Source of the DNA: a virus
Lineage: Duplodnaviria > Caudoviricetes
Length of the DNA stretch: 64,000 nt
IMG/VR virus record: IMGVR_UViG_3300033073_001074
Location: 1-64,000 of that record
Reading direction: 5' to 3' (one strand)
Part shown: positions 1 to 64,000 of the stretch, piece by piece
Position numbering within the stretch: position 1 is the first letter of the stretch
Layout of the letters: the number at the start of each line of letters is the position of its first letter
The notes under the pieces: generated by a model
Database searches by the model: none
What the model was told of the DNA's origin: nothing
The model's input: only the letters and a program-made list of their open reading frames with translations
Position numbers and translations under genes: made by a program

Positions 1-1
1 A

Positions 2-223
2 TATTACGAAGGTATGTGTGAACTAATTCGCTGGCACAATCGGGATTTTTATCAAGCTATTAAAACTGATATCGAGATCAAGGCTACGGAATACGCAGTC
101 CATCTCGATGAAGCAAATAAAAAATATCCTCTGGTAGATTTTGCCCTTGACTCGACGAAGTTCTGTGATATAATGGATAGTGTGGTCGAATACGTAGACA
201 TGATGGAAAATAAAGGAGAATAA
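2..223 (+). CDS. 3' end of a gene truncated by the window edge, probably rIIA-like
   Basis: Frame is open from position 2 (YYEGMCELI...) to TAA 223 and lies directly upstream of an rIIB-like gene, matching the usual rIIA-rIIB order. Confidence 0.45.
   Translation, partial: YYEGMCELIRWHNRDFYQAIKTDIEIKATEYAVHLDEANKKYPLVDFALDSTKFCDIMDSVVEYVDMMENKGE
147..174 (+). promoter_or_regulatory. sigma70-type promoter inside the upstream gene, positioned to drive rIIB
   Basis: TTGACT(147-152), 16 nt, TATAAT(169-174), with extended -10 TG at 166-167. Confidence 0.65.
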
Positions 224-226
224 GAA

Positions 227-1228
227 ATGACCGTTAGCTATATTGAAACCGAAAATGCCCTGACCGTTGTGATCGCCGAAACTGGTAAGATCTACAATAT
301 TGACGATACTCATGCAAATTGGAATAAGGTTCGCGAGAACCTCTATGCAGAAGACTATGATGGTATCGAAGAACTTCTTAGTGTTAAGAAAGTTGTCGAG
401 AACTTCTTCAACTCGTCAACCGCAACTGGCGTTGAAGTCGATGACATTGGTGTTAAGTTTAATGGTGAGTATGTACATAACTATCTTACCAATAAGATTC
501 TTGACTTTGCTAAGCGTGGGCTTTCAGTCAAGCCGCTTGTTAACTTTTTTGAGAAGGTTATGAAGAATCCTTCTTACCGTGCAGTTAATGAGCTTTATAA
601 GTTCCTTGAGCATGGCCTGATGCCAATCACTCCGAATGGCAACTTCCTTGGCTACAAGTCAGTCAAGCAGAACTACAAGGACTGGTATAGTGGCAAGTTT
701 GATAACTCAATTGGTCAAACTCTTGAGATGCCCCGTAACCAAGTTTGTGATGACCCTGAACTGGGTTGTAGCTATGGGTTCCACGTTGGTACTCTAGACT
801 ATGCTAAGAATTTCAATTCTGACAATCGAGTTATGATTGTTGAAGTTGACCCGTCAGATGTTGTGAGCGTTCCTCATGACTGCGGCCACCAAAAGCTGCG
901 GACGGCGAAATATGTTGTTGTGGGCGAATTCGAAAAGCCTCTTGACAACGACTACACCGACGAGTATAATAAGGAAGAAGAAGCGGATGAGCGAACAATC
1001 GAGGATGTTGAACGAGAAATCGACAATATCAAGGATAACCTAGTCCGGTACTCTCACTGCCTATCCCCAAGTGAAATCATCGCATTGGGTGAAGAACTCG
1101 AAGGTCTTGAAGAAGAACTTGAGGCTTTTGAGGATGACGATGAAGAAGATGACGACACAACTACTTACAGCGGTAGTAGCACTCCTAATCGTGATTCAAA
1201 AGGTAGATTCTGTAAACGATCAGAATAA
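227..1228 (+). CDS. rIIB: rIIB-like protein with acidic C-terminal tail
   Basis: C-terminal domain CSYGFHVGTLDYA...VEVDPSDVVSVPHDCGHQKLRTAKYVVV matches T4 rIIB-family motifs; ends with an acidic run and RDSKGRF. Confidence 0.8.
   Translation: MTVSYIETENALTVVIAETGKIYNIDDTHANWNKVRENLYAEDYDGIEELLSVKKVVENFFNSSTATGVEVDDIGVKFNGEYVHNYLTNKILDFAKRGLSVKPLVNFFEKVMKNPSYRAVNELYKFLEHGLMPITPNGNFLGYKSVKQNYKDWYSGKFDNSIGQTLEMPRNQVCDDPELGCSYGFHVGTLDYAKNFNSDNRVMIVEVDPSDVVSVPHDCGHQKLRTAKYVVVGEFEKPLDNDYTDEYNKEEEADERTIEDVEREIDNIKDNLVRYSHCLSPSEIIALGEELEGLEEELEAFEDDDEEDDDTTTYSGSSTPNRDSKGRFCKRSE
942..970 (+). promoter_or_regulatory. perfect sigma70 consensus promoter embedded in rIIB
   Basis: TTGACA(942-947), 17 nt, TATAAT(965-970). 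Confidence 0.7.
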
Positions 1229-1245
1229 GAAATAAGGGTAGAAAT

Positions 1246-1521
1246 ATGAATGAAACATTATCACTACTATTTATAATGGGATGTGTATTTCTACCTATCA
1301 TTTTTCAACCTAGAGTTATTGAAGTTCAAGTTGAAACTATTAAATATATTCCAAAAGATACCAAAGAAAACAAGACATCGAGAATTTATCAAGATTGTTT
1401 GGATTCTTTAGTATCTCTTGGTTTAAAAAAGAAAGCAGCAAAACAAAGAACAGATGAATTGTTTGCCAAAAAGCAATACGTCAAGGTTGAAGAATTTTTA
1501 ATCGACGCTTATAAAATCTAA
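1246..1521 (+). CDS. small membrane-anchored protein with a RuvA C-terminal (domain III)-like helical domain
   Basis: Hydrophobic N-terminus LSLLFIMGCVFLPIIF; C-terminal QDCLDSLVSLGLKKKAA...KVEEFLIDAY resembles RuvA domain III (EAVAALVALGY...ETLIREAL). Confidence 0.5.
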   Translation: MNETLSLLFIMGCVFLPIIFQPRVIEVQVETIKYIPKDTKENKTSRIYQDCLDSLVSLGLKKKAAKQRTDELFAKKQYVKVEEFLIDAYKI

Positions 1522-1532
1522 TCTCCTCTCAT

Positions 1533-1545
1533 TGTGTATTATAAT
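1533..1545 (+). promoter_or_regulatory. candidate phage-specific promoter motif TGTGTATTATAAT
   Basis: Intergenic; the GTGTAT core recurs at 10700, 13686, 18221, 47056 and on the minus strand at 49462 and 56203. Confidence 0.45.
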
Positions 1546-1564
1546 GAGAAGGAGATTTTTTTCT

Positions 1565-1702
1565 ATGTGGCAAATACAAGGCTTCGCGTCTATCATATTT
1601 GTAGATCTATGGAAAGAAAGTCCCATGTCAATGGGGTTAGGTATAGCGTTAACTATATTAACATATTCAACAATAAAGAGGTATATCAAATGCAAAATTT
1701 AG
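1565..1702 (+). CDS. small membrane protein (45 aa), not in the ORF track
   Basis: GGAG at 1551-1554, ATG 1565, MWQIQGFASIIFVDLWKESPMSMGLGIALTILTYSTIKRYIKCKI, TAG 1702; fills the gap between genes. Confidence 0.5.
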   Translation: MWQIQGFASIIFVDLWKESPMSMGLGIALTILTYSTIKRYIKCKI

Positions 1703-2046
1703 CAAGTACATTTCTAGGGTTCGTTTCTCAAATTCACGTATTTCACTGGCTTACAACTTCATATGCTCAGCACCAAGCTCTTGGTGGATTATATGATGGC
1801 ATTCACGACCTAGCAGATGACTTCATGGAAGTTTATATGGGTAAGTATGGTAGAAACATTGGAAACAACTCAGCTAGTATACTGAATTATGATGCATCAA
1901 ACGCAATTGAAACAATTAAGGCTTTTGAAGCATTTCTAATATCATTAACTGGTCAGTTCCAAGAAACAGATACAGATCTTTTAAATATTCGTGACGAGAT
2001 GTTAGCTTTGGTTCACAAGACACAATATCTATTAACCTTAAGTTGA
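1690..2046 (+). CDS. ferritin/Dps-like four-helix-bundle protein
   Basis: Start moved to ATG 1690 (GAGG upstream); HVFHWLTTSYAQHQALGGLYDGIHDLADDFMEVYMG resembles the Dps-like H-W...H..L..LY...D..AE pattern seen in phage proteins. Confidence 0.6.
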   Translation: MQNLASTFLGFVSQIHVFHWLTTSYAQHQALGGLYDGIHDLADDFMEVYMGKYGRNIGNNSASILNYDASNAIETIKAFEAFLISLTGQFQETDTDLLNIRDEMLALVHKTQYLLTLS

Positions 2047-2058
2047 TAGGAGGAAATA

Positions 2059-2835
2059 ATGAATCAAAAAGAACTTCTCGAATCAATCGAAAAAGCTGCC
2101 GCAGCTAAAAAAGCTAAAGAAGGTATGCAAGAAGCAGGAAATGACAAGTTTGTCAATGAAAAGAAATTACAAACTAAAGTCAATCCTATGGGGATTAGAA
2201 ATGATAAGGAACCAGCAGATGTTCCTTTAGATATCGATGAACTATCATATTCTAAAAAGGGCAAAGAAAAGTTTCTTCAAGTTCCCCCAAATCAACCAGC
2301 AGTTTATGATGCCAACACTGCAAAAGATAAAAATGAAAAGAAGTATGATATGAATCGTATTGAACAAATTCATAGTGCTTGGAAGGCAAACAAGGCTAAG
2401 GAAGGAGAAAAATACGATATCAACAGAGTAGAAAAAATGAAGGTTAGTCGAGCAGACAATTCTCCTGAAGAAGTTGTTGAGAGAGCTGTTGAAATGGGCG
2501 TATCTAGCTTAGCATCAACTCACAAGCTATTAATGGAGCTATTAGCTGCATTAAATCCTGACAATATGGAATGCTTAGCTCAACCTTGGATTCAAAGTAA
2601 AATAGCATTAGCTAATGATTATGTAATAGCTATACATGATTATGTAATGTTTCATAATGAATATGGTGACGATGAAGAAAATGAAAAAGAAGAACCGGAA
2701 GAAGCATCAAAGGCTCCAAAGTCAGATTCTTATTTTGGTAATTTTGACGGTCATGACGGTCATTCCTACTCTGCTAACAAACCTGATAGCAAAGTAAAGA
2801 AAGAAAAGTCAGATTACGAATCTGGAAACTTCTGA
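2059..2835 (+). CDS. charged hypothetical protein with a small conserved phage module (WIQSKI..A.DY)
   Basis: AGGAGG RBS; K/E-rich; QPWIQSKIALANDYVIAIHDY motif. Confidence 0.7.
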   Translation: MNQKELLESIEKAAAAKKAKEGMQEAGNDKFVNEKKLQTKVNPMGIRNDKEPADVPLDIDELSYSKKGKEKFLQVPPNQPAVYDANTAKDKNEKKYDMNRIEQIHSAWKANKAKEGEKYDINRVEKMKVSRADNSPEEVVERAVEMGVSSLASTHKLLMELLAALNPDNMECLAQPWIQSKIALANDYVIAIHDYVMFHNEYGDDEENEKEEPEEASKAPKSDSYFGNFDGHDGHSYSANKPDSKVKKEKSDYESGNF

Positions 2836-2836
2836 A

Positions 2837-3307
2837 ATGGATAGAAAATCAGAAATTTTAAAAAATATGGATCAGGCAATTGCATTGCAATATGGTAAAC
2901 CATCTAAAAATGATCCAAGAAAAAAACCGGCTGAGCCAGATGAGCGTAAGCATGGTTCTAAAAAAAATGCCCCAGAGTCTGCAAGTAAACCAAATAAAAA
3001 TATTAAACAGGGTGAGCAGACAACTAACACTCTTTCTTCAATGATGAAAGAACATAATGCCAAAGTTGAAAAAAACAATAAAGGTTATAAGGTGAATATG
3101 GGTCAATTGAAGGCTGTTCAAAGAAGAGGAGAGGGTGCTTTTTCAACAAGTCACCATCCATCTATGGACAGGAGAGGCTGGGGAATAGCAAGAGTGAAAG
3201 CGTTTTTATATTTAATGTATAATGGTAGACCATCAAATCCAAATTACAAACAGGATAATGATTTACTGCCAAAAGACCATCCAAGAAAAAGCAAAGAAGA
3301 AAAATGA
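2837..3307 (+). CDS. basic hypothetical protein with the RRG.GAF.TSH.P...W..ARV.AF phage module
   Basis: LKAVQRRGEGAFSTSHHPSMDRRGWGIARVKAFLYLMYNGRPSNPNYKQDNDLLPKDHP; module recurrent in large aquatic phages, function unknown. Confidence 0.7.
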   Translation: MDRKSEILKNMDQAIALQYGKPSKNDPRKKPAEPDERKHGSKKNAPESASKPNKNIKQGEQTTNTLSSMMKEHNAKVEKNNKGYKVNMGQLKAVQRRGEGAFSTSHHPSMDRRGWGIARVKAFLYLMYNGRPSNPNYKQDNDLLPKDHPRKSKEEK

Positions 3308-3705
3308 TTATCACAATAACAACAATTTTATTATCACAACTAACAATGCCACCAGCGTTGGGAATGTTCGAAATTAGTAATATGATACAAAGAGAAGTTG
3401 GACAAACAAATTCTTGGGATTATATGAATAGAACTGGTGGATTTCGCAGTGTTGCCGTACAATCAAGTTCTCAAGCAAAGGCAAAAGCTAGAGCAGCGGA
3501 AAAGAAAAGTGATTGCTGTGATAACTGCATCTGTTCACAATTAACTGAGCAGGAAATTAAAGATATTAAAGAGCTAATTAAGCAACAAAAAGAACGTCAA
3601 GCTCAAATGGAAAGGTTTAGACAACAAAATCCTAATGGGCAATTTCCTCCGGGCAACTTTGGAGGATTCAGGGGTCGTCCACAACAACAAAAGCAACCAG
3701 ACTGA
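3304..3705 (+). CDS. hypothetical protein, possible signal peptide
   Basis: ATGA overlap with the previous gene; hydrophobic N-terminus, CCDNCIC motif, Q/G-rich tail. Confidence 0.6.
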   Translation: MIITITTILLSQLTMPPALGMFEISNMIQREVGQTNSWDYMNRTGGFRSVAVQSSSQAKAKARAAEKKSDCCDNCICSQLTEQEIKDIKELIKQQKERQAQMERFRQQNPNGQFPPGNFGGFRGRPQQQKQPD

Positions 3706-3717
3706 GGGCATATAAAT

Positions 3718-3876
3718 ATGAGAAAGATTATCGATAACTCTGCAATTAATGTAAATCCGGAAGTAACTGAACCAGTAGTGGAAGCGCCAGTTAAAGAACC
3801 AGTTGCTGCTCCGCTGCCCCCAGTTGAAAAAGTTAAACCATCCAAGAAAGAAGAAAACAAAGATGCCACTTCCTAA
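3718..3876 (+). CDS. small P/E/V/K-rich protein (52 aa), not in the ORF track
   Basis: ATG 3718 after GAGGG; MRKIIDNSAINVNPEVTEPVVEAPVKEPVAAPLPPVEKVKPSKKEENKDATS; TAA 3876. Confidence 0.6.
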   Translation: MRKIIDNSAINVNPEVTEPVVEAPVKEPVAAPLPPVEKVKPSKKEENKDATS

Positions 3877-4435
3877 GAAAAGAAAAGATCAAGATCCTAA
3901 AGCATTCATTTCTAATTGTATGGGTAATCCTACAATGAAGAAAGAATATCCAGATCAAAAGCAGCGAGTTGCAATTTGCATCCATCAAAGTAAAGCTGAA
4001 CACGATGTATTGTCTAAAGTAGATATGCATATGCAGTATGCTAATGCTGAATGGGATGATACTTGGAATGAATTTACATATGAGATCACTATTGCTGGTG
4101 GAGTTTTTTATGAAGACACAAGAGATAAAACTCTTGATGGAGAAACACCGCATGAAGGTCTTGGTAAAGACGAGAAGAGCAAAAAGGTAAAACTTAATAA
4201 ACCGTTCAGAACTCCGGGCGGACCAAAGAAGTTTTCTGTATATGTTAAGAATGAAAAGGGCAATGTTGTAAAAGTTAATTTTGGTGATCCAGATATGGAA
4301 ATCAAACGTGACGATCCTGAAAGAAGAAAGTCATATAGAGCCAGACATAATTGCGACAATCCCGGACCAAAATGGAAAGCTAACTATTGGTCATGTAAAA
4401 TGTGGAGTGGACAACCAGTAAGCAAACTAACATGA
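3863..4435 (+). CDS. hypothetical protein with two conserved phage micro-modules
   Basis: Start moved to ATG 3863; N-terminal MPLP...FISNCMGNPTMKKEYPDQKQRVAIC and C-terminal KLNKPFRT...KKFSVYVK...VNFGDP.M.I....RR.SYRARHNC...YWSC.MW. Confidence 0.7.
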   Translation: MPLPKKRKDQDPKAFISNCMGNPTMKKEYPDQKQRVAICIHQSKAEHDVLSKVDMHMQYANAEWDDTWNEFTYEITIAGGVFYEDTRDKTLDGETPHEGLGKDEKSKKVKLNKPFRTPGGPKKFSVYVKNEKGNVVKVNFGDPDMEIKRDDPERRKSYRARHNCDNPGPKWKANYWSCKMWSGQPVSKLT

Positions 4436-5031
4436 TTTCTATTATACTACCATATTTGACGGCAAATAAATGTATTGATCTATTTAGAAAAATTATTGCC
4501 GAAAATACGACCAATGAATATGAGATTATAGAGATAGCAGATCAAAAAGATGTATACGGTTCTTTTAACGAAGGAGCCAAATTAGCTAATGGAGATCTGC
4601 TTATCTTTATGAATGACGACATCTTTGTATCCAAAGGTTGGGATGAACTATATGTAAAATACGTAACAGGAAAAACAGTGGGAACTGGATATCTTGTCGA
4701 GCCGGGAGTAGCACCTGTTTCATATAAAAATGTAGAAAAGGATTTTGGAAGAACTCCAACGTCTTATAGGCATGAAGACTTTATGAATTGGTGTGACAAA
4801 GAAAAATGTAATGCTCCTGAAATATTGCAAGACACTAAAGGTTGGTATTTACCTATGGCTATTAAAAAAGAATTTTTTGTTGATTTTCCAAATGAGCAAA
4901 AATTTCCTCATCCAAACGATATTCTACTTGTTGATGACTTGCTTCCTAGCTTGGGTTATACCTTTATAAAGGTTGCATCTTTTGCTTATCATTTACAAGG
5001 ATACTCTCATATAAAAGATAATAGATCATGA
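4432..5031 (+). CDS. glycosyltransferase family 2
   Basis: Start ATG 4432 (ATGA overlap); ISIILP...YEII...SFNEGAKLANGDLLIFMNDDIFV GT-A fold with DxD-type motif. Confidence 0.8.
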   Translation: MISIILPYLTANKCIDLFRKIIAENTTNEYEIIEIADQKDVYGSFNEGAKLANGDLLIFMNDDIFVSKGWDELYVKYVTGKTVGTGYLVEPGVAPVSYKNVEKDFGRTPTSYRHEDFMNWCDKEKCNAPEILQDTKGWYLPMAIKKEFFVDFPNEQKFPHPNDILLVDDLLPSLGYTFIKVASFAYHLQGYSHIKDNRS

Positions 5032-6122
5032 AATACGATTTTCTTATTGTGGGATCTGGATTATTTGGGTCTGTATTTGCTAGACAAATGACCGATAAAG
5101 GCAAAAAATGTCTAGTGATAGACAAAAGATCTCACATTGGAGGAAATTGTTATACGGAAAACATTCACAATATAGAGGTCCATAAATATGGGCCTCATAT
5201 TTTTCATACTAACTCTAGAGAAATCTGGGATTATATAAATCAGTTTAGCGATTTCAGACAATTTATTTATAGGCCAAAAGTAAATTTTAAAGGACAGATA
5301 TACTCTTTTCCTATAAATTTATTTACTTTATATCAAGTCTATGGAGTAACTACTCCCGAAGATGCAAAAAACATTTTGGAAACAATATATAAAGAAAAAA
5401 TAGATAATCCTCAAAATTTAGAAGAGTATGCCATTAATGAAGTAGGTTTAGAACTTTATCATAAATTCATCTATGGTTATACAAAAAAACAATGGAATAG
5501 AGAACCAAGAGATTTGCCTAAATCAATAATTGCAAGATTGCCTGTTAGATTAAACTATGATGACAATTATTTTAATGATGAATATCAAGGCATTCCAAAA
5601 AACGGATATACTGAAATATTTAATAACTTATTAACATCAGTTGATACAGAAATAGGAGTTGATTATCTTAAAGATAGAGATAAGTTAGATAGCATGGCTA
5701 AGCGAATTGTATACACAGGACCAATCGATGAGTTTTTTAATTATCAATACGATGCTCTTGAATGGAGAAGTCTAAGATTTGAAGAAGAAATATTAGACAT
5801 TGAAGATTATCAAGGAACATATGTTATAAACTATACTGATTACAATATTCCATATACAAGAATATGTGAGCATAAACACTTCTTAAACAATAAATCAAAT
5901 AAAACAATTATAACAAAAGAATATCCTCAGAATTGGACAAAAGATAACGATAGATATTATCCAGTAAATGATAAAGAAAATATATATAGATATCTAAAAT
6001 ATAGAAACTTGATAGATGAAAATAAATATATTTTTGGCGGAAGATTAGCAGAATATAAATATTATGACATGCATCAAGTTATAGCTAGAGCTTTAAAAAT
6101 AGCCGGAGAAATAAATGATTGA
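5028..6122 (+). CDS. glf: UDP-galactopyranose mutase
   Basis: FAD-binding YDFLIVGSGLFGSVFA; HIGGNCYT; HKYGPHIFHT; YFNDEYQGIP; YYPVN; GRLAEYKYYDMHQVI. Confidence 0.95.
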   Translation: MKYDFLIVGSGLFGSVFARQMTDKGKKCLVIDKRSHIGGNCYTENIHNIEVHKYGPHIFHTNSREIWDYINQFSDFRQFIYRPKVNFKGQIYSFPINLFTLYQVYGVTTPEDAKNILETIYKEKIDNPQNLEEYAINEVGLELYHKFIYGYTKKQWNREPRDLPKSIIARLPVRLNYDDNYFNDEYQGIPKNGYTEIFNNLLTSVDTEIGVDYLKDRDKLDSMAKRIVYTGPIDEFFNYQYDALEWRSLRFEEEILDIEDYQGTYVINYTDYNIPYTRICEHKHFLNNKSNKTIITKEYPQNWTKDNDRYYPVNDKENIYRYLKYRNLIDENKYIFGGRLAEYKYYDMHQVIARALKIAGEIND

Positions 6123-6849
6123 TACAATTATACCCTTTTGTAGTTATGATTATAAATTTATTGATGCCACTATAGATGGTATTCGAGATGTAAGCAAAAA
6201 CATCATAGTAACATACTTTGACTATACTTTTGACGGTAAGCCGGAGAATTTAGAATTAATAAATCAAGTAAAGAATAGAAACACAGATTGTAAATTTATC
6301 CCCCTAGATTATGACTTTTCAGCTAATGCTAGATGGCATCATAATCAAACTCGATGGGTAGGACTTCAATTTTGTAAATCTGATTATGTACTATTTTTAG
6401 ATTCGGATGAAGTTTTTGAAAAGCAAAAAATAAAGCAGTGGTTAGATAGTAATATCGATACTTTAAAAGATGTAACAACATTTGCGAATTACTGGTATTT
6501 TAGATCACCCAAGTATAGAGCAAAAGTTATTGAAGATAGTCCTGTAATGATTAAAAAGGATATCGCTTCTTATGATTATATTTTTGATGATCTAGAACGT
6601 GCATCATTTAAGTACGCCGGAGATTTTTCAAAAAGTTTACAGGTTATGGGATTAGACGGGTTGCCAATGTGCCACCACTATAGCTGGGCCTTATCAAAAG
6701 AAGAAATGCTTAGAAAAGTAAGTTCATGGGGTCATAAGGGTGAAAAGAACTGGGAGCAGCTCATCAACGAAGAATTTTCAAGAGAATTTAATGGCAAAGA
6801 TTTTATTCATGAATACGAGTATGAAATATGCGAACCTTTGATCAAGTAA
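6115..6849 (+). CDS. glycosyltransferase family 2-like protein
   Basis: DYVLFLDSDEVF DxD motif; HHYSW...MLRKVSSWGH C-terminal motif. Confidence 0.7.
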   Translation: MIDTIIPFCSYDYKFIDATIDGIRDVSKNIIVTYFDYTFDGKPENLELINQVKNRNTDCKFIPLDYDFSANARWHHNQTRWVGLQFCKSDYVLFLDSDEVFEKQKIKQWLDSNIDTLKDVTTFANYWYFRSPKYRAKVIEDSPVMIKKDIASYDYIFDDLERASFKYAGDFSKSLQVMGLDGLPMCHHYSWALSKEEMLRKVSSWGHKGEKNWEQLINEEFSREFNGKDFIHEYEYEICEPLIK

Positions 6850-7520
6850 CCCTATTATGTATTGATACAAAGCAACCAATAGAAGCGTTGCTTGCCATGA
6901 TGCAATCTAAAAAGTCAATTGGTTTTGCAGCTTGCAAATTTTTAACAGATAAAGAAAAGCTAGAGCAAGTTCCAAACTTTGTATCAGGAATTGATATTAT
7001 CGACATTGGCAAGATTAATAATTTAGCAAGATATAATGAATTCTGTCTAAAAGAATTTGTAGAATATTTTGATACTGAATTTTGTCTAATGGTTCAACAC
7101 GATGGTTTTGTAGTTAGACCTCATCTTTGGTCTAATAAATTTTTTGAATATGACTATATTGGAGCGCCTTGGCCCGAAGAATGGGGATATTGTAATAGAG
7201 TGGGAAATGGTGGATTTAGTTTAAGATCTAAAAAGTTTGCCCAAAAGTGCAAAGATATATTTAATCATATTGATTTTCATTCTGAAGTTACAAGGGATAG
7301 GAATGATATCTCGATAAATGAAGATTTCTTATCTTGTGTTATTCATTTTGAAGAAATGAAATCTAATGGTATTAAGTTTGCTCCACCTGAATTAGCTGCA
7401 CTTTTTTCAACAGAACACTATGTAAAAGAAATGTTGCCAGAATCATTCGGATTTCACGATAAATTTACAGACTTTACAAAAGAGGCTATTCTTGAAAAGT
7501 ATATCAATCTCACTTTATAA
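6828..7520 (+). CDS. DUF5672-like putative glycosyltransferase
   Basis: CLMVQHDGFVV...FFEYDYIGAPW...VGNGGFSLRSKK...NEDFL...FAPPELAALFSTE...FGFH. Confidence 0.8.
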   Translation: MRTFDQVTLLCIDTKQPIEALLAMMQSKKSIGFAACKFLTDKEKLEQVPNFVSGIDIIDIGKINNLARYNEFCLKEFVEYFDTEFCLMVQHDGFVVRPHLWSNKFFEYDYIGAPWPEEWGYCNRVGNGGFSLRSKKFAQKCKDIFNHIDFHSEVTRDRNDISINEDFLSCVIHFEEMKSNGIKFAPPELAALFSTEHYVKEMLPESFGFHDKFTDFTKEAILEKYINLTL

Positions 7521-8211
7521 TCGACCAGAATATACAGCTAGACTATTTGATCATCTAAACAACTGTATTGGAGTTGATGAGTATAATTTTATTATTTGTG
7601 TGGAACCAGTAAACTCAGATGTAATCAATCTAGCAAAAAGTTTTCGACCCGCGCAATCCTCTCTAACAATTAATGAGGACAAACTGGGATGTCAAACCAA
7701 TATTTTTCAATCAGTCGCAAAAGGTTTTGAAATTAATAATGGATTCCATATTCATCTTGAAGATGATACGATTCCCGGAAAAGATTGTTTAAAATATTTT
7801 GAGTGGGCTGCTGAAAAATATAAAGATGACGAATCAGTATTCTCTATATCCGGGTATGTAAATTCAAATAATTTAATGGAAAATTGTTGCAATTCCAAAA
7901 CGGATGATATAATGCTAGTAGACAGACGTAAACATTTTACACCGTGGGGATGGGGAACATGGCTAAGCAGATGGAAAGAGATTAGAAAAGATTGGGACTT
8001 TGGATATAATAATGGTGGTTGGGATGTCAATATGGCAAAACGACTAAGGCAAGATAGATATGAAATTTATCCAATGGTTTCAAGAATTCAAAATATAGGT
8101 GCAAAAGATGGTATTCATGTAGAGTCAGAAGAGTGGCATAAGAAAAATCACTTCAATGAATACTGGATTGAATCTATCAATAAATATACTGAGGATTTCT
8201 ATGAGAGATAA
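7492..8211 (+). CDS. GT-A fold glycosyltransferase
   Basis: YNRPEYT; IHLEDDTIP; VFSISGY; FTPWGWGTWLSRW; SRIQNIG. Confidence 0.75.
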   Translation: MKSISISLYNRPEYTARLFDHLNNCIGVDEYNFIICVEPVNSDVINLAKSFRPAQSSLTINEDKLGCQTNIFQSVAKGFEINNGFHIHLEDDTIPGKDCLKYFEWAAEKYKDDESVFSISGYVNSNNLMENCCNSKTDDIMLVDRRKHFTPWGWGTWLSRWKEIRKDWDFGYNNGGWDVNMAKRLRQDRYEIYPMVSRIQNIGAKDGIHVESEEWHKKNHFNEYWIESINKYTEDFYER

Positions 8212-8782
8212 ATTAAATAAAATATTAGCAGTAACAAATAATGAATTAAATAATATAGACTATGGAAAATACACTTTAGTTACAGATAGGATATCTGGAT
8301 ATCAGGGGTATTTTTTCTTAGAGTCGGGCAAAGAGCATTATAGATTATTATCATATATATCAACACTGTATAACAATGAGGATATATTTGATATAGGAAC
8401 ATATAAAGGATTCTCAGCTCTTGCTTTAAGTCATAATCCAACAAATAAAGTTATATCATATGATATCTTAGAAGATAGTGATTTGTGGTATATTAAATAC
8501 TCACCCTTCTCTAGCAGCATAGAATATATGGTGGGCGACTGCACACTAGACGAACGACTACTGCAATCAAATTTTATTTCACTAGACACTGCTCATGATG
8601 GAGTATACGAAGAATATTTCTTGGGCTATCTTGCAAAAAATAATTGGCAAGGACTATTACTTATGGATGATATTCATGAATACCCCGCTTTGAAGAATAT
8701 ATGGCACTCAATAACCAAGGAAAAATATGATTTGACAAATAAGGGTCATTGGTCAGGAACTGGATTGGTGGTGTTTGAATGA
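8201..8782 (+). CDS. class I SAM-dependent methyltransferase
   Basis: Start moved to ATG 8201; IFDIGTYKGFSALAL...VISYDI...ISLDTAHDG...LLLMDDI. Confidence 0.75.
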   Translation: MRDKLNKILAVTNNELNNIDYGKYTLVTDRISGYQGYFFLESGKEHYRLLSYISTLYNNEDIFDIGTYKGFSALALSHNPTNKVISYDILEDSDLWYIKYSPFSSSIEYMVGDCTLDERLLQSNFISLDTAHDGVYEEYFLGYLAKNNWQGLLLMDDIHEYPALKNIWHSITKEKYDLTNKGHWSGTGLVVFE

Positions 8783-9417
8783 GATATTGGAAACCTTTAA
8801 AAATTGATAAGCCTGAAAAAATAAGAATTGTTGCCGCGTCATATTTTAATAATGATAAAAAAAGATTTTATGCTTCTAAATGTTTTATTAATTCAATATT
8901 AAATCAGACATATGATAATTTTGAACTTTTTATAGTTCATGATGGGCCAATTGATAAAACCGAAGAAGCCAAAGATTTTATTGCATCTATTAAAGATCCC
9001 AGAATTAAACTATTTGAAACTGAAAAAAGAGAAGGTAAATATGGATATCCCCACAGAAAAAAATACGCCTTTCTAAATGAAGATTTTGATTGGCTCATAT
9101 TTACAAATGATGACAATTATTATGTACCTGTTGCATTAGAAACTTTTTTGCATGGATGTCAAAAATTAGATAAAAAAATTATCTATTCTAATATGTTATC
9201 AAGTCATAAATTCTGGTTTCCTTTGATTACAGATTTTCAAAAAGAAAAACTAGACTTAGGTGGCTTTATGATTCATAAAGATATCATGAGAGACTATGGC
9301 TTTGTTTTATCAGAAAATAATTGTTTTGTAGCTGATGGTCTATTGATTAATCAGCTAAGATTAGATCATTCAGATAAGATAGTTAAACTAGATAATTTTC
9401 TTTATATACACAATTGA
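8779..9417 (+). CDS. glycosyltransferase family 2
   Basis: SILNQTYDNFELFIVHDGP...GKYGYPHR...WLIFTNDDNYYVP. Confidence 0.8.
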   Translation: MRYWKPLKIDKPEKIRIVAASYFNNDKKRFYASKCFINSILNQTYDNFELFIVHDGPIDKTEEAKDFIASIKDPRIKLFETEKREGKYGYPHRKKYAFLNEDFDWLIFTNDDNYYVPVALETFLHGCQKLDKKIIYSNMLSSHKFWFPLITDFQKEKLDLGGFMIHKDIMRDYGFVLSENNCFVADGLLINQLRLDHSDKIVKLDNFLYIHN

Positions 9418-9421
9418 GGTA

Positions 9422-9982
9422 ATGATGAATATAGTACAAGTTGGTGCAAATGCCGGTAATGACGATGCTTATAACTATATTATTAATAATATTCATAATA
9501 TAAATACAGTAGTATTGATAGAACCACTAGAAAAACATAATGAAATTTTAAAAGATCAGTATAGTTCTGTAGCTAATTTATATATAGAAAATATAGCAAT
9601 AGTAGATAATCCAGAATTATCCACAATTAGATTTTTTATAGCTCCAGAAGAAGGTCAGGTATCTGCTCTTGGATTGGATCATTTAGTTAAACACAACGTG
9701 CATTACACTCAGATTCAATCAGTAGAAATACCATGCTCCACTCTTAATAAAATATTTGACAAATACAATTTAATTGATATTGATTATCTTTTTATTGATG
9801 CAGAAGGATTTGATGATAAGATTATCACATCTATAGATTTTAATAAATACAATATATCAAAAATAGAATATGAAAACCTACATATTGATAATTCGAAATT
9901 AGAAATGTTTCTATCTAATTTAGGATATAAAATTACTCATGGAACCGGATATAATGGATGGTCTAACAGGGCAAGCAAATGA
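9422..9982 (+). CDS. FkbM family methyltransferase
   Basis: IVQVGANAG...VVLIEPL...IENIAI...STLNKIFDKYNLIDIDYLFIDAEGFD. Confidence 0.85.
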   Translation: MMNIVQVGANAGNDDAYNYIINNIHNINTVVLIEPLEKHNEILKDQYSSVANLYIENIAIVDNPELSTIRFFIAPEEGQVSALGLDHLVKHNVHYTQIQSVEIPCSTLNKIFDKYNLIDIDYLFIDAEGFDDKIITSIDFNKYNISKIEYENLHIDNSKLEMFLSNLGYKITHGTGYNGWSNRASK

Positions 9983-10695
9983 AAGTTGCATTAATCTGTA
10001 TAGCAAAAAATGAAGATAATTATATAGACGAATGGTTAAAATATCATAAAAAAATAGGTTTTGATAAAATATTCATATACGAGAATAATTGGAGATGCCC
10101 TCCAAATATAAATTATGATTTTGTGGAAAAAACAGAGTTTGACGGTGAAATCCAACAGATTCCGGCATATAATCATTTCATTTATTATAAATCTCATGAT
10201 TTTGATTGGGTGTGCTTTTTAGATGTGGATGAGTTCATAGTATTGAAACAACACTCAAACATCAAAGATTTCCTAAATAATTATAATCACTTAAAATGCA
10301 TAGCTCTAAATTGGTTATTTTTTGGAAATGATGATCTTAAATTTAACGGGGAATACTCATTAATAAAAAGATTTACCAAAAGACAAGCGGAACTCAATAA
10401 GCATATTAAATGTATATTTAAACCAAGTAAAAAAATAGGAATGAATATACATCAACCAAATATGTCATGGGTTGATATGGAAAACAATGAAGGCAATGGG
10501 CCGTTTTCAAATTGTAAAAATGATTCGGTGGCTTTTGTTGCGCATTTCTTTTGTAAAACGCCAGAAGAATTTAACGAAAAGATTAATAGAGGAAGAGCAG
10601 ATATGAATCGACCAAGATCACTAGAAGACTATACAGAAGGAAATAATAATATAGTCGAAGATTTATCAGTATATAATTTTATGTATGGTAACTAA
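9979..10695 (+). CDS. glycosyltransferase (GT2/GT92-like)
   Basis: ALICIAKNEDNYIDEWLKYHKKIGFDKIFIYENN...WVCFLDVDEFI...LNWLFFG. Confidence 0.8.
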   Translation: MKVALICIAKNEDNYIDEWLKYHKKIGFDKIFIYENNWRCPPNINYDFVEKTEFDGEIQQIPAYNHFIYYKSHDFDWVCFLDVDEFIVLKQHSNIKDFLNNYNHLKCIALNWLFFGNDDLKFNGEYSLIKRFTKRQAELNKHIKCIFKPSKKIGMNIHQPNMSWVDMENNEGNGPFSNCKNDSVAFVAHFFCKTPEEFNEKINRGRADMNRPRSLEDYTEGNNNIVEDLSVYNFMYGN

Positions 10696-10699
10696 ATTA

Positions 10700-10710
10700 G
10701 TGTATATAAT
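10700..10710 (+). promoter_or_regulatory. candidate phage-specific promoter motif GTGTATATAAT
   Basis: Intergenic, about 45 nt upstream of the next start; same core as 1533, 18220, 49462. Confidence 0.45.
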
Positions 10711-10752
10711 AATAGTTAAGCCACCCTTACCCTTAATCTAGGAGACTTGATA

Positions 10753-11187
10753 GTGAAAAAAGATTATTTCAAAGCAATGACAGAATATACAGAAGCAGAA
10801 AAGAAACCAGTAACAGATTTTGAAAAATATGTCCCAACTAAACCGGGACGCAAGCAAAATCTACACGAACACTATTTTACTGGTGATAAATCAGACGAAG
10901 ATCCAAATGAAAAAAATTCAATTCTTCCGGGTAAAGCCGAAGAAGATAAGGATAAGTGGAACGATATTCAAAAAAAAAAGGACAGTAATAAAATGAACGT
11001 GGTAGGCCCGCCTCCATTTTCTGATATTCCCGATGCGAGAATGACAACCATGTCTGGTGATAAACCGGGACTTTGGGAGAATATTCGTAAAAAGAAAGAA
11101 CGTGAAGGTAAAAATTACAAGCCTGCCAAGCCGGGCGATCCAGATCGTCCAGATCCTGAAGCATTGAAAAAAGCACAATCTTCATAA
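10753..11187 (+). CDS. charged hypothetical protein with a GLW.NIR.K phage module
   Basis: GGAG at 10741-10744 favours GTG 10753; K/D/P-rich; KPGLWENIRKKKEREGKNYKPAKPGDPDRP; contains an A10 run at 10970-10979. Confidence 0.65.
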   Translation: MKKDYFKAMTEYTEAEKKPVTDFEKYVPTKPGRKQNLHEHYFTGDKSDEDPNEKNSILPGKAEEDKDKWNDIQKKKDSNKMNVVGPPPFSDIPDARMTTMSGDKPGLWENIRKKKEREGKNYKPAKPGDPDRPDPEALKKAQSS

Positions 11188-11196
11188 AATCTTCAC

Positions 11197-11224
11197 TTGA
11201 CATCTGGGTGTCCGAAGGTATAAT
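11197..11224 (+). promoter_or_regulatory. sigma70 consensus promoter for the DUF1559 gene
   Basis: TTGACA(11197-11202), 16 nt, TATAAT(11219-11224), intergenic. Confidence 0.8.
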
Positions 11225-11233
11225 AATATTGTC

Positions 11234-11266
11234 GAGGGGCGGCGAATGGAGTCGCCCTTCTTATTT
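11234..11266 (+). other. GC-rich stem-loop at the predicted 5' end of the DUF1559 mRNA
   Basis: GAGGGGCGGC / GTCGCCCTTC 10-bp stem (2 G-U pairs), loop GAATGGA, followed by TTATTT. Confidence 0.55.
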
Positions 11267-11289
11267 GAAAGAACTATGAGAGAGAAAAA

Positions 11290-12387
11290 ATGAAGAATCA
11301 AAAGAAAGCCTTTACCCTGATCGAACTGTTGGTTGTCATCGCAATTATTGCGGTGCTAATTTCCCTTCTGCTCCCTGCCGTACAATCTGCCCGTGAAGCC
11401 GCTCGTCGCTCACAATGTACAAATAACCTGAAGCAAGTTGGATTAGCTGCACACAATTTTGAAAGCATTAGAGGTACTTTTCCAAGATCGGGCGAACATA
11501 ATTTGCCAGTAAATTCGCAAATGTATAAAACGCAAGATTTTCATAGTGCATTTACTATGATCCTAGCGACTATTGAACAAGGCAATGCCTACAATCAGTT
11601 TAACCTACAAATTCCATATAATTTTGCAGGTAATGCAACTGTAAGTTCAACGGTAATTAGCACATTTCTTTGTCCAACAAATGCCCTTGAGTCAGACAGA
11701 AACAGTGGCAAAGATAGCATTGGCTTTGGATGTATTGACTATGCAACAGCGCCTTACACCGAAATCATGCCTAATGGCACAACTAAGTGGCAAGCTGGTT
11801 ATGTCGCTCCAGTTCCAGAACCCGGAGCTTTAACAGGAACATCATATGCGGTTTCAGCTTACGCTCAATATAATTGTAATGGATGCTCGTCATCTAAGAC
11901 ATATCAAATTGACCCAGCAAAAGTTCTATCTGGAGCAGTTGATGTTTTCCAAGGGGTTCCCATTTCTGCAATCACAGACGGCACTTCGAATACTGCAATG
12001 TTTTATGAGGATACTGGTCGATCTTCAAGAATGCAAGGTAATGGTAATTACGCAGCCCCACCAACCGATTATTTGCCCGACTTGAATGCTCCAGCACCTT
12101 ATGTTCAAGGCGCTCGTCGCTCATGGAGATGGGGCGATCCTGACAATGCCGCTGGTGTTTCAAGTGGAGTTAACAATAATAAGACCGCTGGATTTGGAGC
12201 TGGTTGTGATTGGGGTGTTCATGATTGCGGCCCAAATAATGAGATTTTCTCATGGCATCCGGGTGGAGCTAATGTTTGTATGAGTGATGGATCTGTACGA
12301 TTTATTAAAGAAAGTACTGCAACGTCAGTTATTCGATCTTTAATTACTCGTGCTGGCGGCGAAGTGATTTCCGCAGATTCCTATTGA
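11290..12387 (+). CDS. DUF1559 domain protein with prepilin-type N-terminal cleavage/methylation site and H-X9-DG motif
   Basis: [53 protein letters not shown] at the N-terminus; [20 protein letters not shown] at the C-terminus. Confidence 0.93.
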
Positions 12388-12412
12388 CAAATAATGCACT
12401 CAGTGCTATAAT
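12384..12412 (+). promoter_or_regulatory. perfect extended sigma70 promoter overlapping the DUF1559 stop codon
   Basis: TTGACA(12384-12389, contains the TGA stop), 17 nt, TATAAT(12407-12412), TG at 12404-12405; the spacer holds the palindrome GCACT-C-AGTGC. Confidence 0.85.
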
Positions 12413-12417
12413 AAAAG

Positions 12418-12444
12418 GAGCCGCCCCATTTCGGGTGGCTCTTT
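12418..12444 (+). terminator. intrinsic terminator-like hairpin after DUF1559 (also the 5' hairpin of the next transcript)
   Basis: GAGCCGCCC / GGGTGGCTC stem, loop CATTTC, only a short T tract. Confidence 0.55.
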
Positions 12445-12465
12445 CCGCATATACAGAGGTAAATA

Positions 12466-12837
12466 ATGATTGATTTCTTAAAACAAGATGAAATTTTTGT
12501 CTTTGGTAGCAATATTCAAGGACGACATGGTGCAGGAGCAGCTAAGCAAGCTATGCAATGGGGCGCAATTTATGGTAAGCCATCTGGTAGGCAGGGTCAA
12601 ACATACGCTATCATAACAAAAGATCTCAGGGATAATTCATTTGTAGGCTGGGATTTTGTCAGAGAACAACTGGCAATATTGATGAAGTACGCGCATATAA
12701 ATGATGATCTTACTTTTTTGCTAACTCCTATTGGAACTGGTCTTGCTGGTCAAACAATTGAAGACTTGGAGCATAATATTAGAGATTTTTACTTTCCAGA
12801 TAATATTATAAAGATATGGGAAAATGATAATGATTGA
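12466..12837 (+). CDS. A1S_2505-like phage non-structural protein (possible macro-like fold)
   Basis: EIFVFGSNIQGRHGAGAAKQA..WGAIYG...GRQGQTYAIIT...FLLTPIGTGLAG. Confidence 0.7.
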   Translation: MIDFLKQDEIFVFGSNIQGRHGAGAAKQAMQWGAIYGKPSGRQGQTYAIITKDLRDNSFVGWDFVREQLAILMKYAHINDDLTFLLTPIGTGLAGQTIEDLEHNIRDFYFPDNIIKIWENDND

Positions 12838-13027
12838 ATATGTACCAATCAGAATAGCAAAAACAACTCAGCAAATCCTAAGAGAAGTTTATAAAGATAT
12901 AGATATAAATGAATCTCGATTATCTTTAATTGAAAGAAGTTTACTTGGATTGCCACCAGAAAATCACAAAGATATACTAGATCAAATTTTTGAGGAATAT
13001 AATAATGCTACTACAAGCTCCAATTAA
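12824..13027 (+). CDS. hypothetical protein
   Basis: 67 aa ORF overlapping both neighbours in operon style. Confidence 0.55.
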   Translation: MIMIEYVPIRIAKTTQQILREVYKDIDINESRLSLIERSLLGLPPENHKDILDQIFEEYNNATTSSN

Positions 13028-14069
13028 CAGCTTAGGATATGGTGTTGCGGGATATAATATTGCAAAACAATTAGGAAAGAAGAAGGGTGTTGAAGACTTT
13101 ACTCTTTTTCCCATTGGTCAACCTGAACCAGAACTGTATGAAGAACTATTAAAATATGACTGGCGAAATAAAGAAGAAGAATTAAGTTTATCTGATATAT
13201 GCTTGAAAATTTGGCATCAAAATGGATTACATGAGATGGCTGGAAGAGGAGTTCGAATCGGTTTTCCTATTTTTGAACTCAACAGTTTTACAAATGAAGA
13301 AGAGTTAAGTATTAGTAGTTGTGATGGAATATTTGTTTGCTCAGAGTGGGCTAAGGCAGTTATTGCACATGAAACAAGAATAAATTATCATTGTATTAAA
13401 GTTGTTCCACTTGGAGTTGACCGTTCTATCTTCAACGAGAATAACAATGTAAAACGCCCAGCTACAATCTTCTTTAATTGTGGTAAATGGGAAGTTCGCA
13501 AAGGTCACGATATCATCAAAGAATGTTTTGAAAAGGCGTTTAGCCAAAATGATAATGTTGAACTTTGGATGATGTGCGAAAATCCATTCCTAGGTGAAAA
13601 AAATAACGATTGGATTAATTATTACAGGTCTTCCAGTCTTGCAAATAAAATCCGTTTCATCCCAAGACAAAAAAGTCAGCGGGATGTGTATAATATTATG
13701 AGACAAGTTGATGTTGGAGTTTTTCCAGTTAGAGCAGAAGGTTGGAATTTAGAGCTTCTTGAACTGCTATCGTGTGGTAAACATGTAATTACTACAGATT
13801 ATTCTGGTCACACAGAATTTACAAATAGAAAAAATGCAAGAATCATTAATACTGGTAAGTTAGAACCTGCTCATGATGGCATATGGTTTCATGGTCAAGG
13901 CAATTGGGCTAAACTTGGCGACCCACAAAAGGATCAACTTATTACTCATATGAGAGAACTTCATCAACAAAAGAAAGATAGTGAATTGGATATTAATTTA
14001 GCAGGAATTGAAACTGGTATTAAATTTTCTTGGGAAAATACGGCAGAGGAGATATTAAATGGGCTTTGA
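13005..14069 (+). CDS. glycosyltransferase family 4 (GT-B)
   Basis: Start moved to ATG 13005; GKWEVRKGHDII; EGWNLELLE EX7E signature; ITTDYSGHTEF. Confidence 0.85.
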   Translation: MLLQAPINSLGYGVAGYNIAKQLGKKKGVEDFTLFPIGQPEPELYEELLKYDWRNKEEELSLSDICLKIWHQNGLHEMAGRGVRIGFPIFELNSFTNEEELSISSCDGIFVCSEWAKAVIAHETRINYHCIKVVPLGVDRSIFNENNNVKRPATIFFNCGKWEVRKGHDIIKECFEKAFSQNDNVELWMMCENPFLGEKNNDWINYYRSSSLANKIRFIPRQKSQRDVYNIMRQVDVGVFPVRAEGWNLELLELLSCGKHVITTDYSGHTEFTNRKNARIINTGKLEPAHDGIWFHGQGNWAKLGDPQKDQLITHMRELHQQKKDSELDINLAGIETGIKFSWENTAEEILNGL

Positions 14070-14988
14070 AACACCAGAAGATATTCTAAAAGAATATGAA
14101 AATGGATTACAGGCGGCTGTGTGTAATGCTGTAGACATGGCTAGGCTTATGGAAGAACTGCCAAGACCTTTGTTTGGCGCAATTGGTAATGAATTATATG
14201 GAACAGGGAAAGGCTCTTTAGCTTTGCCTTATAAGGCGATACAGTATTTCTTTCCTAGTTTTGGTGCAGATGAATCGCAAACTACAGGCGATTGCGTATC
14301 ACATGCAACACGTAATGCGGTTGATGTAACAAGATGTTATGAAATTCTTTACGGGGGAGAAAAGGAATCCTTTATCGCTAGAGGTGCTACTGAGCCAATT
14401 TATGGTTGTCGTGGACATGGTGGACAGGGCATGGAATGTTCACAAGCTGCTAGATTTGTTAGTCTAACTGGTGGATTTTTAGCAAGACAAAAATATGATA
14501 CGATTGATCTATCGATTTACGATTCAAGAATTGGAACCGCATGGGGTAGTAGAGGCATTCCACAGGCAGTTATTAATCAGTGTAAAGAGCATAAAATAGA
14601 AACAGTAACCACTGTTACAACTATTGAGCAAGCTAGGGATCTTCTGGCAAATGGTTATGCTTTATCAGTTTGCTCAGATTATGGATTCTCTAGTGTCAGA
14701 GATAAATACGGTATTGCAGATCCAAGAGGTTCATGGTCACATGCTATGGCATGGATTGGATGCGATGATACCCACGAAAGATTAAATGAAACTTTATTTC
14801 TTGTTCAAAATAGCTGGGGAGTTTGGAACTCTGGACCAAAATATTATGAGCAACCAGATGGAAGTTTTTGGATTCGTCAAAGCGTAGCTGAAAGAATGAT
14901 TGCTTCCGGAGCAGCTTTTGCTTATAGTAGATTCAAAGGCTTCGTCCGTAAGATGGATTGGACTAGAATTAAGGAGGTATATGCATGA
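14059..14988 (+). CDS. papain-like cysteine peptidase (C1-like)
   Basis: SQTTGDCVSH (oxyanion Q and catalytic C), WSHAMAWIG (H), LVQNSWG (N), DGSFWI. Confidence 0.8.
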   Translation: MGFETPEDILKEYENGLQAAVCNAVDMARLMEELPRPLFGAIGNELYGTGKGSLALPYKAIQYFFPSFGADESQTTGDCVSHATRNAVDVTRCYEILYGGEKESFIARGATEPIYGCRGHGGQGMECSQAARFVSLTGGFLARQKYDTIDLSIYDSRIGTAWGSRGIPQAVINQCKEHKIETVTTVTTIEQARDLLANGYALSVCSDYGFSSVRDKYGIADPRGSWSHAMAWIGCDDTHERLNETLFLVQNSWGVWNSGPKYYEQPDGSFWIRQSVAERMIASGAAFAYSRFKGFVRKMDWTRIKEVYA

Positions 14989-15326
14989 AAAAATCAATAG
15001 CTTTAGCGGTATATTTGTTTGGAGCTTTGAGTTGTTTGCTATATTTAGATTATAAATCAAATCAACAAGAAGTTCAACTCTACGGATCAAGAAATGTAGA
15101 AGCAGAACTTAAGATAAATGTTGATAGAGCAAATCTAGTTCTTGACACTGTAGAGAAAAAATATATCAAAAAGGAGGTTGCTCCAAAACCTAAGCCAGAG
15201 CCAAATGTGTGTAAATGTAATGGCACAGGTTATATTTTACAGCCAGATGGTAATAAAAGTCAATGTCAATGCGCTTCAACTCCTGAAGGATGCAAGTGTC
15301 AACCAAAGACAGAGGTTCCACAATGA
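14985..15326 (+). CDS. membrane-anchored protein with Cys-rich C-terminus
   Basis: N-terminal hydrophobic helix; CKCNGTGYILQPDGNKSQCQC...CKC. Confidence 0.65.
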   Translation: MKKSIALAVYLFGALSCLLYLDYKSNQQEVQLYGSRNVEAELKINVDRANLVLDTVEKKYIKKEVAPKPKPEPNVCKCNGTGYILQPDGNKSQCQCASTPEGCKCQPKTEVPQ

Positions 15327-15667
15327 GCGATATTGAAGAATTTGCACAGAATGTTGCCGCAGATCTTCCAAATGAAGATGGAAAATACGCATTTGATTTA
15401 GGATTAATAATTATAATAGGCTCAATTATAGTCAATGTGCTTCAATTATTAATGAAGTGTAATGTGTTTGGTAGAAAGTTAGAAGATAGGGCTAAAAATC
15501 CCGGCCCAATCGATCAAATTCTTTTAAGTAGAGCTATTAAAAAAGAATTACCACAAGAGTATGCTCATTTGAGGGATGATATTAAACAAGTTATCTTAAC
15601 AAAAATTCAATCTTTACCGACTGAAAAAATAAACAATATGGCTAAGGAGGCAAAAAATGCTGGATAA
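15323..15667 (+). CDS. hypothetical membrane protein
   Basis: Start ATG 15323 (ATGA overlap); TM segment LGLIIIIGSIIVNVLQLL. Confidence 0.65.
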   Translation: MSDIEEFAQNVAADLPNEDGKYAFDLGLIIIIGSIIVNVLQLLMKCNVFGRKLEDRAKNPGPIDQILLSRAIKKELPQEYAHLRDDIKQVILTKIQSLPTEKINNMAKEAKNAG

Positions 15668-15851
15668 ATTTAAGAATTTAACAAAGTCGCGTCGTTTTTG
15701 GGTTACGATTTCAACAGTAGTTGTTGTTGTTGCAAAAGAAGCTGGAATTGCTGATCTTGATCCAGCTCAGGTACAAAATATTGTTATTCTTGCAGCAACT
15801 TGGGTTTTAGGTGAATCATTACGATCTTCTGAAGGTCCGGTGACACAATGA
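15657..15851 (+). CDS. holin-like two-TM protein
   Basis: 64 aa; KSRRFWVTISTVVVVV...IVILAATWVLGE; an SRKFW-like N-terminus is typical of small holins. Confidence 0.5.
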   Translation: MLDKFKNLTKSRRFWVTISTVVVVVAKEAGIADLDPAQVQNIVILAATWVLGESLRSSEGPVTQ

Positions 15852-16138
15852 GTACTGCTCAGATTATCTTGGTTGCAATTGGATTATTGATTGTGATATC
15901 TTCGATTGATTTCAAATCACTATTCTCTTCTCTTAAAGAAAAAGAGACAACAGGTTATATTCCAGTTGCACCAAATCCGCCAGTGCAAGTTGCCATCGTT
16001 GATCCTAAAAATGATTTAGTTTCACTTGTGCAAAAATGGCAAGCCTTGAAGGATGCTTGTGATAAAAATAAACTAACAGAAGCATCAACAAAATTAGATG
16101 ACATATTTCCAATGTTGATTAAGGTGCAAAAATCATGA
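15848..16138 (+). CDS. membrane-anchored hypothetical protein
   Basis: N-terminal TM QIILVAIGLLIVISSI; ATGA coupling. Confidence 0.65.
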   Translation: MSTAQIILVAIGLLIVISSIDFKSLFSSLKEKETTGYIPVAPNPPVQVAIVDPKNDLVSLVQKWQALKDACDKNKLTEASTKLDDIFPMLIKVQKS

Positions 16139-16605
16139 CAAAAACCCAAAGACTATTTTTTGGTCTTGGTTTAGTATTTCTTGCATTTTTGATTGATTAT
16201 ATTCCTGTAAATAACAATCAAAAAATTGATAATGAATACGCAAAGTACTTGACATTAACCAAGCCAAGTGATACAATATATCAAGAAGTCAAAGACGTTA
16301 AATCAATTGTATCTGGCCCAGACGAAGTTTTTGATAGAGAGCTTATTGCTATATTCAATAATGAAATGGCAAAAAGACTTGAAACCTACAATGGAGTAAA
16401 TACACTAGCATTTGAAAACTATTATTATGATGCTGGAAAAATGTACTTCGAAGGTAGAATAGCAAAAAAATATGCTGGACTAGGAGATAAGCTATATCAA
16501 ATCATCCTGTCAACACTAGGTGATAATGAGACAGTCATCTCAAAAGATGAATTTGCAAAATTATCTGAAAAGATGAAGGGTATAGCTTGGGTCTTACTGA
16601 ATTGA
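16135..16605 (+). CDS. membrane-anchored hypothetical protein
   Basis: N-terminal TM LFFGLGLVFLAFLI; ATGA coupling. Confidence 0.65.
   Translation: MTKTQRLFFGLGLVFLAFLIDYIPVNNNQKIDNEYAKYLTLTKPSDTIYQEVKDVKSIVSGPDEVFDRELIAIFNNEMAKRLETYNGVNTLAFENYYYDAGKMYFEGRIAKKYAGLGDKLYQIILSTLGDNETVISKDEFAKLSEKMKGIAWVLLN
16249..16277 (+). promoter_or_regulatory. near-consensus sigma70 promoter inside a CDS
   Basis: TTGACA(16249-16254), 17 nt, TACAAT(16272-16277), TG at 16269-16270. Confidence 0.45.
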
Positions 16606-16613
16606 AATAATAG

Positions 16614-16635
16614 TGGGGGCTTCGGCCCCCATTTT
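16614..16635 (+). terminator. intrinsic terminator with UUCG tetraloop
   Basis: TGGGGGC-TTCG-GCCCCCA followed by TTTT. Confidence 0.85.
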
Positions 16636-16647
16636 AAGAGGTTGAAA

Positions 16648-17040
16648 ATGAAACAAGTAAAGTATTATACAAAAATATCACTTATACCGATTTTAACAGA
16701 TAAAAAGCATCATCAGTTATCGCCAGACTATAGAAAAATATTAGTAGATAACGATAAGAAAATCATATCAAAATATTTATCCACAGAAAAAACAATAGAA
16801 GTTCTGTTACGAGATTTGTATAAAGAATATTTGAGATATGATTATGACTGGAGTTTCAAAACTATATCATCAGCAAGAAAAGTAAATACTGAAATCGAAA
16901 TCTGTTATATCGCTCATATGCCATTTATAGATGGATTTAATAAATCGGGCACTATTATTAATATAAATGATCTACATGCTTTAGAGGATAAATATTATGG
17001 TCAAATCGCCACCTTCACAACCCCAGAATTCTTTAGATGA
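16648..17040 (+). CDS. hypothetical protein
   Basis: GAGG at 16638-16641 favours ATG 16648. Confidence 0.6.
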   Translation: MKQVKYYTKISLIPILTDKKHHQLSPDYRKILVDNDKKIISKYLSTEKTIEVLLRDLYKEYLRYDYDWSFKTISSARKVNTEIEICYIAHMPFIDGFNKSGTIININDLHALEDKYYGQIATFTTPEFFR

Positions 17041-17332
17041 AGACGCACCATTCGCTCCGAAATCATTCATTATATTCTGTTTGGACGAAGATGGGAATAT
17101 AGCTTTTGAGGCTTCTTGGGGAGAAACCACTGAAGATATCAAAAAATTTGCCACACTCTTGAAGAAAGTATCCTCTGGAGATTTTGATACGATGATACTA
17201 GAGCAGCTCAAAAACCAATCTAAAAATATTGAAGACGGTGCTAAAAAGTTTGCATTATTCAGCAAAAGTTTTAAAGAGTTAAATAAACCTTCCAATGTAG
17301 TTATAGATCCGACAGAAGTGGAGCTAAACTAA
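16997..17332 (+). CDS. hypothetical protein
   Basis: 111 aa ORF, TAATG coupling to the next gene. Confidence 0.6.
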   Translation: MVKSPPSQPQNSLDEDAPFAPKSFIIFCLDEDGNIAFEASWGETTEDIKKFATLLKKVSSGDFDTMILEQLKNQSKNIEDGAKKFALFSKSFKELNKPSNVVIDPTEVELN

Positions 17333-17748
17333 TGAAAAAAGTAATGTGGGAAAACTGGAATGAGAAAGAAAAAGAACTCTTTGACACATCATTTCAAGAT
17401 CAGTATTTATTAGATACAGCAGAAGAAGAAGATGAGCAAATATTATCAATGGCAAATAAAGATGATGGACATTTATTTCCACCAATTATTGACATGCAAC
17501 CACAAGTAATTCATACTCCATTCGGAGTTGTTCCATCAGATTCTATTTTAAAACCATCAGACAGATGGGAATGCTGGCTAGCGTATACTAATTTTGATCT
17601 TACTCATAAAATATCAGATAGAATTAAAATCATTAATGGAGTAGAAGCTCTTAAAATGATGAGTAGGTATACATTTTGTGTGGGTATTGGAAAACTGTTT
17701 AATCATACAAGAGTGAAGAAGGAAATTGAGGATGCAATCTGCAAATAA
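17332..17748 (+). CDS. hypothetical protein
   Basis: 138 aa ORF, operon-style overlaps. Confidence 0.65.
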   Translation: MKKVMWENWNEKEKELFDTSFQDQYLLDTAEEEDEQILSMANKDDGHLFPPIIDMQPQVIHTPFGVVPSDSILKPSDRWECWLAYTNFDLTHKISDRIKIINGVEALKMMSRYTFCVGIGKLFNHTRVKKEIEDAICK

Positions 17749-18250
17749 AAAGTTTAATGACGCATATAACAATGAATACTACAAAAAGATCATGAATAAA
17801 GTTTGTAAGGAGAATTTGAGGGGCGTGTGTTCAAAAGACGAAATTAAATCTTTGATGATGAGTACGTTGTGGAGCTGTATTGAAAAATTCGATAACAAGA
17901 AGAATGTCAAATTCTCATCTTACCTATATCGGAGTATGCAAAATAATTCTCGAAGAATTTATAAAAAGAAAGTCAAACAGTTTAATGAGGTATCTTTAAT
18001 TGAGAATTACCACTCTTCTCTTTTTGTAGATTTTGAAGCAAAAGAAGAGGCTAGAGATATTTTGATGTCAGTTCTGGATAAAAATCCTGAGCTACATGAT
18101 ATTTTAATCAAGAAATATTATTACGGTATGACCAATAAAGAAATCGGTGAGGCTAATGGGTATGGAAAAGAAGCAGCAAGAAAAAAACTTAAAAAAGCGA
18201 TAGAATTGTGTCGCCAAATTGTGTATACTAATGTAGGAACAGGAACATAA
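17732..18250 (+). CDS. phage sigma-70 family RNA polymerase sigma factor (regions 2 and 4)
   Basis: Start ATG 17732 after GAGG; LWSCIEKFDNKKNVKFSSYLY (region 2) and YYYGMTNKEIGEANGYGKEAARKKLKKAI (region 4 HTH). Confidence 0.8.
   Translation: MQSANKKFNDAYNNEYYKKIMNKVCKENLRGVCSKDEIKSLMMSTLWSCIEKFDNKKNVKFSSYLYRSMQNNSRRIYKKKVKQFNEVSLIENYHSSLFVDFEAKEEARDILMSVLDKNPELHDILIKKYYYGMTNKEIGEANGYGKEAARKKLKKAIELCRQIVYTNVGTGT
18220..18232 (+). promoter_or_regulatory. candidate phage-specific promoter motif TGTGTATACTAAT
   Basis: At the 3' end of the sigma gene, about 80 nt upstream of the 18310 gene. Confidence 0.45.
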
Positions 18251-18309
18251 ATAGCTTAGGACAATAGGAAAGTAAGATTAGCAACCATATAAAGTGAGGT
18301 AACAAAGCT

Positions 18310-18948
18310 ATGGTTCCAAATCAGTCAGTAAATCCATACTTAAAGAATACCGCTGGAAGTACCTTTACAAAGCAAACTTTTGGTGGTACAATTATCGGTT
18401 TGTCTTCAGCAACATCAATTATCACCAAGGCGATTCAAGTTAAGGATGTTAATGCTAGTGATCCTACCATTTACACATATCCTAAGCTATTGTCTGGCGC
18501 AAGAACATATAACACAGCTAAGATTCTTTCTTCTGGCACATTCGCATACAATGCTGCTATCAACAGAACATGGATCTTGACTCGTGTAACAACATCACTT
18601 GCTGGTGTTTCCAAGACATTCCTTCAATTCATGGCAAACGTTGGATATGCTCCTTCTATCGCTTACTATGTACGTGATAACTGGGTCGATACAACTAGCT
18701 TGATCCGTAAGATGCAACTTAGCTTCACAGGCTATGACGCATCTGGGGGCGGATATGCCAACAAGATTCAAGCAAGAACACCGTGGATCACAAGTCCAAC
18801 GGGAACTGCTGGATCTGACTTCGGCACATCAAATTCTCTTCCGACAAGAGCTTATCCGGGCGAATTGTACATCTTGAATAACTTCGTAGATTACAATCCA
18901 GCTACAAGCTCAAACAAATACTATTACAAACCAATTACCGGCAAGTAA
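18310..18948 (+). CDS. S/T/G/Y-rich hypothetical protein, possibly virion structural
   Basis: GAGG RBS; composition poor in acidic residues; own candidate promoter and terminator. Confidence 0.6.
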   Translation: MVPNQSVNPYLKNTAGSTFTKQTFGGTIIGLSSATSIITKAIQVKDVNASDPTIYTYPKLLSGARTYNTAKILSSGTFAYNAAINRTWILTRVTTSLAGVSKTFLQFMANVGYAPSIAYYVRDNWVDTTSLIRKMQLSFTGYDASGGGYANKIQARTPWITSPTGTAGSDFGTSNSLPTRAYPGELYILNNFVDYNPATSSNKYYYKPITGK

Positions 18949-18965
18949 TTTGTATCAATAAAATG

Positions 18966-18995
18966 GGGGCCGGGTTTTGCCCGGCTCCTTTTTTT
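18966..18995 (+). terminator. intrinsic terminator
   Basis: GGGGCCGGG-TTTTG-CCCGGCTCC followed by T7. Confidence 0.85.
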
Positions 18996-19013
18996 ATAAC
19001 GGGGGGTGATATT

Positions 19014-19406
19014 ATGACAATGGCATGGCATGAAGTTTTACCAGCGATTGGTGATTTTATTAATAAAACAGGATTTCCCATAGCTTTATGGGTAATAGCT
19101 GGAATGGCATTTTATAAAGTATTTAAGAAGTTTTTTCATAAACTTGAGCCAATCATTGATGCACACTTTGAGTTAGTAACTGAATTAAAAAACAGCTCAG
19201 GAAGAACTGCTGATATCTTAGAGAAACAAAATGAGATATTAGCCACAAAATTAGATGAGCATACGTCTATACTTACAGATCATACATCGAAATTAGACAA
19301 GATTATGAAAATTAATATTGAACGAAATGAAATTCTTGAAGAAACTAAAAGTGTAATACCTTTGACAAACGGACTTTTAGGAGCTGGAAATGGGATTAAG
19401 CGATAA
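19014..19406 (+). CDS. membrane protein with coiled-coil tail
   Basis: Start moved to ATG 19014 (the track start lies in the terminator); TM GFPIALWVIAGMAFY. Confidence 0.65.
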   Translation: MTMAWHEVLPAIGDFINKTGFPIALWVIAGMAFYKVFKKFFHKLEPIIDAHFELVTELKNSSGRTADILEKQNEILATKLDEHTSILTDHTSKLDKIMKINIERNEILEETKSVIPLTNGLLGAGNGIKR

Positions 19407-19575
19407 GATTATAGAAATTTTGCTTCATCAGTTTAAATTTTCCCAGTCAGACCTTGACAAAGTGAAGGCAGTGCTGGATAATATAAACGTGAAGACGGTG
19501 GATGGTAAAACATACATCGAGATACGAGTCAACAAAGTCACAGTCGTTTTAGAAGGTAATCAGAATGAGTCTTAA
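19390..19575 (+). CDS. hypothetical protein
   Basis: 61 aa ORF overlapping neighbours. Confidence 0.5.
   Translation: MGLSDKIIEILLHQFKFSQSDLDKVKAVLDNINVKTVDGKTYIEIRVNKVTVVLEGNQNES
19454..19482 (+). promoter_or_regulatory. near-consensus sigma70 promoter inside a CDS, upstream of the nucleotide-metabolism genes
   Basis: TTGACA(19454-19459), 17 nt, GATAAT(19477-19482). Confidence 0.45.
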
Positions 19576-19909
19576 TATTGGCAAGATTAGAATTACAAAA
19601 GAAATTGATCGCTACGATGGAGGTTTGACCTTTTTTAAGTTCAAACAAAACAAAACAGAATATTACGGACTATCCGTAGAATTACTAGATGAGAGAGAGG
19701 GTTTCTTAGCCTTCTCTTTATCTAAAACACTTGATGAACTTTTTGATAAAAGTAACTATAACTCAGTTGCTCTATTCGATTTGATAAAGGAGCGAATTGA
19801 TGAATTTTATTTTGTCTCATTTGAAGATGAAGACCCTGAAAGCGAAGTTATTGAATATTGTGGATTGCTTACAAAAGAAGAAGTTATTCAGCTTTACAAC
19901 ATTAAATAA
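19565..19909 (+). CDS. hypothetical acidic protein
   Basis: 114 aa ORF. Confidence 0.6.
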   Translation: MSLNIGKIRITKEIDRYDGGLTFFKFKQNKTEYYGLSVELLDEREGFLAFSLSKTLDELFDKSNYNSVALFDLIKERIDEFYFVSFEDEDPESEVIEYCGLLTKEEVIQLYNIK

Positions 19910-19928
19910 GAGGACAGGAAATTCTAAG

Positions 19929-20096
19929 ATGAAAATTAACATGGAAAAGCTAAATCAAACTGTAAAAAAAGAAATTCCCAATGGTTTTTTTGGTTACTTT
20001 GAAGAGAGAGACGGGTATAATAAACTTGTCGCATACGGCACTCCTGTCAAAGATGAACTAAAGTTTTCTTGGATTCATAAAGAATATCAACGATGA
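19929..20096 (+). CDS. hypothetical protein
   Basis: Start moved to ATG 19929 after AGGA; ATGA coupling to the deaminase. Confidence 0.5.
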   Translation: MKINMEKLNQTVKKEIPNGFFGYFEERDGYNKLVAYGTPVKDELKFSWIHKEYQR

Positions 20097-20569
20097 GACC
20101 TGACTGGGATCAATATTTTATGTCGATGGCCCATTTGGCATCTGTTCGATCTCATGATGAGCAGACGCAAGTGGGCTGTGTCATTGTTAATGATAAAAAT
20201 CATATCATTAGCCTAGGATATAATGGATTTCCCGCTAATACAAAAGATATATCTCTCCCAAGGGTAAGACCGGGCAAATATCCATTTATGCTACACGCAG
20301 AACAAAATGCTATAAGTAATATGATTATCAAAGAAGATAACTTAAGAGCATATGTTACAGCCTATCCATGCTCAGTTTGTGCAAAATTACTATGGCAAAA
20401 TAATATTAGAAATTTAATAGTAGATAGTAAAGGTGTCATATATTCAATGAATGAAGGTGACATTGCTGTTATTAATTTTCTGCTTGAAAACGGGTTAAAA
20501 ATAAGAGAAATAAAGTTCGACCAAGATATTTTTGTAAATCTCGGTCACAAGTTAAAAAGAGGTAATTAA
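20093..20569 (+). CDS. dCMP deaminase
   Basis: RPDWDQYFM...QVGCVIV...LGYNGFP...HAEQNAI...TAYPCSVCAKLL zinc-deaminase motifs. Confidence 0.9.
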   Translation: MRPDWDQYFMSMAHLASVRSHDEQTQVGCVIVNDKNHIISLGYNGFPANTKDISLPRVRPGKYPFMLHAEQNAISNMIIKEDNLRAYVTAYPCSVCAKLLWQNNIRNLIVDSKGVIYSMNEGDIAVINFLLENGLKIREIKFDQDIFVNLGHKLKRGN

Positions 20570-22752
20570 TGTCTATTAAAGCATTACAAGATTATACATT
20601 CGTAGGAAAATACGCCAGATACATTTCAGACAAAAAGAGACGCGAAACATATAAGGAAAGTGTTGATCGTGTTCGTGCAATGATGCATAAACAATACGCA
20701 GATAAAGATGAAGAAGTGCATAAGATCATAGACTGGGCCTATGATATGATGCTTAAGAAAAAGGGTCTTGGTTCACAAAGAGCTTTACAGTTTGGTGGAG
20801 ATCCTATTTTTAAGCATAATGCACGTATGTTTAACTGTACTGTATCTTTTGCTGATCGTGTAAGATTTTTCCAAGAATGCATGTATATGCTTCTTTGCGG
20901 ATGCGGGGTAGGATTTTCTGTACAATATAAACACATTAATAAATTGCCTAACCTTCTCGATGGCAAATCAGGAAAAGTAAAGTATACTATCCCTGATGAT
21001 ATTGAAGGTTGGAGCGATGCTATAGGTATTTTAATTTCATCCTATTTTGATACAGATACAGAGTTTCCCGACTATAAAGGCAAAGAGGTTCAGTTTGTAT
21101 ACGATAAAATTAGAAAGAAGGGTACTAGAATTTCTGGTGGCGGCAAAGCGCCGGGACCAGAACCTCTTAAGAAAGCCATTGAGAATATTAAATTAATTCT
21201 AGACAAGGCTGTAACCCGTGGAGATAAAAGGATCAAGTCAGTTGAAGTATATGACATAGTTATGCACTTTGCTGATGCTGTTATTTCTGGTGGAGTAAGA
21301 AGAAGCGCTACGATTTGTCTATTCTCTCCAGATGATAAGGAGATGGCAACGGCTAAAACTGGCAATTGGTTCATGGATAATCCTCAGCGTGGACGTTCTA
21401 ACAACTCTGCTCTTCTCATTAGAGATAAGACAACTCCTGAACAATTTGCTGAACTCATGAAGAGCGTTAAAGAGTTTGGTGAGCCGGGATTTGTATGGGC
21501 AGACGATGAAGACTTCATTGTTAACCCATGCGTTGAGATTGGCATGTATCCCGTAGATATTGAGACAGGTGAAAGTGGATGGCAAGGTTGTAATCTTTCT
21601 ACTGTTAATTGTGCTAAAGTAAATAGTGCGGAAGATTTTTATGATGCTGTTCGTGCAGTAACAATTATCGGTACTCTTCAAGCCGGATTTAATTCATTTC
21701 CATATCTAGGAAAAACAAGTGAAAAAATCTTCGCTAGAGAGGCTTTGCTTGGTGTTTCGGGTACGGGATGGTTTGAAAAACCGGATATTTGTTTAAATCC
21801 GGAAATTCAAAGGAAGGCAGCAGAACTTGCAAAAACAACCAATAAATATGTCGCATCAAAGATTGGTATCAATCAGGCCGCTAGAGTCACTTGTGTTAAG
21901 CCTGAAGGCACTGCCTCCTGTATTCTTGGGACTGCTAGTGGTATTCACCCTCATCATGCTAAACGCTATATTCGTCGCGTACAAGCGAATAAGATGGAGG
22001 CGATCTACCAGCACTTCAAGGAAACCAATCCAAGGGCGTGCGAAGAATCTGTTTGGTCGGCCAATAGGACCGATGACGTAATTGCTTTCTGTATCGAAGT
22101 TCCTGACGGTAGCAAGACTAAGAATCAAATTACTGCTATTGAACTTCTTAAAACAGTAAAGTCAACTCAACAAAACTGGGTTCTGCCGGGTACAAATAAA
22201 GAGCTTTGTACTAAGCCTTGGCTAAATCATAATGTTAGCAATACCATTAATGTTAAACCTAGTGAATGGGAAGAAGTTGAGAAATTCATTTATGACAATC
22301 GTGAATTTTTCTGCGGTATTTCTCTCTTGCCGGTGACGGGAGACAAGGATTATCCACAAGCTCCATTTACTACTGTGTATTTACCTAGTGAGATGATTAA
22401 TCATTATGGCGATGGTGTAATGTTCGCCAGCGGTCTTATTGAGGTTGCTCTCAATCTATGGGAAGATAACCTGTGGGCAGCTTGTGATAGTCTTCTTGGT
22501 TTTGGCGGACCTATTAAAGGTAAGGCCAAAGAAGCGTGGGTAGCCAGATGTAAGAAGTTTGCCGATAAATATTTTGAGGGAGATGTAAAGAAATTTACTT
22601 ACTGCATGAAAGATATTTATAACTTCAAACTTTGGACTGAATTAAAACGCGAATACAAAGATGTCGATTATACCGAAGTTATTGAAGAACATGATGACAC
22701 TCAACTAGAACAAGCTCTGGCGTGTAGTGGAGGGGCTTGCGAGATAGTATAA
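20569..22752 (+). CDS. nrdJ: class II (adenosylcobalamin-dependent) ribonucleotide reductase, monomeric RTPR type
   Basis: MFNCT; LLCGCGVGFSV; NPCVEI (thiyl-radical Cys); GCNLS; CVKPEGTAS; C-terminal CSGGACEIV redox pair. Confidence 0.92.
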   Translation: MSIKALQDYTFVGKYARYISDKKRRETYKESVDRVRAMMHKQYADKDEEVHKIIDWAYDMMLKKKGLGSQRALQFGGDPIFKHNARMFNCTVSFADRVRFFQECMYMLLCGCGVGFSVQYKHINKLPNLLDGKSGKVKYTIPDDIEGWSDAIGILISSYFDTDTEFPDYKGKEVQFVYDKIRKKGTRISGGGKAPGPEPLKKAIENIKLILDKAVTRGDKRIKSVEVYDIVMHFADAVISGGVRRSATICLFSPDDKEMATAKTGNWFMDNPQRGRSNNSALLIRDKTTPEQFAELMKSVKEFGEPGFVWADDEDFIVNPCVEIGMYPVDIETGESGWQGCNLSTVNCAKVNSAEDFYDAVRAVTIIGTLQAGFNSFPYLGKTSEKIFAREALLGVSGTGWFEKPDICLNPEIQRKAAELAKTTNKYVASKIGINQAARVTCVKPEGTASCILGTASGIHPHHAKRYIRRVQANKMEAIYQHFKETNPRACEESVWSANRTDDVIAFCIEVPDGSKTKNQITAIELLKTVKSTQQNWVLPGTNKELCTKPWLNHNVSNTINVKPSEWEEVEKFIYDNREFFCGISLLPVTGDKDYPQAPFTTVYLPSEMINHYGDGVMFASGLIEVALNLWEDNLWAACDSLLGFGGPIKGKAKEAWVARCKKFADKYFEGDVKKFTYCMKDIYNFKLWTELKREYKDVDYTEVIEEHDDTQLEQALACSGGACEIV

Positions 22753-23741
22753 TGCCTACTTACAATCCTATTGTACAATATTTTAATCACTCAGTTTCCA
22801 TTGATGGATTTCTTACTGGTGTGCAATCTATTTCGGTAGATCAATCATCATCAGCAAATAAATTAACGGAATATGGACGTATTAACAATTTAAAAGTTAT
22901 ACGTCCTAAGCCTGAGACTAGAATATCAATAACTAGACCTCTCGATAATACCAACCCCCCGTTTCTTTTAACGGGGGATGATGATATCTTGACATATCTA
23001 GGTGGTGTTTCTACATGGGACAACACGCTTAAAACATATGATATAGAATTCGATTTAAACAGAGAAGCTCCAGATTCAACAACAGGAAAAATGAAAACTG
23101 GGGGATCATCGCTTAAATTTAGAAAATACTTATTATCAGAAGCTAGATATTCATTTAGTGCAGACTCAACGTTTGCAGAAGAGCAGCTATCTTTTTCAGG
23201 ATTTACAATAGAAAAAGGTAACGGTGCAACAACATCATTCGGATCTGCTGATACGGGAAATGTCATAAGACGACATAATTTCAAAAAAAGTGGATGCACT
23301 TTTCCTTTAGAAATACAAAGTCTATTTGATAACAGTTCTTATGTATTAAGAGAAGTAAATATTGGAATCTCATTTAACTGGAATAATTTAGCCAACTTTG
23401 GAGAAATGAACGCCTATAAATATAGATATCTAAGTTTTCCGATAGATATTACATGCTCTATAACATTAGTAGATTTAAAATTTGATCAGCCCGGCAATAA
23501 TAACACTTATATTAATCCGACTACATATTCCATGTCAGACATCTTATTCACAGATTCTGACTTTACTCCAAATAGAACGATTGTCATAAATGCTGGCAAT
23601 AAAATATGGGATTTAGGTTCAAAGAATTATTTTGTTTCAAGAAGTAGAAAAGGAGGTGAAGCAGGATCTAATTCATACTCAACTTATACCTATGAATACA
23701 AAAACAGTGAAAACTTCATTAAAATAAAAAGTGAGACCTAA
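22752..23741 (+). CDS. hypothetical protein, possibly tail-tube-like
   Basis: Start ATG 22752 (TAATG); beta-rich S/T/N/F composition; N-terminal LTGVQSISV...YG...PET.ISITRPLD pattern. Confidence 0.45.
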   Translation: MPTYNPIVQYFNHSVSIDGFLTGVQSISVDQSSSANKLTEYGRINNLKVIRPKPETRISITRPLDNTNPPFLLTGDDDILTYLGGVSTWDNTLKTYDIEFDLNREAPDSTTGKMKTGGSSLKFRKYLLSEARYSFSADSTFAEEQLSFSGFTIEKGNGATTSFGSADTGNVIRRHNFKKSGCTFPLEIQSLFDNSSYVLREVNIGISFNWNNLANFGEMNAYKYRYLSFPIDITCSITLVDLKFDQPGNNNTYINPTTYSMSDILFTDSDFTPNRTIVINAGNKIWDLGSKNYFVSRSRKGGEAGSNSYSTYTYEYKNSENFIKIKSET

Positions 23742-23744
23742 ACT

Positions 23745-24449
23745 ATGTCAACATCGCGCAAAACTAGAAAAACAGCTCAAAGAGCCACAGCAAATGCAGT
23801 ATCTAATCCGCACCGTAAAATTCTTAAACCAAAAAGCATTAATCAAGAAAATTATATTATATCTATGGTTGAGAATGATATTACAATTTGCACAGGACCA
23901 GCGGGATCTGGAAAATCCTCAGTGGCAGTCGGACTTGCGTGTAGTTGGTTACTAGAGAATAAGATAGAAAAAATTATAGTCACTAGACCAGTTGTTGAAG
24001 CAGGTCGAGGACTAGGCTATCTGCCGGGCAGCAAGGATGAAAAAATCCAACCTTATGTTATGCCCGTACTAGAAGAAATGCAGCAGTATCTTGGTAGAGA
24101 GTTATTAAATAAACAAATTGCGGCTGGTATTGTTGAGCTATGTCCATTAGAATATATGCGTGGTCGTAATTTTCACCACTCATTTATGATTCTTGACGAA
24201 GCGCAAAATGCGACATATGAACAGATTAAAATGTTTTTAACTAGAATTGGTATGCACTCAAGAGCAATTATCGAAGGCGATCCGTACCAATCGGACTTGC
24301 CTCTTGCTATGAGAGGTGCTATGATGGATGTGAGAGATAAACTCTTCGGTCTTCAGGGGGTTGGCGTATGCGAACTACAAGCCTCTGATATTGTCCGTAA
24401 TCCTATTATTGGTAGAGTACTAGAAAGGTTAGAGGGTAATAATAGATGA
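23745..24449 (+). CDS. phoH: PhoH family ATPase
   Basis: GPAGSGKS; IVTRPVVEAG..LGYLPG; PLEYMRGRNF; ILDEAQNAT; GDPYQSDL; DIVRNP. Confidence 0.95.
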   Translation: MSTSRKTRKTAQRATANAVSNPHRKILKPKSINQENYIISMVENDITICTGPAGSGKSSVAVGLACSWLLENKIEKIIVTRPVVEAGRGLGYLPGSKDEKIQPYVMPVLEEMQQYLGRELLNKQIAAGIVELCPLEYMRGRNFHHSFMILDEAQNATYEQIKMFLTRIGMHSRAIIEGDPYQSDLPLAMRGAMMDVRDKLFGLQGVGVCELQASDIVRNPIIGRVLERLEGNNR

Positions 24450-24715
24450 AAAAGTATTTAGCTCCTATTATTGTAGCTGGATTTTTATGTGGAAATTTAG
24501 CATTGTCCGAAACTGAAAGACAAGAAATAGTAGCAGAACGTCAAGAAATTAATGAAGAATACGTTTATTTTTATGAAACGATAATATCTAATCCTGAATT
24601 AACAGATGTAAGGAGAGTGGCTTATAAAAATAGCTACAGAACTTTCATCATTGACATGGGAAATGAAAATGCACAAAATGACCCATATTTATATGAAGGA
24701 TTGCCAGAGGAATAA
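24446..24715 (+). CDS. hypothetical protein with signal peptide
   Basis: MKKYLAPIIVAGFLCGNLALS N-terminus. Confidence 0.6.
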   Translation: MKKYLAPIIVAGFLCGNLALSETERQEIVAERQEINEEYVYFYETIISNPELTDVRRVAYKNSYRTFIIDMGNENAQNDPYLYEGLPEE

Positions 24716-24718
24716 TTT

Positions 24719-25060
24719 ATGCCAACATATCATTATGCTTGCAGTGAATGCAAGGAAGAATTTGAAATCTTCCATAGCATCAAAGAGTCTTTGAGAAAGA
24801 TTTGTCCATTTTGCGAAAAGGCTGGCTTGTCGGTTGTCTTGGACGAACCTCCCGTTATAATAAATAAAGAGGTGAAGACAATCGGCCAGCTTGCCGAGAA
24901 GAACGCCAGAGAGCTTGGAAGATATGGACTCCAAGAAAAGATGGAAGCAGATGGGACTTTTGAAAGAATCAAACAAAGAGAAAAAAGGGATGAGATCAAA
25001 AAAGTTGCAAAACTCAACCCAGAACAAAAGAAGAGATATATTGAAACAGGAAAGTTGTAA
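24719..25060 (+). CDS. FmdB family zinc-ribbon protein
   Basis: MPTYHYACSECKEEFEIFHSI...CPFC. Confidence 0.85.
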   Translation: MPTYHYACSECKEEFEIFHSIKESLRKICPFCEKAGLSVVLDEPPVIINKEVKTIGQLAEKNARELGRYGLQEKMEADGTFERIKQREKRDEIKKVAKLNPEQKKRYIETGKL

Positions 25061-25293
25061 TGGAAAATATTAGGAATATCGGACCTCATGTTGCAGTAGT
25101 GAAATTCAACATCTTTATTCATAAAATGATGTCTGATGGTTCAATTGATCCAGTATCAATTGTATGTCCAGAACTATTTCAAAATTGTCAGATAGCTAAG
25201 CAAGGCGAGCTATACGTAGAAGGTGTTGATATTTGGGACTGCGCTAAAAAAGTAAAAAAGAAGCTCGAAAAATTAGGAGAGAATAATGAGTGA
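25060..25293 (+). CDS. hypothetical protein
   Basis: 77 aa, TAATG coupling. Confidence 0.6.
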   Translation: MENIRNIGPHVAVVKFNIFIHKMMSDGSIDPVSIVCPELFQNCQIAKQGELYVEGVDIWDCAKKVKKKLEKLGENNE

Positions 25294-25627
25294 TATTGCA
25301 TCTTTAAATCTACCAGATGTAGATGAAATTACGACACAATACTTTGATAAAACAGGAAATCTTACAAAAGAAGAATTTGCAGTAGCTAAGATTACTAAGT
25401 TTCATAATAAAGAAAGTGATAGTTTAACTGTCAACTACTATATCAAATTTGGAAGAGGAATGTTGTTTGATCCATATGGAATGGATATGAACAAAATGAA
25501 CTCCTATAATTTCCAGTTTAAGAAAGTTGATCAAGATATTTATTCTAAGTATCTACAATATTTGAAAACTCGTAGATCAATGTTCTTGACATATGCACAA
25601 AGAGATTATGTAAGTAAAGGATATTAA
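25286..25627 (+). CDS. hypothetical protein
   Basis: 113 aa with GGAG RBS. Confidence 0.65.
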   Translation: MSDIASLNLPDVDEITTQYFDKTGNLTKEEFAVAKITKFHNKESDSLTVNYYIKFGRGMLFDPYGMDMNKMNSYNFQFKKVDQDIYSKYLQYLKTRRSMFLTYAQRDYVSKGY

Positions 25628-25629
25628 TT

Positions 25630-25929
25630 ATGGCAAAAAAGAAAGTATCAGTTCCAAAAACTGACGTAACGACAGAAGTAAAAATGGGCGATGAAAACAA
25701 GAAAGTCAATGTTTCAGAACCAAAACTAGCACAAGTTAATGTACAAAATGTAACAAGTTACCCATCTGTAAGAGAACTTTTTGGTCACAAAAAAGACTAT
25801 GGTGTAACAACAATGACTGAACAAGCCTCAACTAGATCTGATGAAACTTCTAAAGACAGGAGATCTAAAGCAACGGGAAATTTACCTCCAAGATATGGTA
25901 ACTGCATTCATAAGATAAGAGAAGACTAA
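25630..25929 (+). CDS. hypothetical protein
   Basis: 99 aa ORF in operon. Confidence 0.6.
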   Translation: MAKKKVSVPKTDVTTEVKMGDENKKVNVSEPKLAQVNVQNVTSYPSVRELFGHKKDYGVTTMTEQASTRSDETSKDRRSKATGNLPPRYGNCIHKIRED

Positions 25930-26405
25930 TGACACAAGTTTGTACTGGTTTTGATGCATATATTAGAAGTCTTCGTGTTGATCGTCAAGAGGTAATATGG
26001 AAATGTGTTCTCTCTAATGGTCAAGAAGTTTGGTCTGATTTTGATCGGCCAGAAGTAGACGAAGATCCTTGGACTAGATTAAAAAAATATTGCAATGAAA
26101 ACTCTTTGGACATTGTTGAAGTCAAAGTAAATGCTGTTGGTATTCCAGAACAATCTGTCTATGTTAATCCTAAAGGTATGGATGGATTTTTTATCACTAG
26201 AGGTATGTCAAAAGATTTGTTTGACGACAGTGGCAATACAGGCATAACTTATAAATATTTAGCTTTTGGTAAGTTATCAGATTCTAAAGATGTTGTATAT
26301 GTAAAAAAGTTTTATTGGCCTGAGTGCAGGTTTTCTGAGAACTTAGAAAAAAGACAGGCCACCGAAGAAAACTTGAAATTGATGTATTTCAAAAATAAAG
26401 AGTAA
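25929..26405 (+). CDS. hypothetical protein
   Basis: 158 aa, TAATG coupling. Confidence 0.65.
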   Translation: MTQVCTGFDAYIRSLRVDRQEVIWKCVLSNGQEVWSDFDRPEVDEDPWTRLKKYCNENSLDIVEVKVNAVGIPEQSVYVNPKGMDGFFITRGMSKDLFDDSGNTGITYKYLAFGKLSDSKDVVYVKKFYWPECRFSENLEKRQATEENLKLMYFKNKE

Positions 26406-26407
26406 TT

Positions 26408-26863
26408 ATGGCAAAGCAAAGAACAGAGCAAAGCAAGTATAAGTCCCCGTCCACCGGGGACTTTTGTACTCCCGCACAATACGTTGCAGAAATTATTTGT
26501 CAAAAGCAAGCCACCCATGAAAAAGCGGGCACTTTACCATATAAATTTTGGAACTTACCAAAATGGAAAAAGATTTACATTAGACAGGTTTCTCTCGCTA
26601 ATAAACTTATTAAAGAATATGGCGAAGAACCTGTTATTAAGTTTGTAAAGTCAAGCTCCGGAAAAAGAACAATATCTCTTGGAGCTAGGAATGTAAAAAA
26701 AGAAATAGAAAAGATAAAATATACTCTTGACAATGCTCCGAAGCGTGCTACAATAGAAGCAGTAGAATCTGAGCCACTAGTGTTTACGTCGAGAAAATCT
26801 TTTGGTAAACAGACTTTGTTTAATAGATTAAAGGAAATAGAGAATGAGTCTAACAGCAGTTGA
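26408..26863 (+). CDS. hypothetical basic protein
   Basis: 151 aa ORF upstream of recA. Confidence 0.65.
   Translation: MAKQRTEQSKYKSPSTGDFCTPAQYVAEIICQKQATHEKAGTLPYKFWNLPKWKKIYIRQVSLANKLIKEYGEEPVIKFVKSSSGKRTISLGARNVKKEIEKIKYTLDNAPKRATIEAVESEPLVFTSRKSFGKQTLFNRLKEIENESNSS
26727..26754 (+). promoter_or_regulatory. sigma70-type promoter inside a CDS, upstream of recA
   Basis: TTGACA(26727-26732), 16 nt, TACAAT(26749-26754), TG at 26746-26747. Confidence 0.6.
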
Positions 26864-27851
26864 TAAAGATTTTATTAAAAAATATGGCGATTATGTTACA
26901 ACAGGCGATAAGGTTCTTGAGCAAAAGAGAAACTATAAAGTTATTTCTATTAGTCCGGCGATTGACCTAGCTCTTGGTGGAGGCATCAAAGAAGGTTCTT
27001 GGATGATTCTTTCAGGTCCACCAAAAGCTGGAAAAACAACGACCACAATGCAGATTATTGCTAACTGTCAAGCTCTTGGTCGTAAAATCATTTATCTTGA
27101 CGTTGAAGGTCGCTTAAAAGAGATGAATTTTGAAGTTCCGGGTATTGACCCGTCTCAAGTTCAAGTTATTCGTTCAGGCGACGAACCTTTGTCTGCGGAA
27201 ACATTTCTTGATATTGCTCGCAAACTTATTTCAGCAAAAGAGAATGAAGGTTGCGTTCTTGTTATTGATTCTATCTCATCACTAATTCCTTCTCGCGATC
27301 TTGATGAGGATATTAGTGGTATGACTAGACCGGGCTTGCCAAAGATCCTTTCTGACTTCGTTAAGAAACTTGGTCAAACAGTTCCTAATCAAAAGTGCCT
27401 TGTAATTATGATCACACATATGATTACAAATACAAGTGGCTACGGCAAGTCAAAAATGGCCGATGGTGGCGTTAAGATTCAATTCCAAGCAGATACACGC
27501 ATGGAAGTCAAAAGCGTTCAGCCGTGGGAATCCGCAAGCTCTAGCAAGGACAATAAGAATGTTGTTGGGTTAAAGGTTACATGGGATGTTTTATGTTCAT
27601 CTATCGGGTCTCCATATAAGACATGTGAGAGCTGGATTAGATTTGGTCATGGCATTGATAAAGTACAAGAGATTATTATGATTGCTATTGATCTTGGCTT
27701 GATTTCTGTAGCGGGTTCATGGTATAATTTAGACTTTATTGAAACAGAGAAGATTAAACTTCAAGGACAAGAAAAGGTTTACAATTATTTAAATGAAAAT
27801 CCCAATTCATATGTAACACTTGAAACCAAAGTTAAGGAAATGCTATATTGA
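26844..27851 (+). CDS. recA: RecA/UvsX-like recombinase
   Basis: ISPAIDLALGGGI; Walker A GPPKAGKTT; YLDVEGRL; VIDSISSL; GGVKIQFQAD. Confidence 0.92.
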   Translation: MSLTAVDKDFIKKYGDYVTTGDKVLEQKRNYKVISISPAIDLALGGGIKEGSWMILSGPPKAGKTTTTMQIIANCQALGRKIIYLDVEGRLKEMNFEVPGIDPSQVQVIRSGDEPLSAETFLDIARKLISAKENEGCVLVIDSISSLIPSRDLDEDISGMTRPGLPKILSDFVKKLGQTVPNQKCLVIMITHMITNTSGYGKSKMADGGVKIQFQADTRMEVKSVQPWESASSSKDNKNVVGLKVTWDVLCSSIGSPYKTCESWIRFGHGIDKVQEIIMIAIDLGLISVAGSWYNLDFIETEKIKLQGQEKVYNYLNENPNSYVTLETKVKEMLY

Positions 27852-28261
27852 ATATTACAGGACTTGATGGCAAAGGCTACGCTTGGATACCAAGCAACAA
27901 TATCGTCGAAACCACCAAAAGATCTGCACTACATAATAAAGCAAGAGAGTTATTAAAAGAGCGATATCCTAATGATAGAATCCTTGAAGAGTTAGTTTTG
28001 CCCGGAACTAAAACTGCAAATAGAAAGTCAACCTTAAAGGCTGACTTTTTTATTCCAGTTCGCGGACTGGTCGTAGAGGTTCATGGACAACAACACACTG
28101 AGTTTAACAATTTCTTTTTTGCTAATAAAATGGAGTTCTACAAGGCACAGGCTCGCGATAGAGATAAGAAATCTTGGTGCGAATTAAATAATTTTACTCT
28201 AATTGAACTATTTCATGACGAGTCTATTGATCAGTGGAAAGAAAAGATATGGAAGATATAG
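27848..28261 (+). CDS. Vsr/DUF559-like PD-(D/E)XK endonuclease
   Basis: LKADFFIP...VVEVHGQQH...RDRDKKSWCELNNFTLIEL. Confidence 0.75.
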   Translation: MNITGLDGKGYAWIPSNNIVETTKRSALHNKARELLKERYPNDRILEELVLPGTKTANRKSTLKADFFIPVRGLVVEVHGQQHTEFNNFFFANKMEFYKAQARDRDKKSWCELNNFTLIELFHDESIDQWKEKIWKI

Positions 28262-28746
28262 ATGAAAAATATGCCAAATTCCATAAAAATATAGAGGACT
28301 GGATACAAGGCAATCGCATTGATTATGGACTTAATTGCAGTCTTGATGACGCGATTAAAGTTGGTAAAATCATGCATCTACAAGAAGAAGATATTAAAAA
28401 GATGTCTTCGCTAGATTGTCAAGCTGCAATTTTTACTTTGAATAAGTATATGACATATACAAGTTTAATAGTTGCAAGAGAAAAAGCAGCGAAGCAATGG
28501 GCTGAACAAGGTATTTGGTATATTGTAACTGGACAAAAGCATGACAAGTTTGCCAAATGGGAAGAGAAGTATCATTCAGCTCTTAGAAATCACAAGTCCG
28601 GTCTAAAATTATTGATGCTCAAAACTACTGCCGATGCTAGAATATTAGCAGGAGAGGCTCAAATTAAAGGATTTGAACATGCAATGAAAGTATTAGAAAA
28701 TATTGCGAGGAGTAAATCATATGACAGATCTCAAGGAACAAGCTAA
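28249..28746 (+). CDS. helical hypothetical protein (possible UvsY-like mediator)
   Basis: Start ATG 28249; predicted helical; near recA; the functional guess is weak. Confidence 0.45.
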   Translation: MEDIDEKYAKFHKNIEDWIQGNRIDYGLNCSLDDAIKVGKIMHLQEEDIKKMSSLDCQAAIFTLNKYMTYTSLIVAREKAAKQWAEQGIWYIVTGQKHDKFAKWEEKYHSALRNHKSGLKLLMLKTTADARILAGEAQIKGFEHAMKVLENIARSKSYDRSQGTS

Positions 28747-29215
28747 GAGGGTTATAGCTAAGGGCAAAGCTCTAAATGACCCAGAATTAGTTCGTATGGG
28801 ATTAGACATGCTAGACGCTTATAGTGGTGAAATGGAACAAGAGCAGGAGGTAGTAATGCCTATTGCTCCATCCCCTGAAGTTAAAAAGGTTATAACACCA
28901 ATCACTACTGCTGGTAAATTTGATATGGATCAATTTACAATGTCTAAAGCAGGAAGTAATGTTATCGACAAGAGTGGAAAGAAACAACCAATCTTTGTAG
29001 GACAAAGGCAAAATAAATATGTAGATGATGGGGTTGACGCTAAGGATGTGGTAACTCCAAAAGTTCAATTGGTTGAAAGAAGCAGAAAGCCAGCAGAAGC
29101 ATTGAAGGTAGAAATGCAATGTCAAGTATGTGGCAAGAAAGAAAAAATAGTTAGGGATTTTGTATTTACAGAATTTTACCGATGCGGATCTTGTTTATTG
29201 AAAGGAAAATCATGA
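28721..29215 (+). CDS. hypothetical protein with C-terminal zinc ribbon
   Basis: Start ATG 28721 after GAGG; CQVCGK...CGSC. Confidence 0.65.
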   Translation: MTDLKEQAKRVIAKGKALNDPELVRMGLDMLDAYSGEMEQEQEVVMPIAPSPEVKKVITPITTAGKFDMDQFTMSKAGSNVIDKSGKKQPIFVGQRQNKYVDDGVDAKDVVTPKVQLVERSRKPAEALKVEMQCQVCGKKEKIVRDFVFTEFYRCGSCLLKGKS

Positions 29216-29658
29216 GTGCATATTTGAGTTATGAATTGTTTGTCAAGAGGCTAACGGAAACGGCTAAGTTGCCAGATAAAGCAAATTTGTTTGATGCAGG
29301 ACTAGATCTGTATTGTGATGAAAAAGAAGTTGTAAGACTAGCCCCCGGCGAACGCAAGCTGTTCTCCACAGGTATTGCTATGGCGATTCCAAAGGGTTTT
29401 GTGGGCCTTATTTGGCCTAGATCGGGCCATGCGGTTAAAAAGGGACTTGATACAATGGCGGGAGTTATTGACGCTCCATATCGAGGAGAAGTAAAGGTAT
29501 TGCTAATTAATCATAGCGATGAATATCAGTATTACTCACCAGCAGATAAGATTGCTCAGATTATTATTCAGCCAGTTCCAGACTTTACCGCTATAGAAGT
29601 AGAAAATCTCGATGAAACAAGTCGAGGTGACAAGGGATTCGGAAGTTCAGGCCAATGA
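29212..29658 (+). CDS. dut: trimeric dUTPase
   Basis: Start ATG 29212; AGLDL; LFSTGIAMAIP; PRSG; GVIDAPYRGE; DKIAQ; RGDKGFGSSG. Confidence 0.93.
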   Translation: MSAYLSYELFVKRLTETAKLPDKANLFDAGLDLYCDEKEVVRLAPGERKLFSTGIAMAIPKGFVGLIWPRSGHAVKKGLDTMAGVIDAPYRGEVKVLLINHSDEYQYYSPADKIAQIIIQPVPDFTAIEVENLDETSRGDKGFGSSGQ

Positions 29659-29777
29659 GCTGGGTAGACATATTTACTGGATGTTTTATCATTTTTATGG
29701 GTGTCTATTTTTGTGTGCTATTCCATTATCTAAGTGGAAGTAAAATAGGAGATGTAAGTGATAGAACTGATATTTAG
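29655..29777 (+). CDS. small membrane protein (40 aa), not in the ORF track
   Basis: ATGA overlap with dut; MSWVDIFTGCFIIFMGVYFCVLFHYLSGSKIGDVSDRTDI. Confidence 0.5.
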   Translation: MSWVDIFTGCFIIFMGVYFCVLFHYLSGSKIGDVSDRTDI

Positions 29778-29982
29778 TCTAACTTTTATTTGGCTAATCG
29801 GTCTGTTTGTATTCCTTGTTGCATATGATATTTATGCAGTAACCAAAGGAAAGCCAACTGTTAGCTGGGCTGTTTTCGATATTAGTCGTAAATGGCCCAT
29901 AGTACCATTTTTATTTGGATTTTTAGTGGGTGGATTGGCAGGGCATTTTTTCTTTCCAATTCCCATTCCGGTAGGACAATAA
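29758..29982 (+). CDS. two-TM membrane protein
   Basis: GTG start after GGAG; two hydrophobic helices. Confidence 0.6.
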   Translation: MIELIFSLTFIWLIGLFVFLVAYDIYAVTKGKPTVSWAVFDISRKWPIVPFLFGFLVGGLAGHFFFPIPIPVGQ

Positions 29983-29983
29983 T

Positions 29984-30235
29984 ATGCAACAAAAAAGCTA
30001 TACTCAGGCTTTTTATGTAAAAGATAAGAAAATTATACTTGACGATTTGCCAATTGAATTGTATAATAGCGTGAACGAGCAAATACCTGAGTTCTACAGT
30101 AAAATTGACGAAAGGGCTTGGATATCACTTTTTTTTAAAGATGATATAAAGTATTATGTAGTTCTATCAAAAACAAAAGAAGCTGTTGAAGAATTTATGA
30201 ACGCAGTTTTATTTACAGAGCAAATATTAAACTAA
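29984..30235 (+). CDS. hypothetical protein
   Basis: 83 aa with AGGA RBS. Confidence 0.55.
   Translation: MQQKSYTQAFYVKDKKIILDDLPIELYNSVNEQIPEFYSKIDERAWISLFFKDDIKYYVVLSKTKEAVEEFMNAVLFTEQILN
30039..30067 (+). promoter_or_regulatory. near-consensus sigma70 promoter inside a CDS, upstream of the replication operon
   Basis: TTGACG(30039-30044), 17 nt, TATAAT(30062-30067). Confidence 0.6.
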
Positions 30236-30254
30236 AACGAATGAAGGAAAACCA

Positions 30255-30629
30255 ATGGAAGAAGGAATGTATTTACAAGCGTTGATGGTGCAGGATAATA
30301 AATTTTTTGCCGTAGCGCTAGATCCTGAGCAGTATGAGAAGATTGTAGATAAGGATAGACACCACTTTGAGAATATTAAAGAGGGTGAAACTATCATTAT
30401 TGAGATTATCAAGAATGGTGAGGGGTTGTCAAATGAAGTCTATCAAAAAAGTGATGGCGGATTTGCGATTACACCAAACTATGCAGAGGAATTAGTTCCC
30501 AGTAATTCAAAACTCTTTATTCTTGCGTCAAATCAAAAAGTAGCATTAGAAAATTTTTGCAACGGATTAAACTTCGCAGAAAGTTTTATCAATGCATCAA
30601 ATTCAACAGATATTAATTTAAATCTATAA
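30255..30629 (+). CDS. hypothetical acidic protein
   Basis: 124 aa with AGGA RBS. Confidence 0.6.
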   Translation: MEEGMYLQALMVQDNKFFAVALDPEQYEKIVDKDRHHFENIKEGETIIIEIIKNGEGLSNEVYQKSDGGFAITPNYAEELVPSNSKLFILASNQKVALENFCNGLNFAESFINASNSTDINLNL

Positions 30630-30642
30630 GAAAGAGAATATA

Positions 30643-30864
30643 ATGAACACTCTAGCCTTTTTAGCATCATCAGTAGTTAGTCAACTTTTTGTAGTAAATC
30701 CCTATGTTCCAGTTGTAGTACAGCAACCTCAACAAGTTGTTGTGCCTTATGTAGTTCAACAACCTCAATATATTGTTGTTCCACGACCAGTTTATGTACC
30801 AGTGCAGGTTCCGGTTTATCAACCTGTATATTACCCATATCCAATTTACAGAATTTACCCTTGA
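30643..30864 (+). CDS. V/P/Y/Q-rich low-complexity peptide with hydrophobic N-terminus
   Basis: VVVPYVVQQPQYIVVPRPVYVPVQVPVYQPVYYPYPIYRIYP. Confidence 0.6.
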   Translation: MNTLAFLASSVVSQLFVVNPYVPVVVQQPQQVVVPYVVQQPQYIVVPRPVYVPVQVPVYQPVYYPYPIYRIYP

Positions 30865-30874
30865 GGATTATAAA

Positions 30875-31252
30875 ATGAGCGAAAAGAATCCACTAAATGC
30901 ATACAATCATTTTGAAGCAATTAAAAATGCAGTTGCTCAGCTTGAAACAATTCATGTTTATGAAGTAAATGCAAGAACATATGGAGATGCAGATACCCCA
31001 TCTCTTAAAGCAGAAATTGCTGATCTGGATAAGAAAATTCTTGAGTATGAATTGCAATTAGCTGAGCTACAGAGATATACTGAAGAACTAGAAAGAACTA
31101 ATAAAATTCTATTGAATGCAAATAATACTCTTATTGAAATTAATAAAGGTTTGAGTCAAAATCACGAGTCTATTCAAGATACAGCAGAAAGACTTTCTGA
31201 CGCATACAACAAACTGCCGCGAATTGTAAAAAAACTATATGGAGTAAAATAA
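30875..31252 (+). CDS. coiled-coil hypothetical protein
   Basis: Start moved to ATG 30875 after GAGG; heptad-like L/I pattern. Confidence 0.65.
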   Translation: MSEKNPLNAYNHFEAIKNAVAQLETIHVYEVNARTYGDADTPSLKAEIADLDKKILEYELQLAELQRYTEELERTNKILLNANNTLIEINKGLSQNHESIQDTAERLSDAYNKLPRIVKKLYGVK

Positions 31253-31253
31253 A

Positions 31254-32714
31254 ATGAACCAAGCTGTACTTGAAAATTTACCAGTTGAACGAGCAGTCTT
31301 AGCTGGCATTTGCCAGTATGGCTTGGATGTATTTGTAGATATGGATTATGTACAACCTGATTTTTTCTCTCACGAGATTAATCAGGTTATATTTAGCTGT
31401 TTACAAGATATTATACAAAACAATCAAGCTGTTGAACCGCTATCTATTTTTTCTACAGCAAATAAACTTGGCGTATATGAATTAATTAACAAGCAAACTG
31501 AAATGGGATTCATCAGATCCCTATTTAATATGCCTGTAATTAAAGAAAATGTTCCTAAGTTTACAGCCAAACTAGCCAAGTTAAAACTGGCAAGAGATAT
31601 CAAGCGAGCAATTAAAAAATCTGAAAAAGAAATAGATAAGATTACTGGTGACGAAGCGATAGAAGAGATTATTTCTATTGCGGAAAAGCCTATTACCGAT
31701 GTCACTGAAAGTGCTTATACTGAACATTCTAATCAGACTATGCTCGTTGGAGAAAACATAGATGAATATGTTCAATATCTTATTGACAACCCGACTGATT
31801 ATCTTGGTATTCCAACAGGACTGTCTCAATTTGACGAAGCGTGCGGTGGCGGTATTAGAAGAAAATCTATTTGTCTAATCGGTGCTAGAACAGGTGTTGG
31901 CAAGAGTGTTATTTCTACTAATGTCGCACTGCACGTAGCGGGAAAGCTAAATATACCAGTGCTATATTTAGATACAGAAATGGATATCGGCGATCAAAGA
32001 ACTCGTATGCTGGCGAATCTGAGCAATGTTAAAATTAATGATATCGCAAAGGGTAAATTTGCAAATAGTTTTATGGCAAAAGAATCAGTAATTCGTTCAG
32101 CGAAATACCTCAAGACTATCCCATATCACTATATGTCAATTGCTGGTCAACCTTTTGATAACATTCTCAATATTACAAAGCGATGGATTCATCAACACGT
32201 TGGGTTTGACGAGAATGGTAAAACTAAAGATTGCTTATTAATCTATGATTACTTCAAATTAATGAGCAGTGCTGGATTATCCGCAGCTATGCAAGAATAT
32301 CAAGCATTAGGATTTCAAATTACTAAAATGAATGACTTCTGTATTGAATACGATATTCCTTGTTTATCTTTTGTTCAATTAAATCGTGAAGAAGACATTG
32401 CACAATCGGATAGACTATCTTGGCTTGCCACTACGGTTGCAAAGTTTCAAGTAAAAAGTGATGAAGAGATTGCCGATGATGGTGATCAACATGGAAATCG
32501 TAAAATTGTATTCTTAAAGCATCGTCACGGTACAGGCTTGGAGCCGGGTGATTATATTAATGTCAAAATGAACGGTGCTTGTGCTAAACTAGTTGAAGGA
32601 TATACAAGAAATCAATTAAAGAGTGGAGCAGCAAATAATGACCAGCGGAATGAAGACCTCCCATTCGAAGAAGGAGAATATCAGCAGGGAGAAGCTATAT
32701 TCGATATGCAGTGA
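31254..32714 (+). CDS. dnaB: replicative DnaB-type helicase
   Basis: ERAVLAGI N-domain; GIPTGL; Walker A GARTGVGKS; YLDTEM; IYDYFKL; SFVQLNRE; KHRHG. Confidence 0.92.
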   Translation: MNQAVLENLPVERAVLAGICQYGLDVFVDMDYVQPDFFSHEINQVIFSCLQDIIQNNQAVEPLSIFSTANKLGVYELINKQTEMGFIRSLFNMPVIKENVPKFTAKLAKLKLARDIKRAIKKSEKEIDKITGDEAIEEIISIAEKPITDVTESAYTEHSNQTMLVGENIDEYVQYLIDNPTDYLGIPTGLSQFDEACGGGIRRKSICLIGARTGVGKSVISTNVALHVAGKLNIPVLYLDTEMDIGDQRTRMLANLSNVKINDIAKGKFANSFMAKESVIRSAKYLKTIPYHYMSIAGQPFDNILNITKRWIHQHVGFDENGKTKDCLLIYDYFKLMSSAGLSAAMQEYQALGFQITKMNDFCIEYDIPCLSFVQLNREEDIAQSDRLSWLATTVAKFQVKSDEEIADDGDQHGNRKIVFLKHRHGTGLEPGDYINVKMNGACAKLVEGYTRNQLKSGAANNDQRNEDLPFEEGEYQQGEAIFDMQ

Positions 32715-33720
32715 GCTATCGGATAAAATACCATCACTGTTAGATGCGCTCAATATACAATACATGCAGTTCGATAATCGTATAGCATTTTCATGCCCTG
32801 CTCATGGAGGAGATAATCCTGAAGGTTCATGTATCTTTACAGAAGGAAACAAAACCAAAGGAAATTGGGTATGCTGGACGCATTCTTGTGAAAAAGACTA
32901 CGGCAGAAACATTATTGGCTTTGTAAGAGGAGTTTTGTCTCATAGACAAGGCAAAGAAGCAACATTCCACTCTGCTATTAATTATTGTCTATCGTTCTTG
33001 AACAAGACTTTAGTTGATATCAAAGAAGAGAAAATCTCAGAAACTATTTATAATAATAATAAGATGATGGAAATCGTAACTCGTACTCCTGAGCGTATAT
33101 CTTTAAATATACCCAGAGAAAAGATTATTGAATCTTTAGATATTCCATCTAAATATTATATTGATAGAGGATTTAATTCGGAAACATTAAAGGTCTTTGA
33201 TGTTGGAGAGTGCTATAATCCTGATAGACAAATGTATGGTAGAGCAGTTGCACCAATATATGACGAAGATTACAAATACATTGGATGTGTAGGCAGATCT
33301 CTTGATGAAAGTAATAAAAAGTATAAATGGATTAACAGTAAGGGCTTCAAAAAGTCCTGCTATCTATATGGATTATGGATTGCAAAGAAGTTTATACAAC
33401 AGACATCTACTGTTATTCTTGTAGAAGGACAGGGAGATGTATGGAGATTATATGAATCAGGAATAAAAAATTCTTTGGGTATATTTGGTGCAGATCTAAG
33501 CGAAGATCAATTAATTACTCTTGAAGAATTGGGAGCAATGAATGTCGTTATTTTAACAGACAACGACGAAGCTGGGATGAAAGCTGCAAAAGGCATTATA
33601 GATAAAGGCGGAAGACGATTCAACTATTTTGTTCCTAAAATATCAAGCAAAGATATTGGAGACATGACAGTTGAGCAAATCAATACAGAATTAAAACCTC
33701 AAATAGAAGGATTATTTTAA
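32638..33720 (+). CDS. dnaG: DNA primase (zinc finger plus TOPRIM)
   Basis: CPAH...CWTHSC zinc-binding domain; ILVEGQGDV; TDNDEAG; start uncertain (32623/32638/32650; GGAG favours 32638). Confidence 0.88.
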   Translation: MTSGMKTSHSKKENISREKLYSICSELSDKIPSLLDALNIQYMQFDNRIAFSCPAHGGDNPEGSCIFTEGNKTKGNWVCWTHSCEKDYGRNIIGFVRGVLSHRQGKEATFHSAINYCLSFLNKTLVDIKEEKISETIYNNNKMMEIVTRTPERISLNIPREKIIESLDIPSKYYIDRGFNSETLKVFDVGECYNPDRQMYGRAVAPIYDEDYKYIGCVGRSLDESNKKYKWINSKGFKKSCYLYGLWIAKKFIQQTSTVILVEGQGDVWRLYESGIKNSLGIFGADLSEDQLITLEELGAMNVVILTDNDEAGMKAAKGIIDKGGRRFNYFVPKISSKDIGDMTVEQINTELKPQIEGLF

Positions 33721-34541
33721 TGACTCAAATCATTGCATTTAGTGGCAAAAAGCAATCAGGTAAGAATACACTGTCTAATTTTTTGCACGCTTATCAAATG
33801 AAGACTTGGAATATTATTCAAGGTTTTGAAATTAGTGATAAAGGTGAGCTAATTGTAGAAACATTCATGCGTGATGAACGTGGAAAAATCGTAGAAGCAA
33901 AAGGTTTGATGGATGTAACTCGACTAGATATTGAATATGTAGTTTGGGCTATGGATAATATTTGGCCGTATGTGAAGCATTATGCGTTTGCCACTGCATT
34001 GAAAGAAGTTTTGATGAGCGTATTTAATATTGATAAAGATATTCTGTACGGTACAGATGAGCAAAAAAATACTCCTACAAAATATAAGTGGGAAGACATG
34101 CCAACAAAAGTTAAAGGCAAGTCAGGATTCATGACTGCTAGAGAATTCATGCAATATTTTGGAACGGATATTTGTCGTAAGATATATTCAGGTGTGTGGA
34201 TTGATCGTGCAATTAGAGATATCGAAGCTGAACAGTCCAAGTTAGCTATTATTTCTGATGTTAGGTTTGAAGATGAAGTGTTGGCAATACAAAATGCTGG
34301 GGGCAAAGTTATTCGATTAACAAGGTCTCTACCGGGCGAAGATGTTCATGAAAGTGAACTAGCGCTGGATAAATATGAAGGATTTGATGCAGTTATTGAC
34401 AATGCCAATATGACAATAGAAGAATCATGTAAAGCTGTATTAGAAGTGCTTGAAAAGTGGGACTGCTTTGGTGCGCCATTATTGCCAGCCGCTCCAATTA
34501 AAGGCCCAAGAAAGCCAAGCACTACTTCAATTAAGAAATGA
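33720..34541 (+). CDS. deoxynucleoside monophosphate kinase (T4 gp1-like)
   Basis: IIAFSGKKQSGKNT; YAFATALKE; REFMQYFGTDICR; IISDVRFEDE; HESE. Confidence 0.85.
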   Translation: MTQIIAFSGKKQSGKNTLSNFLHAYQMKTWNIIQGFEISDKGELIVETFMRDERGKIVEAKGLMDVTRLDIEYVVWAMDNIWPYVKHYAFATALKEVLMSVFNIDKDILYGTDEQKNTPTKYKWEDMPTKVKGKSGFMTAREFMQYFGTDICRKIYSGVWIDRAIRDIEAEQSKLAIISDVRFEDEVLAIQNAGGKVIRLTRSLPGEDVHESELALDKYEGFDAVIDNANMTIEESCKAVLEVLEKWDCFGAPLLPAAPIKGPRKPSTTSIKK

Positions 34542-35569
34542 TTACTACATATTTTCGTAGCTCATCGTTAAATAATTGGAAGTATTGCGAAATGCAGTAT
34601 TTCCTTACATATGTTCTTGGATGGCAATCTCCGAGTGGAAAAAAAGCAGATCTAGGAACTATTACTCATGCGGTGTTTGAAACATTAGCAATCTGCAAAA
34701 AGAGAACACAGTTTAATAAAAGAAATACAATGAAAGTCACTCAAGAACCTTTGGGTGACTTCTCTTTTACCTATGACCAATTATATACTGATGAGTTTGT
34801 TAATTACGTTTTAGGTAGAAGTTTTGATTATTACAAAGCAAACTGTACTCATAACACTTTTAATCAAAAAGATTATGAATTTTGTTATAAAATGGTGTGG
34901 GATACGCTGCACTATAACAAAGGCCAATTCGATCCTAGAAATAGAAAAGTAATTGACACAGAACCTCACTTTGACATTCCAATTAAAGAACCTTGGGCTA
35001 AATTTAGTTTTACAGGTCCGGATGGAAAAGAAATCTCTGGAAATCTTGCGATTAAAGGGACGATTGACCTTGTAACTGAACTTCCAGATGGTACAATAGA
35101 GGTAATCGACTGGAAGACTGGACAGAGGTTGGATTGGGCTACGGGCGAAAAGAAGGACTATGAAAAGCTAATGCAAGATGTGCAACTATTACTGTATCAC
35201 TATGCTATTGGCAAGTTATATCCTCAGCATCGTCATGCATTGATGACAATTTTCTTCTGTCGGGATGGTGGCCCATTCAGTCTTGCGTTTGACGAAGAAG
35301 ATGATAAAAATTTCCTTAAGACACTTGAAAAAATGTTTAAGGAGATTACAATAAATCAGAAACCTCGTCCTGTTTCTCGTGATCGTAAAAATTTCAAGTG
35401 TGAAAAACTTTGTCATTTTTACAAGACAAATTGGCCCAACACAGAAAAAACAATGTGTCATCATATTGAAGAACAATTACATACTATTGGAATGACTAAA
35501 ACAGTTGCAGAATGTTCCAGACCCGGATTCGTGATTGGAACATATAAAGACCCCGGAGCAGTAGAATGA
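34538..35569 (+). CDS. Cas4/RecB-like PD-(D/E)XK exonuclease with possible Fe-S cysteines
   Basis: SSLNNWKYC; GTITH; TEPHF; KGTIDLV...VIDWKTG; QLLLYH; CEKLC...C. Confidence 0.85.
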   Translation: MITTYFRSSSLNNWKYCEMQYFLTYVLGWQSPSGKKADLGTITHAVFETLAICKKRTQFNKRNTMKVTQEPLGDFSFTYDQLYTDEFVNYVLGRSFDYYKANCTHNTFNQKDYEFCYKMVWDTLHYNKGQFDPRNRKVIDTEPHFDIPIKEPWAKFSFTGPDGKEISGNLAIKGTIDLVTELPDGTIEVIDWKTGQRLDWATGEKKDYEKLMQDVQLLLYHYAIGKLYPQHRHALMTIFFCRDGGPFSLAFDEEDDKNFLKTLEKMFKEITINQKPRPVSRDRKNFKCEKLCHFYKTNWPNTEKTMCHHIEEQLHTIGMTKTVAECSRPGFVIGTYKDPGAVE

Positions 35570-37059
35570 TAATACCAGCAATTACAACTCACTACTCTTT
35601 ATTGCGTGGATTCATCAAACCCGATGAAGCTGCCAAAAAGTGTAAAGAACTTGGATATACGCATTGCTTACTTGCTGATACATCCTTAAGTGGAGTTGTA
35701 GAATTTTTTAGCTGTATGAAAAAAGAAGGTATAGTCCCCATCGTTGGTTGGAAAGCTGACGGTGGGCATTATATCGCTAAAACTTTAGCTGGATATAAAA
35801 TGCTTATCAGGCTTGTATCTGGTGAAAATATTATCTATACAGATAAAGATTTACAGTTCTATAAAGATGGAGAACTGGGATTAATGGAGGTTTGTTATGC
35901 AAATCAGGAAGATGCTATTCTTCATAGGATCATTCTTTGTTCAGGCTTAAAGACAACATTAAAAAAAGCGAAAGACATTGATCTTGGTGAACTTAAGAAA
36001 TACTTTGATTCAGACCATTTCTTTTTTTATTCTAATGATGGGATTGTTTTACAAACTAATCAGGTTCAAGCAAATGACAAATTAGTATCTGAGCTTCAAG
36101 ATTATACTATCTTCTCTAAGCCTAAACTTCCTGTAGTGGACTGCAAAGGAAAAACAGAAGAGGAGTATATTACTCAACTTTGTCGCGAAGGATGGCAGAA
36201 GAAGTTTATGCACCTTAAAGGTGAAAAGAAGCAAGAATATGCAGACCGTGTAAAATATGAGCTTTCTATTATCAATGGATTCGGTCTTGCTGGATATTTC
36301 TTAATCGTGCAAGATATTATTGCATATGTTAGAAATAATGGTTGGTTGCCGGGTCCGGGCCGTGGATCTGCGGGAGGTTGTCTTGTATCTTATCTTTTGG
36401 GCATTACAGAAATTGATCCAGTAAAATACGATCTTTTATTCTCAAGATTCTTGAATTCTGGACGATTTAGCAAAGACAATATTTCACTTCCTGATATTGA
36501 CATGGACGTTCCATCAAATCACAGAGATGAGATTATCGAATACTTAAAGAATAAGTATGGACACAATCGTGTATTCCAGATGATTACTTTTGGGCGATTG
36601 CAGGGACGATCAGTTATCAAAGAAGTGGCTCGTGTATATGCGGATTTATCTTTCTCAGAACTCAATGAGATTACTGAAAGTTTGCCGCCAGAAGCAAGCA
36701 TTTCTGATGAACTAGAAGAAATGGATGTTAAGTCTGTTATTATCTGGACTCTTGAAAACAAACCTGATAAACTAGCTAAATGGTGCAAATTGGTCAATGG
36801 AAAATTGACTGGTGAGTTGTCAGATATGTTCGATCTTGCTATAAGAATAGAAGGAACTTTTAAGAGTCATGGAAAACATCCGGCTGGAGTAATTATTTCT
36901 AATGATGATCTCATTAACGATGCTCCTCTAATTAAAGATAAAGATGGCAACCCTATTGTGTCATTTGAAATGCATGACTTGGATAAAGTGGGACTAACAA
37001 AGTTTGATGTCCTTGGAGTTAATCTTTTGGATAAAATTATGGAAATTACAAATGAATGA
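35566..37059 (+). CDS. dnaE: DNA polymerase III alpha, N-terminal half (degenerate PHP plus palm)
   Basis: YFLIVQDII; GPGRGSAGGCLVSYLLGITEIDPVKYDLLFSRFLN; PDIDMD; HPAGVII; GLTKFDVLG, then stop. Confidence 0.9.
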   Translation: MIIPAITTHYSLLRGFIKPDEAAKKCKELGYTHCLLADTSLSGVVEFFSCMKKEGIVPIVGWKADGGHYIAKTLAGYKMLIRLVSGENIIYTDKDLQFYKDGELGLMEVCYANQEDAILHRIILCSGLKTTLKKAKDIDLGELKKYFDSDHFFFYSNDGIVLQTNQVQANDKLVSELQDYTIFSKPKLPVVDCKGKTEEEYITQLCREGWQKKFMHLKGEKKQEYADRVKYELSIINGFGLAGYFLIVQDIIAYVRNNGWLPGPGRGSAGGCLVSYLLGITEIDPVKYDLLFSRFLNSGRFSKDNISLPDIDMDVPSNHRDEIIEYLKNKYGHNRVFQMITFGRLQGRSVIKEVARVYADLSFSELNEITESLPPEASISDELEEMDVKSVIIWTLENKPDKLAKWCKLVNGKLTGELSDMFDLAIRIEGTFKSHGKHPAGVIISNDDLINDAPLIKDKDGNPIVSFEMHDLDKVGLTKFDVLGVNLLDKIMEITNE

Positions 37060-37264
37060 TAAATTTTTAGATTACGCAACTGTTATTAGAGACGGTAATG
37101 ATATTGACTATAAAGATATTTCTTTGTCCGATCTGAGGAATCATGTTCCTTGGTATCGCGGAAAAAAGAATGGAGTTTATCAAGTTCATAGTAATTCTTT
37201 CTCTAAAATATATTACGACCTAAACGAAGCTATTGCAAAATTCTTAGAATTGAAGGGGAAATAA
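37052..37264 (+). CDS. hypothetical protein between the dnaE halves
   Basis: Start ATG 37052 overlapping the dnaE-N stop. Confidence 0.6.
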   Translation: MNDKFLDYATVIRDGNDIDYKDISLSDLRNHVPWYRGKKNGVYQVHSNSFSKIYYDLNEAIAKFLELKGK

Positions 37265-37971
37265 TGGGATTTAATACATATCGGGATTATATCGTTTTTG
37301 ACTTTGAAACAACTGGTAAAAATCCATATGGTTGTCAATTGACTCAGATTGCCGCTGTAGTCGTTCATGGCAAGAAGTTGACCCTTCAGCCCGGTGGAGT
37401 GTTCAACATCGAAGTAAGGCCCGAATTTGACGACGAGAAGGCTATTGCTGCGGGATTCGATCCGGTAGAACAAGAAGCGTTAGACATTACACGTAAAACC
37501 CGCGAGCAACTTGAAAAAGCCATTGGTCCAAAAGAAGCATGGAGTCAGTTTACAAACTTTGTAAATAAGTTTAATGCAAAAGGTAGTCAATACTATGCAC
37601 CGATTCCTGTAGGATATAACATTAATAATTTCGACTTGCCAATTGTGCATCGATATTGTAATATTTATGGTCCAAAAGATGAAAAGAGTGGCAGACAAAA
37701 GCTATTCAATCAAATCTTTAAAGTGGATATGATGGATAACATGTTTATGTGGTTTGAAGATCATAGCGATGTACAAAAGCTAAATATGGACTATCTTCGT
37801 GATTATCTAGGATTTCCGCAAGCATCCAAGGATAATGCTCACGATGCCTTGTTTGACGTTATCGATACCGCTAATCTATTTACTAGATTCCTAAAGTATC
37901 ATAGACGACATAGCTCAGCAGCTAAATTTGAAAAATCATTTGCAAATGCCAAAATGGATATTTCATTATGA
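37264..37971 (+). CDS. DEDDh 3'-5' exonuclease (DnaQ/epsilon-like)
   Basis: IVFDFETTG (Exo I); GYNINNFDL (Exo II); AHDALFDV (Exo III). Confidence 0.88.
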   Translation: MGFNTYRDYIVFDFETTGKNPYGCQLTQIAAVVVHGKKLTLQPGGVFNIEVRPEFDDEKAIAAGFDPVEQEALDITRKTREQLEKAIGPKEAWSQFTNFVNKFNAKGSQYYAPIPVGYNINNFDLPIVHRYCNIYGPKDEKSGRQKLFNQIFKVDMMDNMFMWFEDHSDVQKLNMDYLRDYLGFPQASKDNAHDALFDVIDTANLFTRFLKYHRRHSSAAKFEKSFANAKMDISL

Positions 37972-38183
37972 AAGTATTAGATATAAAAAAACCACAAATT
38001 TTTTATGTTGAAGTGGATGAACAAAGTCCTTGGAATTGGTACGTAAGAACCGTTGGCAAGGATAATACTGCAACATGGAATTATATGAACGATTATCAAC
38101 TTCATATAAATGAAGAACGCGAAAAATTGCTAGAAGAAGCATACATAGATTATGTCGAAAGGACATTTAATGGCTGCGCTTAA
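37968..38183 (+). CDS. hypothetical protein between the dnaE halves
   Basis: 71 aa, ATGA overlap. Confidence 0.55.
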   Translation: MKVLDIKKPQIFYVEVDEQSPWNWYVRTVGKDNTATWNYMNDYQLHINEEREKLLEEAYIDYVERTFNGCA

Positions 38184-39738
38184 TATTGATGATTTTGAAG
38201 ATCAAGCAACTTGGGATTTAATTAGTAGCGGTAAAACAAAAGGTGTGTTCCAGCTAGAATCAAAACTTGGTTCTAGTTGGGCCAAACGAGTTAAGCCTCG
38301 AAATATTGAAGAACTTGCAGACTTGATCTCCATTATTAGACCGGGAACACTAGAGGCTGAAATGGAAGGCAAATCCATGACTAAGCACTATGTTGACCGC
38401 AAATGGAAAATTGACGAAGTAAAATATATACATCCTGCTCTTGAGCCGTTACTAGGGAATACTTATGGTATTATTGTATATCAAGAACAGGCTATGAAAA
38501 TTGCAACAGCCTTAGCCGGTTTTACGCCGGAAGAGGCTGATTCTTTGCGTAAAGCTATGGGTAAAAAAGATGCAGCACTTATGAATGAAGTTGGTACAAA
38601 GTTTATCAATGGATGTAAAACAAAGGGAATTGTAGATGAGCAATCAGCAGCAACTATTTTTAACTGGATTCAGGCTTCAGCCCGATACTCATTTAACAAG
38701 AGTCACGCTGTAGCGTATGCTATTAATTCTTTTCGTTCGGCATATTGCAAAGCTCACTCGCCACTAAAATTTTATGAAGCATATCTAAACCATGCGCATA
38801 ATAAGCCAGATAAGCAAAGAGAACTTAAAGAGCTTATTATGGATGCTAAGCTAATTGGAATTGAAGTATATCCTCCTAGAATTGACAATCTCCATAGAAT
38901 ATTTACTCGCAATCCTGATAAGAATATTATTTATTTTGGATATAGCAATGTAAAAAGCGTTGGAGAAGGAGAGCAAGAAAAAATAGAACAGATCATAAAA
39001 TCAGCCCAAGAACAACTTCGAAAATCTATAGAGAACTTTTCTTGGTTGGAGATCATGTTTTATCTAGGATGCAAAATGAAAAGAAATGCCTTCATATCTT
39101 TGATTAGTGTAGGCACTTTTTCTAGTCGAGCAAATTCAATCTCTAGAAATGCAATGCTGTTTGAATTTGACCTATTTGACAAATTAAGCATTAAAGAACA
39201 AGAGTGGGTTATAGCAAATAATGATAACTCTTCTTTGCTACAATTAGTCAAAAGGATGATTAATGAGAATGCAAAAATTAGTGCAAAGCGAATGAAGTCC
39301 GTATTGGATATATATCAAGCTCTTGGCAATCCACCTTATTCACTAGAAGATGACTATGCGTGGATAGCAGAGACTGAACAGAAATTAATGGGATGTGCTT
39401 TGACATGTTCTAAAGTTGATATGTCTAATACAGATGTAAATATTACATGTGCAGAAATTGCTACGGGCGAAGTCAAAGCTATGAAAAGTGCCTGCCTAGC
39501 TATTAGAGTTAATGAAGTAAAAGAATATACTCTTAAAAGAGGTCAAAATATAGGAAGGGTAATGGGATTCATTTCCGGAGAAGATAACTCAGGAGAACTT
39601 GATTCTATTACGCTGTTTTGTGATGAATTTGAGAAATTTAAAAAGTTGCTTTTTATAGGCAATACGGTATTATTATATGGTGAGGTCCAAGAAAAGAAGG
39701 ACAAATCCTTTGTCGTAAAAGAAATAGTGCAAATTTAG
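38170..39738 (+). CDS. dnaE: DNA polymerase III alpha, C-terminal half (fingers, HhH, OB)
   Basis: Start ATG 38170 after AGGA; TWDLISSGKTKGVFQLES; IIRPG; TYGIIVYQEQ; LRKAMGKK; YSFNKSHAVAYA; OB-fold tail. Confidence 0.9.
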   Translation: MAALNIDDFEDQATWDLISSGKTKGVFQLESKLGSSWAKRVKPRNIEELADLISIIRPGTLEAEMEGKSMTKHYVDRKWKIDEVKYIHPALEPLLGNTYGIIVYQEQAMKIATALAGFTPEEADSLRKAMGKKDAALMNEVGTKFINGCKTKGIVDEQSAATIFNWIQASARYSFNKSHAVAYAINSFRSAYCKAHSPLKFYEAYLNHAHNKPDKQRELKELIMDAKLIGIEVYPPRIDNLHRIFTRNPDKNIIYFGYSNVKSVGEGEQEKIEQIIKSAQEQLRKSIENFSWLEIMFYLGCKMKRNAFISLISVGTFSSRANSISRNAMLFEFDLFDKLSIKEQEWVIANNDNSSLLQLVKRMINENAKISAKRMKSVLDIYQALGNPPYSLEDDYAWIAETEQKLMGCALTCSKVDMSNTDVNITCAEIATGEVKAMKSACLAIRVNEVKEYTLKRGQNIGRVMGFISGEDNSGELDSITLFCDEFEKFKKLLFIGNTVLLYGEVQEKKDKSFVVKEIVQI

Positions 39739-39747
39739 GAGATCAGT

Positions 39748-40077
39748 ATGAATGTTTGTTGTTTTATTGGCAAATTGGCAAATGACCCGGAACTAAGAGA
39801 AATTAATGGGACATATGTTGTTAATTTTTCTCTTGCTGTAGAGGACTATAGAAAATCTAATGATGGTGAAAAACATCGTCGAGTAGATTTTTTTGATTTT
39901 GAAGCGTGGGATACTGGCGCAACCACAATTGCTAAATATTTCAAGAAGGGCGATATGATGGCAATTGAAGCGGAAGCTAGGCAGCATAAGTGGACATCGA
40001 ACGAACAAAAGCGTCAAAAGGTTGTTTTTCGCGTGAAGACATTTAAATCAGCAGGATGTAAAGTGGACCAAGAATAA
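39748..40077 (+). CDS. ssb: single-stranded DNA-binding protein (short, no acidic tail)
   Basis: IGKLANDPELR...VNFSLAV...FFDFEAWD..A..IAKYFKKGD...W. Confidence 0.88.
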   Translation: MNVCCFIGKLANDPELREINGTYVVNFSLAVEDYRKSNDGEKHRRVDFFDFEAWDTGATTIAKYFKKGDMMAIEAEARQHKWTSNEQKRQKVVFRVKTFKSAGCKVDQE

Positions 40078-41723
40078 TGAAGAAAAAAGTATTATTTGTA
40101 ACGGAGGCATCGCACCATCCTACGGGATATTCTGTCTATACCAAAGAAGTATTGAGCAGATTATCAAAGTCTCAAGAAATTGAAGTAGCAGAGTTGGCTT
40201 GCTATGCTTCTCCAGAAGAAATTGAATCTCAAAATAATAGTTGGAAAATATATCCAAATATTCCTAGCGCAGAGCATAAAGAAGCTATGGATATGTATAA
40301 TTCTTCTATGTCAAACAAATTTGGGGATTTTTCTTTTAATAGAGTATTGCTTGATTTTAAGCCACACTTTGTTATGGATATTAGAGATTGGTGGATGCTT
40401 GAATTCGAAGAACGGTCTCCATTCAGATCGTTTTTTAATTGGGCAATTATGCCAACAGTAGATGCAGAACCTCAACACGGTCAATGGATAGACACATACT
40501 CATCTGCCGATGGAGTGTTTGCATATTCTGAATTTGGTAGAGATACTATGAAAAAGCAGTCTTCTAAAATTAATTTTGTGGATATTCCATCGCCATGTGC
40601 GAGCGATACTTTTCACAAGATAGAAGACAAGAAAGCTCTAAGATCACAATACGGACTCCGAGACGATATTGTTGTTTTCGGAACTGTTATGAGAAATCAG
40701 AGAAGAAAGTTATATCCAGACTTGTTCAAGGCATTTAGACTATTCCTTGATCAAAATCCAGAACAGACTAATGCATATCTTTATTGCCACACTGCATATC
40801 CAGATGTTGGTTGGGATATTCCGGATTTAATCAAAGAGAATGGATTGTCTAATCGAGTTCTGTTGACATATAAGTGTCGTCAATGTGGAAAAGTTAAGCC
40901 GATGTTTTTTAATGACGCTGTGGCTTTTTGCAATGATTGTAAATCTTTTACATATACAATTGTGGGGTTAAACAATAGAATTGACGATGTAGAACTCAAC
41001 AAGATATATAACCTATTTGATGTCTATATCCAATGGGCAAATAGTGAAGGTTGGGGTATGCCACAACTAGAAGCTGCGTATGCGGGATTACCAGTTGTAT
41101 CTGTTTATTACTCCGCTATGCAATCTTTGATTGATAACATCAGAGGAATTGGTATTAAGCCAGTTGGGTTCTATAAAGAGCTAGAAACTGGATGTTTAAG
41201 AGCAGTTCCAGATAATCAACAATTAGCGAGAATCATGGCTAATCTATGCGACGATAATTATAGAAAATTGGTTGCAACCAGATGCTATCATAATGCTAGA
41301 GATATTTACAATTGGGACTATACTGCAAACAAGTGGTTAAAATATTTCTTAAATACTCCAGTTAAAAATGAGAACCAAACATGGTTATCACCTCCTAGAT
41401 TTTTTAATCCTATGAGACAATCGCCAGCAAACATTACTTCGTTGCCGGTAACAGATCAAGTCGATTGGTTATTCCATAATGTTTTGGGTATGCCAGATAT
41501 GATCAACGGTTCTACATGGAAAAAGTTAGTTAAAGACTTAACATATAGAAGCGCCATGACAGGCATGATTCCCGGATATTATTTTAATGATAATTCGCAT
41601 CCGGATTACGAAAAGAAGTTTGAAGAATTTACTTTTGAAAAAGCATTCAACTTTTGTTTACAAATGCGTGATCATTACAATCAATGGGAAAACATTAGAG
41701 TTCAAATGTTAGGTGTAAAATGA
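40077..41723 (+). CDS. glycosyltransferase family 4 with internal zinc-ribbon insert
   Basis: VMRNQRRKLYPDL; EGWGMPQLEAAYAGLPVV EX7E signature; inserted CRQC...CNDC. Confidence 0.85.
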   Translation: MKKKVLFVTEASHHPTGYSVYTKEVLSRLSKSQEIEVAELACYASPEEIESQNNSWKIYPNIPSAEHKEAMDMYNSSMSNKFGDFSFNRVLLDFKPHFVMDIRDWWMLEFEERSPFRSFFNWAIMPTVDAEPQHGQWIDTYSSADGVFAYSEFGRDTMKKQSSKINFVDIPSPCASDTFHKIEDKKALRSQYGLRDDIVVFGTVMRNQRRKLYPDLFKAFRLFLDQNPEQTNAYLYCHTAYPDVGWDIPDLIKENGLSNRVLLTYKCRQCGKVKPMFFNDAVAFCNDCKSFTYTIVGLNNRIDDVELNKIYNLFDVYIQWANSEGWGMPQLEAAYAGLPVVSVYYSAMQSLIDNIRGIGIKPVGFYKELETGCLRAVPDNQQLARIMANLCDDNYRKLVATRCYHNARDIYNWDYTANKWLKYFLNTPVKNENQTWLSPPRFFNPMRQSPANITSLPVTDQVDWLFHNVLGMPDMINGSTWKKLVKDLTYRSAMTGMIPGYYFNDNSHPDYEKKFEEFTFEKAFNFCLQMRDHYNQWENIRVQMLGVK

Positions 41724-42799
41724 AAATAAGATATATTGCTAACTTTACAGATGGAACAGAGTGGTCTAGAATAGCTACTTATAATGCGCTAAATCTTAAC
41801 GCCATAGGATATGATGTATATTGTGAAGATTTTAAATACAATCAAAACAATATATTATTAGAAGAAGAAATTGACTCACTACTATCTAAAGATAAGAATG
41901 GTGTTAAGTTTGATTATTGCTTACAGCAAGTTCTTCCTAATGACTACAAGTATTATGGTGGCGTTAAAAATGTTGGAGTAATTGGATTAGAATCAAGAAC
42001 TATATCTTTTACTCCTTGGATTAAAGCATTTAAAATGATGGACTATATGCTGGTTCCTGACCGATATACAAGCCACGCATTAGCTTCGATTGGAATTAAT
42101 TCTAGAATTTTTCATTACTCTTTTAATTATGAAGCAGCGGCCAGTTTTGAAGTTTCACCGATAAAAGAAATTGAAAAATCTTTTAACTTCTTTGTCGGTG
42201 GAAATATGGGGAGATTAAAGAATCTTGAATCGGCACTTATTGCGTTTCATTCTGAGTTTGACAAAACTGAATCAGTAAATATTATTTTATGCTTTGATAA
42301 AGAAATTCAAGCTATGTCAGAGTATCTAAATAAGTTTTCAGAGTTGACTAGACTGGGAAACAGAGTTCATAAAGAAATTATTCTGTCGTCCGCTGATGAC
42401 CGAAATAGGATTGCGAACTTCTTAGCTAATGCAAATGTGTATATAGCTCCTGATTATGGAAATAGCTGTGATTATTTTGCTATGAATGCTATGGCAAAAG
42501 GGTCTCCGGTGATCTATAATAGTAATATAGGAATAAAAGAATTTTGCCAACAAAGTGGAATAGAGGTGAGTTCAATCGACGAGCCTTGCTTTGGGGTCAC
42601 AGAAACAATTCCGTTCTTATTTTCATCTAAAGATATCTGGTCGAGAATTAATATTCTTGATTTAAGAAGTAAGATGCGTCAAATATATGAGATTTGGAAA
42701 AATAATCCAAGTTACTACAATCAAATAAGAACGAATACTGTTAATGAGATCAGAAAATTTGATTATCGTATTAATAATTTAAATGGGAGCTTTTTATGA
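41720..42799 (+). CDS. GT-B/GT4-like protein, probably degenerate
   Basis: GT4-like layout (KNLESALIAFHSEF; AMAKGSPVI) but the EX7E position reads NSCDYFAMN. Confidence 0.6.
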   Translation: MKIRYIANFTDGTEWSRIATYNALNLNAIGYDVYCEDFKYNQNNILLEEEIDSLLSKDKNGVKFDYCLQQVLPNDYKYYGGVKNVGVIGLESRTISFTPWIKAFKMMDYMLVPDRYTSHALASIGINSRIFHYSFNYEAAASFEVSPIKEIEKSFNFFVGGNMGRLKNLESALIAFHSEFDKTESVNIILCFDKEIQAMSEYLNKFSELTRLGNRVHKEIILSSADDRNRIANFLANANVYIAPDYGNSCDYFAMNAMAKGSPVIYNSNIGIKEFCQQSGIEVSSIDEPCFGVTETIPFLFSSKDIWSRINILDLRSKMRQIYEIWKNNPSYYNQIRTNTVNEIRKFDYRINNLNGSFL

Positions 42800-43227
42800 A
42801 GATATATGTTGGACATGGGAATCTTGAGTCTTCTGGATTTAAAAATATCACAGAGCCAAAGATGCTTGAATATATTGTAGATGATTCCGAAGCGACTGAA
42901 ATCGTTTTTGATAATATTTTACGAGCAAACTTTCTACAAGATGTAGATAAGATTATCGAATTAGCAGCAAAGAAATTGAGATCTAATGGGTCTATAACGA
43001 TTATAGATATTGATTTTGAACTACTGGCTTTTGCATTTTCTAAGGCTGGTGATATCGTACAACTTAATCAAGCAGTTATCAATAACAAAACACCAATCAG
43101 ATCTTTTCTCACTCATGAACTGCTTAATATGATAGCCCAATCAAAAAAGCTCACGGTAGAACTTGTTAATATGAAAAATGTTGAGTTTATGCTAACACTA
43201 AGAAGGGTTGTAAATAATGGAGTTTAA
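42796..43227 (+). CDS. degenerate class I methyltransferase-like protein
   Basis: DDSEATEIVFDNIL...KKLRSNGSITIIDID resembles the MTase core; SAM-binding motif eroded. Confidence 0.45.
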   Translation: MKIYVGHGNLESSGFKNITEPKMLEYIVDDSEATEIVFDNILRANFLQDVDKIIELAAKKLRSNGSITIIDIDFELLAFAFSKAGDIVQLNQAVINNKTPIRSFLTHELLNMIAQSKKLTVELVNMKNVEFMLTLRRVVNNGV

Positions 43228-43942
43228 TATTTTCTCTTGCTATAAATGTAAACATGCCCAGATTAAGGATAGTAAACAGGTTGGATGTGATCTGGGCCAC
43301 CTTCAGTTTTTCATGATACAGAACAAAGCTGAGATCCTGAATGATGATTATTTCTATTCACTAGGAAGAGTTTGTTTATCAAAAGATGATAATACTCCTC
43401 GCCCAGAAAAGGATGTTCGTCTTGGGTATTTATTTATTTTAGACGACGAGACAAAAATAGAGCAGCTTATCAAAAATATTGATCTTATTAAAGATAAAGA
43501 TCCTTTGTGGATTGGAGTTGTTCACAGCTTTAGTAATTCTCACAACACAATTGTAGATGCAGTCAAACCTATTGGATGCAAGTACAATATTATTCTTAAT
43601 TACGAGAGTGCCGAAAATATATATAAGCCAGACCAGTTTATGAATAATTATCTAAATGGCTGGACATTGGTAAATGTTGTTGGACAACCATTCAAATTCA
43701 ATGCCAAAGAAATACTAAGCAATTTTGTATTTGAACAGTCTGGAGTGGCCGGAGCGATTCTTGAAAATATCGAAGAAAATGTTAACAATGCTTGCTTCTT
43801 CAATATTATATATAAAACCTTAAAAGGTAGCAAGATCGACTTTGATGAGGATGGCAATCTTTTAGATTTTAGATTTATTGAGAAGATTATTAATAATAAT
43901 CCTAATATGATCAAGTATTGGAAGGATTTAGAATGTCATTAA
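43217..43942 (+). CDS. hypothetical protein
   Basis: 241 aa; N-terminal CYKC...C...C motif; overlaps neighbours. Confidence 0.6.
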   Translation: MEFNIFSCYKCKHAQIKDSKQVGCDLGHLQFFMIQNKAEILNDDYFYSLGRVCLSKDDNTPRPEKDVRLGYLFILDDETKIEQLIKNIDLIKDKDPLWIGVVHSFSNSHNTIVDAVKPIGCKYNIILNYESAENIYKPDQFMNNYLNGWTLVNVVGQPFKFNAKEILSNFVFEQSGVAGAILENIEENVNNACFFNIIYKTLKGSKIDFDEDGNLLDFRFIEKIINNNPNMIKYWKDLECH

Positions 43943-44553
43943 CGGTTATCACGGTTATAAATCAAGAAACCAATGTAGTCTCAACGCTCGCAAGTGTATT
44001 GGAGTCTACATATAAGCCACATACATATTGCGTTGTAATTGGTAAAGAATGCTCTGAAAAAACGAAAGAATCAGTTCTTGTCCTATTTAAGGGGTGTTGC
44101 GGAGCAGAAACAAAACAAACAACTGAAGATTCTGGGGTTGTCTATGAAACCAATCTGAATGGAGTCAATCTTATCTGCGTACTAAGTAATCTTGAAAACA
44201 GTAATGTTAAAGGATTGTACAGTTTAGCAATCTCAAAGACTGTTGACTTTTCAAAAAATTATGTTATACTTAATCAGGGTGTATCAATTTCTGAAAACGG
44301 TCTGAGATTATTAGATGATAAATTATCTAATCCAGTTATAGGATTTGTCTACTCTGATTATATTCAAAATAACGTTTATAGATATGTTGGCAATTTTCAC
44401 TACCTAATTAGAAACAAAGTAAACATAGTATCTTATGGCTTAAAAGCGTCATTGATTAATGAGACGTTAAAAGTAGATCCATTTGATATAGCAAGTACAG
44501 TTTACAATACAGCAATTGTTTCTAAGATACCACAACCCGTTTTTGCCTTATGA
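43933..44553 (+). CDS. GT2-like protein, probably degenerate
   Basis: Start ATG 43933; LTVITVI...TLASVLESTY...IGFVYSDY; no DxD at the expected site (YVILNQG). Confidence 0.5.
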   Translation: MSLTVITVINQETNVVSTLASVLESTYKPHTYCVVIGKECSEKTKESVLVLFKGCCGAETKQTTEDSGVVYETNLNGVNLICVLSNLENSNVKGLYSLAISKTVDFSKNYVILNQGVSISENGLRLLDDKLSNPVIGFVYSDYIQNNVYRYVGNFHYLIRNKVNIVSYGLKASLINETLKVDPFDIASTVYNTAIVSKIPQPVFAL

Positions 44554-45260
44554 GTCGATTTACAAAGAAAATTAAAGATAGGTTCTCGCATCCAATACAA
44601 GTTGCAATTCTTGCGGCTGGTATTGGGGCAAGAACAAAATCATATGAACCAAGATGTTTGTTAAAGTATAATTCTAAAATTATATTGGAAACACAACTGT
44701 CGGTGCTTTCTGAAAGATTCCCTAAAAGTGAAATTAGTATTGTTTGCGGACATGATTCTGGTAGAATAATTAAGAAGGTTGGTAAGCAACATAGAATTAT
44801 TGAAAACCAAATTTATGAAAACACTAATAGCGGAGAAAGCCTAAAATTAGCAGTAAACAATTCTCTATTAGATAACTTCATGTTTATGCATGGTGATCTA
44901 GTTATATCTTATGAAATATTCAATTCGATTAATTTAAACAGTTCATTTATCCTTGTAGATAGCATGAATAAGTTTGAAGAGAAAGAAGTTGGTGTAACCG
45001 TTGTAGATGGGAAAGTTTCTGTACTATCATATAATCTTCCAGTAAAGTGGTGTCAGATCGCTTATTTTACCGGAGAAGAAATGAACATACTTAGAAAATT
45101 ATTAATCAGACAGGATTTTAATTCAAAGTATATTCTAACATTTGAAATTATAAATAAAGTAATTGAGCTTGGTGGTAGCTTTAAAAGCTATGATATTGGA
45201 ACAAGTTTTATAAAAGAAATAGATAGCCTGAAGGATATAAATAATGAAACTACTAGTTGA
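44550..45260 (+). CDS. nucleotidyltransferase (NTP_transferase / LicC-like)
   Basis: AILAAGIGAR; PRCLL; NTNSGESL; FMHGDL; KEIDSLKDI. Confidence 0.8.
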   Translation: MSRFTKKIKDRFSHPIQVAILAAGIGARTKSYEPRCLLKYNSKIILETQLSVLSERFPKSEISIVCGHDSGRIIKKVGKQHRIIENQIYENTNSGESLKLAVNNSLLDNFMFMHGDLVISYEIFNSINLNSSFILVDSMNKFEEKEVGVTVVDGKVSVLSYNLPVKWCQIAYFTGEEMNILRKLLIRQDFNSKYILTFEIINKVIELGGSFKSYDIGTSFIKEIDSLKDINNETTS

Positions 45261-46002
45261 TGATAATTTAATCTCATACGCTTTACCTGCGGTATATTGT
45301 GGATTTAAAGCATCTAAACATGATCCAAAAGCAATGTCAACATTTGATACGTTTGACTTCGTACAACCTGATTTATACATAGCAAGTGCTGATAAATTAA
45401 ACGATACAATCTATAAAAATCTAGATGAACGTCCGGGTTTAAGAGTTTGTGTGTTGGATGGATCAGAATCGGATCTTATTCATCCTAAGTTTAATGATTT
45501 TAAAAATAGATATGGAACGGCTCATCCTTGGATTAAACAATCTGCTGTTGGCGATTTAGTCACATATGCGAAATCTGAATATATCAGCAAATACAAATCC
45601 GACATTGTTTCCATAGAAGAAATCCCAATTCCGGGAATTGAAAATCTATACGTTCCTGAAGAATATATATTTCGTATTTTTTCAGAATCATTAGTTAATC
45701 ACCCAAATTATTGCGGGTTTATTTTGCAAAATCTAAAAAAGAATTTTTATAAGTCTTCAAGGTTTAGTGTATCGGGTGGATCAAATTACTTTAATTCGAT
45801 ATTGTGCGATTGCTACCCAATACGGATTGATGAATTTGATGTGAATATCCTAGAGACAGACCAATCTCGCAAACTAAAAGAATTAAAAGAAGAAACCATA
45901 AATAACTATACTAATTTTCAAGTACTAATCAATATTCTAGGCTTTATGGGATTTGACAAAGAAAGTAACTTGTTGAAGAGTAGAATGGGAGAATTGCTAT
46001 GA
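45244..46002 (+). CDS. hypothetical protein, possibly GT-B-like remnant
   Basis: 252 aa in the coupled cluster; only weak resemblance. Confidence 0.5.
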   Translation: MKLLVDDNLISYALPAVYCGFKASKHDPKAMSTFDTFDFVQPDLYIASADKLNDTIYKNLDERPGLRVCVLDGSESDLIHPKFNDFKNRYGTAHPWIKQSAVGDLVTYAKSEYISKYKSDIVSIEEIPIPGIENLYVPEEYIFRIFSESLVNHPNYCGFILQNLKKNFYKSSRFSVSGGSNYFNSILCDCYPIRIDEFDVNILETDQSRKLKELKEETINNYTNFQVLINILGFMGFDKESNLLKSRMGELL

Positions 46003-46454
46003 ATATTGGTTTTGTAGTAAATAATATAGCGGTATCAGAAATTAACTATGAACTTATCTCATGCGTTAATCAATTGGCAGACAAAGATACAAAGACATCT
46101 CCATATATTTTCTTTCAAAACATTTCACCAACGTTCACTGCTGTGAATTGTATGACAATGAATATCGTAGGCATCAACGGTTTTCAAGGAAAGCTGGTGG
46201 CATTTGATCTTGAATCTGCAAACATCATTAATAAGAATAATCAAAATTCAGAAAACTATTTTTACCTTACTGATCTAGAATGGCTTACAAAGGTAGTGAA
46301 TTACACAGTAGTTCTTGATATTTTGAATAGTTTTAAAATCTATGTTAGAAGTGAATATCATCGCACTATAGTTAAAAATTTTACTGGGCGAGAAGATATT
46401 GAAGTTATGGAATCAGTGGGAGATCTTGTAGAATGCTTAATATCAAACAGCTAA
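45999..46454 (+). CDS. hypothetical protein, possibly Rossmann/GT N-domain remnant
   Basis: MNIGFVV...; ATGA coupling. Confidence 0.5.
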   Translation: MNIGFVVNNIAVSEINYELISCVNQLADKDTKTSPYIFFQNISPTFTAVNCMTMNIVGINGFQGKLVAFDLESANIINKNNQNSENYFYLTDLEWLTKVVNYTVVLDILNSFKIYVRSEYHRTIVKNFTGREDIEVMESVGDLVECLISNS

Positions 46455-47209
46455 TAGAGCAGTACCAGTCGGGTATGAGCGTGCGTGATATAGCCAGTTA
46501 TCATAATACTTATGCAAATAAAATTGCAAGAGCGTTAAAAAAAGCTGGCGTGTCTTTGAGATCAAAAGAAGAAGCTGCTGATATGGCTGTTAAGAATGGC
46601 AAAATCAAACCCCCTATGCTGGGCAAAAAACGCACTCAGGAAGAGAAGGACAACATCAGCGTAAAAAGGACTAAGAAGTGGAAAGAGATGTCTGAGAGCG
46701 ATTTACAGGCGTTTAGACAGGGGGCTAAAGACCGATGGGATAATCAGTCTGAAGAAGAGAAGGTTTACCGACAACAGAAGGCTGGTGAGGCTTTAAGAAA
46801 GGCTAGTGTCGAAGGATCAAAAGCCGAAAAATTTCTATACCAGAACTTGACAAAGGCCGGGTATGATGTTATACTACACAAGACTGGCCTTATCCCCGGA
46901 GAGAAGTATGAGGTAGATCTTTTCTTGCCAAAACTAATGGTAGCGATAGAGATTGACGGTCCTCAGCATTTTCTACCTATATATGGCCAAGAGAATCTTA
47001 ATCGCAACATTAAGTACGATGCGATTAAAAATGGGGCATTGTTGTCAAGAGGGCTGTGTATAATCAGAGTAAAATATCTGGCAAAGCACAACTCACAGTC
47101 AACCAACAAAGAAATATTTAAACTTGTTTCTGATCAGCTAAAAGCTATTGAAACAAAATTCCCTGAACAAAACTATAGACTAATTGAATTGGAGATATCT
47201 AATGTTTGA
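46433..47209 (+). CDS. putative homing endonuclease: HTH, NUMOD3-like motif and Vsr/DUF559-like nuclease
   Basis: YQSGMSVRDIASYH (HTH); PMLGKKRTQEEKDNIS (NUMOD3-like); YEVDLFLP..MVAIEIDGPQH; locally higher GC. Confidence 0.75.
   Translation: MLNIKQLIEQYQSGMSVRDIASYHNTYANKIARALKKAGVSLRSKEEAADMAVKNGKIKPPMLGKKRTQEEKDNISVKRTKKWKEMSESDLQAFRQGAKDRWDNQSEEEKVYRQQKAGEALRKASVEGSKAEKFLYQNLTKAGYDVILHKTGLIPGEKYEVDLFLPKLMVAIEIDGPQHFLPIYGQENLNRNIKYDAIKNGALLSRGLCIIRVKYLAKHNSQSTNKEIFKLVSDQLKAIETKFPEQNYRLIELEISNV
46847..46875 (+). promoter_or_regulatory. sigma70-type promoter inside the endonuclease gene
   Basis: TTGACA(46847-46852), 17 nt, TATACT(46870-46875), TG at 46867-46868. Confidence 0.6.
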
Positions 47210-47978
47210 TGAAAATGAACTGAATGAGAACGAAAGTGTTTTTGATCTTAATGTACCAACTACAAATAAAATTGAAGTTGCTGATAATGCACCAGACCAA
47301 TTATCTCCTGAATGGCATGATTATGTCATGTCTCAATTTTTAGATAGTGAGCTGATCGAGATTAATGGCGAAAGATATCCAAACTGCTATGGCCTAAGAA
47401 GAGTTGTAGAAGTTTTGATTGGGCAGATTGTAGAAAGCAAGCCAGTAAATTTAATCGTATCGCCTGATTCAACTGGTGCAAATCCCGGCAGAGTTACATG
47501 TGTATATGAAGTCACTGTTAGGGATTATGATAGTGGGCAGCTAAAGAAATATGGTGATGTTGCTGAAGTGTTTTCACTAAACTGTGATGACTTATTTCTT
47601 GCTTATCCTGCCGCTACCGCTGTAACACGAGCCGAAGGTCGTTGCTTGCGTAAACTGCTTAAGGTTCGCTGCGTTGCTGCTGAAGAGCTTACACGCAATA
47701 AAAACGTTGGGGAGGCTGTTAAAGCCGTTATAAAGAGCAGTCCAACAGATGGTGCTTATCAAGAAGAAGATCCAATTAGCGGCGCTCAAATTAAACTTCT
47801 TACCAATAAATGTAAAGAGATGAGCATTGATGTTATGAAGTTCATTAATATGGGAGAGAAGGACTATTCTCGATTAGAAGATGTTAGAAAGAAAACCGCT
47901 ATTAATATGATCAAGTTGCTTAATGACTATCAGAATAATAGCAAACCTATTCCTGCGAATATTTTATTAGGAGATTGA
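47202..47978 (+). CDS. putative Rad52/Sak-like single-strand annealing protein
   Basis: Start ATG 47202 after GGAG; GLRRV...VTCVYEVTV...AATAVTRAEGRCLRKLL...AAEEL; C-terminal ISGAQIKLL helical module. Confidence 0.5.
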   Translation: MFDENELNENESVFDLNVPTTNKIEVADNAPDQLSPEWHDYVMSQFLDSELIEINGERYPNCYGLRRVVEVLIGQIVESKPVNLIVSPDSTGANPGRVTCVYEVTVRDYDSGQLKKYGDVAEVFSLNCDDLFLAYPAATAVTRAEGRCLRKLLKVRCVAAEELTRNKNVGEAVKAVIKSSPTDGAYQEEDPISGAQIKLLTNKCKEMSIDVMKFINMGEKDYSRLEDVRKKTAINMIKLLNDYQNNSKPIPANILLGD

Positions 47979-47982
47979 TAAT

Positions 47983-48324
47983 ATGAGTTTTACAATTACA
48001 AAAGGTCCGGGTGGAGTTTCTATTGGCGCAACTGGAGATACTCACAGAGAAGTGTTTCAGCAAATTGCCGACTTAGAAGAAGTTTTCGGTGTTCAAAAAT
48101 GTGGTAAGTGCCAATGTCCGGACATTCAATTTGTTGTCAGAACAGTTGATGACAATGATTATTACGAATTCCATTGTCGCAACCAAAAGTGTAAAGCTAG
48201 ACTTGCATTTGGTCAAAATAAGAAAGGTGGTGGCCTGTTTCCTAAACGCAAGGATAAGGATGATAAATGGCTACCTGATGGTGGATGGATGAGATGGGAC
48301 AAAGAAAAGAACAAAGAATTCTAA
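47983..48324 (+). CDS. zinc-binding hypothetical protein
   Basis: CGKC...HC...C; aromatic/basic C-terminus GGGLFPKRK...GGWMRW. Confidence 0.65.
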   Translation: MSFTITKGPGGVSIGATGDTHREVFQQIADLEEVFGVQKCGKCQCPDIQFVVRTVDDNDYYEFHCRNQKCKARLAFGQNKKGGGLFPKRKDKDDKWLPDGGWMRWDKEKNKEF

Positions 48325-48327
48325 AAG

Positions 48328-48357
48328 AAAAAAGCCCCCGTAACTGGGGGCTTTTTT
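48328..48357. terminator. bidirectional intrinsic terminator between the converging transcription blocks
   Basis: AAAAAAGCCCCC-GTAACT-GGGGGCTTTTTT, a perfect 12-bp inverted repeat. Confidence 0.92.
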
Positions 48358-48455
48358 CATTATTCGCTATAGCCTGACGCTGCTCATCTTTGGCTATAGT
48401 GTCGGAAGCACATGAGGATCAGAAGCAGCAGAAAGTATCCCCATTTCTTCCTCGA

Positions 48456-49412
48456 TTATAGATATTCTAAACTAACGTATAGTCCATATTGAACTTTGCT
48501 ACCAATGCTTAATGGACTTGCGCTAAGACCAACTCTCCATGTATGACGAGTATCATATCCAGTACCTCCAAAGGAGTTGTTTAGATATGTACCGCTATCA
48601 AATGGAGTAGCAATACCAAAAACGTTTTGACCACCTGTAGTGTTCTTGATATATTGAATAAACTTAGGAACGAATCCACTCGCTAAAGGTTGTGCTACAT
48701 ATCTACCACCACTTCCCGGCGAGTCTAGTAATGGAACAATAATTCCAGTTCCACCAACCGTTTCATTGTCTGGTGATAAATATCCAGCTAATCTACTGTC
48801 AGGGTTTCCACTTCCACCAGCAGCTTGGCTTGCGGTGAAATTGTAGAATTTAACACCTACAGAGTTTTGATAATATGGACGAACACTTGTGTTGCTAAAT
48901 GCTGGATACATTAATGCATCTGGCCAAGGAGCGCCCCACCAAAGAGCATCACCAGATCCCGGATTAGAAGTAACTTCATTACCTGCATCACTATACCAGT
49001 CAGTATAAGTCTTGCTATCAAAATTAACAATTTCACAAACTCTAGTTACTACGCCAGTAGCAGGATAATCTACATTTGTTCTGTCATATATTCTTAACTG
49101 AGCATTTTGAACTTTGACTGGTGTGCCGTGATCAAAATTAATAACTAGTGTTGCTTCTGATCCATTAATAGATGGAATTTTAGCAGTTGTTTCTGCCATT
49201 TGTACATATGCACCAGAAGCAGAGACATATTTTAGATTAAGGGCGGCTGGACCTTGATCAGTGCCAGCGCCATTTGTAACGAAAGTTCTATCTTGAAATG
49301 CGCCAACTTGAACGCTAGTTCCGAATCCAGTTCCATAAAAACCTAGTCCAGAACCGGCGAACGCATCCCCGATATGACTATTTTGTAATACTGCAAAAGA
49401 GATTGTTGCCAT
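48456..49412 (-). CDS. putative virion structural protein
   Basis: 318 aa, G/S/T/N-rich; GGAG RBS; last gene of the minus-strand virion module. Confidence 0.6.
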   Translation of the reverse strand: MATISFAVLQNSHIGDAFAGSGLGFYGTGFGTSVQVGAFQDRTFVTNGAGTDQGPAALNLKYVSASGAYVQMAETTAKIPSINGSEATLVINFDHGTPVKVQNAQLRIYDRTNVDYPATGVVTRVCEIVNFDSKTYTDWYSDAGNEVTSNPGSGDALWWGAPWPDALMYPAFSNTSVRPYYQNSVGVKFYNFTASQAAGGSGNPDSRLAGYLSPDNETVGGTGIIVPLLDSPGSGGRYVAQPLASGFVPKFIQYIKNTTGGQNVFGIATPFDSGTYLNNSFGGTGYDTRHTWRVGLSASPLSIGSKVQYGLYVSLEYL

Positions 49413-49440
49413 TAACGAGTTCTCCGATGAAAAAAGAGCA

Positions 49441-49463
49441 TGATATATATTATATTATACACA
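49441..49463 (-). promoter_or_regulatory. candidate phage-specific promoter motif TGTGTATAATATAAT
   Basis: Intergenic, about 45 nt upstream of the 49412 start. Confidence 0.5.
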
Positions 49464-49670
49464 TTACCATTTGTCAATGGGACATTTTTCTGAGTCCCAA
49501 GAAGCCTTGATGCTTAAAATACATCCGCACTCTTGACATGTACCATTTTTATTTTTATTACAAGATGTGCAAATGTCTAATCTAGACTGATAAAGTTTCT
49601 CATCGGCCATTTTGAATCCGTTTTTTGCATGATTTAAAGCTGATGTGGCAAAATTAACTACTCTGCTCAT
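49464..49670 (-). CDS. small Cys-rich protein (CxxC...CxxCGC...K...CP..KW)
   Basis: RLDICTSC...CQECGCILSIKASWDSEKCPIDKW. Confidence 0.75.
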   Translation of the reverse strand: MSRVVNFATSALNHAKNGFKMADEKLYQSRLDICTSCNKNKNGTCQECGCILSIKASWDSEKCPIDKW

Positions 49671-50014
49671 ATCAATATTTCCTCAACATCTGAAATATGA
49701 TTTTGTTGATATGCAAATTTCAATAAGAAATCTTCTGATATTGAAAAATATTCCCTTGCCCAATTCTTTAAGTTTACAATAAATTTATAATTTTTCGTAT
49801 TATACTCTTGCACTAGCAGTGCTAGAAACTGCACGTTCGTTGGATTAATTAGTCCATTCTGTGTGCATGATCCACAACTGATTTCGCCATTCTTAACCTT
49901 TTTAAAATTTTCTAGATGTCTTTTAAACGGTTCTAATTCCGGTAAATAGTTAAAAGCTATGTCGCTAGACATAATAGAGATAATAAAATTTTGGTCTATA
50001 TCAATTATTTTCAT
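49667..50014 (-). CDS. hypothetical protein with CxxC
   Basis: 115 aa; CGSC; ATGA coupling. Confidence 0.6.
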   Translation of the reverse strand: MKIIDIDQNFIISIMSSDIAFNYLPELEPFKRHLENFKKVKNGEISCGSCTQNGLINPTNVQFLALLVQEYNTKNYKFIVNLKNWAREYFSISEDFLLKFAYQQNHISDVEEILI

Positions 50015-50035
50015 TTAATTTTCCTTTTTAAAATT

Positions 50036-51565
50036 TCAAATTCCGCCACCGCCGCCACCGCCACCACCACCTGAACATGCGGTAGTTTCACTTGAATTGC
50101 AACAAGTTAAAGTAACATCATCATTAATAAAATGGAATTCTACAGGAGGATCTTGGCCATTTCCACATCCATTACAAAATACAGATTGTGTAGGAGACTG
50201 TGTTGTACAACTATCTACAATTGCATTTAATTGTGATAAAGTAAATTTTCCAGTAAAGTGCGCGCCAGCACCACAATTCGGCTCACTGCCGCCCGGAACC
50301 TCAATTGTTAAATCCCAGTGACCAAAGTCTTCACAAGGATTACAAGGATCAAATTCACTTGGCCCCCAATAACAATTATTTCCAGAAATAGGCTCTGCAA
50401 CAAAATTTAATGAAGCTGTAAATGTTCCAGTTCCATCTGTGCCTATATATGAACAATTACTACCACATAATGTAAATGAAAAACTTTGATCCCAAATACT
50501 CTCGTCATTATACCATGATTGAGTTGAATTACATTCAGTTAAATATCCTTCTGGCGGTGCAGAAGGTGTAGAAAAGCTAATTTTAAAACATGTCACTGGT
50601 TCAATTTTTGATGGGCATGAACAATTTATACTAGTGCTGCCACAACAACCCATGAATCTCACACCCTTACAATTACCATCACCGCCATAGAATGCGGGAT
50701 AAAACACGCGAGCTGTTCCGCCACCACCGTTTAATTCTTCAGCCCACTTTCCATATCCTCTCGTGTCGCCCGTTTTAATATATTTATATCCGCAAATTCT
50801 ATATGATGCCCAAGCAAAAGCGGGCCAACATAGAGTTCCACCTGCGCCAGTAGGAGGTCTTGCTGGCACACCGGGACAACCGCTATATTGATCATATGTA
50901 CCAAGAACCATTAATATGTTGCCACTATTGCCACTACCAGCACCACCACCGCCACCACCAATCGGTCTCCATTCATAATTAACTTTTGCAGCCATGAAAT
51001 AATCACCCGACTGAAAAGATAACGCAGGATTTCTATTGTATAATGTGACTGTTTCTTGGTTAATTGCTAAGTCTTTACCGCGACGAATGTTGCCTTTACC
51101 TTTAGTTGGCGGATCTATATCGCTTGGCGCGGCTAAATCTTCACTCAGAGTACCTTCAATAATTTCTGGGCCACCAACCCATACTTTACGACCTTCATCC
51201 CATCTAAGATCAATCGGGCCTGTTTTCCATTTTGATCTATCTGTTGGCGTGTCAGGATCGTGCGTGAGAGCGTTTACGCTAAGAGATGGTGTTGGAAGTC
51301 CAGCCGTGTCGTAGCCCCACCCAGACATCAATAATGGCCCACGCAAGCCAACCATTCTTGCTTCTGTTTGAGCTTGATATTTTCTAGGATTTAAATCAAC
51401 TCCAATTTGATTTTTTGTATCGGCTGATATAGTATTGAAATCATTCTTTAGAAAAAACCAATAAGGGTCTAAATTAAATGATACAGGAGATACTGATCTC
51501 AAATAAAATATACCACTTTGTTCTGAATCATAAACATATCTTTGTACTTCTGGCTTGTTAGGCAT
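50036..51565 (-). CDS. Cys/Gly-rich tail-associated protein (candidate receptor-binding protein)
   Basis: In the tail module; 22 Cys counted in the C-terminal ~300 aa; two poly-Gly tracts. Confidence 0.55.
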   Translation of the reverse strand: MPNKPEVQRYVYDSEQSGIFYLRSVSPVSFNLDPYWFFLKNDFNTISADTKNQIGVDLNPRKYQAQTEARMVGLRGPLLMSGWGYDTAGLPTPSLSVNALTHDPDTPTDRSKWKTGPIDLRWDEGRKVWVGGPEIIEGTLSEDLAAPSDIDPPTKGKGNIRRGKDLAINQETVTLYNRNPALSFQSGDYFMAAKVNYEWRPIGGGGGGAGSGNSGNILMVLGTYDQYSGCPGVPARPPTGAGGTLCWPAFAWASYRICGYKYIKTGDTRGYGKWAEELNGGGGTARVFYPAFYGGDGNCKGVRFMGCCGSTSINCSCPSKIEPVTCFKISFSTPSAPPEGYLTECNSTQSWYNDESIWDQSFSFTLCGSNCSYIGTDGTGTFTASLNFVAEPISGNNCYWGPSEFDPCNPCEDFGHWDLTIEVPGGSEPNCGAGAHFTGKFTLSQLNAIVDSCTTQSPTQSVFCNGCGNGQDPPVEFHFINDDVTLTCCNSSETTACSGGGGGGGGGGI

Positions 51566-51575
51566 TATCTTTCCT

Positions 51576-54374
51576 TTATGACCATTGATTTGGAAGTGCT
51601 ATTGGTGACATGATAGACTCCATGCTGGCAACATAAGTTTGTTCCCACTTATTTGCCGCTTGTTGTACTGCTGCGTGTATGTGCGCGGCAGCTCCGCCAA
51701 CAGACTTATTTTTTCCTGAACTATCGTAATTAGATAAAAACATAGCAACAGTTTGCATAGATGGGGCTTTATTAGGATTTGTAATATTATATTTTTCAAG
51801 CTGCCCAAGTAATTTGTAATTCATAGATTTTATAGGAGGATTCTTGATTAATTCTCGAAGTCTCTTATAGAAGCTCATAATATTTTTATTATGACTCATT
51901 AATCTATTAACATTATATTGTGCAATTTTAGCAAATGTCTTTGTCCATGTATGGAATTCATAAGTAGTTTCAACTCCATTCACACCTATATTTATAGACA
52001 TGCCAGTAATATAAGGCCCATTTTTTTCCATTCTTTCACCAAGATTTCCAGATGGCAAGTCTGCGATAGTTACATTTCCACTTTCTACCTCGTGAACTTG
52101 AGCCATATCTGATTTCACTAGATAATCTGCATATTTATTCATCAAGTCAACACTGCCAAAAGTTTGAGGTTTCATTTCAGTATTTTCGTAAACTTTAGTT
52201 TTGCCGTATTGTCCATCTACACCGTTGCCACCTTGTACAGTGTCAAAGTTAAACCACGGACCCCAAACATATCTTGTACTCTTTTGCGGAACTCCTAGGT
52301 AGGTTGGAGCCATCATTGCTGGACCAATTCCAAAATCTAAATTTTCAAATCCAAACATAGTATGATAGCCATTATATATTTCTTGACCAAGCATAACTCT
52401 AGCTAACATATTCCATCCATTTGAATGTGTAGTAATATCATCAATCCAAGGAATTCCTTGAACTTGAACACAGGTAAAACCTTTTACGTCTGATGTTGGA
52501 TTTCCAAAAACATCAGTTCCTTTAAATTCTATCCAGTTTGTGCCTAGTTCTGTATTAATCTCTGCCGGAACTCCTATGCTATTTCCATATGCCCCAAGAT
52601 AAACAGCGGAATATTTATTTCCAATAGAACTGAAATCTAAATTTTTTTGATTCGGATAAACCGCTACAGATTCCAATGTTCCATCTGAATTATAAAATGT
52701 CATATCTGGAAAATTCTTTTTAAGTAATTCGCCCATCCATCCAGATTGTTCAACTGTCCACAATTCTTCAGCTTTAACATCTTGCATTATCCATCGCCAA
52801 TTATTCGATAATCCTCCCGGTTCTCCGGGCAACATTACCATAAACTTTTTACCATAAGCATCTTGTCCAACAGCTTGTACTGCTTTAAACCTAGCTTCTA
52901 TTGCTGCTTGCTTTAATAGTAATCCAAGTTTAGCTTGCGGAGCAAGTGTAGCAAACAAATCTGATAATTGAACTTCTTTTCTCTCTGGATTCAATTCTGC
53001 ATATGGAAAAGTTGCCATTGCAGCAGAAGCTGCACCGACCTCTAAAGATGTTTCAGTAAGATCAGTTGGTATTGCTTCACCTTGTAATAATCGTGAAAAT
53101 AAAAATAAATTAGATTCTCCACCAAGCCAATTATTTCCAGCCACTTCCCAAGGGCCACCAGCTTTAGCAGCAAATACATGGTATGCACTCCAAGCCTTTC
53201 TACCAGACATGGCGCATCTGATCTCTAATAAATTAGTAGTAATAACTGTAAAGTTACCCTGTGATCCACCATCTACAACTGCTGTGATAGGTTGATATAG
53301 TCTAGCAGGATTGGTTACATCATATCTAAATACCGCAGATTCGTAATCTAGGTAATAAGTAGTATTTGCGCCAGTCCCCACAGTTCCCCATATTGGAAAT
53401 ATATTTGTATAATCAGCTAAAAAATATCGAGTTGCCGCATCGCCAATCATTATTTTTTGAGTGTCTACATCGGCCAATTCTTTACCAATAGAATATGAAG
53501 CAAGTTTTTTATCTTTATCGGGAACATTTTTTAATGTATTAATATATGTTGAAATTGCATCCGGATCTGGAGCATATTTACGAGACATTACCATTAACTT
53601 AATTTTAAGATTTTCAGTAACAACATCGCTTCCTTCTTTGGTATCTCCTGTGATAGTATATGCAAAATCATACATGCCAACATCACATATATCAGTAATT
53701 AATGCGTGCAAAGAAGGAAAATCTGTACTAGTTCTATAATCGCCAATACCGGCTAGAACTTCTCCTAAAGCATCAAGATCAAGATCATATTTAGCTTGTG
53801 CATAATAAATTTTACCACCAAAGATGCCCTTGCTCATTGTTGTATATATATCTTGCACAATATTACTTAGCGGGTATCCAAGCTCATTAGTATCTGCGCC
53901 GCCAAAATGTCCACCAGTTTGAGCATTATAAGAATAATTTTCTTTATGTGCAAATACATTAATAACATTGGTTGGATTACTTCCACCATATGTCATCTTT
54001 TCGTTGTCCCAAGGATGACTAAGTTTAGCGGGGTCGTCTGTTTTATATGTTGTTCCTTGGAATTTATTTAATACAATATAAACGCCATCCATAATTTTAG
54101 ACGGGCTTTCAAGTAAAACATCGTATGTTCTACCAGATTCTACACTTTCAGAATAGCTTGTTTTTTGTAAAATCCCAATGAATTCCATCGCCCCAAATTT
54201 AAATTTACATGGAGTACCTAGTTTTACTTTTGCCTTATTAAAGTAAATTCCGTTTACCGGATCTTCTACCACCTTTAATGAACATGAACTAGTTTCACCG
54301 CCCCATCCTAAATTTAGTGAAGCGCTAACTACATATGCACCAAGAAATGTTGGTGGAGCGTTAAGAATTGCCAT
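51576..54374 (-). CDS. large tail/baseplate hub-like protein
   Basis: 932 aa, third gene downstream of the TMP; N-terminal FLGAYVVSASLNLGWGGETSSCSLKVVED hub-like beta strands. Confidence 0.55.
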   Translation of the reverse strand: MAILNAPPTFLGAYVVSASLNLGWGGETSSCSLKVVEDPVNGIYFNKAKVKLGTPCKFKFGAMEFIGILQKTSYSESVESGRTYDVLLESPSKIMDGVYIVLNKFQGTTYKTDDPAKLSHPWDNEKMTYGGSNPTNVINVFAHKENYSYNAQTGGHFGGADTNELGYPLSNIVQDIYTTMSKGIFGGKIYYAQAKYDLDLDALGEVLAGIGDYRTSTDFPSLHALITDICDVGMYDFAYTITGDTKEGSDVVTENLKIKLMVMSRKYAPDPDAISTYINTLKNVPDKDKKLASYSIGKELADVDTQKIMIGDAATRYFLADYTNIFPIWGTVGTGANTTYYLDYESAVFRYDVTNPARLYQPITAVVDGGSQGNFTVITTNLLEIRCAMSGRKAWSAYHVFAAKAGGPWEVAGNNWLGGESNLFLFSRLLQGEAIPTDLTETSLEVGAASAAMATFPYAELNPERKEVQLSDLFATLAPQAKLGLLLKQAAIEARFKAVQAVGQDAYGKKFMVMLPGEPGGLSNNWRWIMQDVKAEELWTVEQSGWMGELLKKNFPDMTFYNSDGTLESVAVYPNQKNLDFSSIGNKYSAVYLGAYGNSIGVPAEINTELGTNWIEFKGTDVFGNPTSDVKGFTCVQVQGIPWIDDITTHSNGWNMLARVMLGQEIYNGYHTMFGFENLDFGIGPAMMAPTYLGVPQKSTRYVWGPWFNFDTVQGGNGVDGQYGKTKVYENTEMKPQTFGSVDLMNKYADYLVKSDMAQVHEVESGNVTIADLPSGNLGERMEKNGPYITGMSINIGVNGVETTYEFHTWTKTFAKIAQYNVNRLMSHNKNIMSFYKRLRELIKNPPIKSMNYKLLGQLEKYNITNPNKAPSMQTVAMFLSNYDSSGKNKSVGGAAAHIHAAVQQAANKWEQTYVASMESIMSPIALPNQWS

Positions 54375-54389
54375 TAAAAAACTCCTGTA

Positions 54390-56018
54390 TTAATACTTTT
54401 GATAAATCCATGTGATAGATCCTTGATATCTTCCGGCTACCCAGTCCCATTCCGATTTTGCATCTTGAACATAACAAAGATCCATTGCGGGATTATTATA
54501 TGCTCCTGCTGCCCCCGGTTTATATTTATTTAGCTCCGCTATTGCTGTTGCGGCAGGATTATTGTCGGGTTTTTTACATGATTCATGGAATATAATTTCT
54601 ATACTAGCACTTCTAGCTCGCTCTTTTGTAGTTCCCATGTCCTGAATAACGGGTCCAGCCGCACGCCCTATGATTGGAATTATAGCTATAGTTTGTATAG
54701 ATGCAAAATCTGATCTATTATCATCTGACACATTTAATGTTGCCGAAATAGCCCCCGGAAATGTATCTTTTAGGTTGAATGCGGCAGAAGATATTGCCTT
54801 GTACATTACATTAAATTGAATTGTACCAGTGTTTTTATTCTCTGTTACAGTGATTGATCTTGGATATTTATCTAACTGAAGAGTGCCAGCGCATTTTCCA
54901 TTGGCATTATAGTATCTAGTAAATACTTTATTTGCTAGTTTTCTTCCGGGGCTATCTTCTCCCCATCCACCGGAACTAATAGCATCGTATCCATCTTTAG
55001 ATTGCAACAGCTTATCATTAACATTAGATTTAACATCAAGCTCTGTCAAGCCAGAGATAGTGCCTTCAACTGTCATTGATATTGCACCAGAGTCATCTTG
55101 ATTAAACCCACAATTTATCTCAAAGCAATATGTATCTATTGCCATTAAAAATGTCGTTGTTACAGTATATGAACCAGCAACTACATCAATAGCACTTGAT
55201 CTTACACGATTAAAAGATGTGTATTGAGATAAAGAATCTGCAACATTTGAAGACCCATCAGAAGGTTTCCATGTTCCAATTTCATATGTGCTTTGAGAAT
55301 TTTCTAAATATGTATTTTGATTAATGGTTGCATCTTCTGCTATATCTTCATTGAGATTGGCCAATCTATCATTTACATAATTCCAAGCCTCATACCATGC
55401 TTCATTTTTTACAGCTCCAGCAGTTTCTCCTGATTCAAATTTTTTCATACCAGTTGCAGATAAGGTATGTTCTATTTCATACGGATATTTCCAAGTATCA
55501 GCTTCTATTTTATCGTTTGTATCAAAAATCGCAAATTCTGTAGACTTTTTAATATTCCAAGTTTCACTTACGGAAGAAATTTTATAAGCATCATAGATAT
55601 TATCTTTTGGCTGTGATGCTTCAAATGACAATTGATATTCTTGAATTTGAATACCGGCGGTTTCATCGGGTGGCTCAGGTAGAGATACGGATAATAGTTT
55701 TGCATCATTATATCTTATAACTTGAGTTAATGTATTAACTGTGCCAATTGCTTCTGGATTAATTTCAAGCAGTCCGGCTTGAATACTGGCATCTGCTGTG
55801 CCTTTGCCAAATAATTCAAGCATTTTTTGATATAAATCAGCTTGTCTAGAAGCAGCTAACGGATCTCCTTGAGCTAAGAAATATCCTTTAATAGTAATGC
55901 TGTGCTTTTGTCCTATGGCAGTGCCATCATCTGTTCTCAAAAATTCTCTGGTAATACCAATGTTTGGATTGGTACTACTAACATCTATTTGATTTCCAGC
56001 CCAGTTTATTTTTGCCAT
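54390..56018 (-). CDS. tail protein (distal-tail/baseplate-like)
   Basis: 542 aa, beta-rich, downstream of the TMP. Confidence 0.5.
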   Translation of the reverse strand: MAKINWAGNQIDVSSTNPNIGITREFLRTDDGTAIGQKHSITIKGYFLAQGDPLAASRQADLYQKMLELFGKGTADASIQAGLLEINPEAIGTVNTLTQVIRYNDAKLLSVSLPEPPDETAGIQIQEYQLSFEASQPKDNIYDAYKISSVSETWNIKKSTEFAIFDTNDKIEADTWKYPYEIEHTLSATGMKKFESGETAGAVKNEAWYEAWNYVNDRLANLNEDIAEDATINQNTYLENSQSTYEIGTWKPSDGSSNVADSLSQYTSFNRVRSSAIDVVAGSYTVTTTFLMAIDTYCFEINCGFNQDDSGAISMTVEGTISGLTELDVKSNVNDKLLQSKDGYDAISSGGWGEDSPGRKLANKVFTRYYNANGKCAGTLQLDKYPRSITVTENKNTGTIQFNVMYKAISSAAFNLKDTFPGAISATLNVSDDNRSDFASIQTIAIIPIIGRAAGPVIQDMGTTKERARSASIEIIFHESCKKPDNNPAATAIAELNKYKPGAAGAYNNPAMDLCYVQDAKSEWDWVAGRYQGSITWIYQKY

Positions 56019-56029
56019 CTTAGTTCCTA

Positions 56030-57364
56030 TTAGCTATATAGACCATTAATTCCGGTGTATATGGGATTATTACCATAAGTAAATAACGAAAGTCCCGAAT
56101 TAGGGATATCTTTGCCCGAAGAAAACATAGATATTCCAGAAACGCTATGTGTAGCACATCTTGTATAAAGATTGAGATTGCTATCAACTAATCTATTATA
56201 CACCATAAGTGGCATGTATCCGTATTCTGGTCTATCAATATATAAATATAGCGCACCAGATACTTTAGATACTTCTTCACACATAACCATAAGAGTAGTT
56301 GATTCAAACTTAGGATTGTAATAATTCCATTTAGTATTTAAGTATCCATTTAGATTATACATTTCTCCACTATTAATTACTCTGTTATAAATTATAATTT
56401 CATTAATAGCTATGTTGTCTAATCCGATACCATCAAGATAGCCGTTGATTGATCCAAAATTAAGTTTTGATAATGGATCGGTAACAACGCCTGATGAGAT
56501 TAGTCTGTTATTATAGTAGAACTTTACTAAGTTTGGAGATCTAGCAACTGTAAAAATACCACCACTATTAGGAATTGGTTGTGTGCTACCAATTGTAAAT
56601 CCACCAACTCTATGGTAGAATTTTTGTGATAATACATATGATTCCAATTCAATCTTAGTAATTTCATTAATACCAAGAGCGGAAATTGGTGCGGAAGCAT
56701 AGAAAGAGCTTTCATCGGTAGATACACCAGCAAGCAATAAACCAGTTCCCATATTTTTAGCAGCTATGACAACAGTATACTCATCGTATAAGTTCATATA
56801 ATAGTCATGGTGGGCTAATGTTTGGGCGTTTGTAAAGTTTACTGTTCTAGTTGTTGTATCGTATGTGGGCGAGCTATAAGATTGAACTGTAAAATCATTA
56901 TTGTAAGTTGATTTATCATTCCATCCGGAAACAACATTCGACGAAGAGAATGTCATAGTGCCGGAATCATATCCATCGAGCCACAGCTTAAGACCTAAAA
57001 TTGTATCCGGAGAAGATCCTGTATCAATAGTGCTAACGAAGAGTGGGGTTTGTGTACTTGCTACATCATATGGCGCTCTTGGGCCATTGATATATAAATA
57101 CATTGACCCACTACCATTTGCGGTTTCATCTGTTTTAATATATAGATTAGCTGAATTCTGAGTATTAGGTCCACTATTATAGTAAGATGACATATACAGA
57201 GAAATTCCACTAGCATAGCCTGATGGTAGGATAGGCTGATTTTGATTGCCGGTGGGCGGCGGGACGTATGGATTTGGAGTATATCCAGATGTGGATAATG
57301 TTGCCAAATTTCTACTAAATCCAGCCGCTATATAAAGTCCTATATTTCCACTCGATGTTGACAT
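56030..57364 (-). CDS. virion protein with a LamG/concanavalin-like domain
   Basis: LKLWLDGYD...VVSGWNDKS..NNDF...SPTY...VNFT...INEIIIYNRVI, flanked by repeated LYI/LFV strands. Confidence 0.65.
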   Translation of the reverse strand: MSTSSGNIGLYIAAGFSRNLATLSTSGYTPNPYVPPPTGNQNQPILPSGYASGISLYMSSYYNSGPNTQNSANLYIKTDETANGSGSMYLYINGPRAPYDVASTQTPLFVSTIDTGSSPDTILGLKLWLDGYDSGTMTFSSSNVVSGWNDKSTYNNDFTVQSYSSPTYDTTTRTVNFTNAQTLAHHDYYMNLYDEYTVVIAAKNMGTGLLLAGVSTDESSFYASAPISALGINEITKIELESYVLSQKFYHRVGGFTIGSTQPIPNSGGIFTVARSPNLVKFYYNNRLISSGVVTDPLSKLNFGSINGYLDGIGLDNIAINEIIIYNRVINSGEMYNLNGYLNTKWNYYNPKFESTTLMVMCEEVSKVSGALYLYIDRPEYGYMPLMVYNRLVDSNLNLYTRCATHSVSGISMFSSGKDIPNSGLSLFTYGNNPIYTGINGLYS

Positions 57365-57367
57365 ATA

Positions 57368-60300
57368 TCAGCCCGGCTTCCATTGTTTATTAGTATTGCT
57401 CATATAATCTTGAATCTTTTCTTTGATCAAGTTTCCAATATTCTTTGTAATGACATCATTGATTTCATTTACATTTAATCCTGCCACAGTTACTGAACCT
57501 TGTAAATTAACTGTGTGAGTCATATTTATATTAGTTAACTTATCAACAAAAGACTGTATATTATTTGAGAATTGATTTAGACTTTCAGTTAAAGGATTAT
57601 TTCCAAGAGCATCTTGAATATATTTTGACCCCGTAGCAAAAGCAGAGTTAATAGCATTGTTAATGCTGCTCATATCAACTGCTGGGCCACCTCCAATTGC
57701 GCCACCGCCAGCGGCATAAGTTACGCCACCAACAATGCCACCAGTTGCAAAACCTTGCATTTGCCCATTGTTTAGCTTGTTCATTGCGTGAGTGCCATAT
57801 TTTTTAACAGCTCTCTCGTTCATAACAAATTCGCCCGGAGTTAGCATAGCTGGAATTTTATCTGTACTGCCGATATTTTTAATTCCACCTTTTGCAAAAC
57901 CTGTAGATGGAACAATACCACCAGTAGCAAAAGCGGTTCCTAACCAATTCCCCACTTTGCTCATCCAAGTACCTCGGACATTAGCAGCCGCCTCATCAGC
58001 CTGTCTTGTTTTTTCATCTATTTCGGCTTTATTTTTTGCATCTTCTTCTGCTTTAAGTTTTATATAATTATCTGGCGTTGTTGGTATTCCATGCCAATAA
58101 GCTACTGGACCCCCAGAGTAAGATTCTAATTCAGTACGAGGAGGAACTACTCCACGTCCTTGCATTGCTCGATTATTTGCTTCATCCCAATCTTTTTTAG
58201 ATTTTTCGGCATTTCTTCTTGCCTGCTCTTCATCTTGTGTTTTTTTTCTTGATTCAAGAGTAGGATTACCAAATGTCTTTGCATTGGCATCTATCCAACT
58301 ATCGCTTTCTTCTATTTTAACTCCAGAAGGTGGAGTATTAACTATTGGAGCTAATCCTCTTTCAGCATTTCTTCTATCTCTTTCGATGCGTATATTTTTT
58401 TGATCTTCTTTTTGCTTTTCTGCCATAGCAAGCAATTCCTGCAAACCTATTTTTTTATTGTTAGGTCTATTTCGTATTTCTTCTTCATACGCTTCGATTC
58501 TCTTATTTCTGGCATCAACGACATCCTTATTTTCATCAGGATATTTAGCCTTTGCTTTTGCAGTAGCTTCTGCTCTTTTTTGTGCAGCCCAATCTTGATA
58601 TTCTTTCTTTTTCTTTATTTCATCTTGTTTATCAGCATATTCATTTACAATATCTTCCGCTCTTCTTCTTTCAACTTCATAAAGTCCACTGCCAATCGAA
58701 AAGTTTCCTAATCCAGCCCTTCTTTGTGCGGCACTTACTGTTGGAACAAGAATATCACCCCCAGCTTCGCGTTGGACTTTAAGAAGATTTCCTTTTGCAA
58801 TTGCTCTTTTTTCAGCTCTTTTTCTGGCTGCATTTCGTTTAGATGCAAGACCACCGACCGCAAATGGTAATCCAATATTCATAGGCATATTATTACTAAA
58901 TTGCATATTCAATGGAGAAAATCCGCCAACACCAGCAAATCCATTCATCGCAGTTTGATTAAAAGCATCTATCATTCCGAATGCAGTGTCATTAAAGCTA
59001 TTGTACATATAATTGCTAAATTGACCGAAAGCTCTGTCTGGTGCTGTCGCATAGTTATACCAGCTACTCATCATAGCGTTAGACGTATTCAGAAAGTTAT
59101 TATCCATCCAATTACTTGAACGATCCATCCAAGTAGGATATCCCCCAAAAGCCTTATAGTTGCCCGAATTAATAGCGTGAAGTTTATCAGCTCCAACTTT
59201 ATCAACCGCGCTTTTTCTAATTACAAATTCGCCCGGAGAAAGCATAGCTGGAACTGTATCGGTTCCTTGAGGTTTGAAGTTTACATATTTTCCATTAGCA
59301 GCATATACAACTCCCCCTGACGAAAATTTTCTCTCGCCCTGTTCCATAGGGGGTATCGGCTGTCCATTGAAATTTTTAATAGCGGATTCTAATTTGATAA
59401 CCTCATCTTTAAGTTTAACTTCTTCATCTTTTAATTTTGTAATTTCATCTGTTAAATTTTTAATTCTTTCATCTGTTAATGGCTTGAGATTAACGCCTAG
59501 ATCAGAAAGAGATTTATTCAACGCTTCTGTTTTTGTATTTAAAACTTGTAGTTGAATAGTATTTTCTTTTCTTAGCAATTCTTCTGGAGATTTTATTTCT
59601 GCTAACTCAGCCCTTAATGCGTTTGCTTGATCTCCCTTGAGACCCGCGATTCCTTCAATTGCAGCTCTTCTTTGTTGCATAACGCCCTCAACTCTTGTTG
59701 TGGCATCCATTCTTCTAGCTTCAGCTCTATTTTGTAGGTTTCCGAGTGGATTACCTTGGAATCGTATTATTTCATTAATAATATCTTGTCCGGTTCTATT
59801 TCCAAGGCCCGGTCCTAGTTCAACATTTCTAAATTTTGATGCAAACTGTTGAATATTTTTTAATGCCTCGTCATTCAATCCACCGCTAGCAGCGATCTTA
59901 GCTTGAAACATAGGATTATTAAGAAACATTCTTAAGAAATTCTCTGTTTGGGCAGTCTGCATTCTGTTTTCTTGTCCGCCAAATACCAGATCTTCTTGTG
60001 CAGATTGAATATCATTAACCTGTTGTTGTGCATCAGCCTGTTGTTGTTGTAAAACAGCTAAAGTTTTTGAACTTTCAGCTAATGTATCCAAAGCACCATT
60101 CAATCTTTTTATTCTATTTTGTGTTTCTTGAGTAGCATTATCATTTAATCCACCTTTAGCTAGTTGAGCTTGAGCTTCTCTAATTCCATCTAAAAGACCA
60201 TTAACAGCCTCCACTCCACCTTTTCTAAATGACTGCTCATCTTTTCCAGTCAATCCAAACTTTGCAACATTTGCATTAACTTCATTGGCCATTATTTCAT

Positions 60301-63300
60301 TTTGAATTGCACGTTTTTGTCGTGGATTATCTGCAAATGATAATCTATTTTCTAAAACTTCACCTTGTATAGCAATAGCTTTAGATTTTAGTTCAGCTTC
60401 TTGGTTTGTTAATTCTATAATTTGAGCGAATGCTTCTCTTTGAGCAGTCTCGTAATTAGCAAATACTTCAACAATTCCCTTAGCTATATCTGAAGAATCT
60501 TTAACATTTTTATCAAATTCACTAATAATTTTTTCAATATCTTCTTGCTTTAATCTTCCTGTATCGCCAATTTTGACTTCTTGACTTTCAATAATTGCAG
60601 ATAGTTTGCTCGCTACTTGCGGAGCAATTCCTTTTAATTGTTGTTCAATAAATTGTGAGGCTTTAGGAGTTTTACCCCCAACACCTTCTGCAAGAGGAGG
60701 AAGATTTATTCCTTCTAACATGCTTCGTAATGATTGCTTAACCTCTGCGCTTTGTCTTAAGCCCTGAGTAATATTACTAACTCCGCCACCTAAATTTTTA
60801 CTTTCAATAAATTTAAGAGTACTTTCTAAGTCTTTACCCGGCTTTAGCTGTTCTAATGCTCTTGTGGAAGGCACATTTGATTTTACCTGACCTTCTCCTG
60901 TTAATCTAGATAATTTATCCGCAAGATTAATTTGAAAATCTTCAAGATTATTTTTTGCGGCAGTTATAGAAGCCTCTAGTGCAATTTGCTGATTTAGTGT
61001 TCCAAGAAGTTGTTCTCTTAAAGCGTTTTCTCTAGCAATTGCAAGTTGAGTTTGTTTAGATTGTTTTTCTGCTTCTGTAAAAGCTAAAGCCACACTTTTA
61101 ACACCTAAAACAGTGTCTTTAAAAATAAGCTCTTGCTTCAATCCGGGATCTTTAACTGATTCATATTTTCTAGCTGCATTACTTTTTGCCAGACTCATGG
61201 CCGTTATTAAAGCCGCATCTTTAATCTTTTGAGCTTCTGGACCAAAATCGCTTTTTGTATAAGATTCTTTTAATTTTCCTATAACAGCTTCTTGAGTAGA
61301 ATTATATTCATTTAGTAATTTTTCATTACGTTGAATTTCTACTTCATTAATCGCTTTTAGATTAACATCTTTAGATGCTTGTTCTATAGAATTTAGAACA
61401 GATTCTGCGCCAGTATTGACGCTTTTCATTACATTAATTAAATCACCAGATTTTAAATCCGAAGATAGCTTTTGCTTGCTTTCATTTAAAGATAATATAG
61501 AATCATAGAAAGTATCACTTAATAATTTTGTATTTTTATTTAGCTGATTATTTACAGCTACATCAGCTTCTCCATAGGTCATACCTTGTTGCACTCTTGC
61601 TCTTACAGCTTCAGTTCTTTTACTAGTTTCTGTTGATAATGCGCTAGTATATCCTTTATTTGAAACATCTTCTAATACTTTTCCAGTGAAAGCACTTTTT
61701 AAAGTTCTAACATTTGCAGAAGTAGCATTGGATAGAGATTCTGCTAATTTATTTGATGCATCAGCGGCTTCCTGAGCTTTCTTTGCGTAATACGATTCTA
61801 CACCTTGTAAAATGGCAAACCCAGCAGCGACTCCTGCAATACCAGCGGTAAGAGGACTTATTCCAGAAATAAGTGCCCCAATTCCACCCTTGGCAGCGGA
61901 CCCACCAGCAGCAGTTTGACTTGCAGCGCTTTCTGCTAAATCAGCATTTCTTGCTACTATAGACGCATCAGCTTCTTGTAAACTTGCCATAGCAGCGGCC
62001 TTTGAAGCATTTTTTGCTGCGGCCATGCTAGTTCCCATATCGGCCAAAGATTTTCCAAGAGAATAAATAGCTCCAAAAGTAGAGATTCCGGCAGAAATCC
62101 CCTCTTTTAATGCGTCGCTAAATCCGCTAAATTGAACCGCTGTTGATGCAGCTAAACTACCAAATAGAACTAAATTTTCATTAATTTTATTTGTAGCTTG
62201 ATCATTTTTCTTTGCTGTATCTTCTAGTTCTTTATTATTTCTTTTTTCTTGCTTGATTCTTTTTTCTTGTTCTTTAGCCAGAGCATCTGCTTGAGCTTTT
62301 TGAAGTCTAGCCTCTTTACCTTGACTTGGATTTTTAACACCACCTTGAATAGCAGCATTTAATATTCTTTGTGTTTGCAGAGAAGAAAATTGTTCATTTT
62401 TTTGCGATGGATTACTTTGAATAATTCTTTCGACTGACTTCATCGCGCCAACAAGGTGTTCGCTTTCATTTGCAACTGCATAAAGTATATCTTTAACTTC
62501 TGCTAGTTTTTGAAGTCCTACACCAGCTTCATCTAGTTTTCTAATGAAATTATTAATTGATACTTCATCGTCGGAAGTCATACCGCCAGTAGCAAAATGT
62601 TTTACATTGACAGCGCCACCTTTAGCAAACTTGCCAACTTTATTCATTTTGTCTAAAGCTGAATATCCTATTTTTTGTGCAGAGGCTTTGTTAATAACGA
62701 ATTCGCCCGGAGTCAACATAGCGGGAACTGTATCTGTTTCTCCGCCTTTAGACATCCAAGGAATATCTGTTAAGCTGGCAATAGATCCGCCATTTGCAAC
62801 TTTTTTAAATTTGGTATTACCACCTTTAATTGTTTCATAACCATATCTTTTTGCAAAGTCTTCTAAACTTTCATCTTGATTTGATAATGACTTATATATA
62901 GGATCAGATTTAAGAGTTGCTAATGGAGAAGATTTTTTAAAGAATTTCTGAATACCTTCTTTATTAGCATAAACCTCAATAGCTTCTTGCGCTATATAAT
63001 CTCTAGCTTTATTGATCAAACTAATAATAGATTTATCGGTAAAAGACGTTTTTGCATCTGTTGGAATTGATCCTATTTTTTTAGTTAATATATTGTCAAA
63101 TCTACCGCCAAGACCCGTAGGAAAGTCAAATGGCTGATTTCCCGCGCCAGTATCAGCAGTATCAGCAAATTTACCGCTGGCAGTTTTTAATGTGGCTTCA
63201 AATATATTTCCAAGAGTTTGATCTAAGTTTGACGCTTTTAGTAATTTATATGTCGCACCTTCATTTAAACCCTCTACGGGAACTCCCGCATCGCGCATTA

Positions 63301-64000
63301 AGGAGTCTGCATTGTTATCAACTAATTTAATTAAATCCCCAAATAAACTTTCTTGAAATTTATCTTTAAATTTGCTATCTATAGAAGCAGAATGTATTTT
63401 AAAACTAATGCCATTGCCTAATTTTTGTTCTTTTAATCCTTCTGTAATATAATCTACACCAAGAGTAGATCCAGCCTTTGCATTTTTATATCTGTCAGTA
63501 ATATCAGCCAAACTAACTTTAGCTGGAATATCTTCTTCTATATCATTCGGCCTTAAAAAGACTGCGCCGAACTCTTTATCAAATTGAGTTAGTCCACTTT
63601 TAAGAAATGCTCTTTCAGCAGCACCTTCTTTTGCGCCACTCGCTTGAAATTTAGCTAAACTTGAAGAAGAGTCGTCTTCCATATATTTTTTACGGAAAGA
63701 AGCACCAGTTTCTTTTCCGCCAATACCGTGCTTATTCATCTTGGCTAAATTTTCAATACCAAGAGAATTTACAGAACTTTTTCTGATAACAAATTCTCCG
63801 GGACTCAACATTGCCGGAACAGTATCGGAATTCCCAACTCCGGGAACAAGTCCTCCAGATGCAAAATGATGAATTTGCCCACCTTGAGCTTTTCTCATCA
63901 TTCCCATTCCTGTTACTTGTCTTATCGCCGGAACAAATGCCTGTCCCAGTTTGATGGCGGCAACACTAGCTAAAAGTGGAATAATAGGCTTAATAGATGA
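57368..64000 (-). CDS. tail tape measure protein, 5'-truncated by the window (more than 2210 aa)
   Basis: Frame is open through 64000; long A/K/E/Q helical stretches; four FAxGG...D(T/K)(V/I)PAML(S/T)PGEFV motifs typical of TMP C-terminal regions. Confidence 0.85.
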   Translation of the reverse strand, partial: SSIKPIIPLLASVAAIKLGQAFVPAIRQVTGMGMMRKAQGGQIHHFASGGLVPGVGNSDTVPAMLSPGEFVIRKSSVNSLGIENLAKMNKHGIGGKETGASFRKKYMEDDSSSSLAKFQASGAKEGAAERAFLKSGLTQFDKEFGAVFLRPNDIEEDIPAKVSLADITDRYKNAKAGSTLGVDYITEGLKEQKLGNGISFKIHSASIDSKFKDKFQESLFGDLIKLVDNNADSLMRDAGVPVEGLNEGATYKLLKASNLDQTLGNIFEATLKTASGKFADTADTGAGNQPFDFPTGLGGRFDNILTKKIGSIPTDAKTSFTDKSIISLINKARDYIAQEAIEVYANKEGIQKFFKKSSPLATLKSDPIYKSLSNQDESLEDFAKRYGYETIKGGNTKFKKVANGGSIASLTDIPWMSKGGETDTVPAMLTPGEFVINKASAQKIGYSALDKMNKVGKFAKGGAVNVKHFATGGMTSDDEVSINNFIRKLDEAGVGLQKLAEVKDILYAVANESEHLVGAMKSVERIIQSNPSQKNEQFSSLQTQRILNAAIQGGVKNPSQGKEARLQKAQADALAKEQEKRIKQEKRNNKELEDTAKKNDQATNKINENLVLFGSLAASTAVQFSGFSDALKEGISAGISTFGAIYSLGKSLADMGTSMAAAKNASKAAAMASLQEADASIVARNADLAESAASQTAAGGSAAKGGIGALISGISPLTAGIAGVAAGFAILQGVESYYAKKAQEAADASNKLAESLSNATSANVRTLKSAFTGKVLEDVSNKGYTSALSTETSKRTEAVRARVQQGMTYGEADVAVNNQLNKNTKLLSDTFYDSILSLNESKQKLSSDLKSGDLINVMKSVNTGAESVLNSIEQASKDVNLKAINEVEIQRNEKLLNEYNSTQEAVIGKLKESYTKSDFGPEAQKIKDAALITAMSLAKSNAARKYESVKDPGLKQELIFKDTVLGVKSVALAFTEAEKQSKQTQLAIARENALREQLLGTLNQQIALEASITAAKNNLEDFQINLADKLSRLTGEGQVKSNVPSTRALEQLKPGKDLESTLKFIESKNLGGGVSNITQGLRQSAEVKQSLRSMLEGINLPPLAEGVGGKTPKASQFIEQQLKGIAPQVASKLSAIIESQEVKIGDTGRLKQEDIEKIISEFDKNVKDSSDIAKGIVEVFANYETAQREAFAQIIELTNQEAELKSKAIAIQGEVLENRLSFADNPRQKRAIQNEIMANEVNANVAKFGLTGKDEQSFRKGGVEAVNGLLDGIREAQAQLAKGGLNDNATQETQNRIKRLNGALDTLAESSKTLAVLQQQQADAQQQVNDIQSAQEDLVFGGQENRMQTAQTENFLRMFLNNPMFQAKIAASGGLNDEALKNIQQFASKFRNVELGPGLGNRTGQDIINEIIRFQGNPLGNLQNRAEARRMDATTRVEGVMQQRRAAIEGIAGLKGDQANALRAELAEIKSPEELLRKENTIQLQVLNTKTEALNKSLSDLGVNLKPLTDERIKNLTDEITKLKDEEVKLKDEVIKLESAIKNFNGQPIPPMEQGERKFSSGGVVYAANGKYVNFKPQGTDTVPAMLSPGEFVIRKSAVDKVGADKLHAINSGNYKAFGGYPTWMDRSSNWMDNNFLNTSNAMMSSWYNYATAPDRAFGQFSNYMYNSFNDTAFGMIDAFNQTAMNGFAGVGGFSPLNMQFSNNMPMNIGLPFAVGGLASKRNAARKRAEKRAIAKGNLLKVQREAGGDILVPTVSAAQRRAGLGNFSIGSGLYEVERRRAEDIVNEYADKQDEIKKKKEYQDWAAQKRAEATAKAKAKYPDENKDVVDARNKRIEAYEEEIRNRPNNKKIGLQELLAMAEKQKEDQKNIRIERDRRNAERGLAPIVNTPPSGVKIEESDSWIDANAKTFGNPTLESRKKTQDEEQARRNAEKSKKDWDEANNRAMQGRGVVPPRTELESYSGGPVAYWHGIPTTPDNYIKLKAEEDAKNKAEIDEKTRQADEAAANVRGTWMSKVGNWLGTAFATGGIVPSTGFAKGGIKNIGSTDKIPAMLTPGEFVMNERAVKKYGTHAMNKLNNGQMQGFATGGIVGGVTYAAGGGAIGGGPAVDMSSINNAINSAFATGSKYIQDALGNNPLTESLNQFSNNIQSFVDKLTNINMTHTVNLQGSVTVAGLNVNEINDVITKNIGNLIKEKIQDYMSNTNKQWKPG
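57821..63830 (-). repeat. four copies of the DTVPAML(S/T)PGEFV motif within the TMP
   Basis: Copies at about 63791-63830, 62701-62736, 59221-59260 and 57821-57862. Confidence 0.85.

Follow-up and report, generated by a model that had tools for sequence, protein, structure and literature searches.

A low-GC glycosylation island with a UDP-galactopyranose mutase gene in an apparently hypervariable cassette slot of an uncultured freshwater phage

The uncultured freshwater phage IMGVR_UViG_3300033073_001074 is represented by a 75.6-kb contig that is about 50% complete, and the window analyzed here is the stretch of 64,000 nucleotides at positions 1 to 64,000 of that record. Nine intact, co-directional open reading frames occupy positions 4432 to 10695 (Table 1), just as a first-pass annotation of the window had delimited them. 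That annotation had counted five or six glycosyltransferase-like genes, glf, and two methyltransferase genes; based on Pfam, NCBIfam, profile, and AF2 assignments of I1 to I9, the island consists of six GT-A-type glycosyltransferases, Glf, and two methyltransferases. The described coupling by overlaps is borne out as well, the eight internal junctions comprising three ATGA overlaps of 4 nt, four overlaps of 8 to 29 nt, and one 4-nt gap. The junction between the left-flank gene F1 and I1 is also ATGA, and a terminator-like hairpin after F2, located by a consensus scan only, likely ends the transcription unit containing the island. Low GC had been noticed in selected 60-nt lines, and those counts (13/60 at 5881, 12/60 at 8221, and 11/60 at 9481) are exact. 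Indeed, at a GC content of 0.301, versus 0.358 across the remainder of the 75.6-kb contig, the island scores lower than every other 6.3-kb window. Per-gene GC is lower in the island (Mann-Whitney p = 7e-5), and so is GC3 (p = 0.008).

TABLE 1 Positions and assignments of the island genes, the slot and its flanks, and other glycan loci
Feature	Position	Strand	Assignment
F1	3863..4435	+	Conserved left-flank gene; 190 aa, charged; last 27 nt within slot
Variable slot	4406..11053		Putative recombination cassette site; content unlike in every close relative, always low GC
I1	4432..5031	+	Small GT2-like GT-A glycosyltransferase; invariant NDD; Pfam GT2, 23.7 bits (cutoff, 23.3)
I2 (Glf)	5028..6122	+	UDP-galactopyranose mutase (UDP-Galp to UDP-Galf); PF03275, E = 1.7e-73
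I3	6115..6849	+	GT2-like GT-A glycosyltransferase; DxD motif, DSD; Pfam GT2, 24.6 bits (cutoff, 23.3)
I4	6828..7520	+	DUF5672; PF18922, E = 9e-23; GT-A fold
I5	7492..8211	+	GNT-I (GT13)-like GT-A glycosyltransferase; TTG start; invariant EDD; 26.2 bits (cutoff, 25.4)
I6	8201..8782	+	Class I SAM-dependent O-methyltransferase, family 3, CCoAOMT-like fold; alternative start, 8156
I7	8779..9417	+	GT2 glycosyltransferase; NDD motif; PF00535, E = 2.8e-10, 40.8 bits (cutoff, 23.3)
I8	9422..9982	+	FkbM-family methyltransferase; PF05050, E = 6.8e-12, 46.3 bits
I9	9979..10695	+	GT92/GT2_4-like GT-A glycosyltransferase; invariant DxD (DVD); 49.8 bits
F2	10753..11187	+	Small charged protein; N-terminal two-thirds in slot; last ~43 codons (11054-11187) are the conserved right border
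Terminator-like hairpin	11234..11260	+	10-bp stem, 7 GC pairs, T-rich tail
GT4	12990..14069	+	Conserved GT4 (GT-B) glycosyltransferase, outside slot; PF13692/PF00534
Second glyco locus	40077..46454	+	Two GT4-like genes, nucleotidyltransferase, unknowns

The mutase scores 366.6 bits against the TIGR00031 equivalog model (cutoff, 303.75), and its residues 3 to 356 match the full length of E. coli Glf (1I8T; E = 2e-127). Four genomes were compared, this phage (G000) and its relatives G001 to G003, and flanks and slot were compared across loci L001 to L007; G001, which is L006 among these loci, is a CheckV-complete 155-kb relative. Glf is present only in this phage among the four genomes, has homologs in Rhizobium and Agrobacterium phages, and is sister to the Glf of Pirellulaceae in the tree. 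None of the island transferases could be singled out as the UDP-Galf user. The AF2 model of I4 (pLDDT 93.9) has a GT-A fold that resembles retaining GT6/GT8/GT24 enzymes, with Foldseek matches in the PDB to chondroitin synthase, glycogenin, BoGT6a, UGGT, and GlyE (E = 1e-6 to 1e-5). The I6 sequence on its own lies under the Pfam cutoff; a profile of 45 sequences matches family-3 O-methyltransferases in the PDB (E = 1.2e-6), and the AF2 model of I6 (pLDDT 96.3) gives Foldseek TM scores of 0.63 to 0.67 to O-methyltransferases. For I6, 1213 relatives were found. I8 also matches TIGR01444 (50 bits; cutoff, 37.7). The I1 family is rare: a search of 5.8 billion proteins yielded only 4 relatives. Of the slot genes, I5 is shared most widely, with homologs in L003, L005, L006, and L007 at 54 to 72%. 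I3 is 64% identical in amino acid sequence to its counterpart in the complete relative, and I9 has homologs in L002 and in L081 to L086, one of which is a giant-virus MAG contig. DUF5672, common to tailed phages and giant viruses in BFVD matches and 95 to 100% viral in the atlas clusters of I4, belongs with other island families mainly to viral gene pools, giant viruses included.

The island enzymes look active, because the DxD-type motifs of the transferases are invariant, Glf is full length and above its equivalog cutoff, and the genes are under purifying selection (dN/dS, 0.12 to 0.31). An assembly chimera or a decaying cargo without function is scarcely credible, even if the contig is metagenome assembled and several of the Pfam matches are barely above their cutoffs. 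Near-identical contigs in independent runs of other studies bridge F1 to I1, Glf to I4, I4 to I7, and I9 to F2, and those of an independent freshwater run join the same island, Glf included, to both F1 and F2. Decay is opposed by the intact frames and invariant motifs, by dN/dS values below 0.31, and by the high-confidence structure models of I4 and I6. Judged by these gene functions, the phage does have the capacity to make a methylated, Galf-containing glycan of the kind that the first-pass annotation had proposed. Hydrophobic or membrane segments were found in none of the island or slot proteins, no protein of the complete relative has more than two hydrophobic segments, and no phage-encoded lipid carrier, flippase, polymerase, or other polytopic membrane protein was found.

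Nucleotide homology with six close relatives ends at position 4405 and restarts at about 11055, and in public runs the contigs of other strains have loose ends at 4336 to 4405 and at 11113, that is, at these borders. F1 is 64 to 78% identical across L001 to L007 and has a C-terminal domain with a match to phrog_7595 and a weak one to DUF5754; a fragment of F2 in the complete relative is 95% identical over 29% of F2. Between these borders, each of seven related phages has its own low-GC set of soluble glycan enzymes (slot GC of 0.28 to 0.34 versus 0.355 to 0.38 in the flanks), with GT17-, GT2-, GT34-, and GT7-like transferases, a sugar C-methyltransferase, a nucleotidyltransferase, a PRK-plus-aldolase fusion, epimerase/dehydratases, Methyltransf_24, and FkbM proteins. 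The first-pass annotation would have counted an island universal in relatives, with the composition of the genome, against its interpretation; the island is instead absent or different in the relatives. By this comparison, the locus has fixed borders and appears to be a hypervariable glycan-biosynthesis cassette slot.

The island itself is mosaic: it comprises at least three modules that differ in history, and its break points coincide with gene junctions. The first module, I1 and Glf, is found in this phage only. The second, I3 to I6, is common to the complete relative and forms a nucleotide homology block at 6118 to 8780 with 70% identity, and the third opens with I7, which, like I9, is shared with L002 (73% nucleotide identity for I7). 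Since the identity of I3 to I6 to the complete relative (~70%) is that of the backbone, these genes were inherited with the backbone and not gained together with the rest. The first-pass annotation had instead suggested block insertion of the island between two genes of the same charged micro-module class, at 3863 and 10753. Low GC, tight gene coupling, and the absence of I1, Glf, I7, I8, and I9 from the complete relative would agree with a single recent insertion of a foreign nine-gene block between two paralogous genes, which we nevertheless regard as very improbable: F1 and F2 are not homologous (BLASTP E = 0.28), the backbone-level identity of I3 to I6 does not fit, every relative has other glycan genes between the same borders, and low GC is general to the slot contents and to the second glyco locus.

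The phage lineage is lytic, of roughly 150 kb, and freshwater, and its host is probably a Pirellulaceae-like planctomycete. No integrase or resolvase was found in G000 to G003. The phage has a split DnaE polymerase and a very long tape-measure-like open reading frame and is not T4-like. Neither in nor beside the virion module, the island shares its strand and its side of the genome with replication and nucleotide-metabolism genes, and the slot adjoins a DUF1559 pilin-like gene that is of host origin, is directed to the envelope, and has a perfect sigma-70 promoter of its own. The GT4 gene at 12990 occurs in all relatives (66 to 73% identity in close ones and 36 to 44% in distant ones) and is a candidate for a step in making the same glycan that is conserved or that primes it. 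The second glyco locus, possibly part of the same pathway, is fixed in position, directly after the SSB and DNA polymerase genes, and fast evolving, with 29 to 45% identity to the complete relative versus ~70% for its neighbors. In GC content it ranks second lowest on the contig, and, with the slot and the tail-fiber region, it is one of the parts most diverged from the complete relative.

We favor, with a probability of about 0.4, the explanation that the island is the present filling of the cassette slot and directs the cytoplasmic synthesis of a strain-specific, methylated, Galf-containing glycan, most likely on a virion protein. Recombination between co-infecting relatives would swap whole genes or modules at the conserved borders and at inner genes that the relatives share. 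In the course of infection, Glf would convert host UDP-Galp to UDP-Galf, the six GT-A transferases, perhaps after priming by the conserved GT4, would assemble a cytoplasmic oligosaccharide some six residues long or longer, and the two SAM methyltransferases would O-methylate it. If this is true, each strain, the slot being filled differently in each close relative, probably makes its own sugar chain from a swappable cassette. Because no lipid carrier, flippase, polymerase, or polytopic membrane protein is encoded, the acceptor would be a soluble molecule or a host-supplied intermediate. A virion protein is our tentative best guess, and would yield a strain-specific sugar coat comparable to those of chloroviruses, mimiviruses, and mycobacteriophages. 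A scan for Ser/Thr-rich stretches or sequons identified no acceptor and gave nothing decisive. The location of the island, remote from the virion module and beside the envelope pilin-like gene, counts against a virion target.

The soluble transferases may, in a possible if somewhat unlikely alternative, act during lytic infection on lipid-linked or envelope glycan precursors of the host. Host flippase and ligase would then be used and the receptor surface glycan altered, blocking superinfecting competitors or keeping progeny off lysed cells, and hypervariability would follow host glycan diversity. Membrane segments are likewise missing from peripheral glycosyltransferases that work on undecaprenyl-linked intermediates of the host, so the lack of such segments here, which fits peripheral O-unit transferases, is compatible with an envelope target. 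The slot lies beside an envelope-directed gene, and because the phage Glf is sister to that of Pirellulaceae, the host phylum may itself make Galf glycans. That grouping fits a host-like glycan and a virion glycan equally. Envelope remodeling is also the reading given for the hypervariable glycosyltransferase islands of pelagimyophages (PMC7029224). However, lasting seroconversion would be impossible without an integrase, no priming phosphoglycosyl transferase or Gtr-type membrane protein is encoded any more than a flippase or polymerase, the enzymes have their closest relatives overwhelmingly among viral proteins and not among bacterial O-antigen enzymes, and more than six new transferases seem costly for remodeling in one lytic cycle.

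The first-pass annotation was right that Glf makes UDP-Galf, but its restriction of this sugar to surface glycans rather than DNA is outdated, since a phage Glf is part of the pathway proposed for cytosine glycosylation in the DNA of Rhizobium phage RL38J1 (PMC13326640, 2026). Known DNA sugars include the arabinosyl-5hoC of RB69/DLP3 and the Gal-Glc-5hoC of RL38J1 (PMC13326640), and clusters of MT/5mYOX/GT genes hypermodify phage DNA with sugars (Pyle et al.). Methylated, Galf-containing sugars on a hydroxylated pyrimidine, resembling the glycosylated 5-hydroxycytosine of RL38J1, could likewise serve restriction evasion in the present phage. A phage Glf with several glycosyltransferases, diversity among relatives as among phage DNA glycans in general (PMC13326640; Pyle et al.), Glf homologs in Rhizobium and Agrobacterium phages, and a second glyco locus right after DNA replication genes are all points of likeness. 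We consider DNA an improbable target all the same. Searches for the defining base-hydroxylating step, by a ThyA homolog or by a methyltransferase plus TET, came back empty: G000 to G003 have no thymidylate synthase homolog (PF00303), with ThyX instead in the complete one, and no C5 cytosine methyltransferase was found, nor any Tet/JBP or T4 beta-glucosyltransferase match in searches whose controls were both silent. In addition, known DNA glycans contain one to three sugars, far fewer than six GT-A transferases plus two O-methyltransferases would call for, and Glf is missing from the complete relative. The lack of membrane segments, and of an integrase, a ThyA-like hydroxylase, and a C5-methyltransferase in the complete relative, argues against both lysogenic seroconversion and the known DNA-sugar routes.

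Hypervariable islands of glycosyltransferase/LPS genes ("host recognition cluster") are already published for aquatic myophages, namely, pelagimyophages and T4-like cyanomyophages (Zaragoza-Solas et al. 2020, PMC7029224). Like the present slot, they are non-syntenic between conserved flanks, rich in glycosyltransferases and nucleotide-sugar enzymes, and putative in their target. Unlike them, the slot is small (6.6 kb), has nucleotide-sharp borders, contains Glf and no tail-fiber genes, is far from the virion module, and belongs to a phage that is not T4-like, with a split DnaE and probably a planctomycete host. The virion glycan that we favor has closer models in the autonomous glycosylation of giant viruses, as in chlorovirus PBCV-1 (A064R, A111/114R, and A075L) and the clade-specific fibril-glycan clusters of Megavirinae (PMC7826918, PMC9614988, PMC10117803). 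These also combine soluble virus-encoded GT-A transferases, nucleotide-sugar enzymes, and sugar methyltransferases in clade- or strain-specific sets, and share DUF5672 and GT92-, GT34-, and GT2-like families with the slot; in these viruses of eukaryotes, decoration of capsid or fibril proteins has been proven, whereas here a tailed phage is seen through its genes. In the account given by PMC12619734, which cites Freeman et al. 2023, the mycobacteriophages Che8, Corndog, and Myrna glycosylate their virions with phage glycosyltransferases, some accompanied by methyltransferases, that presumably modify phage proteins while these are in the cytoplasm. Their genes are described there as lying beside structural genes, with glycans shown on capsid and tail-tube C termini, unlike the present island, which is remote from virion genes and known from gene content. 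From bacterial O-antigen or capsule serotype loci and cytoplasmic serine-rich-repeat-protein (SRRP) glycosylation islands (e.g., S. pneumoniae GtfA/B with GlyD/E/G), the island differs in being encoded by a lytic phage and in having no Wzx/Wzy/ABC export set, priming transferase, or SRRP-like acceptor gene. It resembles them in its low-GC, mosaic, recombination-shuffled glycosyltransferases between conserved flanks, in its Glf, which many O-antigen loci also have, and in the fold of I4, which matches GlyE among others.

The gene content of the island differs in each of the six close relatives (L001-L007), which were collected with the left flank gene F1 as the query. All six keep F1 on the left and the pilin-like gene, g12466, the conserved GT4 gene and g14059 on the right, and these flanks are 64 to 80% identical in amino acid sequence. 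Nucleotide homology with all six ends at window position 4405, 27 nt ahead of the F1 stop and I1 start, and comes back at 11054 to 11059, in the last ~43 codons of the right flank gene F2 (at 11311 for L001). Between the borders at 4405 and ~11055 there are seven different contents, the pattern of a hypervariable glycosyltransferase island. The slots of the relatives hold GT17-, GT2-, GT34- and GT7-like transferases, a sugar C-methyltransferase, a nucleotidyltransferase, a PRK and class II aldolase fusion, two NAD epimerase/dehydratases, and Methyltransf_24 and FkbM genes, and GC is always reduced in the slot relative to the flanks (0.28 to 0.34 vs 0.355 to 0.38). In the wider family (L008-L027), the interval from F1 to g14059 consists of ~14 conserved small non-glycan genes, which confines the slot to a subclade. 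As a separate observation, the fusion gene of L002 (6619-8019 of that locus) joins a phosphoribulokinase/uridine kinase to a class II aldolase beside the sugar C-methyltransferase and nucleotidyltransferase, a neighborhood that points to an unusual sugar nucleotide, either branched or deoxy, as the product.

The island itself is a mosaic whose break points are gene junctions. The part with I1 and Glf (I2) is unique to the window phage, the part from I3 to I6 is common to L006/G001 at 70% nucleotide identity, which is the backbone level, I4 and I5 are common to L007, and I7 and I9 are common to L002. For I4 to I6 against L006, dN/dS is 0.12 to 0.31, values that are rough because dS is saturated (>1). 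The configuration recurs in several public freshwater samples. Depth over the island in public runs is that of contigs and gives no ranking of genes; the support taken from these runs consists of bridging pieces and loose contig ends. In a freshwater run of another study, pieces with 0 to 12 mismatches bridge F1-I1, Glf-I4, I4-I7 and I9-F2, and the points at which contigs of other strains depart from the window are exactly those at 4336-4405 and 11113.

Features in and around the variable slot (window positions)
Feature	Coordinates	Strand	Remark
F1, left flank gene	3863-4435
Variable slot	4406-11053
Island genes I1 to I9	4432-10695	+	I2 is Glf
Mosaic part with I1 and Glf	4406-6117
Mosaic part with I3 to I6	6118-8780
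F2, right flank gene	10753-11187
DUF1559 protein	11290-12387		Pilin-like; prepilin-type N-terminal methylation motif
Conserved GT4	12990-14069		Outside the slot
Second glyco locus	40077-46454		GT4-like genes and a nucleotidyltransferase; fixed position, fast-evolving

Composition agrees with the first-pass annotation, whose GC counts for single 60-nt lines were all exact; the island has a GC content of 0.301 (0.358 in the rest of the contig), the minimum over all 6.3-kb stretches, and GC is reduced at each of the three codon positions. The genes had also been described as coupled mostly by ATGA-type overlaps. Of the eight internal junctions, seven are overlaps, three of the ATGA form and four of 8 to 29 nt, and the remaining one is a gap of 4 nt; F1 and I1 are likewise joined by an ATGA overlap. 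The suggestion that the two flanking genes are of one class had to be dropped (F1 vs F2, BLASTP E value of 0.28), and a candidate paralogy between g2059 and F2 was rejected (E value of 3.0). F2-like small charged proteins, including those at 2059-2835 and at F2 itself, form a loose single-linkage family, members of which recur ~1.2 kb downstream of F1 in L008-L027. The conserved part of F2 in the close relatives is only the C-terminal ~43 residues (GLWENIRKKK... motif), and G001 carries an F2 fragment that is 95% identical.

By predicted family membership, I2 is a bona fide UDP-galactopyranose mutase. For the TIGR00031 equivalog family (residues 2 to 360) it reaches 366.6 bits, the cutoff being 303.75, and it matches PF03275 with 247 bits (E value of 1.7e-73) and the FAD-binding family PF13450 (E value of 7e-22), and has an N-terminal Rossmann FAD motif of the GxGxxG type (VGSGLFG, residues 8 to 14). 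Residues 3 to 356 are collinear with residues 2 to 357 of the Escherichia coli Glf structure 1I8T (E value of 2e-127), and the blocks RLPVR and GGRLAEYKYYDMHQVI are conserved between the two. The closest Glf among 5.8 billion metagenome proteins is at most 66% identical, and matches in genomes are at most 58% identical. A tree built with the 80 best species-genome matches places the phage Glf on a long branch as sister to five Pirellulaceae Glf proteins (SH-aLRT of 82), in an enclosing clade of eight with 99% support. No Glf was found in the complete relative G001.

The first-pass annotation had counted five or six glycosyltransferases, glf and two methyltransferases, and six transferases can now be recognized from Pfam matches, motifs and a fold model of I4. 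Scores above the Pfam gathering threshold were obtained with GT2 for I1, I3 and I7, with GNT-I (GT13-like) for I5 and with GT92/GT2_4 for I9, and an NDD, DxD or EDD motif is invariant across all collected homologs of these five proteins. Searches of the PDB gave no meaningful match for I4, a DUF5672 protein, with either the single sequence or a 40-sequence profile, nor for I5 with its single sequence. The fold of I4 was therefore taken from AlphaFold2 and Foldseek: the model (40-sequence alignment, pLDDT of 93.9) has a GT-A fold and is nearest to the retaining enzymes chondroitin synthase, glycogenin, BoGT6a, UGGT and GlyE, with an atypical invariant D92-G93 motif in place of the usual DxD type. 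The six GT-A transferases are apparently active, judging by their conserved motifs. I8 is an FkbM methyltransferase (PF05050 and TIGR01444, both above cutoff). The single sequence of I6 fell below cutoff; a 45-sequence profile matched family-3 O-methyltransferases (E value of 1e-6), and this match, a model with pLDDT of 96 and a fold match at a TM score of ~0.66, and a conserved DIGTxxGxSA motif show I6 to be a predicted class I, family-3 O-methyltransferase. The context points to a sugar as the O-methylation substrate of I6 and I8. As read from the genes, the encoded capacity thus comprises UDP-galactofuranose supply, six GT-A transferases and two methyltransferases.

The families differ in spread. 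That of I1 is very rare, with four relatives. Homologs of I1 on five further viral contigs are located within other glycan clusters, only one of which has a Glf-like gene nearby, and a distant one; co-occurrence with glf did not assign I1 as the galactofuranosyltransferase. The DUF5672 and I6 families are large and mainly viral or metagenomic. DUF5672 is common to tailed phages and giant viruses, and fusions of it with GT2, GT4, methyltransferase or epimerase domains are frequent. The GT92-like and DUF5672 proteins have relatives in L086 (a GVMAG contig), CroV, Fadolivirus, Tetraselmis virus and Marseillevirus MAGs, and a glycosylation gene pool is thus common to tailed phages and Nucleocytoviricota.

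The window covers the initial 64 kb of a 75,574-bp IMG/VR contig that is 50% complete by CheckV, and G001 is a collinear relative of 155,259 bp (100% complete by CheckV). Among the window's genes are those for ribonucleotide reductase and a DnaB-type helicase, two that between them encode a DnaE-type polymerase (a split unlike T4-like genomes), and a 2,627-aa open reading frame (ORF). Cultured phages are all remote, the DnaE part being at most 35% identical, and no megablast match to the island was obtained among 50,697 phage records. Near-identical sequence is present in runs from many studies labeled freshwater, estuary and groundwater metagenomes, the labels of runs with small shares being left aside. 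The DUF1559 family is expanded in Planctomycetota, and the DUF1559 gene of the window therefore suggests that the host is probably a planctomycete; the placement of Glf with Pirellulaceae agrees, as a lead.

Where the glycan would be attached was weighed from the machinery that accompanies the transferases. In a simple Kyte-Doolittle hydropathy scan, none of the nine island proteins and none of the ~50 slot proteins of the relatives had a hydrophobic 19-mer, and no ORF of the contig or of G001 had more than two hydrophobic segments. There is therefore no phage flippase, polymerase, ABC exporter, phosphoglycosyl transferase, oligosaccharyltransferase or Gtr-type protein, and the membrane components of seroconversion (GtrA flippase, GtrB, polytopic Gtr and O-acetyltransferase) were not found. 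No integrase or resolvase (PF00589, PF00239) was found in G000-G003, the contig's own record being G000, with positive controls, and classical lysogenic seroconversion by this phage is therefore unlikely.

Every route to DNA glycosylation known to us needs a hydroxylated pyrimidine, through either a ThyA homolog or a C5-methyltransferase together with TET/5mYOX. Neither PF00303 (ThyA), in the contig's own genome at its 50% completeness or in the others including complete G001, nor PF00145 (C5-methyltransferase) was found in G000-G003, and G001 has ThyX instead; searches for PF12851 (Tet_JBP) and PF09198 (T4 beta-glucosyltransferase) gave no match in these genomes or in their controls. Six transferases and two O-methyltransferases are also more than any DNA glycan known so far would call for. 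It is thus very improbable that the island transferases glycosylate a hydroxylated pyrimidine in phage DNA. This explanation was taken seriously because a phage Glf has been placed in a proposed pathway for galactose/glucose-decorated 5-hydroxycytosine in Rhizobium phage RL38J1 (PMC13326640, 2026), and many phage DNA glycan clusters have been described (Pyle et al.). The premise of the first-pass annotation that a phage Glf signifies surface glycans rather than DNA is corrected by the 2026 paper (PMC13326640).

The combination of soluble transferases, a sugar-nucleotide enzyme and a sugar methyltransferase is that of a virus-encoded virion glycosylation machinery of the chlorovirus, mimivirus or mycobacteriophage type, and we tentatively favor a virion protein as the target. 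The toolkit is autonomous and soluble, its enzyme families are typical of viruses and common to giant viruses, whose capsids or fibrils are proven to be glycosylated (PMC7826918, PMC9614988, PMC10117803), and the lytic lifestyle counts in the same direction. Virion glycosylation in mycobacteriophages, as cited in PMC12619734, is a precedent. The most diverged parts of the genome are the slot, the second glyco locus and the tail-fiber region, which was also counted in favor of the virion. Decoration of host envelope precursors is a somewhat less probable alternative that draws on the surroundings of the slot, which lies far from virion genes, with the tail genes ~38 kb off in an opposite-strand module, and adjoins a host-derived envelope gene; in addition, Glf looks host related, and similar islands have been published as O-chain modification (PMC7029224). 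A scan of all ORFs for acceptors (Ser/Thr-rich stretches, N-x-S/T density) gave nothing decisive. The boldest reading, to which we give a probability of roughly 0.35, has this phage, lytic, long-tailed and infecting planctomycetes, cover its own particle in an oligosaccharide that contains galactofuranose, carries O-methyl groups and is specific to the strain. A giant-virus-like toolkit would make it wholly in the cytoplasm, and the toolkit genes would be shuffled singly between cocirculating strains at a fixed-border slot, a phage "serotype locus." If this is true, environmental phages join mycobacteriophages and giant viruses as viruses with glycosylated virions, and a function can be given to the many hypervariable glycosyltransferase islands of phages.

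To our knowledge, hypervariable glycan islands recur in aquatic phages, and nobody has shown where the glycan is attached. Those described in pelagimyophages and cyanomyophages (PMC7029224) resemble the slot in being nonsyntenic between conserved flanks, with glycosyltransferases and sugar-nucleotide enzymes. However, they lie in the structural region of a T4-like genome with tail-fiber genes, between VrlC and gp14 (PMC7029224), whereas the window slot has no fiber genes and is outside the structural module. The window island further differs from known ones in that its phage is not T4-like and probably has a planctomycete host, and in being small, with nucleotide-sharp borders, a readable three-module mosaic and a Glf. 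As such islands are already known in aquatic phages, this one is a compact test case rather than a surprise: nine genes in 6.6 kb, with one module unique, one inherited with the backbone and one common to another strain. Galactofuranose is a diagnostic sugar that is chemically easy to detect. Its predicted synthesis, together with compactness, sharp borders, readable modules and repeated public samples, makes the island a practical case for asking whether virions, host envelopes or DNA are decorated by such islands, how phage serotype-like loci are shuffled, and how Planctomycetota phages deal with surface glycans.

Several other features of the genome deserve mention. Genes of the second glyco locus (41720-44553 and 45244-46454) are 29 to 45% identical to those of G001, vs ~70% for their neighbors, and only one stretch of the contig is lower in GC than this locus (0.328); its divergence is by sequence, whereas that of the slot is by gene swapping. 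Promoters and terminators were called from consensus matches. On the plus strand, 12 sigma-70-like sites have at least 11 of 12 matches, vs ~3 expected, and perfect sites lie ahead of accessory genes and a tail-side gene alike, so that expression timing is not readable from them. Perfect 12/12 sites occur upstream of the pilin-like gene (11197-11260 region) and of g12466 (12384-12412), and 1-nt indels in public runs at 11201-11215 and 12416-12425 fall within promoter spacers. A strong terminator-like hairpin at 11234-11260 sits between the pilin promoter and start codon and would therefore fall in the pilin 5' untranslated region. A further perfect TTGACA-17-TATAAT at 942-970, inside the 3' part of gene 227-1228 and 276 nt upstream of ORF 1246, could drive a predicted unit that runs from ORF 1246 to F1, takes in the island and F2 and terminates with the 11234 hairpin.

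Downstream of the conserved GT4, 14059-16605 begins with a 309-aa protein that has a weak papain-like peptidase C1 label from language-model look-alikes, followed by five small ORFs (14985, 15290, 15657, 15848 and 16135) with one hydrophobic segment each; this stretch may be a lysis cassette with an endolysin-like peptidase and holin- or spanin-like proteins. ORF 22737-23741 is 25% identical to its G001 counterpart, beside nrdJ at 86% and phoH at 72%, and its product is another fast-evolving protein, possibly surface exposed. Beyond the window, at 73698-75053 of the contig on the minus strand, a 451-aa candidate surface protein that is 36% identical to its G001 counterpart carries 16 N-x-S/T sequons (35 per 1,000 residues) and is 23% Ser plus Thr.

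Follow-up and report, generated by a model that had tools for sequence, protein, structure and literature searches.

The window, the whole stretch of 64,000 nucleotides that was analysed, carries a prepilin-type gene of the DUF1559/SBP_bac_10 family in a cassette with promoters and hairpins (Table 1). The upstream neighbour of the gene lies at 10747-11187 and the downstream neighbour at 12466-12837, and glycosyltransferase genes are found on its flanks. No paralogue family of Planctomycetota is larger than DUF1559, and no biochemical function is, to our knowledge, known for any of its proteins. Planctopirus limnophila contains 68 DUF1559 paralogues, two of which are essential (PMC10632474).

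Table 1. Features of the DUF1559 locus, with positions in the window
Feature	Position	Strand	Details
Pho-box-like direct repeat	11179..11196	+	TCTTCAT-AAAA-TCTTCAC; two 7-nt half-sites, 11-bp period
Sigma-70-type promoter	11197..11224	+	TTGACA-N16-TATAAT; -35 11197-11202, -10 11219-11224; 12/12 consensus positions
G+C-rich 5′ hairpin	11234..11260	+	10-bp stem, -19.2 kcal/mol (z -2.6), then CTTCTTATTT
Purine-rich ribosome-binding stretch	11278..11285	+	GAGAGAGA, ahead of ATG; GAGAGAAAA conserved in relatives
DUF1559/SBP_bac_10 prepilin-type gene	11290..12387	+	365 aa, complete ORF
Protein layout (residues)			leader 1-7; alpha-1 helix about 10-61; expanded globular part; H-X9-DG at 323-334
Second perfect promoter	12384..12412	+	TTGACA-N17-TATAAT; for next gene 12466-12837
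Downstream hairpin	12415..12444	+	12-bp stem, -21.2 kcal/mol (z -3.1)

The phage protein is a full member of the Planctomycetota family by every sequence criterion. The Pfam model PF07596 (SBP_bac_10/DUF1559) matches residues 32-344 with E=3.4e-43 and 149.1 bits against a cut-off of 23.3, and the match covers model positions 1-266 of 268. The prepilin motif is recognised by N_methyl (PF07963; 32.7 bits, E=4.7e-8) and by TIGR02532 (27.3 bits). The leader reads MKNQKKA followed by FTLIE, with Glu at +5, and the Ala at -1 is also present in the bacterial orthologues. The C-terminal H-X9-DG signature is matched by TIGR04294 at residues 320-340 (E=6.5e-11; 41.6 bits, cut-off 19). H323, D333 and G334 are invariant in an alignment of 38 sequences, in which the phage protein keeps 58 of the 58 family-invariant columns. 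The PF07596, N_methyl and TIGR04294 matches bear out an earlier note on this DNA, which had described a complete DUF1559 protein with a leader, Glu at +5 and H-X9-DG. A recount agrees with its G+C value of 32/60 for 11341-11400. This stretch encodes the conserved alpha-1 helix and has 71-83% nucleotide identity to dozens of host paralogues.

The AF2 model of the protein (pLDDT 75.6) consists of the helix at 10-61 plus sheets. All 16 structure chains with Z of 2 or more are type IV pilins or pseudopilins, a weak similarity with a best Z of only 4.0. The Foldseek search of the PDB with the model gave no match at E<=0.001, and matches in the PDB sequence search are restricted to the N-terminal helix. 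PHROGs returned just a short N-terminal match to phrog_27437, a function-unknown entry.

Promoters and hairpins of the cassette

The promoter, the 5′ hairpin and the downstream hairpin that the earlier note had assigned to the gene are all present. Perfect consensus promoters number four in the 64 kb against 0.16 expected, a count reached in 0 of 100 shuffles, and two of them (11197 and 12384) flank the DUF1559 gene. In six relatives the hexamers of the first promoter are invariant, with a spacer that differs in both sequence and length. The -35 hexamer of the second promoter overlaps the DUF1559 stop codon; this promoter is present in the L002 type of relative and degenerate in the L005 type.

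The 5′ hairpin is located at the 5′ end of the predicted transcript and may serve as an mRNA stabiliser or a transcription attenuator. Its position is constant in the relatives while the stem sequences differ, so that the changes are compensatory. The downstream hairpin is situated past the second promoter, and its equivalent in the relatives has a T8 tail, like a classical terminator. It probably terminates the DUF1559 transcript and forms the 5′ structure of the following one. Of the 69 promoter-like sites in the window, a strong hairpin follows just two, the perfect promoters that flank the DUF1559 gene. Promoter and hairpins are phage-type; among the matches listed for window positions 1-20000 against the host genus, DNA similarity is limited to the DUF1559 coding sequence and no spacer-like match occurs. 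The phage copy thus differs from the DUF1559 genes of Planctomycetota in being phage-encoded, in its lower G+C and in its place behind a phage-type promoter and hairpin unit.

A known arrangement of this kind is the PeSL of T4-type phages, a promoter plus stem-loop that forms a repeated, recombination-capable element of about 100 bp (PMC2839356, PMC4122927). A PeSL cassette was considered and rejected, as the units at 11197-11260 and 12384-12444 have only the hexamers in common. The stem-loop also precedes or overlaps the promoter in PeSL cassettes, whereas in the phage it follows the -10 element. Unlike PeSL cargo and lambdoid morons, the phage gene occurs in all relatives and is neither being shuffled now nor sporadic.

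Host origin and retention in the phage lineage

In 14 related IMG/VR phage contigs from different samples the gene has the same neighbours, a homologue of 10747-11187 on one side and of 12466-12837 on the other. One complete relative of 155 kb (G001) encodes the large terminase, portal and RIIA. The DUF1559 copies of the 14 contigs match at 73-80% identity, which makes them as conserved as the surrounding core genes. All phage copies are intact, with dN/dS of 0.017-0.069 at dS 0.17-0.59. Synonymous sites are saturated between the phage subclades, so the gene has been held since ancient times and is not a sporadic moron. The DUF1559 gene is therefore fixed in the phage lineage. The earlier note had called it a moron, and in the lambdoid sense this label was rejected: the architecture fits, but the gene is found in 14 of 14 related contigs at one place. 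Its statement that no characterised phage copy is known holds in a tblastn search of 50,697 deposited phage genomes, which gave no match to the phage protein.

In phylogenetic trees the phage copies form one clade (support 100/98; monophyletic in 200 of 200 bootstrap trees), nested in the clade of one GTDB genus of Planctomycetota (100/100). Exactly one orthologue, with 72-76% identity to the phage protein, is present in seven of the eight species of that genus. Elsewhere in the family the best match has 58% identity, and the nearest cultured homologue, in the Tautonia/Paludisphaera group, 53-54%. The host genomes carry 56-82 DUF1559 paralogues each. The G+C of the phage gene is 0.43, between the 0.35 of the phage and the 0.51-0.61 of the host and bacterial copies. 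The nesting and the intermediate G+C indicate that the gene is host-derived, as the earlier note had proposed. It was acquired once, by the ancestor of the phage lineage, from the single-copy orthologue of that genus. The predicted host is accordingly this genus of freshwater Planctomycetota (Isosphaeraceae or Planctomycetaceae in NCBI titles). The host of this uncultured phage lineage of 150 kb is thereby predicted down to the genus, and the G+C of the phages is 15-25 points lower than the host's. The same DUF1559 orthogroup was captured independently by a second element of low G+C (L021/L022), and related phages have repeatedly acquired DUF1559 genes of different paralogue groups.

An artefact is extremely improbable, whether through misassembly of host DNA, contamination of the viral contig by the host or the presence of a passenger gene in decay. 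The earlier note had named misassembly and neutral decay as findings that would overturn its proposal, and neither was borne out. The gene does exceed the phage average in G+C, yet it lies far below any bacterial copy and has just 64-67% nucleotide identity to the host. The same junctions and slot recur in the 14 independent viral contigs, the complete genome included, and the intact copies are under strong purifying selection.

The phage seems to lack the means to process or assemble a pilin-type protein. A search of five phage records, including a complete one, found neither Peptidase_A24 nor T2SSE, and each record has one N_methyl gene and no second pilin. The host genomes contain 1-3 A24 peptidases and 6-10 T2SSE ATPases each, with both types in all sampled genomes. 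The phage protein must therefore rely on the prepilin peptidase and assembly ATPases of the host.

Phosphate genes of the host genus and the repeat at the phage promoter

Two of the seven host species (G007 and G008) have the orthologue at the start of a gene row that continues with PBP_like_2 and two BPD_transp_1 genes (pstS, pstC, pstA). In G009 a PF04185 phosphoesterase gene lies ahead of it, and a 55%-identical paralogue adjoins PhoU_div and PHO4. An 11-bp-phased direct repeat, TCTTCAY-N4-TNTTNAY, stands ahead of three kinds of locus in the host genus: the pst operon, the one phytase-like gene and the orthologues of DUF1559. The pst operon and phytase are classic Pho-regulon targets. Across eight genomes the repeat pattern gives 36 matches, against 10 for the control. 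An intergenic repeat stands at the head of the abhydrolase-pstS operon in G005, G009 and G070, and with one mismatch in G006; an identical site is present in G069, where pstS was not found. Intergenic matches also lie upstream of phytase-like genes.

Phage and orthologue sequences contributed in part to the pattern; independent tests are provided by the pst and phytase sites and by leave-out matrices. A matrix made from pst sites only finds its top site of each phytase-like locus at -238 to -273 in 7/7 species, and it finds sites at -153 to -183 before 7/7 orthologues. The motif before the orthologue is strong in three of the seven host species, weak (7.7-11.8 bits) in the other four, and inverted in one. 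The best PhoB-like regulator is encoded 3-4 kb downstream of pstS in three species; a PhoB-like regulator of the host lies at G005:C25:75479-76147. PhoX was not found in the host genus with the query PF05787. Judged by gene order and shared motif, the host orthologue appears to belong to the phosphate-starvation gene set.

The repeat in the window abuts the -35 hexamer of the first promoter and overlaps the upstream gene at its stop codon. No other place in the window matches TCTTCAYNNNNTNTTNAY. When the matrix is derived solely from host pst-operon and phytase sites, leaving out phage and DUF1559 sites, this repeat ranks first of 151,114 positions in the phage record G000 (19.3 bits, next best 11.2). 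The repeat upstream of the gene also ranks first in the complete relative G001, and it is the top-scoring site in the DUF1559 locus of every relative. Within the phage clade the spacers and the flanking upstream gene vary, but the half-sites are kept. The repeat is retained in more divergent phage lineages, one of which (L178) has three phased repeats in place of the -35 element. In L021/L022 the top-scoring site is likewise upstream of the gene, but inverted. A high-scoring match in L050/L051 was discarded as a false positive inside an ORF. The sequence before the phage copy can be described as a host-type candidate Pho box. The other phage DUF1559 groups that were scanned have no Pho-box-like motif before the gene, so the phosphate reading may not generalise to them.

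The phage repeat lies one helical turn further upstream than its counterpart in classical PhoB promoters. On account of this position it could be a relic, and the perfect hexamers imply that the promoter should fire without an activator. The perfect hexamers favour a reading with no phosphate tie, in which the phage copy supplements whatever envelope function the host orthologue has and the repeat binds another regulator or is a relic that does nothing in the phage. The weak motif before four host orthologues and the pst adjacency in only two species agree with it, and Pho-box prediction in phage genomes proved unreliable in the one experimentally tested system (PMC10976474). This reading is nevertheless considered unlikely. 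It has to contend with the motif before the single pst operon in four species and the identical G069 site, and with that before the single phytase-like gene in all seven. The half-sites conserved amid changing spacers and flanking gene, and the triple repeat that replaces the -35 element in L178, also argue against it.

Proposed role and related systems

The preferred reading, which is on balance probable, is that of a Pho-regulon pseudopilin-like auxiliary gene, host-processed and host-assembled, and probably tuned by host PhoB. The repeat would be the Pho box, bound by the PhoB-like regulator whose gene closes the pst locus of the host. Transcription from the consensus promoter would be the work of host RNA polymerase, and PhoB would raise it further in a phosphate-starved infected cell. 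The product would enter the inner membrane, undergo cleavage by the prepilin peptidase of the host and become part of the host's type II secretion or type IV pilus-like apparatus, as the host protein is presumed to do. A phosphate-scavenging function could in this way be sustained or boosted while host gene expression declines. Candidate functions are to export phosphoesterases, such as the phytase-like enzyme, or to capture phosphate compounds and pass them on toward PstS. Replication of the 155-kb genome would draw on the phosphorus gained. The gene appears to represent a novel type of helper gene for phosphate scavenging.

A bolder form of this proposal can be put forward only tentatively. 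The DUF1559 orthogroup may be the envelope-spanning arm of high-affinity phosphate acquisition in planctomycetes, a pseudopilus subunit that feeds PstSCAB by capturing phosphate compounds or exporting phosphoesterases. Phages would carry it under the host PhoB switch to raise the phosphorus supply of infection. If true, the largest planctomycete paralogue family would have its first assigned function, and the gene would stand for a class of phosphorus auxiliary gene that is new and lies outside cyanophages.

A rather improbable alternative is that the phage pilin-like subunit is built into, or poisons, the receptor pili or pseudopili of the host, resulting in superinfection exclusion or altered adhesion. 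The neighbouring glycosyltransferases may be helpers in such surface remodelling. The pilin-type leader, the weakly pilin-like fold, the flanking glycosyltransferase genes and the strong, constitutive-looking promoter are in its favour. An archaeal provirus pilin that uses host machinery changes receptor display (PMC12426801), and the repeated pick-up of different DUF1559 paralogue groups could fit receptor-related selection. For superinfection exclusion, which the earlier note had suggested, no specific pointer was found. The phage branch is without the acceleration, truncation or loss of invariant residues that a dominant-negative protein might show. The upstream glycosylation island varies among the relatives, whereas the DUF1559 cassette is constant. 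Surface remodelling also leaves unexplained both the conserved Pho-box-like repeat and the double capture of the pst-linked orthogroup, one among the 56-82 paralogues.

Operon linkage, the shared cis-element and two separate captures by low-G+C elements tie one DUF1559 orthogroup to the pst operon and a Pho-box-like motif. This tie is a first functional clue for the family and a concrete hypothesis that is testable in genetically tractable planctomycetes. The papers found that mention DUF1559 contain nothing on phages or phosphate, and none was found that joins Planctomycetes, phosphate limitation and prepilin. The Pho link of the DUF1559 orthologue and its phage copy is new.

The closest comparison for the Pho-regulon reading is with cyanophages, in which pstS is under the control of the host PhoBR, as mentioned in PMC10976474 (citing Zeng and Chisholm 2012). 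The phage gene would be the counterpart of cyanophage pstS/phoA in this reading. Common to both are a host-derived phosphate-starvation gene, a host Pho-box-type motif and a lytic phage, with a gene presumed to sustain phosphorus acquisition during infection. The phage cargo here is a pilin-like envelope protein and neither a phosphatase nor a protein that binds phosphate, a planctomycete is the host, the motif lies ahead of an intact -35 hexamer, and regulation is deduced from comparative genomics. The phage carries phoH, and pstS was not found in the five phage records searched. The idea of phosphate-responsive auxiliary genes driven by a host regulator, so far applied to transport and enzyme genes of marine cyanophages, is extended to an envelope-fibre subunit in freshwater phages of heterotrophs.

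Virus-encoded type IV pilins that use host machinery have been described for the haloarchaeal provirus SNJ2, which is archaeal and temperate; they form the dominant surface filaments and are a receptor for another virus (PMC12426801). Both systems have a viral pilin-type gene with no viral peptidase or ATPase, and host machinery is needed in each. The present case differs from SNJ2 in its lytic-type bacterial phage (RIIA), its pseudopilin-like protein with a 300-aa globular part and its phosphate context.

The Hxc system of Pseudomonas aeruginosa is a phosphate-starvation-induced type II secretion system with its own pseudopilins, which exports the phosphatase LapA. It provides a precedent for a Pho-regulon pseudopilin that serves phosphoesterase export. 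Hxc is a complete, dedicated secretion operon, whereas the phage has one pseudopilin-like gene.

The DUF1559 cassette as a fixed phage gene

The parent IMG/VR record is 75,574 bp long, with a CheckV completeness of ~50%. The protein encoded by the DUF1559 ORF matches SBP_bac_10/DUF1559 of Pfam over residues 32-344 (E=3.4e-43), N_methyl (E=4.7e-8) and the TIGR04294 H-X9-DG domain (E=6.5e-11). Its leader is MKNQKKA/FTLIE, with Glu at +5. As these family matches, the promoter and both hairpins were verified in place, re-examination of the sequence confirmed every detail of the earlier note's observation of a complete DUF1559 protein with its own promoter and a hairpin at either end. The 64 kb contain four perfect consensus promoters against 0.16 expected (0 of 100 shuffles reached four), two of which flank the DUF1559 gene. 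A strong hairpin lies no more than ~10 nt after each of these two, and none follows either of the others. This pairing of perfect promoter and strong hairpin occurs at two of the 69 promoter-like sites in the window, both flanking the gene.

Coordinates of the cassette, other perfect promoters and compared loci
Feature	Location	Strand	Remark
Pho-box-like repeat TCTTCATAAAATCTTCAC	11179-11196		abuts -35 hexamer
Promoter TTGACA-N16-TATAAT	11197-11224	+	perfect consensus
5′ hairpin	11234-11260		-19.2 kcal/mol
DUF1559 ORF	11290-12387	+	365 aa
Perfect promoter of 12466-12837 gene	12384-12412		own promoter
Downstream hairpin	12415-12444		-21.2 kcal/mol
Perfect TTGACA-N17-TATAAT	49449-49477	-	intergenic, precedes minus-strand structural block
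Perfect TTGACA-N17-TATAAT	942-970	+	within ORF 227-1228
Host pst loci	G005:C25:75479-81138; G009:C33:58745-64404; G006:C36 (L147, L170)		host-genus genomes
Other DUF1559 paralogues in distantly related low-G+C phages	L069, L073-L075, L091-L093 (~6001-7000); L086/L087; L094		e.g. between halves of split DNA polymerase III alpha gene
DUF1559 between homologues of 33720-34541 and 34538-35569	among the contigs of the row above		example site

A 73-80% identical protein is encoded by 14 other IMG/VR contigs, and the gene slot is identical in all 14. The 5′ neighbour is a homologue of 10747-11187; the 3′ order is a homologue of 12466-12837, a GT4 glycosyltransferase, a homologue of 14059-14988 and, further on, ribonucleotide reductase. 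These contigs include the complete relative G001 (155,259 bp, CheckV 100%), in which the large terminase, portal protein and RIIA are present. Conservation of the DUF1559 gene equals that of the adjacent core genes (34% to 91% identity). All phage copies are intact, with a dN/dS of 0.017-0.069 at dS 0.17-0.59 within the closest phage subclade; synonymous sites are saturated in comparisons across subclades. A misassembled host chunk and a gene in neutral decay had both been raised as possibilities. The shared slot, the intact copies and the low dN/dS make both very unlikely, and the DUF1559 gene is a real, fixed phage gene.

The neighbour at 12466-12837 (+) encodes a 123-aa protein with 75% identity in all relatives, assigned to phrog_2072 (function unknown) and weakly matching a ‘phosphatase’ PHROG (E=6.9e-5). 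In one subclade of relatives (L002, also L003, L004 and L010), the 5′ hairpin is separated from the DUF1559 gene by an inserted homing endonuclease of the HNH/endonuclease VII type (L002:3047-3805; phrog_3322, E=1.4e-25), and the DUF1559 gene there has GTG as its start codon. Only the last ~60 codons of a homing-endonuclease-like gene remain in the 144-kb relative L177, which looks like an insertion-deletion scar. Upstream of the cassette, the glycosyltransferase/methyltransferase island (window 4400-10700) varies in gene content across relatives L002-L015, and the region downstream of 11179 is collinear with them throughout, which places the cassette at the border of the variable region.

Origin, predicted host and fold

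Database searching returned a tight group at 66-99% identity, followed by a gap to ≤55% (Isosphaeraceae paralogues). Its bacterial part consists of contigs of 22-114 kb (G+C 0.49-0.61) with NAD synthase, nitrilase and other cellular genes, and all of its bacterial MAGs come from one GTDB genus of Planctomycetota, the predicted host of the phage. Exactly one orthologue, at 72-76% identity, is found in 7 of 8 species representatives of the genus, and among 61 genomes sampled from the family identity above 58% was seen only within it. Five host MAGs carry 56-82 DUF1559 paralogues each. In a maximum-likelihood tree the phage copies form one clade (support 100/98, monophyletic in 200 of 200 bootstrap trees) nested within the host-genus clade (100/100), which bears out the proposed host derivation.

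The gene has a G+C of 0.41-0.45, and the carrier phages themselves 0.32-0.35. Taking the phage G+C as 0.32-0.36, the predicted host genus (0.49-0.61) is richer by 15-25 points, which is unusually far apart for a phage and its host. DNA matches to the host genus from window 1-20000 fall, among those listed, in the DUF1559 coding sequence only (64-67% identity); on these matches, neither the promoter nor the hairpins can be recognised as host DNA. The first 150 nt of coding sequence match dozens of host paralogues at 71-83%, which explains the G+C-rich 5′ end.

Neither Peptidase_A24 nor a T2SSE ATPase was found in the five phage records searched, including G001, each of which has one N_methyl gene. 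Five host MAGs hold 1-3 A24 peptidases and 6-10 T2SSE ATPases each. The phage product would thus depend on the host for processing and assembly. An AF2 model (pLDDT 75.6) shows an N-terminal helix of 50 residues together with beta-sheets. Solved structures aligned to it at Z≥2 comprise 16 chains, every one a type IV pilin or pseudopilin, with Z reaching only 4.0. The phage protein keeps 58 of 58 invariant columns of a 38-sequence alignment, and the phage stem branch of the maximum-likelihood tree is not long. A kept host-protein function would fit these invariant residues and the stem branch better than a poison subunit.

The proposed phosphate link

In the host-genus genomes G007 and G008, which represent two species, genes for a PstS-type binding protein and two permeases follow the orthologue on the same strand after 47-88 nt. 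In G009 the gene ahead of it encodes a fusion of a PF04185 phosphoesterase with a beta-propeller, and a 55% paralogue adjoins PhoU_div and PHO4. Repeats of 7 nt at 11-bp spacing are located upstream of host orthologues and phage genes. In eight host-genus genomes the pattern TCTTCAYNNNNTNTTNAY has 36 matches and its reversed control has 10. Intergenic matches precede the alpha/beta-hydrolase gene heading the single pst operon (G005, G009, G070), phytase-like genes (G006, G008) and DUF1559 orthologues (G069, G070). G069 also has a site identical to those of the pst operon, though pstS was not found in that genome, and the pst-operon site of G006 has one mismatch. With a first matrix, from four pst sites alone, the top site of the phytase-like locus fell at -238 to -273 in every one of seven species, in uniform orientation (14.9-26.8 bits). 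Under this matrix each of the seven orthologues was preceded by a site at -153 to -183, strong in three cases (one inverted) and weak in four. The phytase-like gene shares the motif with the orthologue although the two are not neighbours. In three species, the gene for the best-matching PhoB-like response regulator follows pstS at a distance of 3-4 kb. The 11-bp-spaced repeat is probably the Pho box of the host genus. The host pst order is Pho-box-like repeat, secreted alpha/beta-hydrolase, pstS, pstC, pstA, further genes and PhoB-like regulator; a hydrolase is unusual as first gene of a pst operon.

The repeat at the phage gene is the sole pattern match in the window. Under a second matrix, built from four pst and two phytase sites of the host (DUF1559 and phage sites left out), it scores highest of the 151,114 positions in the record (19.3 bits vs 11.2 for the next), and the equivalent site scores highest of 310,484 in G001 (18.8 vs 14.3 bits). 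At each relative's locus the equivalent site is again the top-scoring one. Both half-sites stay conserved across changes in the 4-nt spacer, in the promoter spacer and even in which gene lies upstream. Repeat, promoter and hairpin persist despite the homing-endonuclease insertion, and L177 keeps the repeat. In L178, of a more divergent lineage and other genomic context, three phased repeats replace the -35 element, the layout known from classical PhoB-dependent promoters. A phoH gene at 23745-24449 (+; PF02562, E=2e-65) is shared by 4 of 4 relatives searched; its surroundings gave no Pho-box-like site, and a search for pstS in the phage found none.

On the best-supported reading, the phage carries a pseudopilin-like auxiliary gene of the Pho regulon. 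It would be transcribed by host RNA polymerase, with host PhoB probably boosting transcript level further; host machinery would process and assemble the product, which may aid phosphorus scavenging in the infected cell. PhoB binding, phosphate-dependent induction, cleavage, assembly and the protein's biochemical role are each putative. The earlier interpretation holds in part: host origin stands with the tree nesting, and the suggested surface-fibre role in superinfection exclusion is less likely, as pst linkage and the shared repeat favour the phosphate reading. Caution is due: with both hexamers at perfect consensus, the phage promoter can do without an activator, four of the host orthologues have a weak motif ahead of them, and pst adjacency is seen in two host species only.

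The closest known case is cyanophage pstS controlled by host PhoBR (PMC10976474); predicted Pho boxes in a cyanophage partly failed on testing (PMC10976474). Viral pilins of an archaeal provirus use host machinery (PMC12426801). Phosphate-responsive auxiliary genes are a known type, and the pilin-like cargo is what differs here. The phosphate link of the DUF1559 gene is new, and the pst link provides a testable functional clue for DUF1559.

Other viral DUF1559 genes

A 66%-identical copy is present on a second element of low G+C (0.37), which also encodes a ParB-like protein (L021:4639-5766, L022:2181-3308). It joins a different, pst-linked branch of the host orthogroup (100/99), which indicates a probable independent capture of the same orthogroup, though the copy has a long branch. 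Its top-scoring Pho-box-like site is 83 nt upstream, inverted, in an imperfect palindrome. Profile searching of IMG/VR recovered ~45 more viral contigs (G+C 0.29-0.40), whose DUF1559 genes form at least nine groups and are only 24-34% identical to the phage gene. Many are distant phage relatives with replication genes in common at 30-55% identity and the DUF1559 gene elsewhere, e.g. amid replication genes. Members of one such group share 57-60% identity with different bacterial paralogues, of which some lie on 0.4-2.4 Mb contigs, and only 32% with the phage gene; different paralogues were therefore captured independently. The Pho-box-like motif was looked for upstream of these other groups and not found.

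Bacterial DUF1559 kin of the phage copies often adjoin proteins of two kinds (L161:7078-8805; L024:7150-9729; L160:7041-7454). Some are secreted beta-propeller proteins, with a choice_anch_I match at E=1e-89 and a phosphoesterase fusion among them. The other is a ~140-aa protein weakly like a carboxypeptidase-regulatory domain.

Follow-up and report, generated by a model that had tools for sequence, protein, structure and literature searches.

The window analysed here, a 64,000-nt stretch of the viral record IMGVR_UViG_3300033073_001074, comes from an uncultured freshwater phage with a very large family of relatives built likewise. Between positions 35566 and 39738 lie five co-directional genes in the order DnaE N-half, conserved 70-aa protein, DEDDh exonuclease (Exo), variable 71-aa ORF and DnaE C-half, with stops and starts overlapping from neighbour to neighbour (Table 1). 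In nearly all related loci, the PD-(D/E)XK gene stands directly or closely 5' of the N-half and the SSB gene 3' of the C-half. A profile search of the window places the polymerase locus within a full replication module that comprises primase, SSB and nucleases.

Table 1. Genes of the split dnaE locus and its conserved neighbours
Feature	Position	Strand	Evidence
PD-(D/E)XK nuclease gene, conserved upstream neighbour	34538..35569	+	PF12705 E=1.3e-17
DnaE N-half, 497 aa: reduced PHP, palm, thumb	35566..37059	+	PF02811, PF07733
Conserved small protein, 70 aa, candidate accessory subunit	37052..37264	+	homologues, dN/dS
DEDDh (DnaQ/epsilon-like) 3'-5' exonuclease, 235 aa	37264..37971	+	PF00929 E=1.3e-11, phrog_192 E=2.9e-25
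Variable 71-aa ORF, sporadic, outside the conserved core	37968..38183	+	homologues in three lineages only
DnaE C-half, 522 aa: fingers, putative HhH-like region and OB fold	38170..39738	+	PF17657
SSB gene, conserved downstream neighbour	39748..40077	+	PF00436 E=5.6e-21

The initial annotation of this DNA described a gap of ~1.1 kb between the halves, holding a DEDDh exonuclease together with a pair of small ORFs, all coupled, and this description holds. The ATG of the N-half overlaps the stop of the upstream nuclease gene (ATGA), with a GGAG 8-11 nt upstream. The ORF finder lists the first small ORF as 86 aa from a TTG at 37004; by conservation, it starts instead at the ATG at 37052. This codon and the N-half stop overlap in ATGAATGA, and the stop of the small ORF in turn overlaps the Exo start as TAATG. 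No terminator was found between the N-half and the C-half. Each half had also been credited with a clean start, stop and ribosome-binding site, which stands with one correction: the C-half most likely starts not at 38152, which would give 528 aa, but at the second ATG, 38170. This ATG is preceded at 6-7 nt by an AAGGA Shine-Dalgarno sequence, and a start there makes the junction equal in length to that of contiguous homologues.

The N-half contains a PHP domain (PF02811, E=3.1e-11, above cut-off, residues 8-153) and the complete palm profile (PF07733, 1-260/260, E=1.5e-74). All three catalytic aspartates, D312, D314 and D481, are located in this half, in the motifs PDIDxD and KFDxLG, and are invariant in 53 N-halves; the E. 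coli counterparts of these motifs bear D401, D403 and D555. In an alignment to E. coli alpha inspected by eye, the canonical first His ligands of the PHP domain seem to be replaced, so that its nuclease activity is doubtful. The C-half carries the fingers (PF17657, 26-166/166, E=8.9e-46) and is alignable with Taq alpha over 650-901. Its matches to PF14579 (19.5 bits) and PF01336 (19.1 bits) are both weak and under cut-off; the two profiles exceed their cut-offs in the relative L177, and HhH and OB regions are both present in the AF2 model of the contiguous homologue P0004. The C-half also contains a conserved SRxxMLYEYD region, which we considered as a clamp-binding motif and do not claim as one because it is not canonical.

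The break is a clean cut. As the initial annotation had it, the N-half ends and the C-half resumes at adjacent blocks of DnaE: the alignment to E. coli alpha that it proposed extends to residue 563 for the N-half and starts at 591 for the C-half, and the halves match adjacent, non-overlapping stretches of phrog_405 (246-609 and 623-1053). The break thus maps to ~564-590 of E. coli alpha, just past the third catalytic Asp, in an inter-helix loop. In the model of P0004 (pLDDT 95.5, pTM 0.91; TM 0.70-0.80 to full-length DnaE structures), the break corresponds to the start of loop 595-603, between helices 582-594 and 604-612. From KFDxLG to GxTxGVFQL, contiguous forms span 47-48 aa and the window halves together 48 aa; by this comparison of junction lengths, residues are neither lost nor gained at the break. 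Beyond the homologous sequence, there are ~8 residues after it and ~3-9 before it. Since the cut falls in an inter-helix loop and nothing is missing, the two chains can take the fold of the single-chain enzyme.

Three genes occupy the break. In the Exo, PF00929 spans residues 10-206, and phrog_192 is annotated as 'DNA polymerase exonuclease subunit'. Across 45 sequences, its catalytic residues D13, E15, D124, H193 and D198 do not vary, nor do R214 and F226 of a C-terminal tail with a conserved KFEKxF. The gene position, the translational coupling and this tail suggest that the Exo binds the split polymerase and is most likely its proofreader. The 70-aa protein has homologues in 101 loci (61 unique) and no match in Pfam or PHROG. 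Its AF2 model (pLDDT 88.9) gave no Foldseek match, and its best structural match by VIA, YkuJ, is sub-threshold and not significant (Z 6.0). The 71-aa ORF, also without a Pfam or PHROG match, has homologues in three lineages only (the window, L007 and L004/L021) and is missing from the closest relatives, L001 and L022. Purifying selection acts strongly on all four conserved genes (dN/dS 0.05-0.14): estimates, which are rough as dS is saturated, are 0.06-0.10 for the N-half, 0.07-0.14 for the C-half, 0.07-0.09 for the Exo and 0.05-0.14 for the 70-aa protein, against 0.5-0.6 for the weakly constrained 71-aa ORF. Both small ORFs had been put forward as possible accessory subunits. The proposal is plausible for the conserved 70-aa protein, which is probably a further small subunit of the polymerase, and not for the sporadic 71-aa ORF.

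The split point is conserved in relatives, a check named in the initial annotation. Down to ~40% identity, ~118 distinct viral loci from independent metagenomes share the N-half, (small ORF), Exo, C-half layout, a recurrence far beyond chance, and the same end point is present in at least 132 of the nearest 150 50%-identity clusters. N-half-only proteins make up 2086 clusters at E<=1e-30. No cultured relatives were found; the best annotated phage match is 35% identical and contiguous, and the best matches in cellular genomes are 29-39% identical among the matches listed. Contiguous forms also exist within the group (P0004, P0042, P0067, P0078 and P0087). A further one, L104, is a new finding: a natural relative whose DnaE is contiguous at exactly the window's break site and whose small ORF and Exo, the two accessory genes found in the window too, are relocated upstream. 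The gene context of a contiguous form is that of the L104/L105 contig only. In the tree, contiguous forms are interspersed among split forms, and an AU test rejected a single split clade (p 0.0035). Tree and test indicate that one-gene and two-gene forms have changed into one another repeatedly.

We consider it likely that a DnaE-type Pol III alpha composed of two separately translated, non-covalently joined polypeptides, whose assembly and activity we infer from sequence, is the replicative polymerase of this phage. An intein-free, two-polypeptide C-family polymerase with an epsilon-like Exo is also what the initial annotation envisaged, and the clean cut, the selection, the clade-wide conservation, the lack of splicing elements and the lack of any further recognisable polymerase in complete relatives all argue for it. 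The association is most likely non-covalent because nothing is present to splice the pieces. The N-half would contribute a reduced PHP, a palm with three metal-binding aspartates and the thumb, and the C-half the fingers, HhH-like region and OB fold. In solved Pol III alpha structures, the fingers bind the incoming nucleotide and the template. With catalytic palm and fingers on separate chains, a single active site would thus be assembled across a non-covalent interface. The Exo encoded in the break would be active and proofread, and it probably docks via its conserved C-terminal tail, in the way that epsilon attaches to alpha in E. coli. The conserved 70-aa protein would join as a further small subunit. 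Co-transcription and translational coupling of all the genes may favour stoichiometric, local assembly.

The halves might instead be functional without forming a constitutive heterodimer, by DNA-dependent or bridged assembly, or with the N-half and Exo in a repair-type role. The Exo gene, usually with that of the small protein, invariably sits at the precise point of the break, so that these proteins could be required to keep the halves in contact; in structure, the small protein is also weakly AP2/WGR-like (VIA Z about 4.5, sub-threshold). However, one subclade dispenses with the small ORF altogether (gap 660-700 nt, Exo alone), and L104 pairs Exo and small ORF with a contiguous DnaE, so that the two do more than bridge a broken enzyme. 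In Pol III alpha, no fingerless palm is known to be catalytically competent. We regard a polymerase without a constitutive heterodimer as improbable.

A constitutive two-chain replicase also has to be weighed against a decaying or non-essential remnant, with the phage replicated by a host enzyme or by an unrecognised enzyme of its own. In the four CheckV-complete relatives, there is one PF07733 match each, PolA and PolB were not found at the Pfam level, and PF00136 has no match either there or in the window record. As the window's own record is ~50% complete, the description of the split enzyme as sole polymerase draws on the relatives and on Pfam-level detection. Very divergent polymerases can escape such searches, and no clamp or clamp loader was found; for the phage beta clamp, the PF00712 profile has no match in the complete relatives. 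These points would suit a remnant. In contrast, the low dN/dS of both halves, the Exo and the small ORF, the invariance of catalytic Asp and DEDDh residues, the persistence of the layout across more than 100 distinct and divergent loci, the location within a full replication module and the absence of PolA and PolB from the complete relatives all make a remnant very unlikely.

Slightly less probable still is that the halves are rejoined by an intron, a split intein or some other ligation into an ordinary single-chain DnaE. Split inteins do rejoin cyanobacterial DnaE and metagenomic 'fractured' DnaE genes (PMC2677866), and relatives of the window's DnaE carry split inteins at another site. At the window's break, however, the extra residues are too few and the summed junction length is that of contiguous forms. 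An Int-N requires ~90-105 aa. The initial annotation saw no intein motifs in either half, and a Pfam profile search agrees: Hint and Intein_splicing have no match in the N-half or C-half, whereas the same search detected Hint with a DUF559 endonuclease, or an HNH intein, elsewhere in the DnaE of relatives (L177, PF01079 and PF14890; L161, PF14890, E=9e-14). With these controls positive and no spare residues, an intein at the break is ruled out. No endonuclease match was obtained among the window's gap ORFs (Pfam, PHROG), and in relatives the DUF559 endonuclease ORFs are confined to the other site, the one with the intein. An intron is likewise ruled out, as Rfam has no intron match at E<=1 across 35000-40500. 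The gap is fully coding, with no non-coding RNA left, and is occupied by protein genes under purifying selection whose stop and start codons overlap. The N-half, Exo and C-half share one frame in the window and in L001, not in L007; read-through or frameshifting to a single chain is ruled out since each junction has a stop and its own start. Finally, the arrangement might be an artefact of assembly, against which the initial annotation had cautioned, or of gene calling, given that the window is a viral contig from a metagenome and that a related contig (L010) has a chimeric end. The chance of this is negligible: many samples yielded the layout, in well over 100 contigs independent of each other, terminally redundant complete genomes included, and starts, stops and Shine-Dalgarno sites of the ORFs are all proper.

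The phage enzyme shares the domain order PHP, palm, thumb, fingers, with putative HhH and OB after the fingers, and the Asp triad with single-chain DnaE (E. coli 2HNH/5FKU, T. aquaticus 2HPI/3E0D, M. tuberculosis DnaE1 7PU7), and in both cases a DEDDh exonuclease (epsilon, DnaQ) is encoded separately. Unlike single-chain DnaE, the phage enzyme is divided over two genes between palm and fingers, and the exonuclease gene is placed inside the break; its PHP is ~100 aa shorter in the window's subclade, and a tau-binding C-terminal domain was not seen. To our knowledge, every characterised Pol III alpha is either one chain or rejoined by an intein. The E. coli proofreader docks on the PHP domain. 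Cyanobacterial split DnaE and metagenomic 'fractured genes' contain a split intein, in some cases accompanied by a free-standing homing endonuclease (Dassa et al. 2009, PMC2677866). They resemble the phage locus in having dnaE in two genes, and the fractured pieces are adjacent with a gene between; a fractured site of the intein type even occurs in relatives of the phage, elsewhere in the C-half. The phage split differs in the lack of an intein, in a conserved DEDDh Exo in place of the homing endonuclease and in the break point.

Intein-free splits are on record for other phage enzymes. The split B-family DNAP-N/DNAP-C of PhiKZ forms a stable 1:1 complex, as established by cryo-EM and activity assays (PMC13648687), and gp43 is divided over two genes in T4-like phages, as cited in PMC2677866. 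Like these, the present phage would have a replicase of two non-covalently joined polypeptides. The former belong to family B, the latter to family C, and no proofreading gene stands in the break of the former because the exonuclease is a domain of those enzymes. Group 2.2 jumbo phages have a 'minimal' split Pol III alpha, a nucleotidyltransferase/template-binding core without PHP that is encoded at distant loci beside a family-B replicase (Iyer et al. 2021, PMC7824862). It too is an intein-free, alpha-type catalytic module in two phage proteins; by that description, the present enzyme differs in being full-length, in having adjacent pieces and in being the only recognisable polymerase. In Aeh1, nrdA is in pieces through insertion of a mobile endonuclease, as cited in PMC2677866, and is likewise an essential enzyme in two chains thought to reassemble non-covalently. 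In contrast, no endonuclease lies in the dnaE gap, and the insert is a probable functional partner gene that is conserved clade-wide rather than sporadic. We found no description of a two-gene DnaE around an exonuclease in full texts outside subscription journals, including the main surveys of DnaE and viral replicases.

It is possible, if rather doubtful, that the locus encodes a new C-family replicase architecture with a four-part core of alpha-N, alpha-C, DEDDh Exo and 70-aa protein, in which the proofreader and small subunit sit at or near the palm/fingers seam instead of on the PHP domain. If so, a separate fingers subunit could open, exchange or be regulated independently, and the clade, through its repeated switches between one and two genes, would be a natural experiment on how far a Pol III active site tolerates being split over two chains.

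Pol III alpha replicates bacterial DNA and serves as a target for antibiotics. For annotation, the two-gene arrangement means that thousands of metagenomic entries named 'DNA polymerase-3 subunit alpha' or 'PHP domain-containing protein' are half-enzymes. If the likely two-chain reading is true, the locus provides a natural split point for engineering and studying C-family polymerases, for example by separately labelling or exchanging the fingers, and a large, abundant group of aquatic phages would show that the connection between palm and fingers is dispensable. The phage group also offers matched natural variants, with one gene or with two, that can be compared directly.

Five co-directional ORFs occupy window 35566-39738, the outer two encoding the N- and C-terminal parts of DnaE (Pol III alpha; N-half and C-half). 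The gap between the halves holds, in order, a conserved small ORF, a DEDDh (DnaQ/epsilon-like) exonuclease gene (Exo) and a second small ORF; the exonuclease that the initial annotation had placed there is thus confirmed by its domain matches (table). The two halves match adjoining, non-overlapping parts of PHROGs family phrog_405 (N-half, 246-609; C-half, 623-1053). Pfam places primase, dNMP kinase and PD-(D/E)XK nuclease genes upstream and an SSB gene downstream, so the locus is a replication module. Across window 32623-42799, a long series of genes with overlapping or abutting stops and starts begins at the primase, takes in the polymerase module and SSB and continues into a glycosyltransferase-like cluster, consistent with a single large translationally coupled operon.

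Features of the split polymerase locus and of intein-related DnaE insertions in related IMG/VR loci (L-numbers)
Feature	Position	Strand	Description
N-half	35566-37059	+	497 aa; PHP and full PF07733 palm/thumb profile (1-260/260, E=1.5e-74)
Exo	37264-37971	+	PF00929; phrog_192 'DNA polymerase exonuclease subunit'
C-half	to 39738	+	Pol III alpha fingers from profile position 26, E=8.9e-46; HhH and OB matches thereafter weak
Second DnaE break, C-half residue ~183	L104:9536-11538, L165:3530-6443, L172:10447-13272, L177:10094-12950		
Contiguous intein, ~258 aa, with HNH domain	L161:8010-10358 (also L189)		in-frame at C-half residue ~70

To locate the break, both halves were aligned to E. coli DnaE, a check that the initial annotation had called for. 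The halves cover adjoining regions, N-half residue 489 corresponding to E. coli alpha 563 and C-half residue 15 to 591. The cut therefore lies just past the strand bearing the third catalytic Asp (KFDxLG), where the fingers begin. The palm residues D312, D314 and D481 are invariant across 53 N-halves. Of two in-frame ATGs in the C-half, the second (38170) has an AAGGA Shine-Dalgarno and agrees with relatives. With this start, the tail and head in the window together span 48 residues from KFDxLG to GxTxGVFQL, versus 47-48 in contiguous forms, where both parts form one chain; judged by this spacing, the cut neither removes nor adds residues, and the junction has no spare sequence able to house an intein.

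We also folded P0004, a natural contiguous homologue, from a 98-row alignment of unmodified sequences only. The model (pLDDT 95.5, pTM 0.91) resembles known DnaE structures (7PU7, TM 0.70/0.72; 3E0D, 0.70/0.68; 2HNH, TMt 0.80) and matches PolC (~0.57) more poorly than full-length DnaE. It contains a strand (573-581), a helix (582-594), a nine-residue loop (595-603) and a further helix (604-612). On this model, the stop/start pair in the window corresponds to about P0004 594-597, that is, the beginning of the loop.

Split dnaE genes known so far use inteins (PMC2677866). The halves in the window were claimed to carry no intein motifs, and this holds: Pfam detected no Hint/intein match in either half. 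Rfam gave no match in 35000-40500 at E<=1, and the gap is entirely coding. The negative intein result carries weight, since positive controls exist within the same gene in relatives. In-frame inteins occur in L161 and L189, and four loci carry a second DnaE break (table) with ~90 extra residues on the upstream piece, which ends in a Hint/intein-N segment, a free-standing ~300-aa ORF and ~40 extra residues at the start of the downstream piece. The upstream piece of L177 matches Hint and Intein_splicing in Pfam, and the middle ORF matches DUF559 (a Vsr-like endonuclease). This second break corresponds to the 'fractured genes' described by Dassa et al. 2009 (PMC2677866). Since it occurs besides the palm/fingers break, some phages build the polymerase from three genes with two kinds of break.

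The two-gene arrangement is widely conserved. All 24 IMG/VR loci at 72-92% identity have N-half, small ORF, Exo and C-half in this order wherever the contig reaches far enough. One profile search and two more searches yielded ~170 further loci at 38-52% identity, and essentially all of these have PD-(D/E)XK nuclease, N-half, (small ORF), Exo, C-half, SSB and a glycosyltransferase-like gene. The halves lie 660-700 nt apart (N-half end to C-half start) in an Exo-only subclade, ~890-1020 nt with small ORF and Exo, and more with extra ORFs. Conservation of the split point in relatives, a check that had been suggested, was examined by exhaustively searching 1.84 billion representatives: among the best 150 50%-identity clusters (38-85% identical), at least 132 have an N-half end within 15 residues of that in the window. 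A word-indexed database gave 2086 clusters at E<=1e-30, those listed being all metagenomic, with PHP and palm and without fingers. No cultured phage was found above 35% identity, and no cellular genome above 39% among the matches listed. Rough pairwise dN/dS values lie far below 1 despite saturated dS (N-half 0.06-0.10, small ORF 0.05-0.14, Exo 0.07-0.09, C-half 0.07-0.14).

Several loci show further variation in the halves themselves. The N-half of L176 (4274-6264) appears as two ORFs, with a break near residue 310 and ~290 nt separating the parts that match. Two PHROGs families (phrog_13169, phrog_12219) start or stop near the same residue, a hint that phage DnaE may have a further recurrent break point there. 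The N-half at L006:8001-9611 has 536 aa rather than ~497-500 aa, with an insertion of ~36-39 aa. C-halves of one subclade (L083:6119-7732, L093:7552-9165) start with a ~25-aa Cys-containing extension (MSKKYQYxCGC...) ahead of the first conserved fingers motif. At the contig end of L010 (14086-14619), a cellular-type contiguous DnaE fragment (GLVKFDFLGL...) is fused in-frame to the N-terminal end of the glycosyltransferase-like gene that follows, almost certainly through chimeric assembly of the end.

Some relatives have the one-gene form. A 158.5-kb genome with terminal repeats (L104/L105) has the order PD-(D/E)XK nuclease, small ORF, Exo, DnaE, SSB and glycosyltransferase-like gene, and its DnaE joins the N and C parts exactly at the break in the window. 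The chain is contiguous at this site in 8 of the 150 cluster representatives. In a tree of 128 rows (N-half 111-490 plus C-half 15-180; IQ-TREE quick search, LG+G4) with three ordinary phage DnaE genes as outgroup, clade support is 100%. The contiguous forms are scattered over three or four positions, most of them close to the base, and starred branches require two or more changes of state. An AU test rejects grouping all 118 split rows (delta lnL 59.6, p 0.0035), a group that was named after tree inspection and is set against contiguous representatives on long branches. Recombination between phages could mimic multiple split or fusion events. Whatever the direction, the exchange between one-gene and two-gene states took place at the same residue.

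Within the gap, all DEDDh residues of Exo are invariant in 45 diverse sequences, as are R214 and F226 in its C-terminal tail (KFEKxF). The C-terminal segment of E. coli epsilon binds alpha; by analogy, the Exo tail may serve as docking peptide. Both small ORFs had been suggested as possible accessory subunits, and the suggestion survives for the first only. Its 70-aa product has homologues in 101 loci (dN/dS 0.05-0.14) and a predicted fold of helix, four strands and helix (pLDDT 88.9), for which structure comparison found no significant relative. It lies beside Exo even where DnaE is contiguous (L104), and thus seems to be not a patch for the break but a partner of Exo or the polymerase. The second, of 71 aa, is found only in the window, L007 and L004/L021, with a pairwise dN/dS of 0.5-0.6 at saturated dS.

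The gap also varies in content. Between L001 and the window, N-half, small ORF and Exo are 92-98% identical and the C-half 74.5%; the switch (window 37971-38183 versus L001:10403-10422) coincides with presence or absence of the 71-aa ORF. This mosaicism suggests a recombination joint at the Exo/C-half boundary. A Cys-rich ORF of 265-276 aa with several CxxC lies between small ORF and Exo at L004:9712-10542, L021 (same) and L012:9773-10570; it has no Pfam match, is unrelated to DUF559 endonucleases and may be a mobile endonuclease. L172 (8740-9243) and L177 (8966-9388) have extra gap genes for a YpsA/SLOG-family protein (PF06908, E=2e-18) and a DUF6165 protein, so the break region is a site where cargo genes land.

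The junctions agree with the coupling proposed for the genes in the gap. The ATG of the N-half overlaps the stop of the nuclease gene (ATGA) and is preceded by GGAG. The small ORF's conserved ATG at 37052 overlaps the N-half stop (ATGAATGA), so that the small protein has 70 aa; the 86-aa version in the ORF list starts at a TTG. The small ORF/Exo overlap is TAATG and the Exo/second small ORF overlap ATGA. Between the halves no terminator-like site was found, and neither promoter-like nor terminator-like sites are enriched.

The record containing the window is a fragment of 75.6 kb with a completeness of about 50%. Among relatives, four with a completeness rating of 100% (155-244 kb; terminal repeats in two) each have exactly one PF07733 match and no match to PF00476 or PF00136. 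An intein-free full-length two-gene DnaE is absent from the DnaE and viral-replicase surveys consulted, and full-text searches of literature open without subscription found none. The minimal two-protein Pol III module of jumbo phages with an additional family-B polymerase (Iyer et al. 2021; PMC7824862) is different. The PhiKZ B-family polymerase, a stable two-chain phage replicase, provides an experimental precedent (PMC13648687).

We propose that a single polycistronic mRNA with coupled starts would be translated into N-half, small protein, Exo and C-half, in that order. Non-covalent association of the N-half (PHP scaffold, catalytic palm) with the C-half (fingers, DNA-binding HhH and OB) would then produce the Pol III alpha fold, and Exo would serve as proofreader. 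The data show the gene anatomy, the selection and the interconversion of the two forms; we infer that this two-chain polymerase assembles and is active. Replacement of one form by the other at the same residue is what would be expected if both give the same working enzyme.
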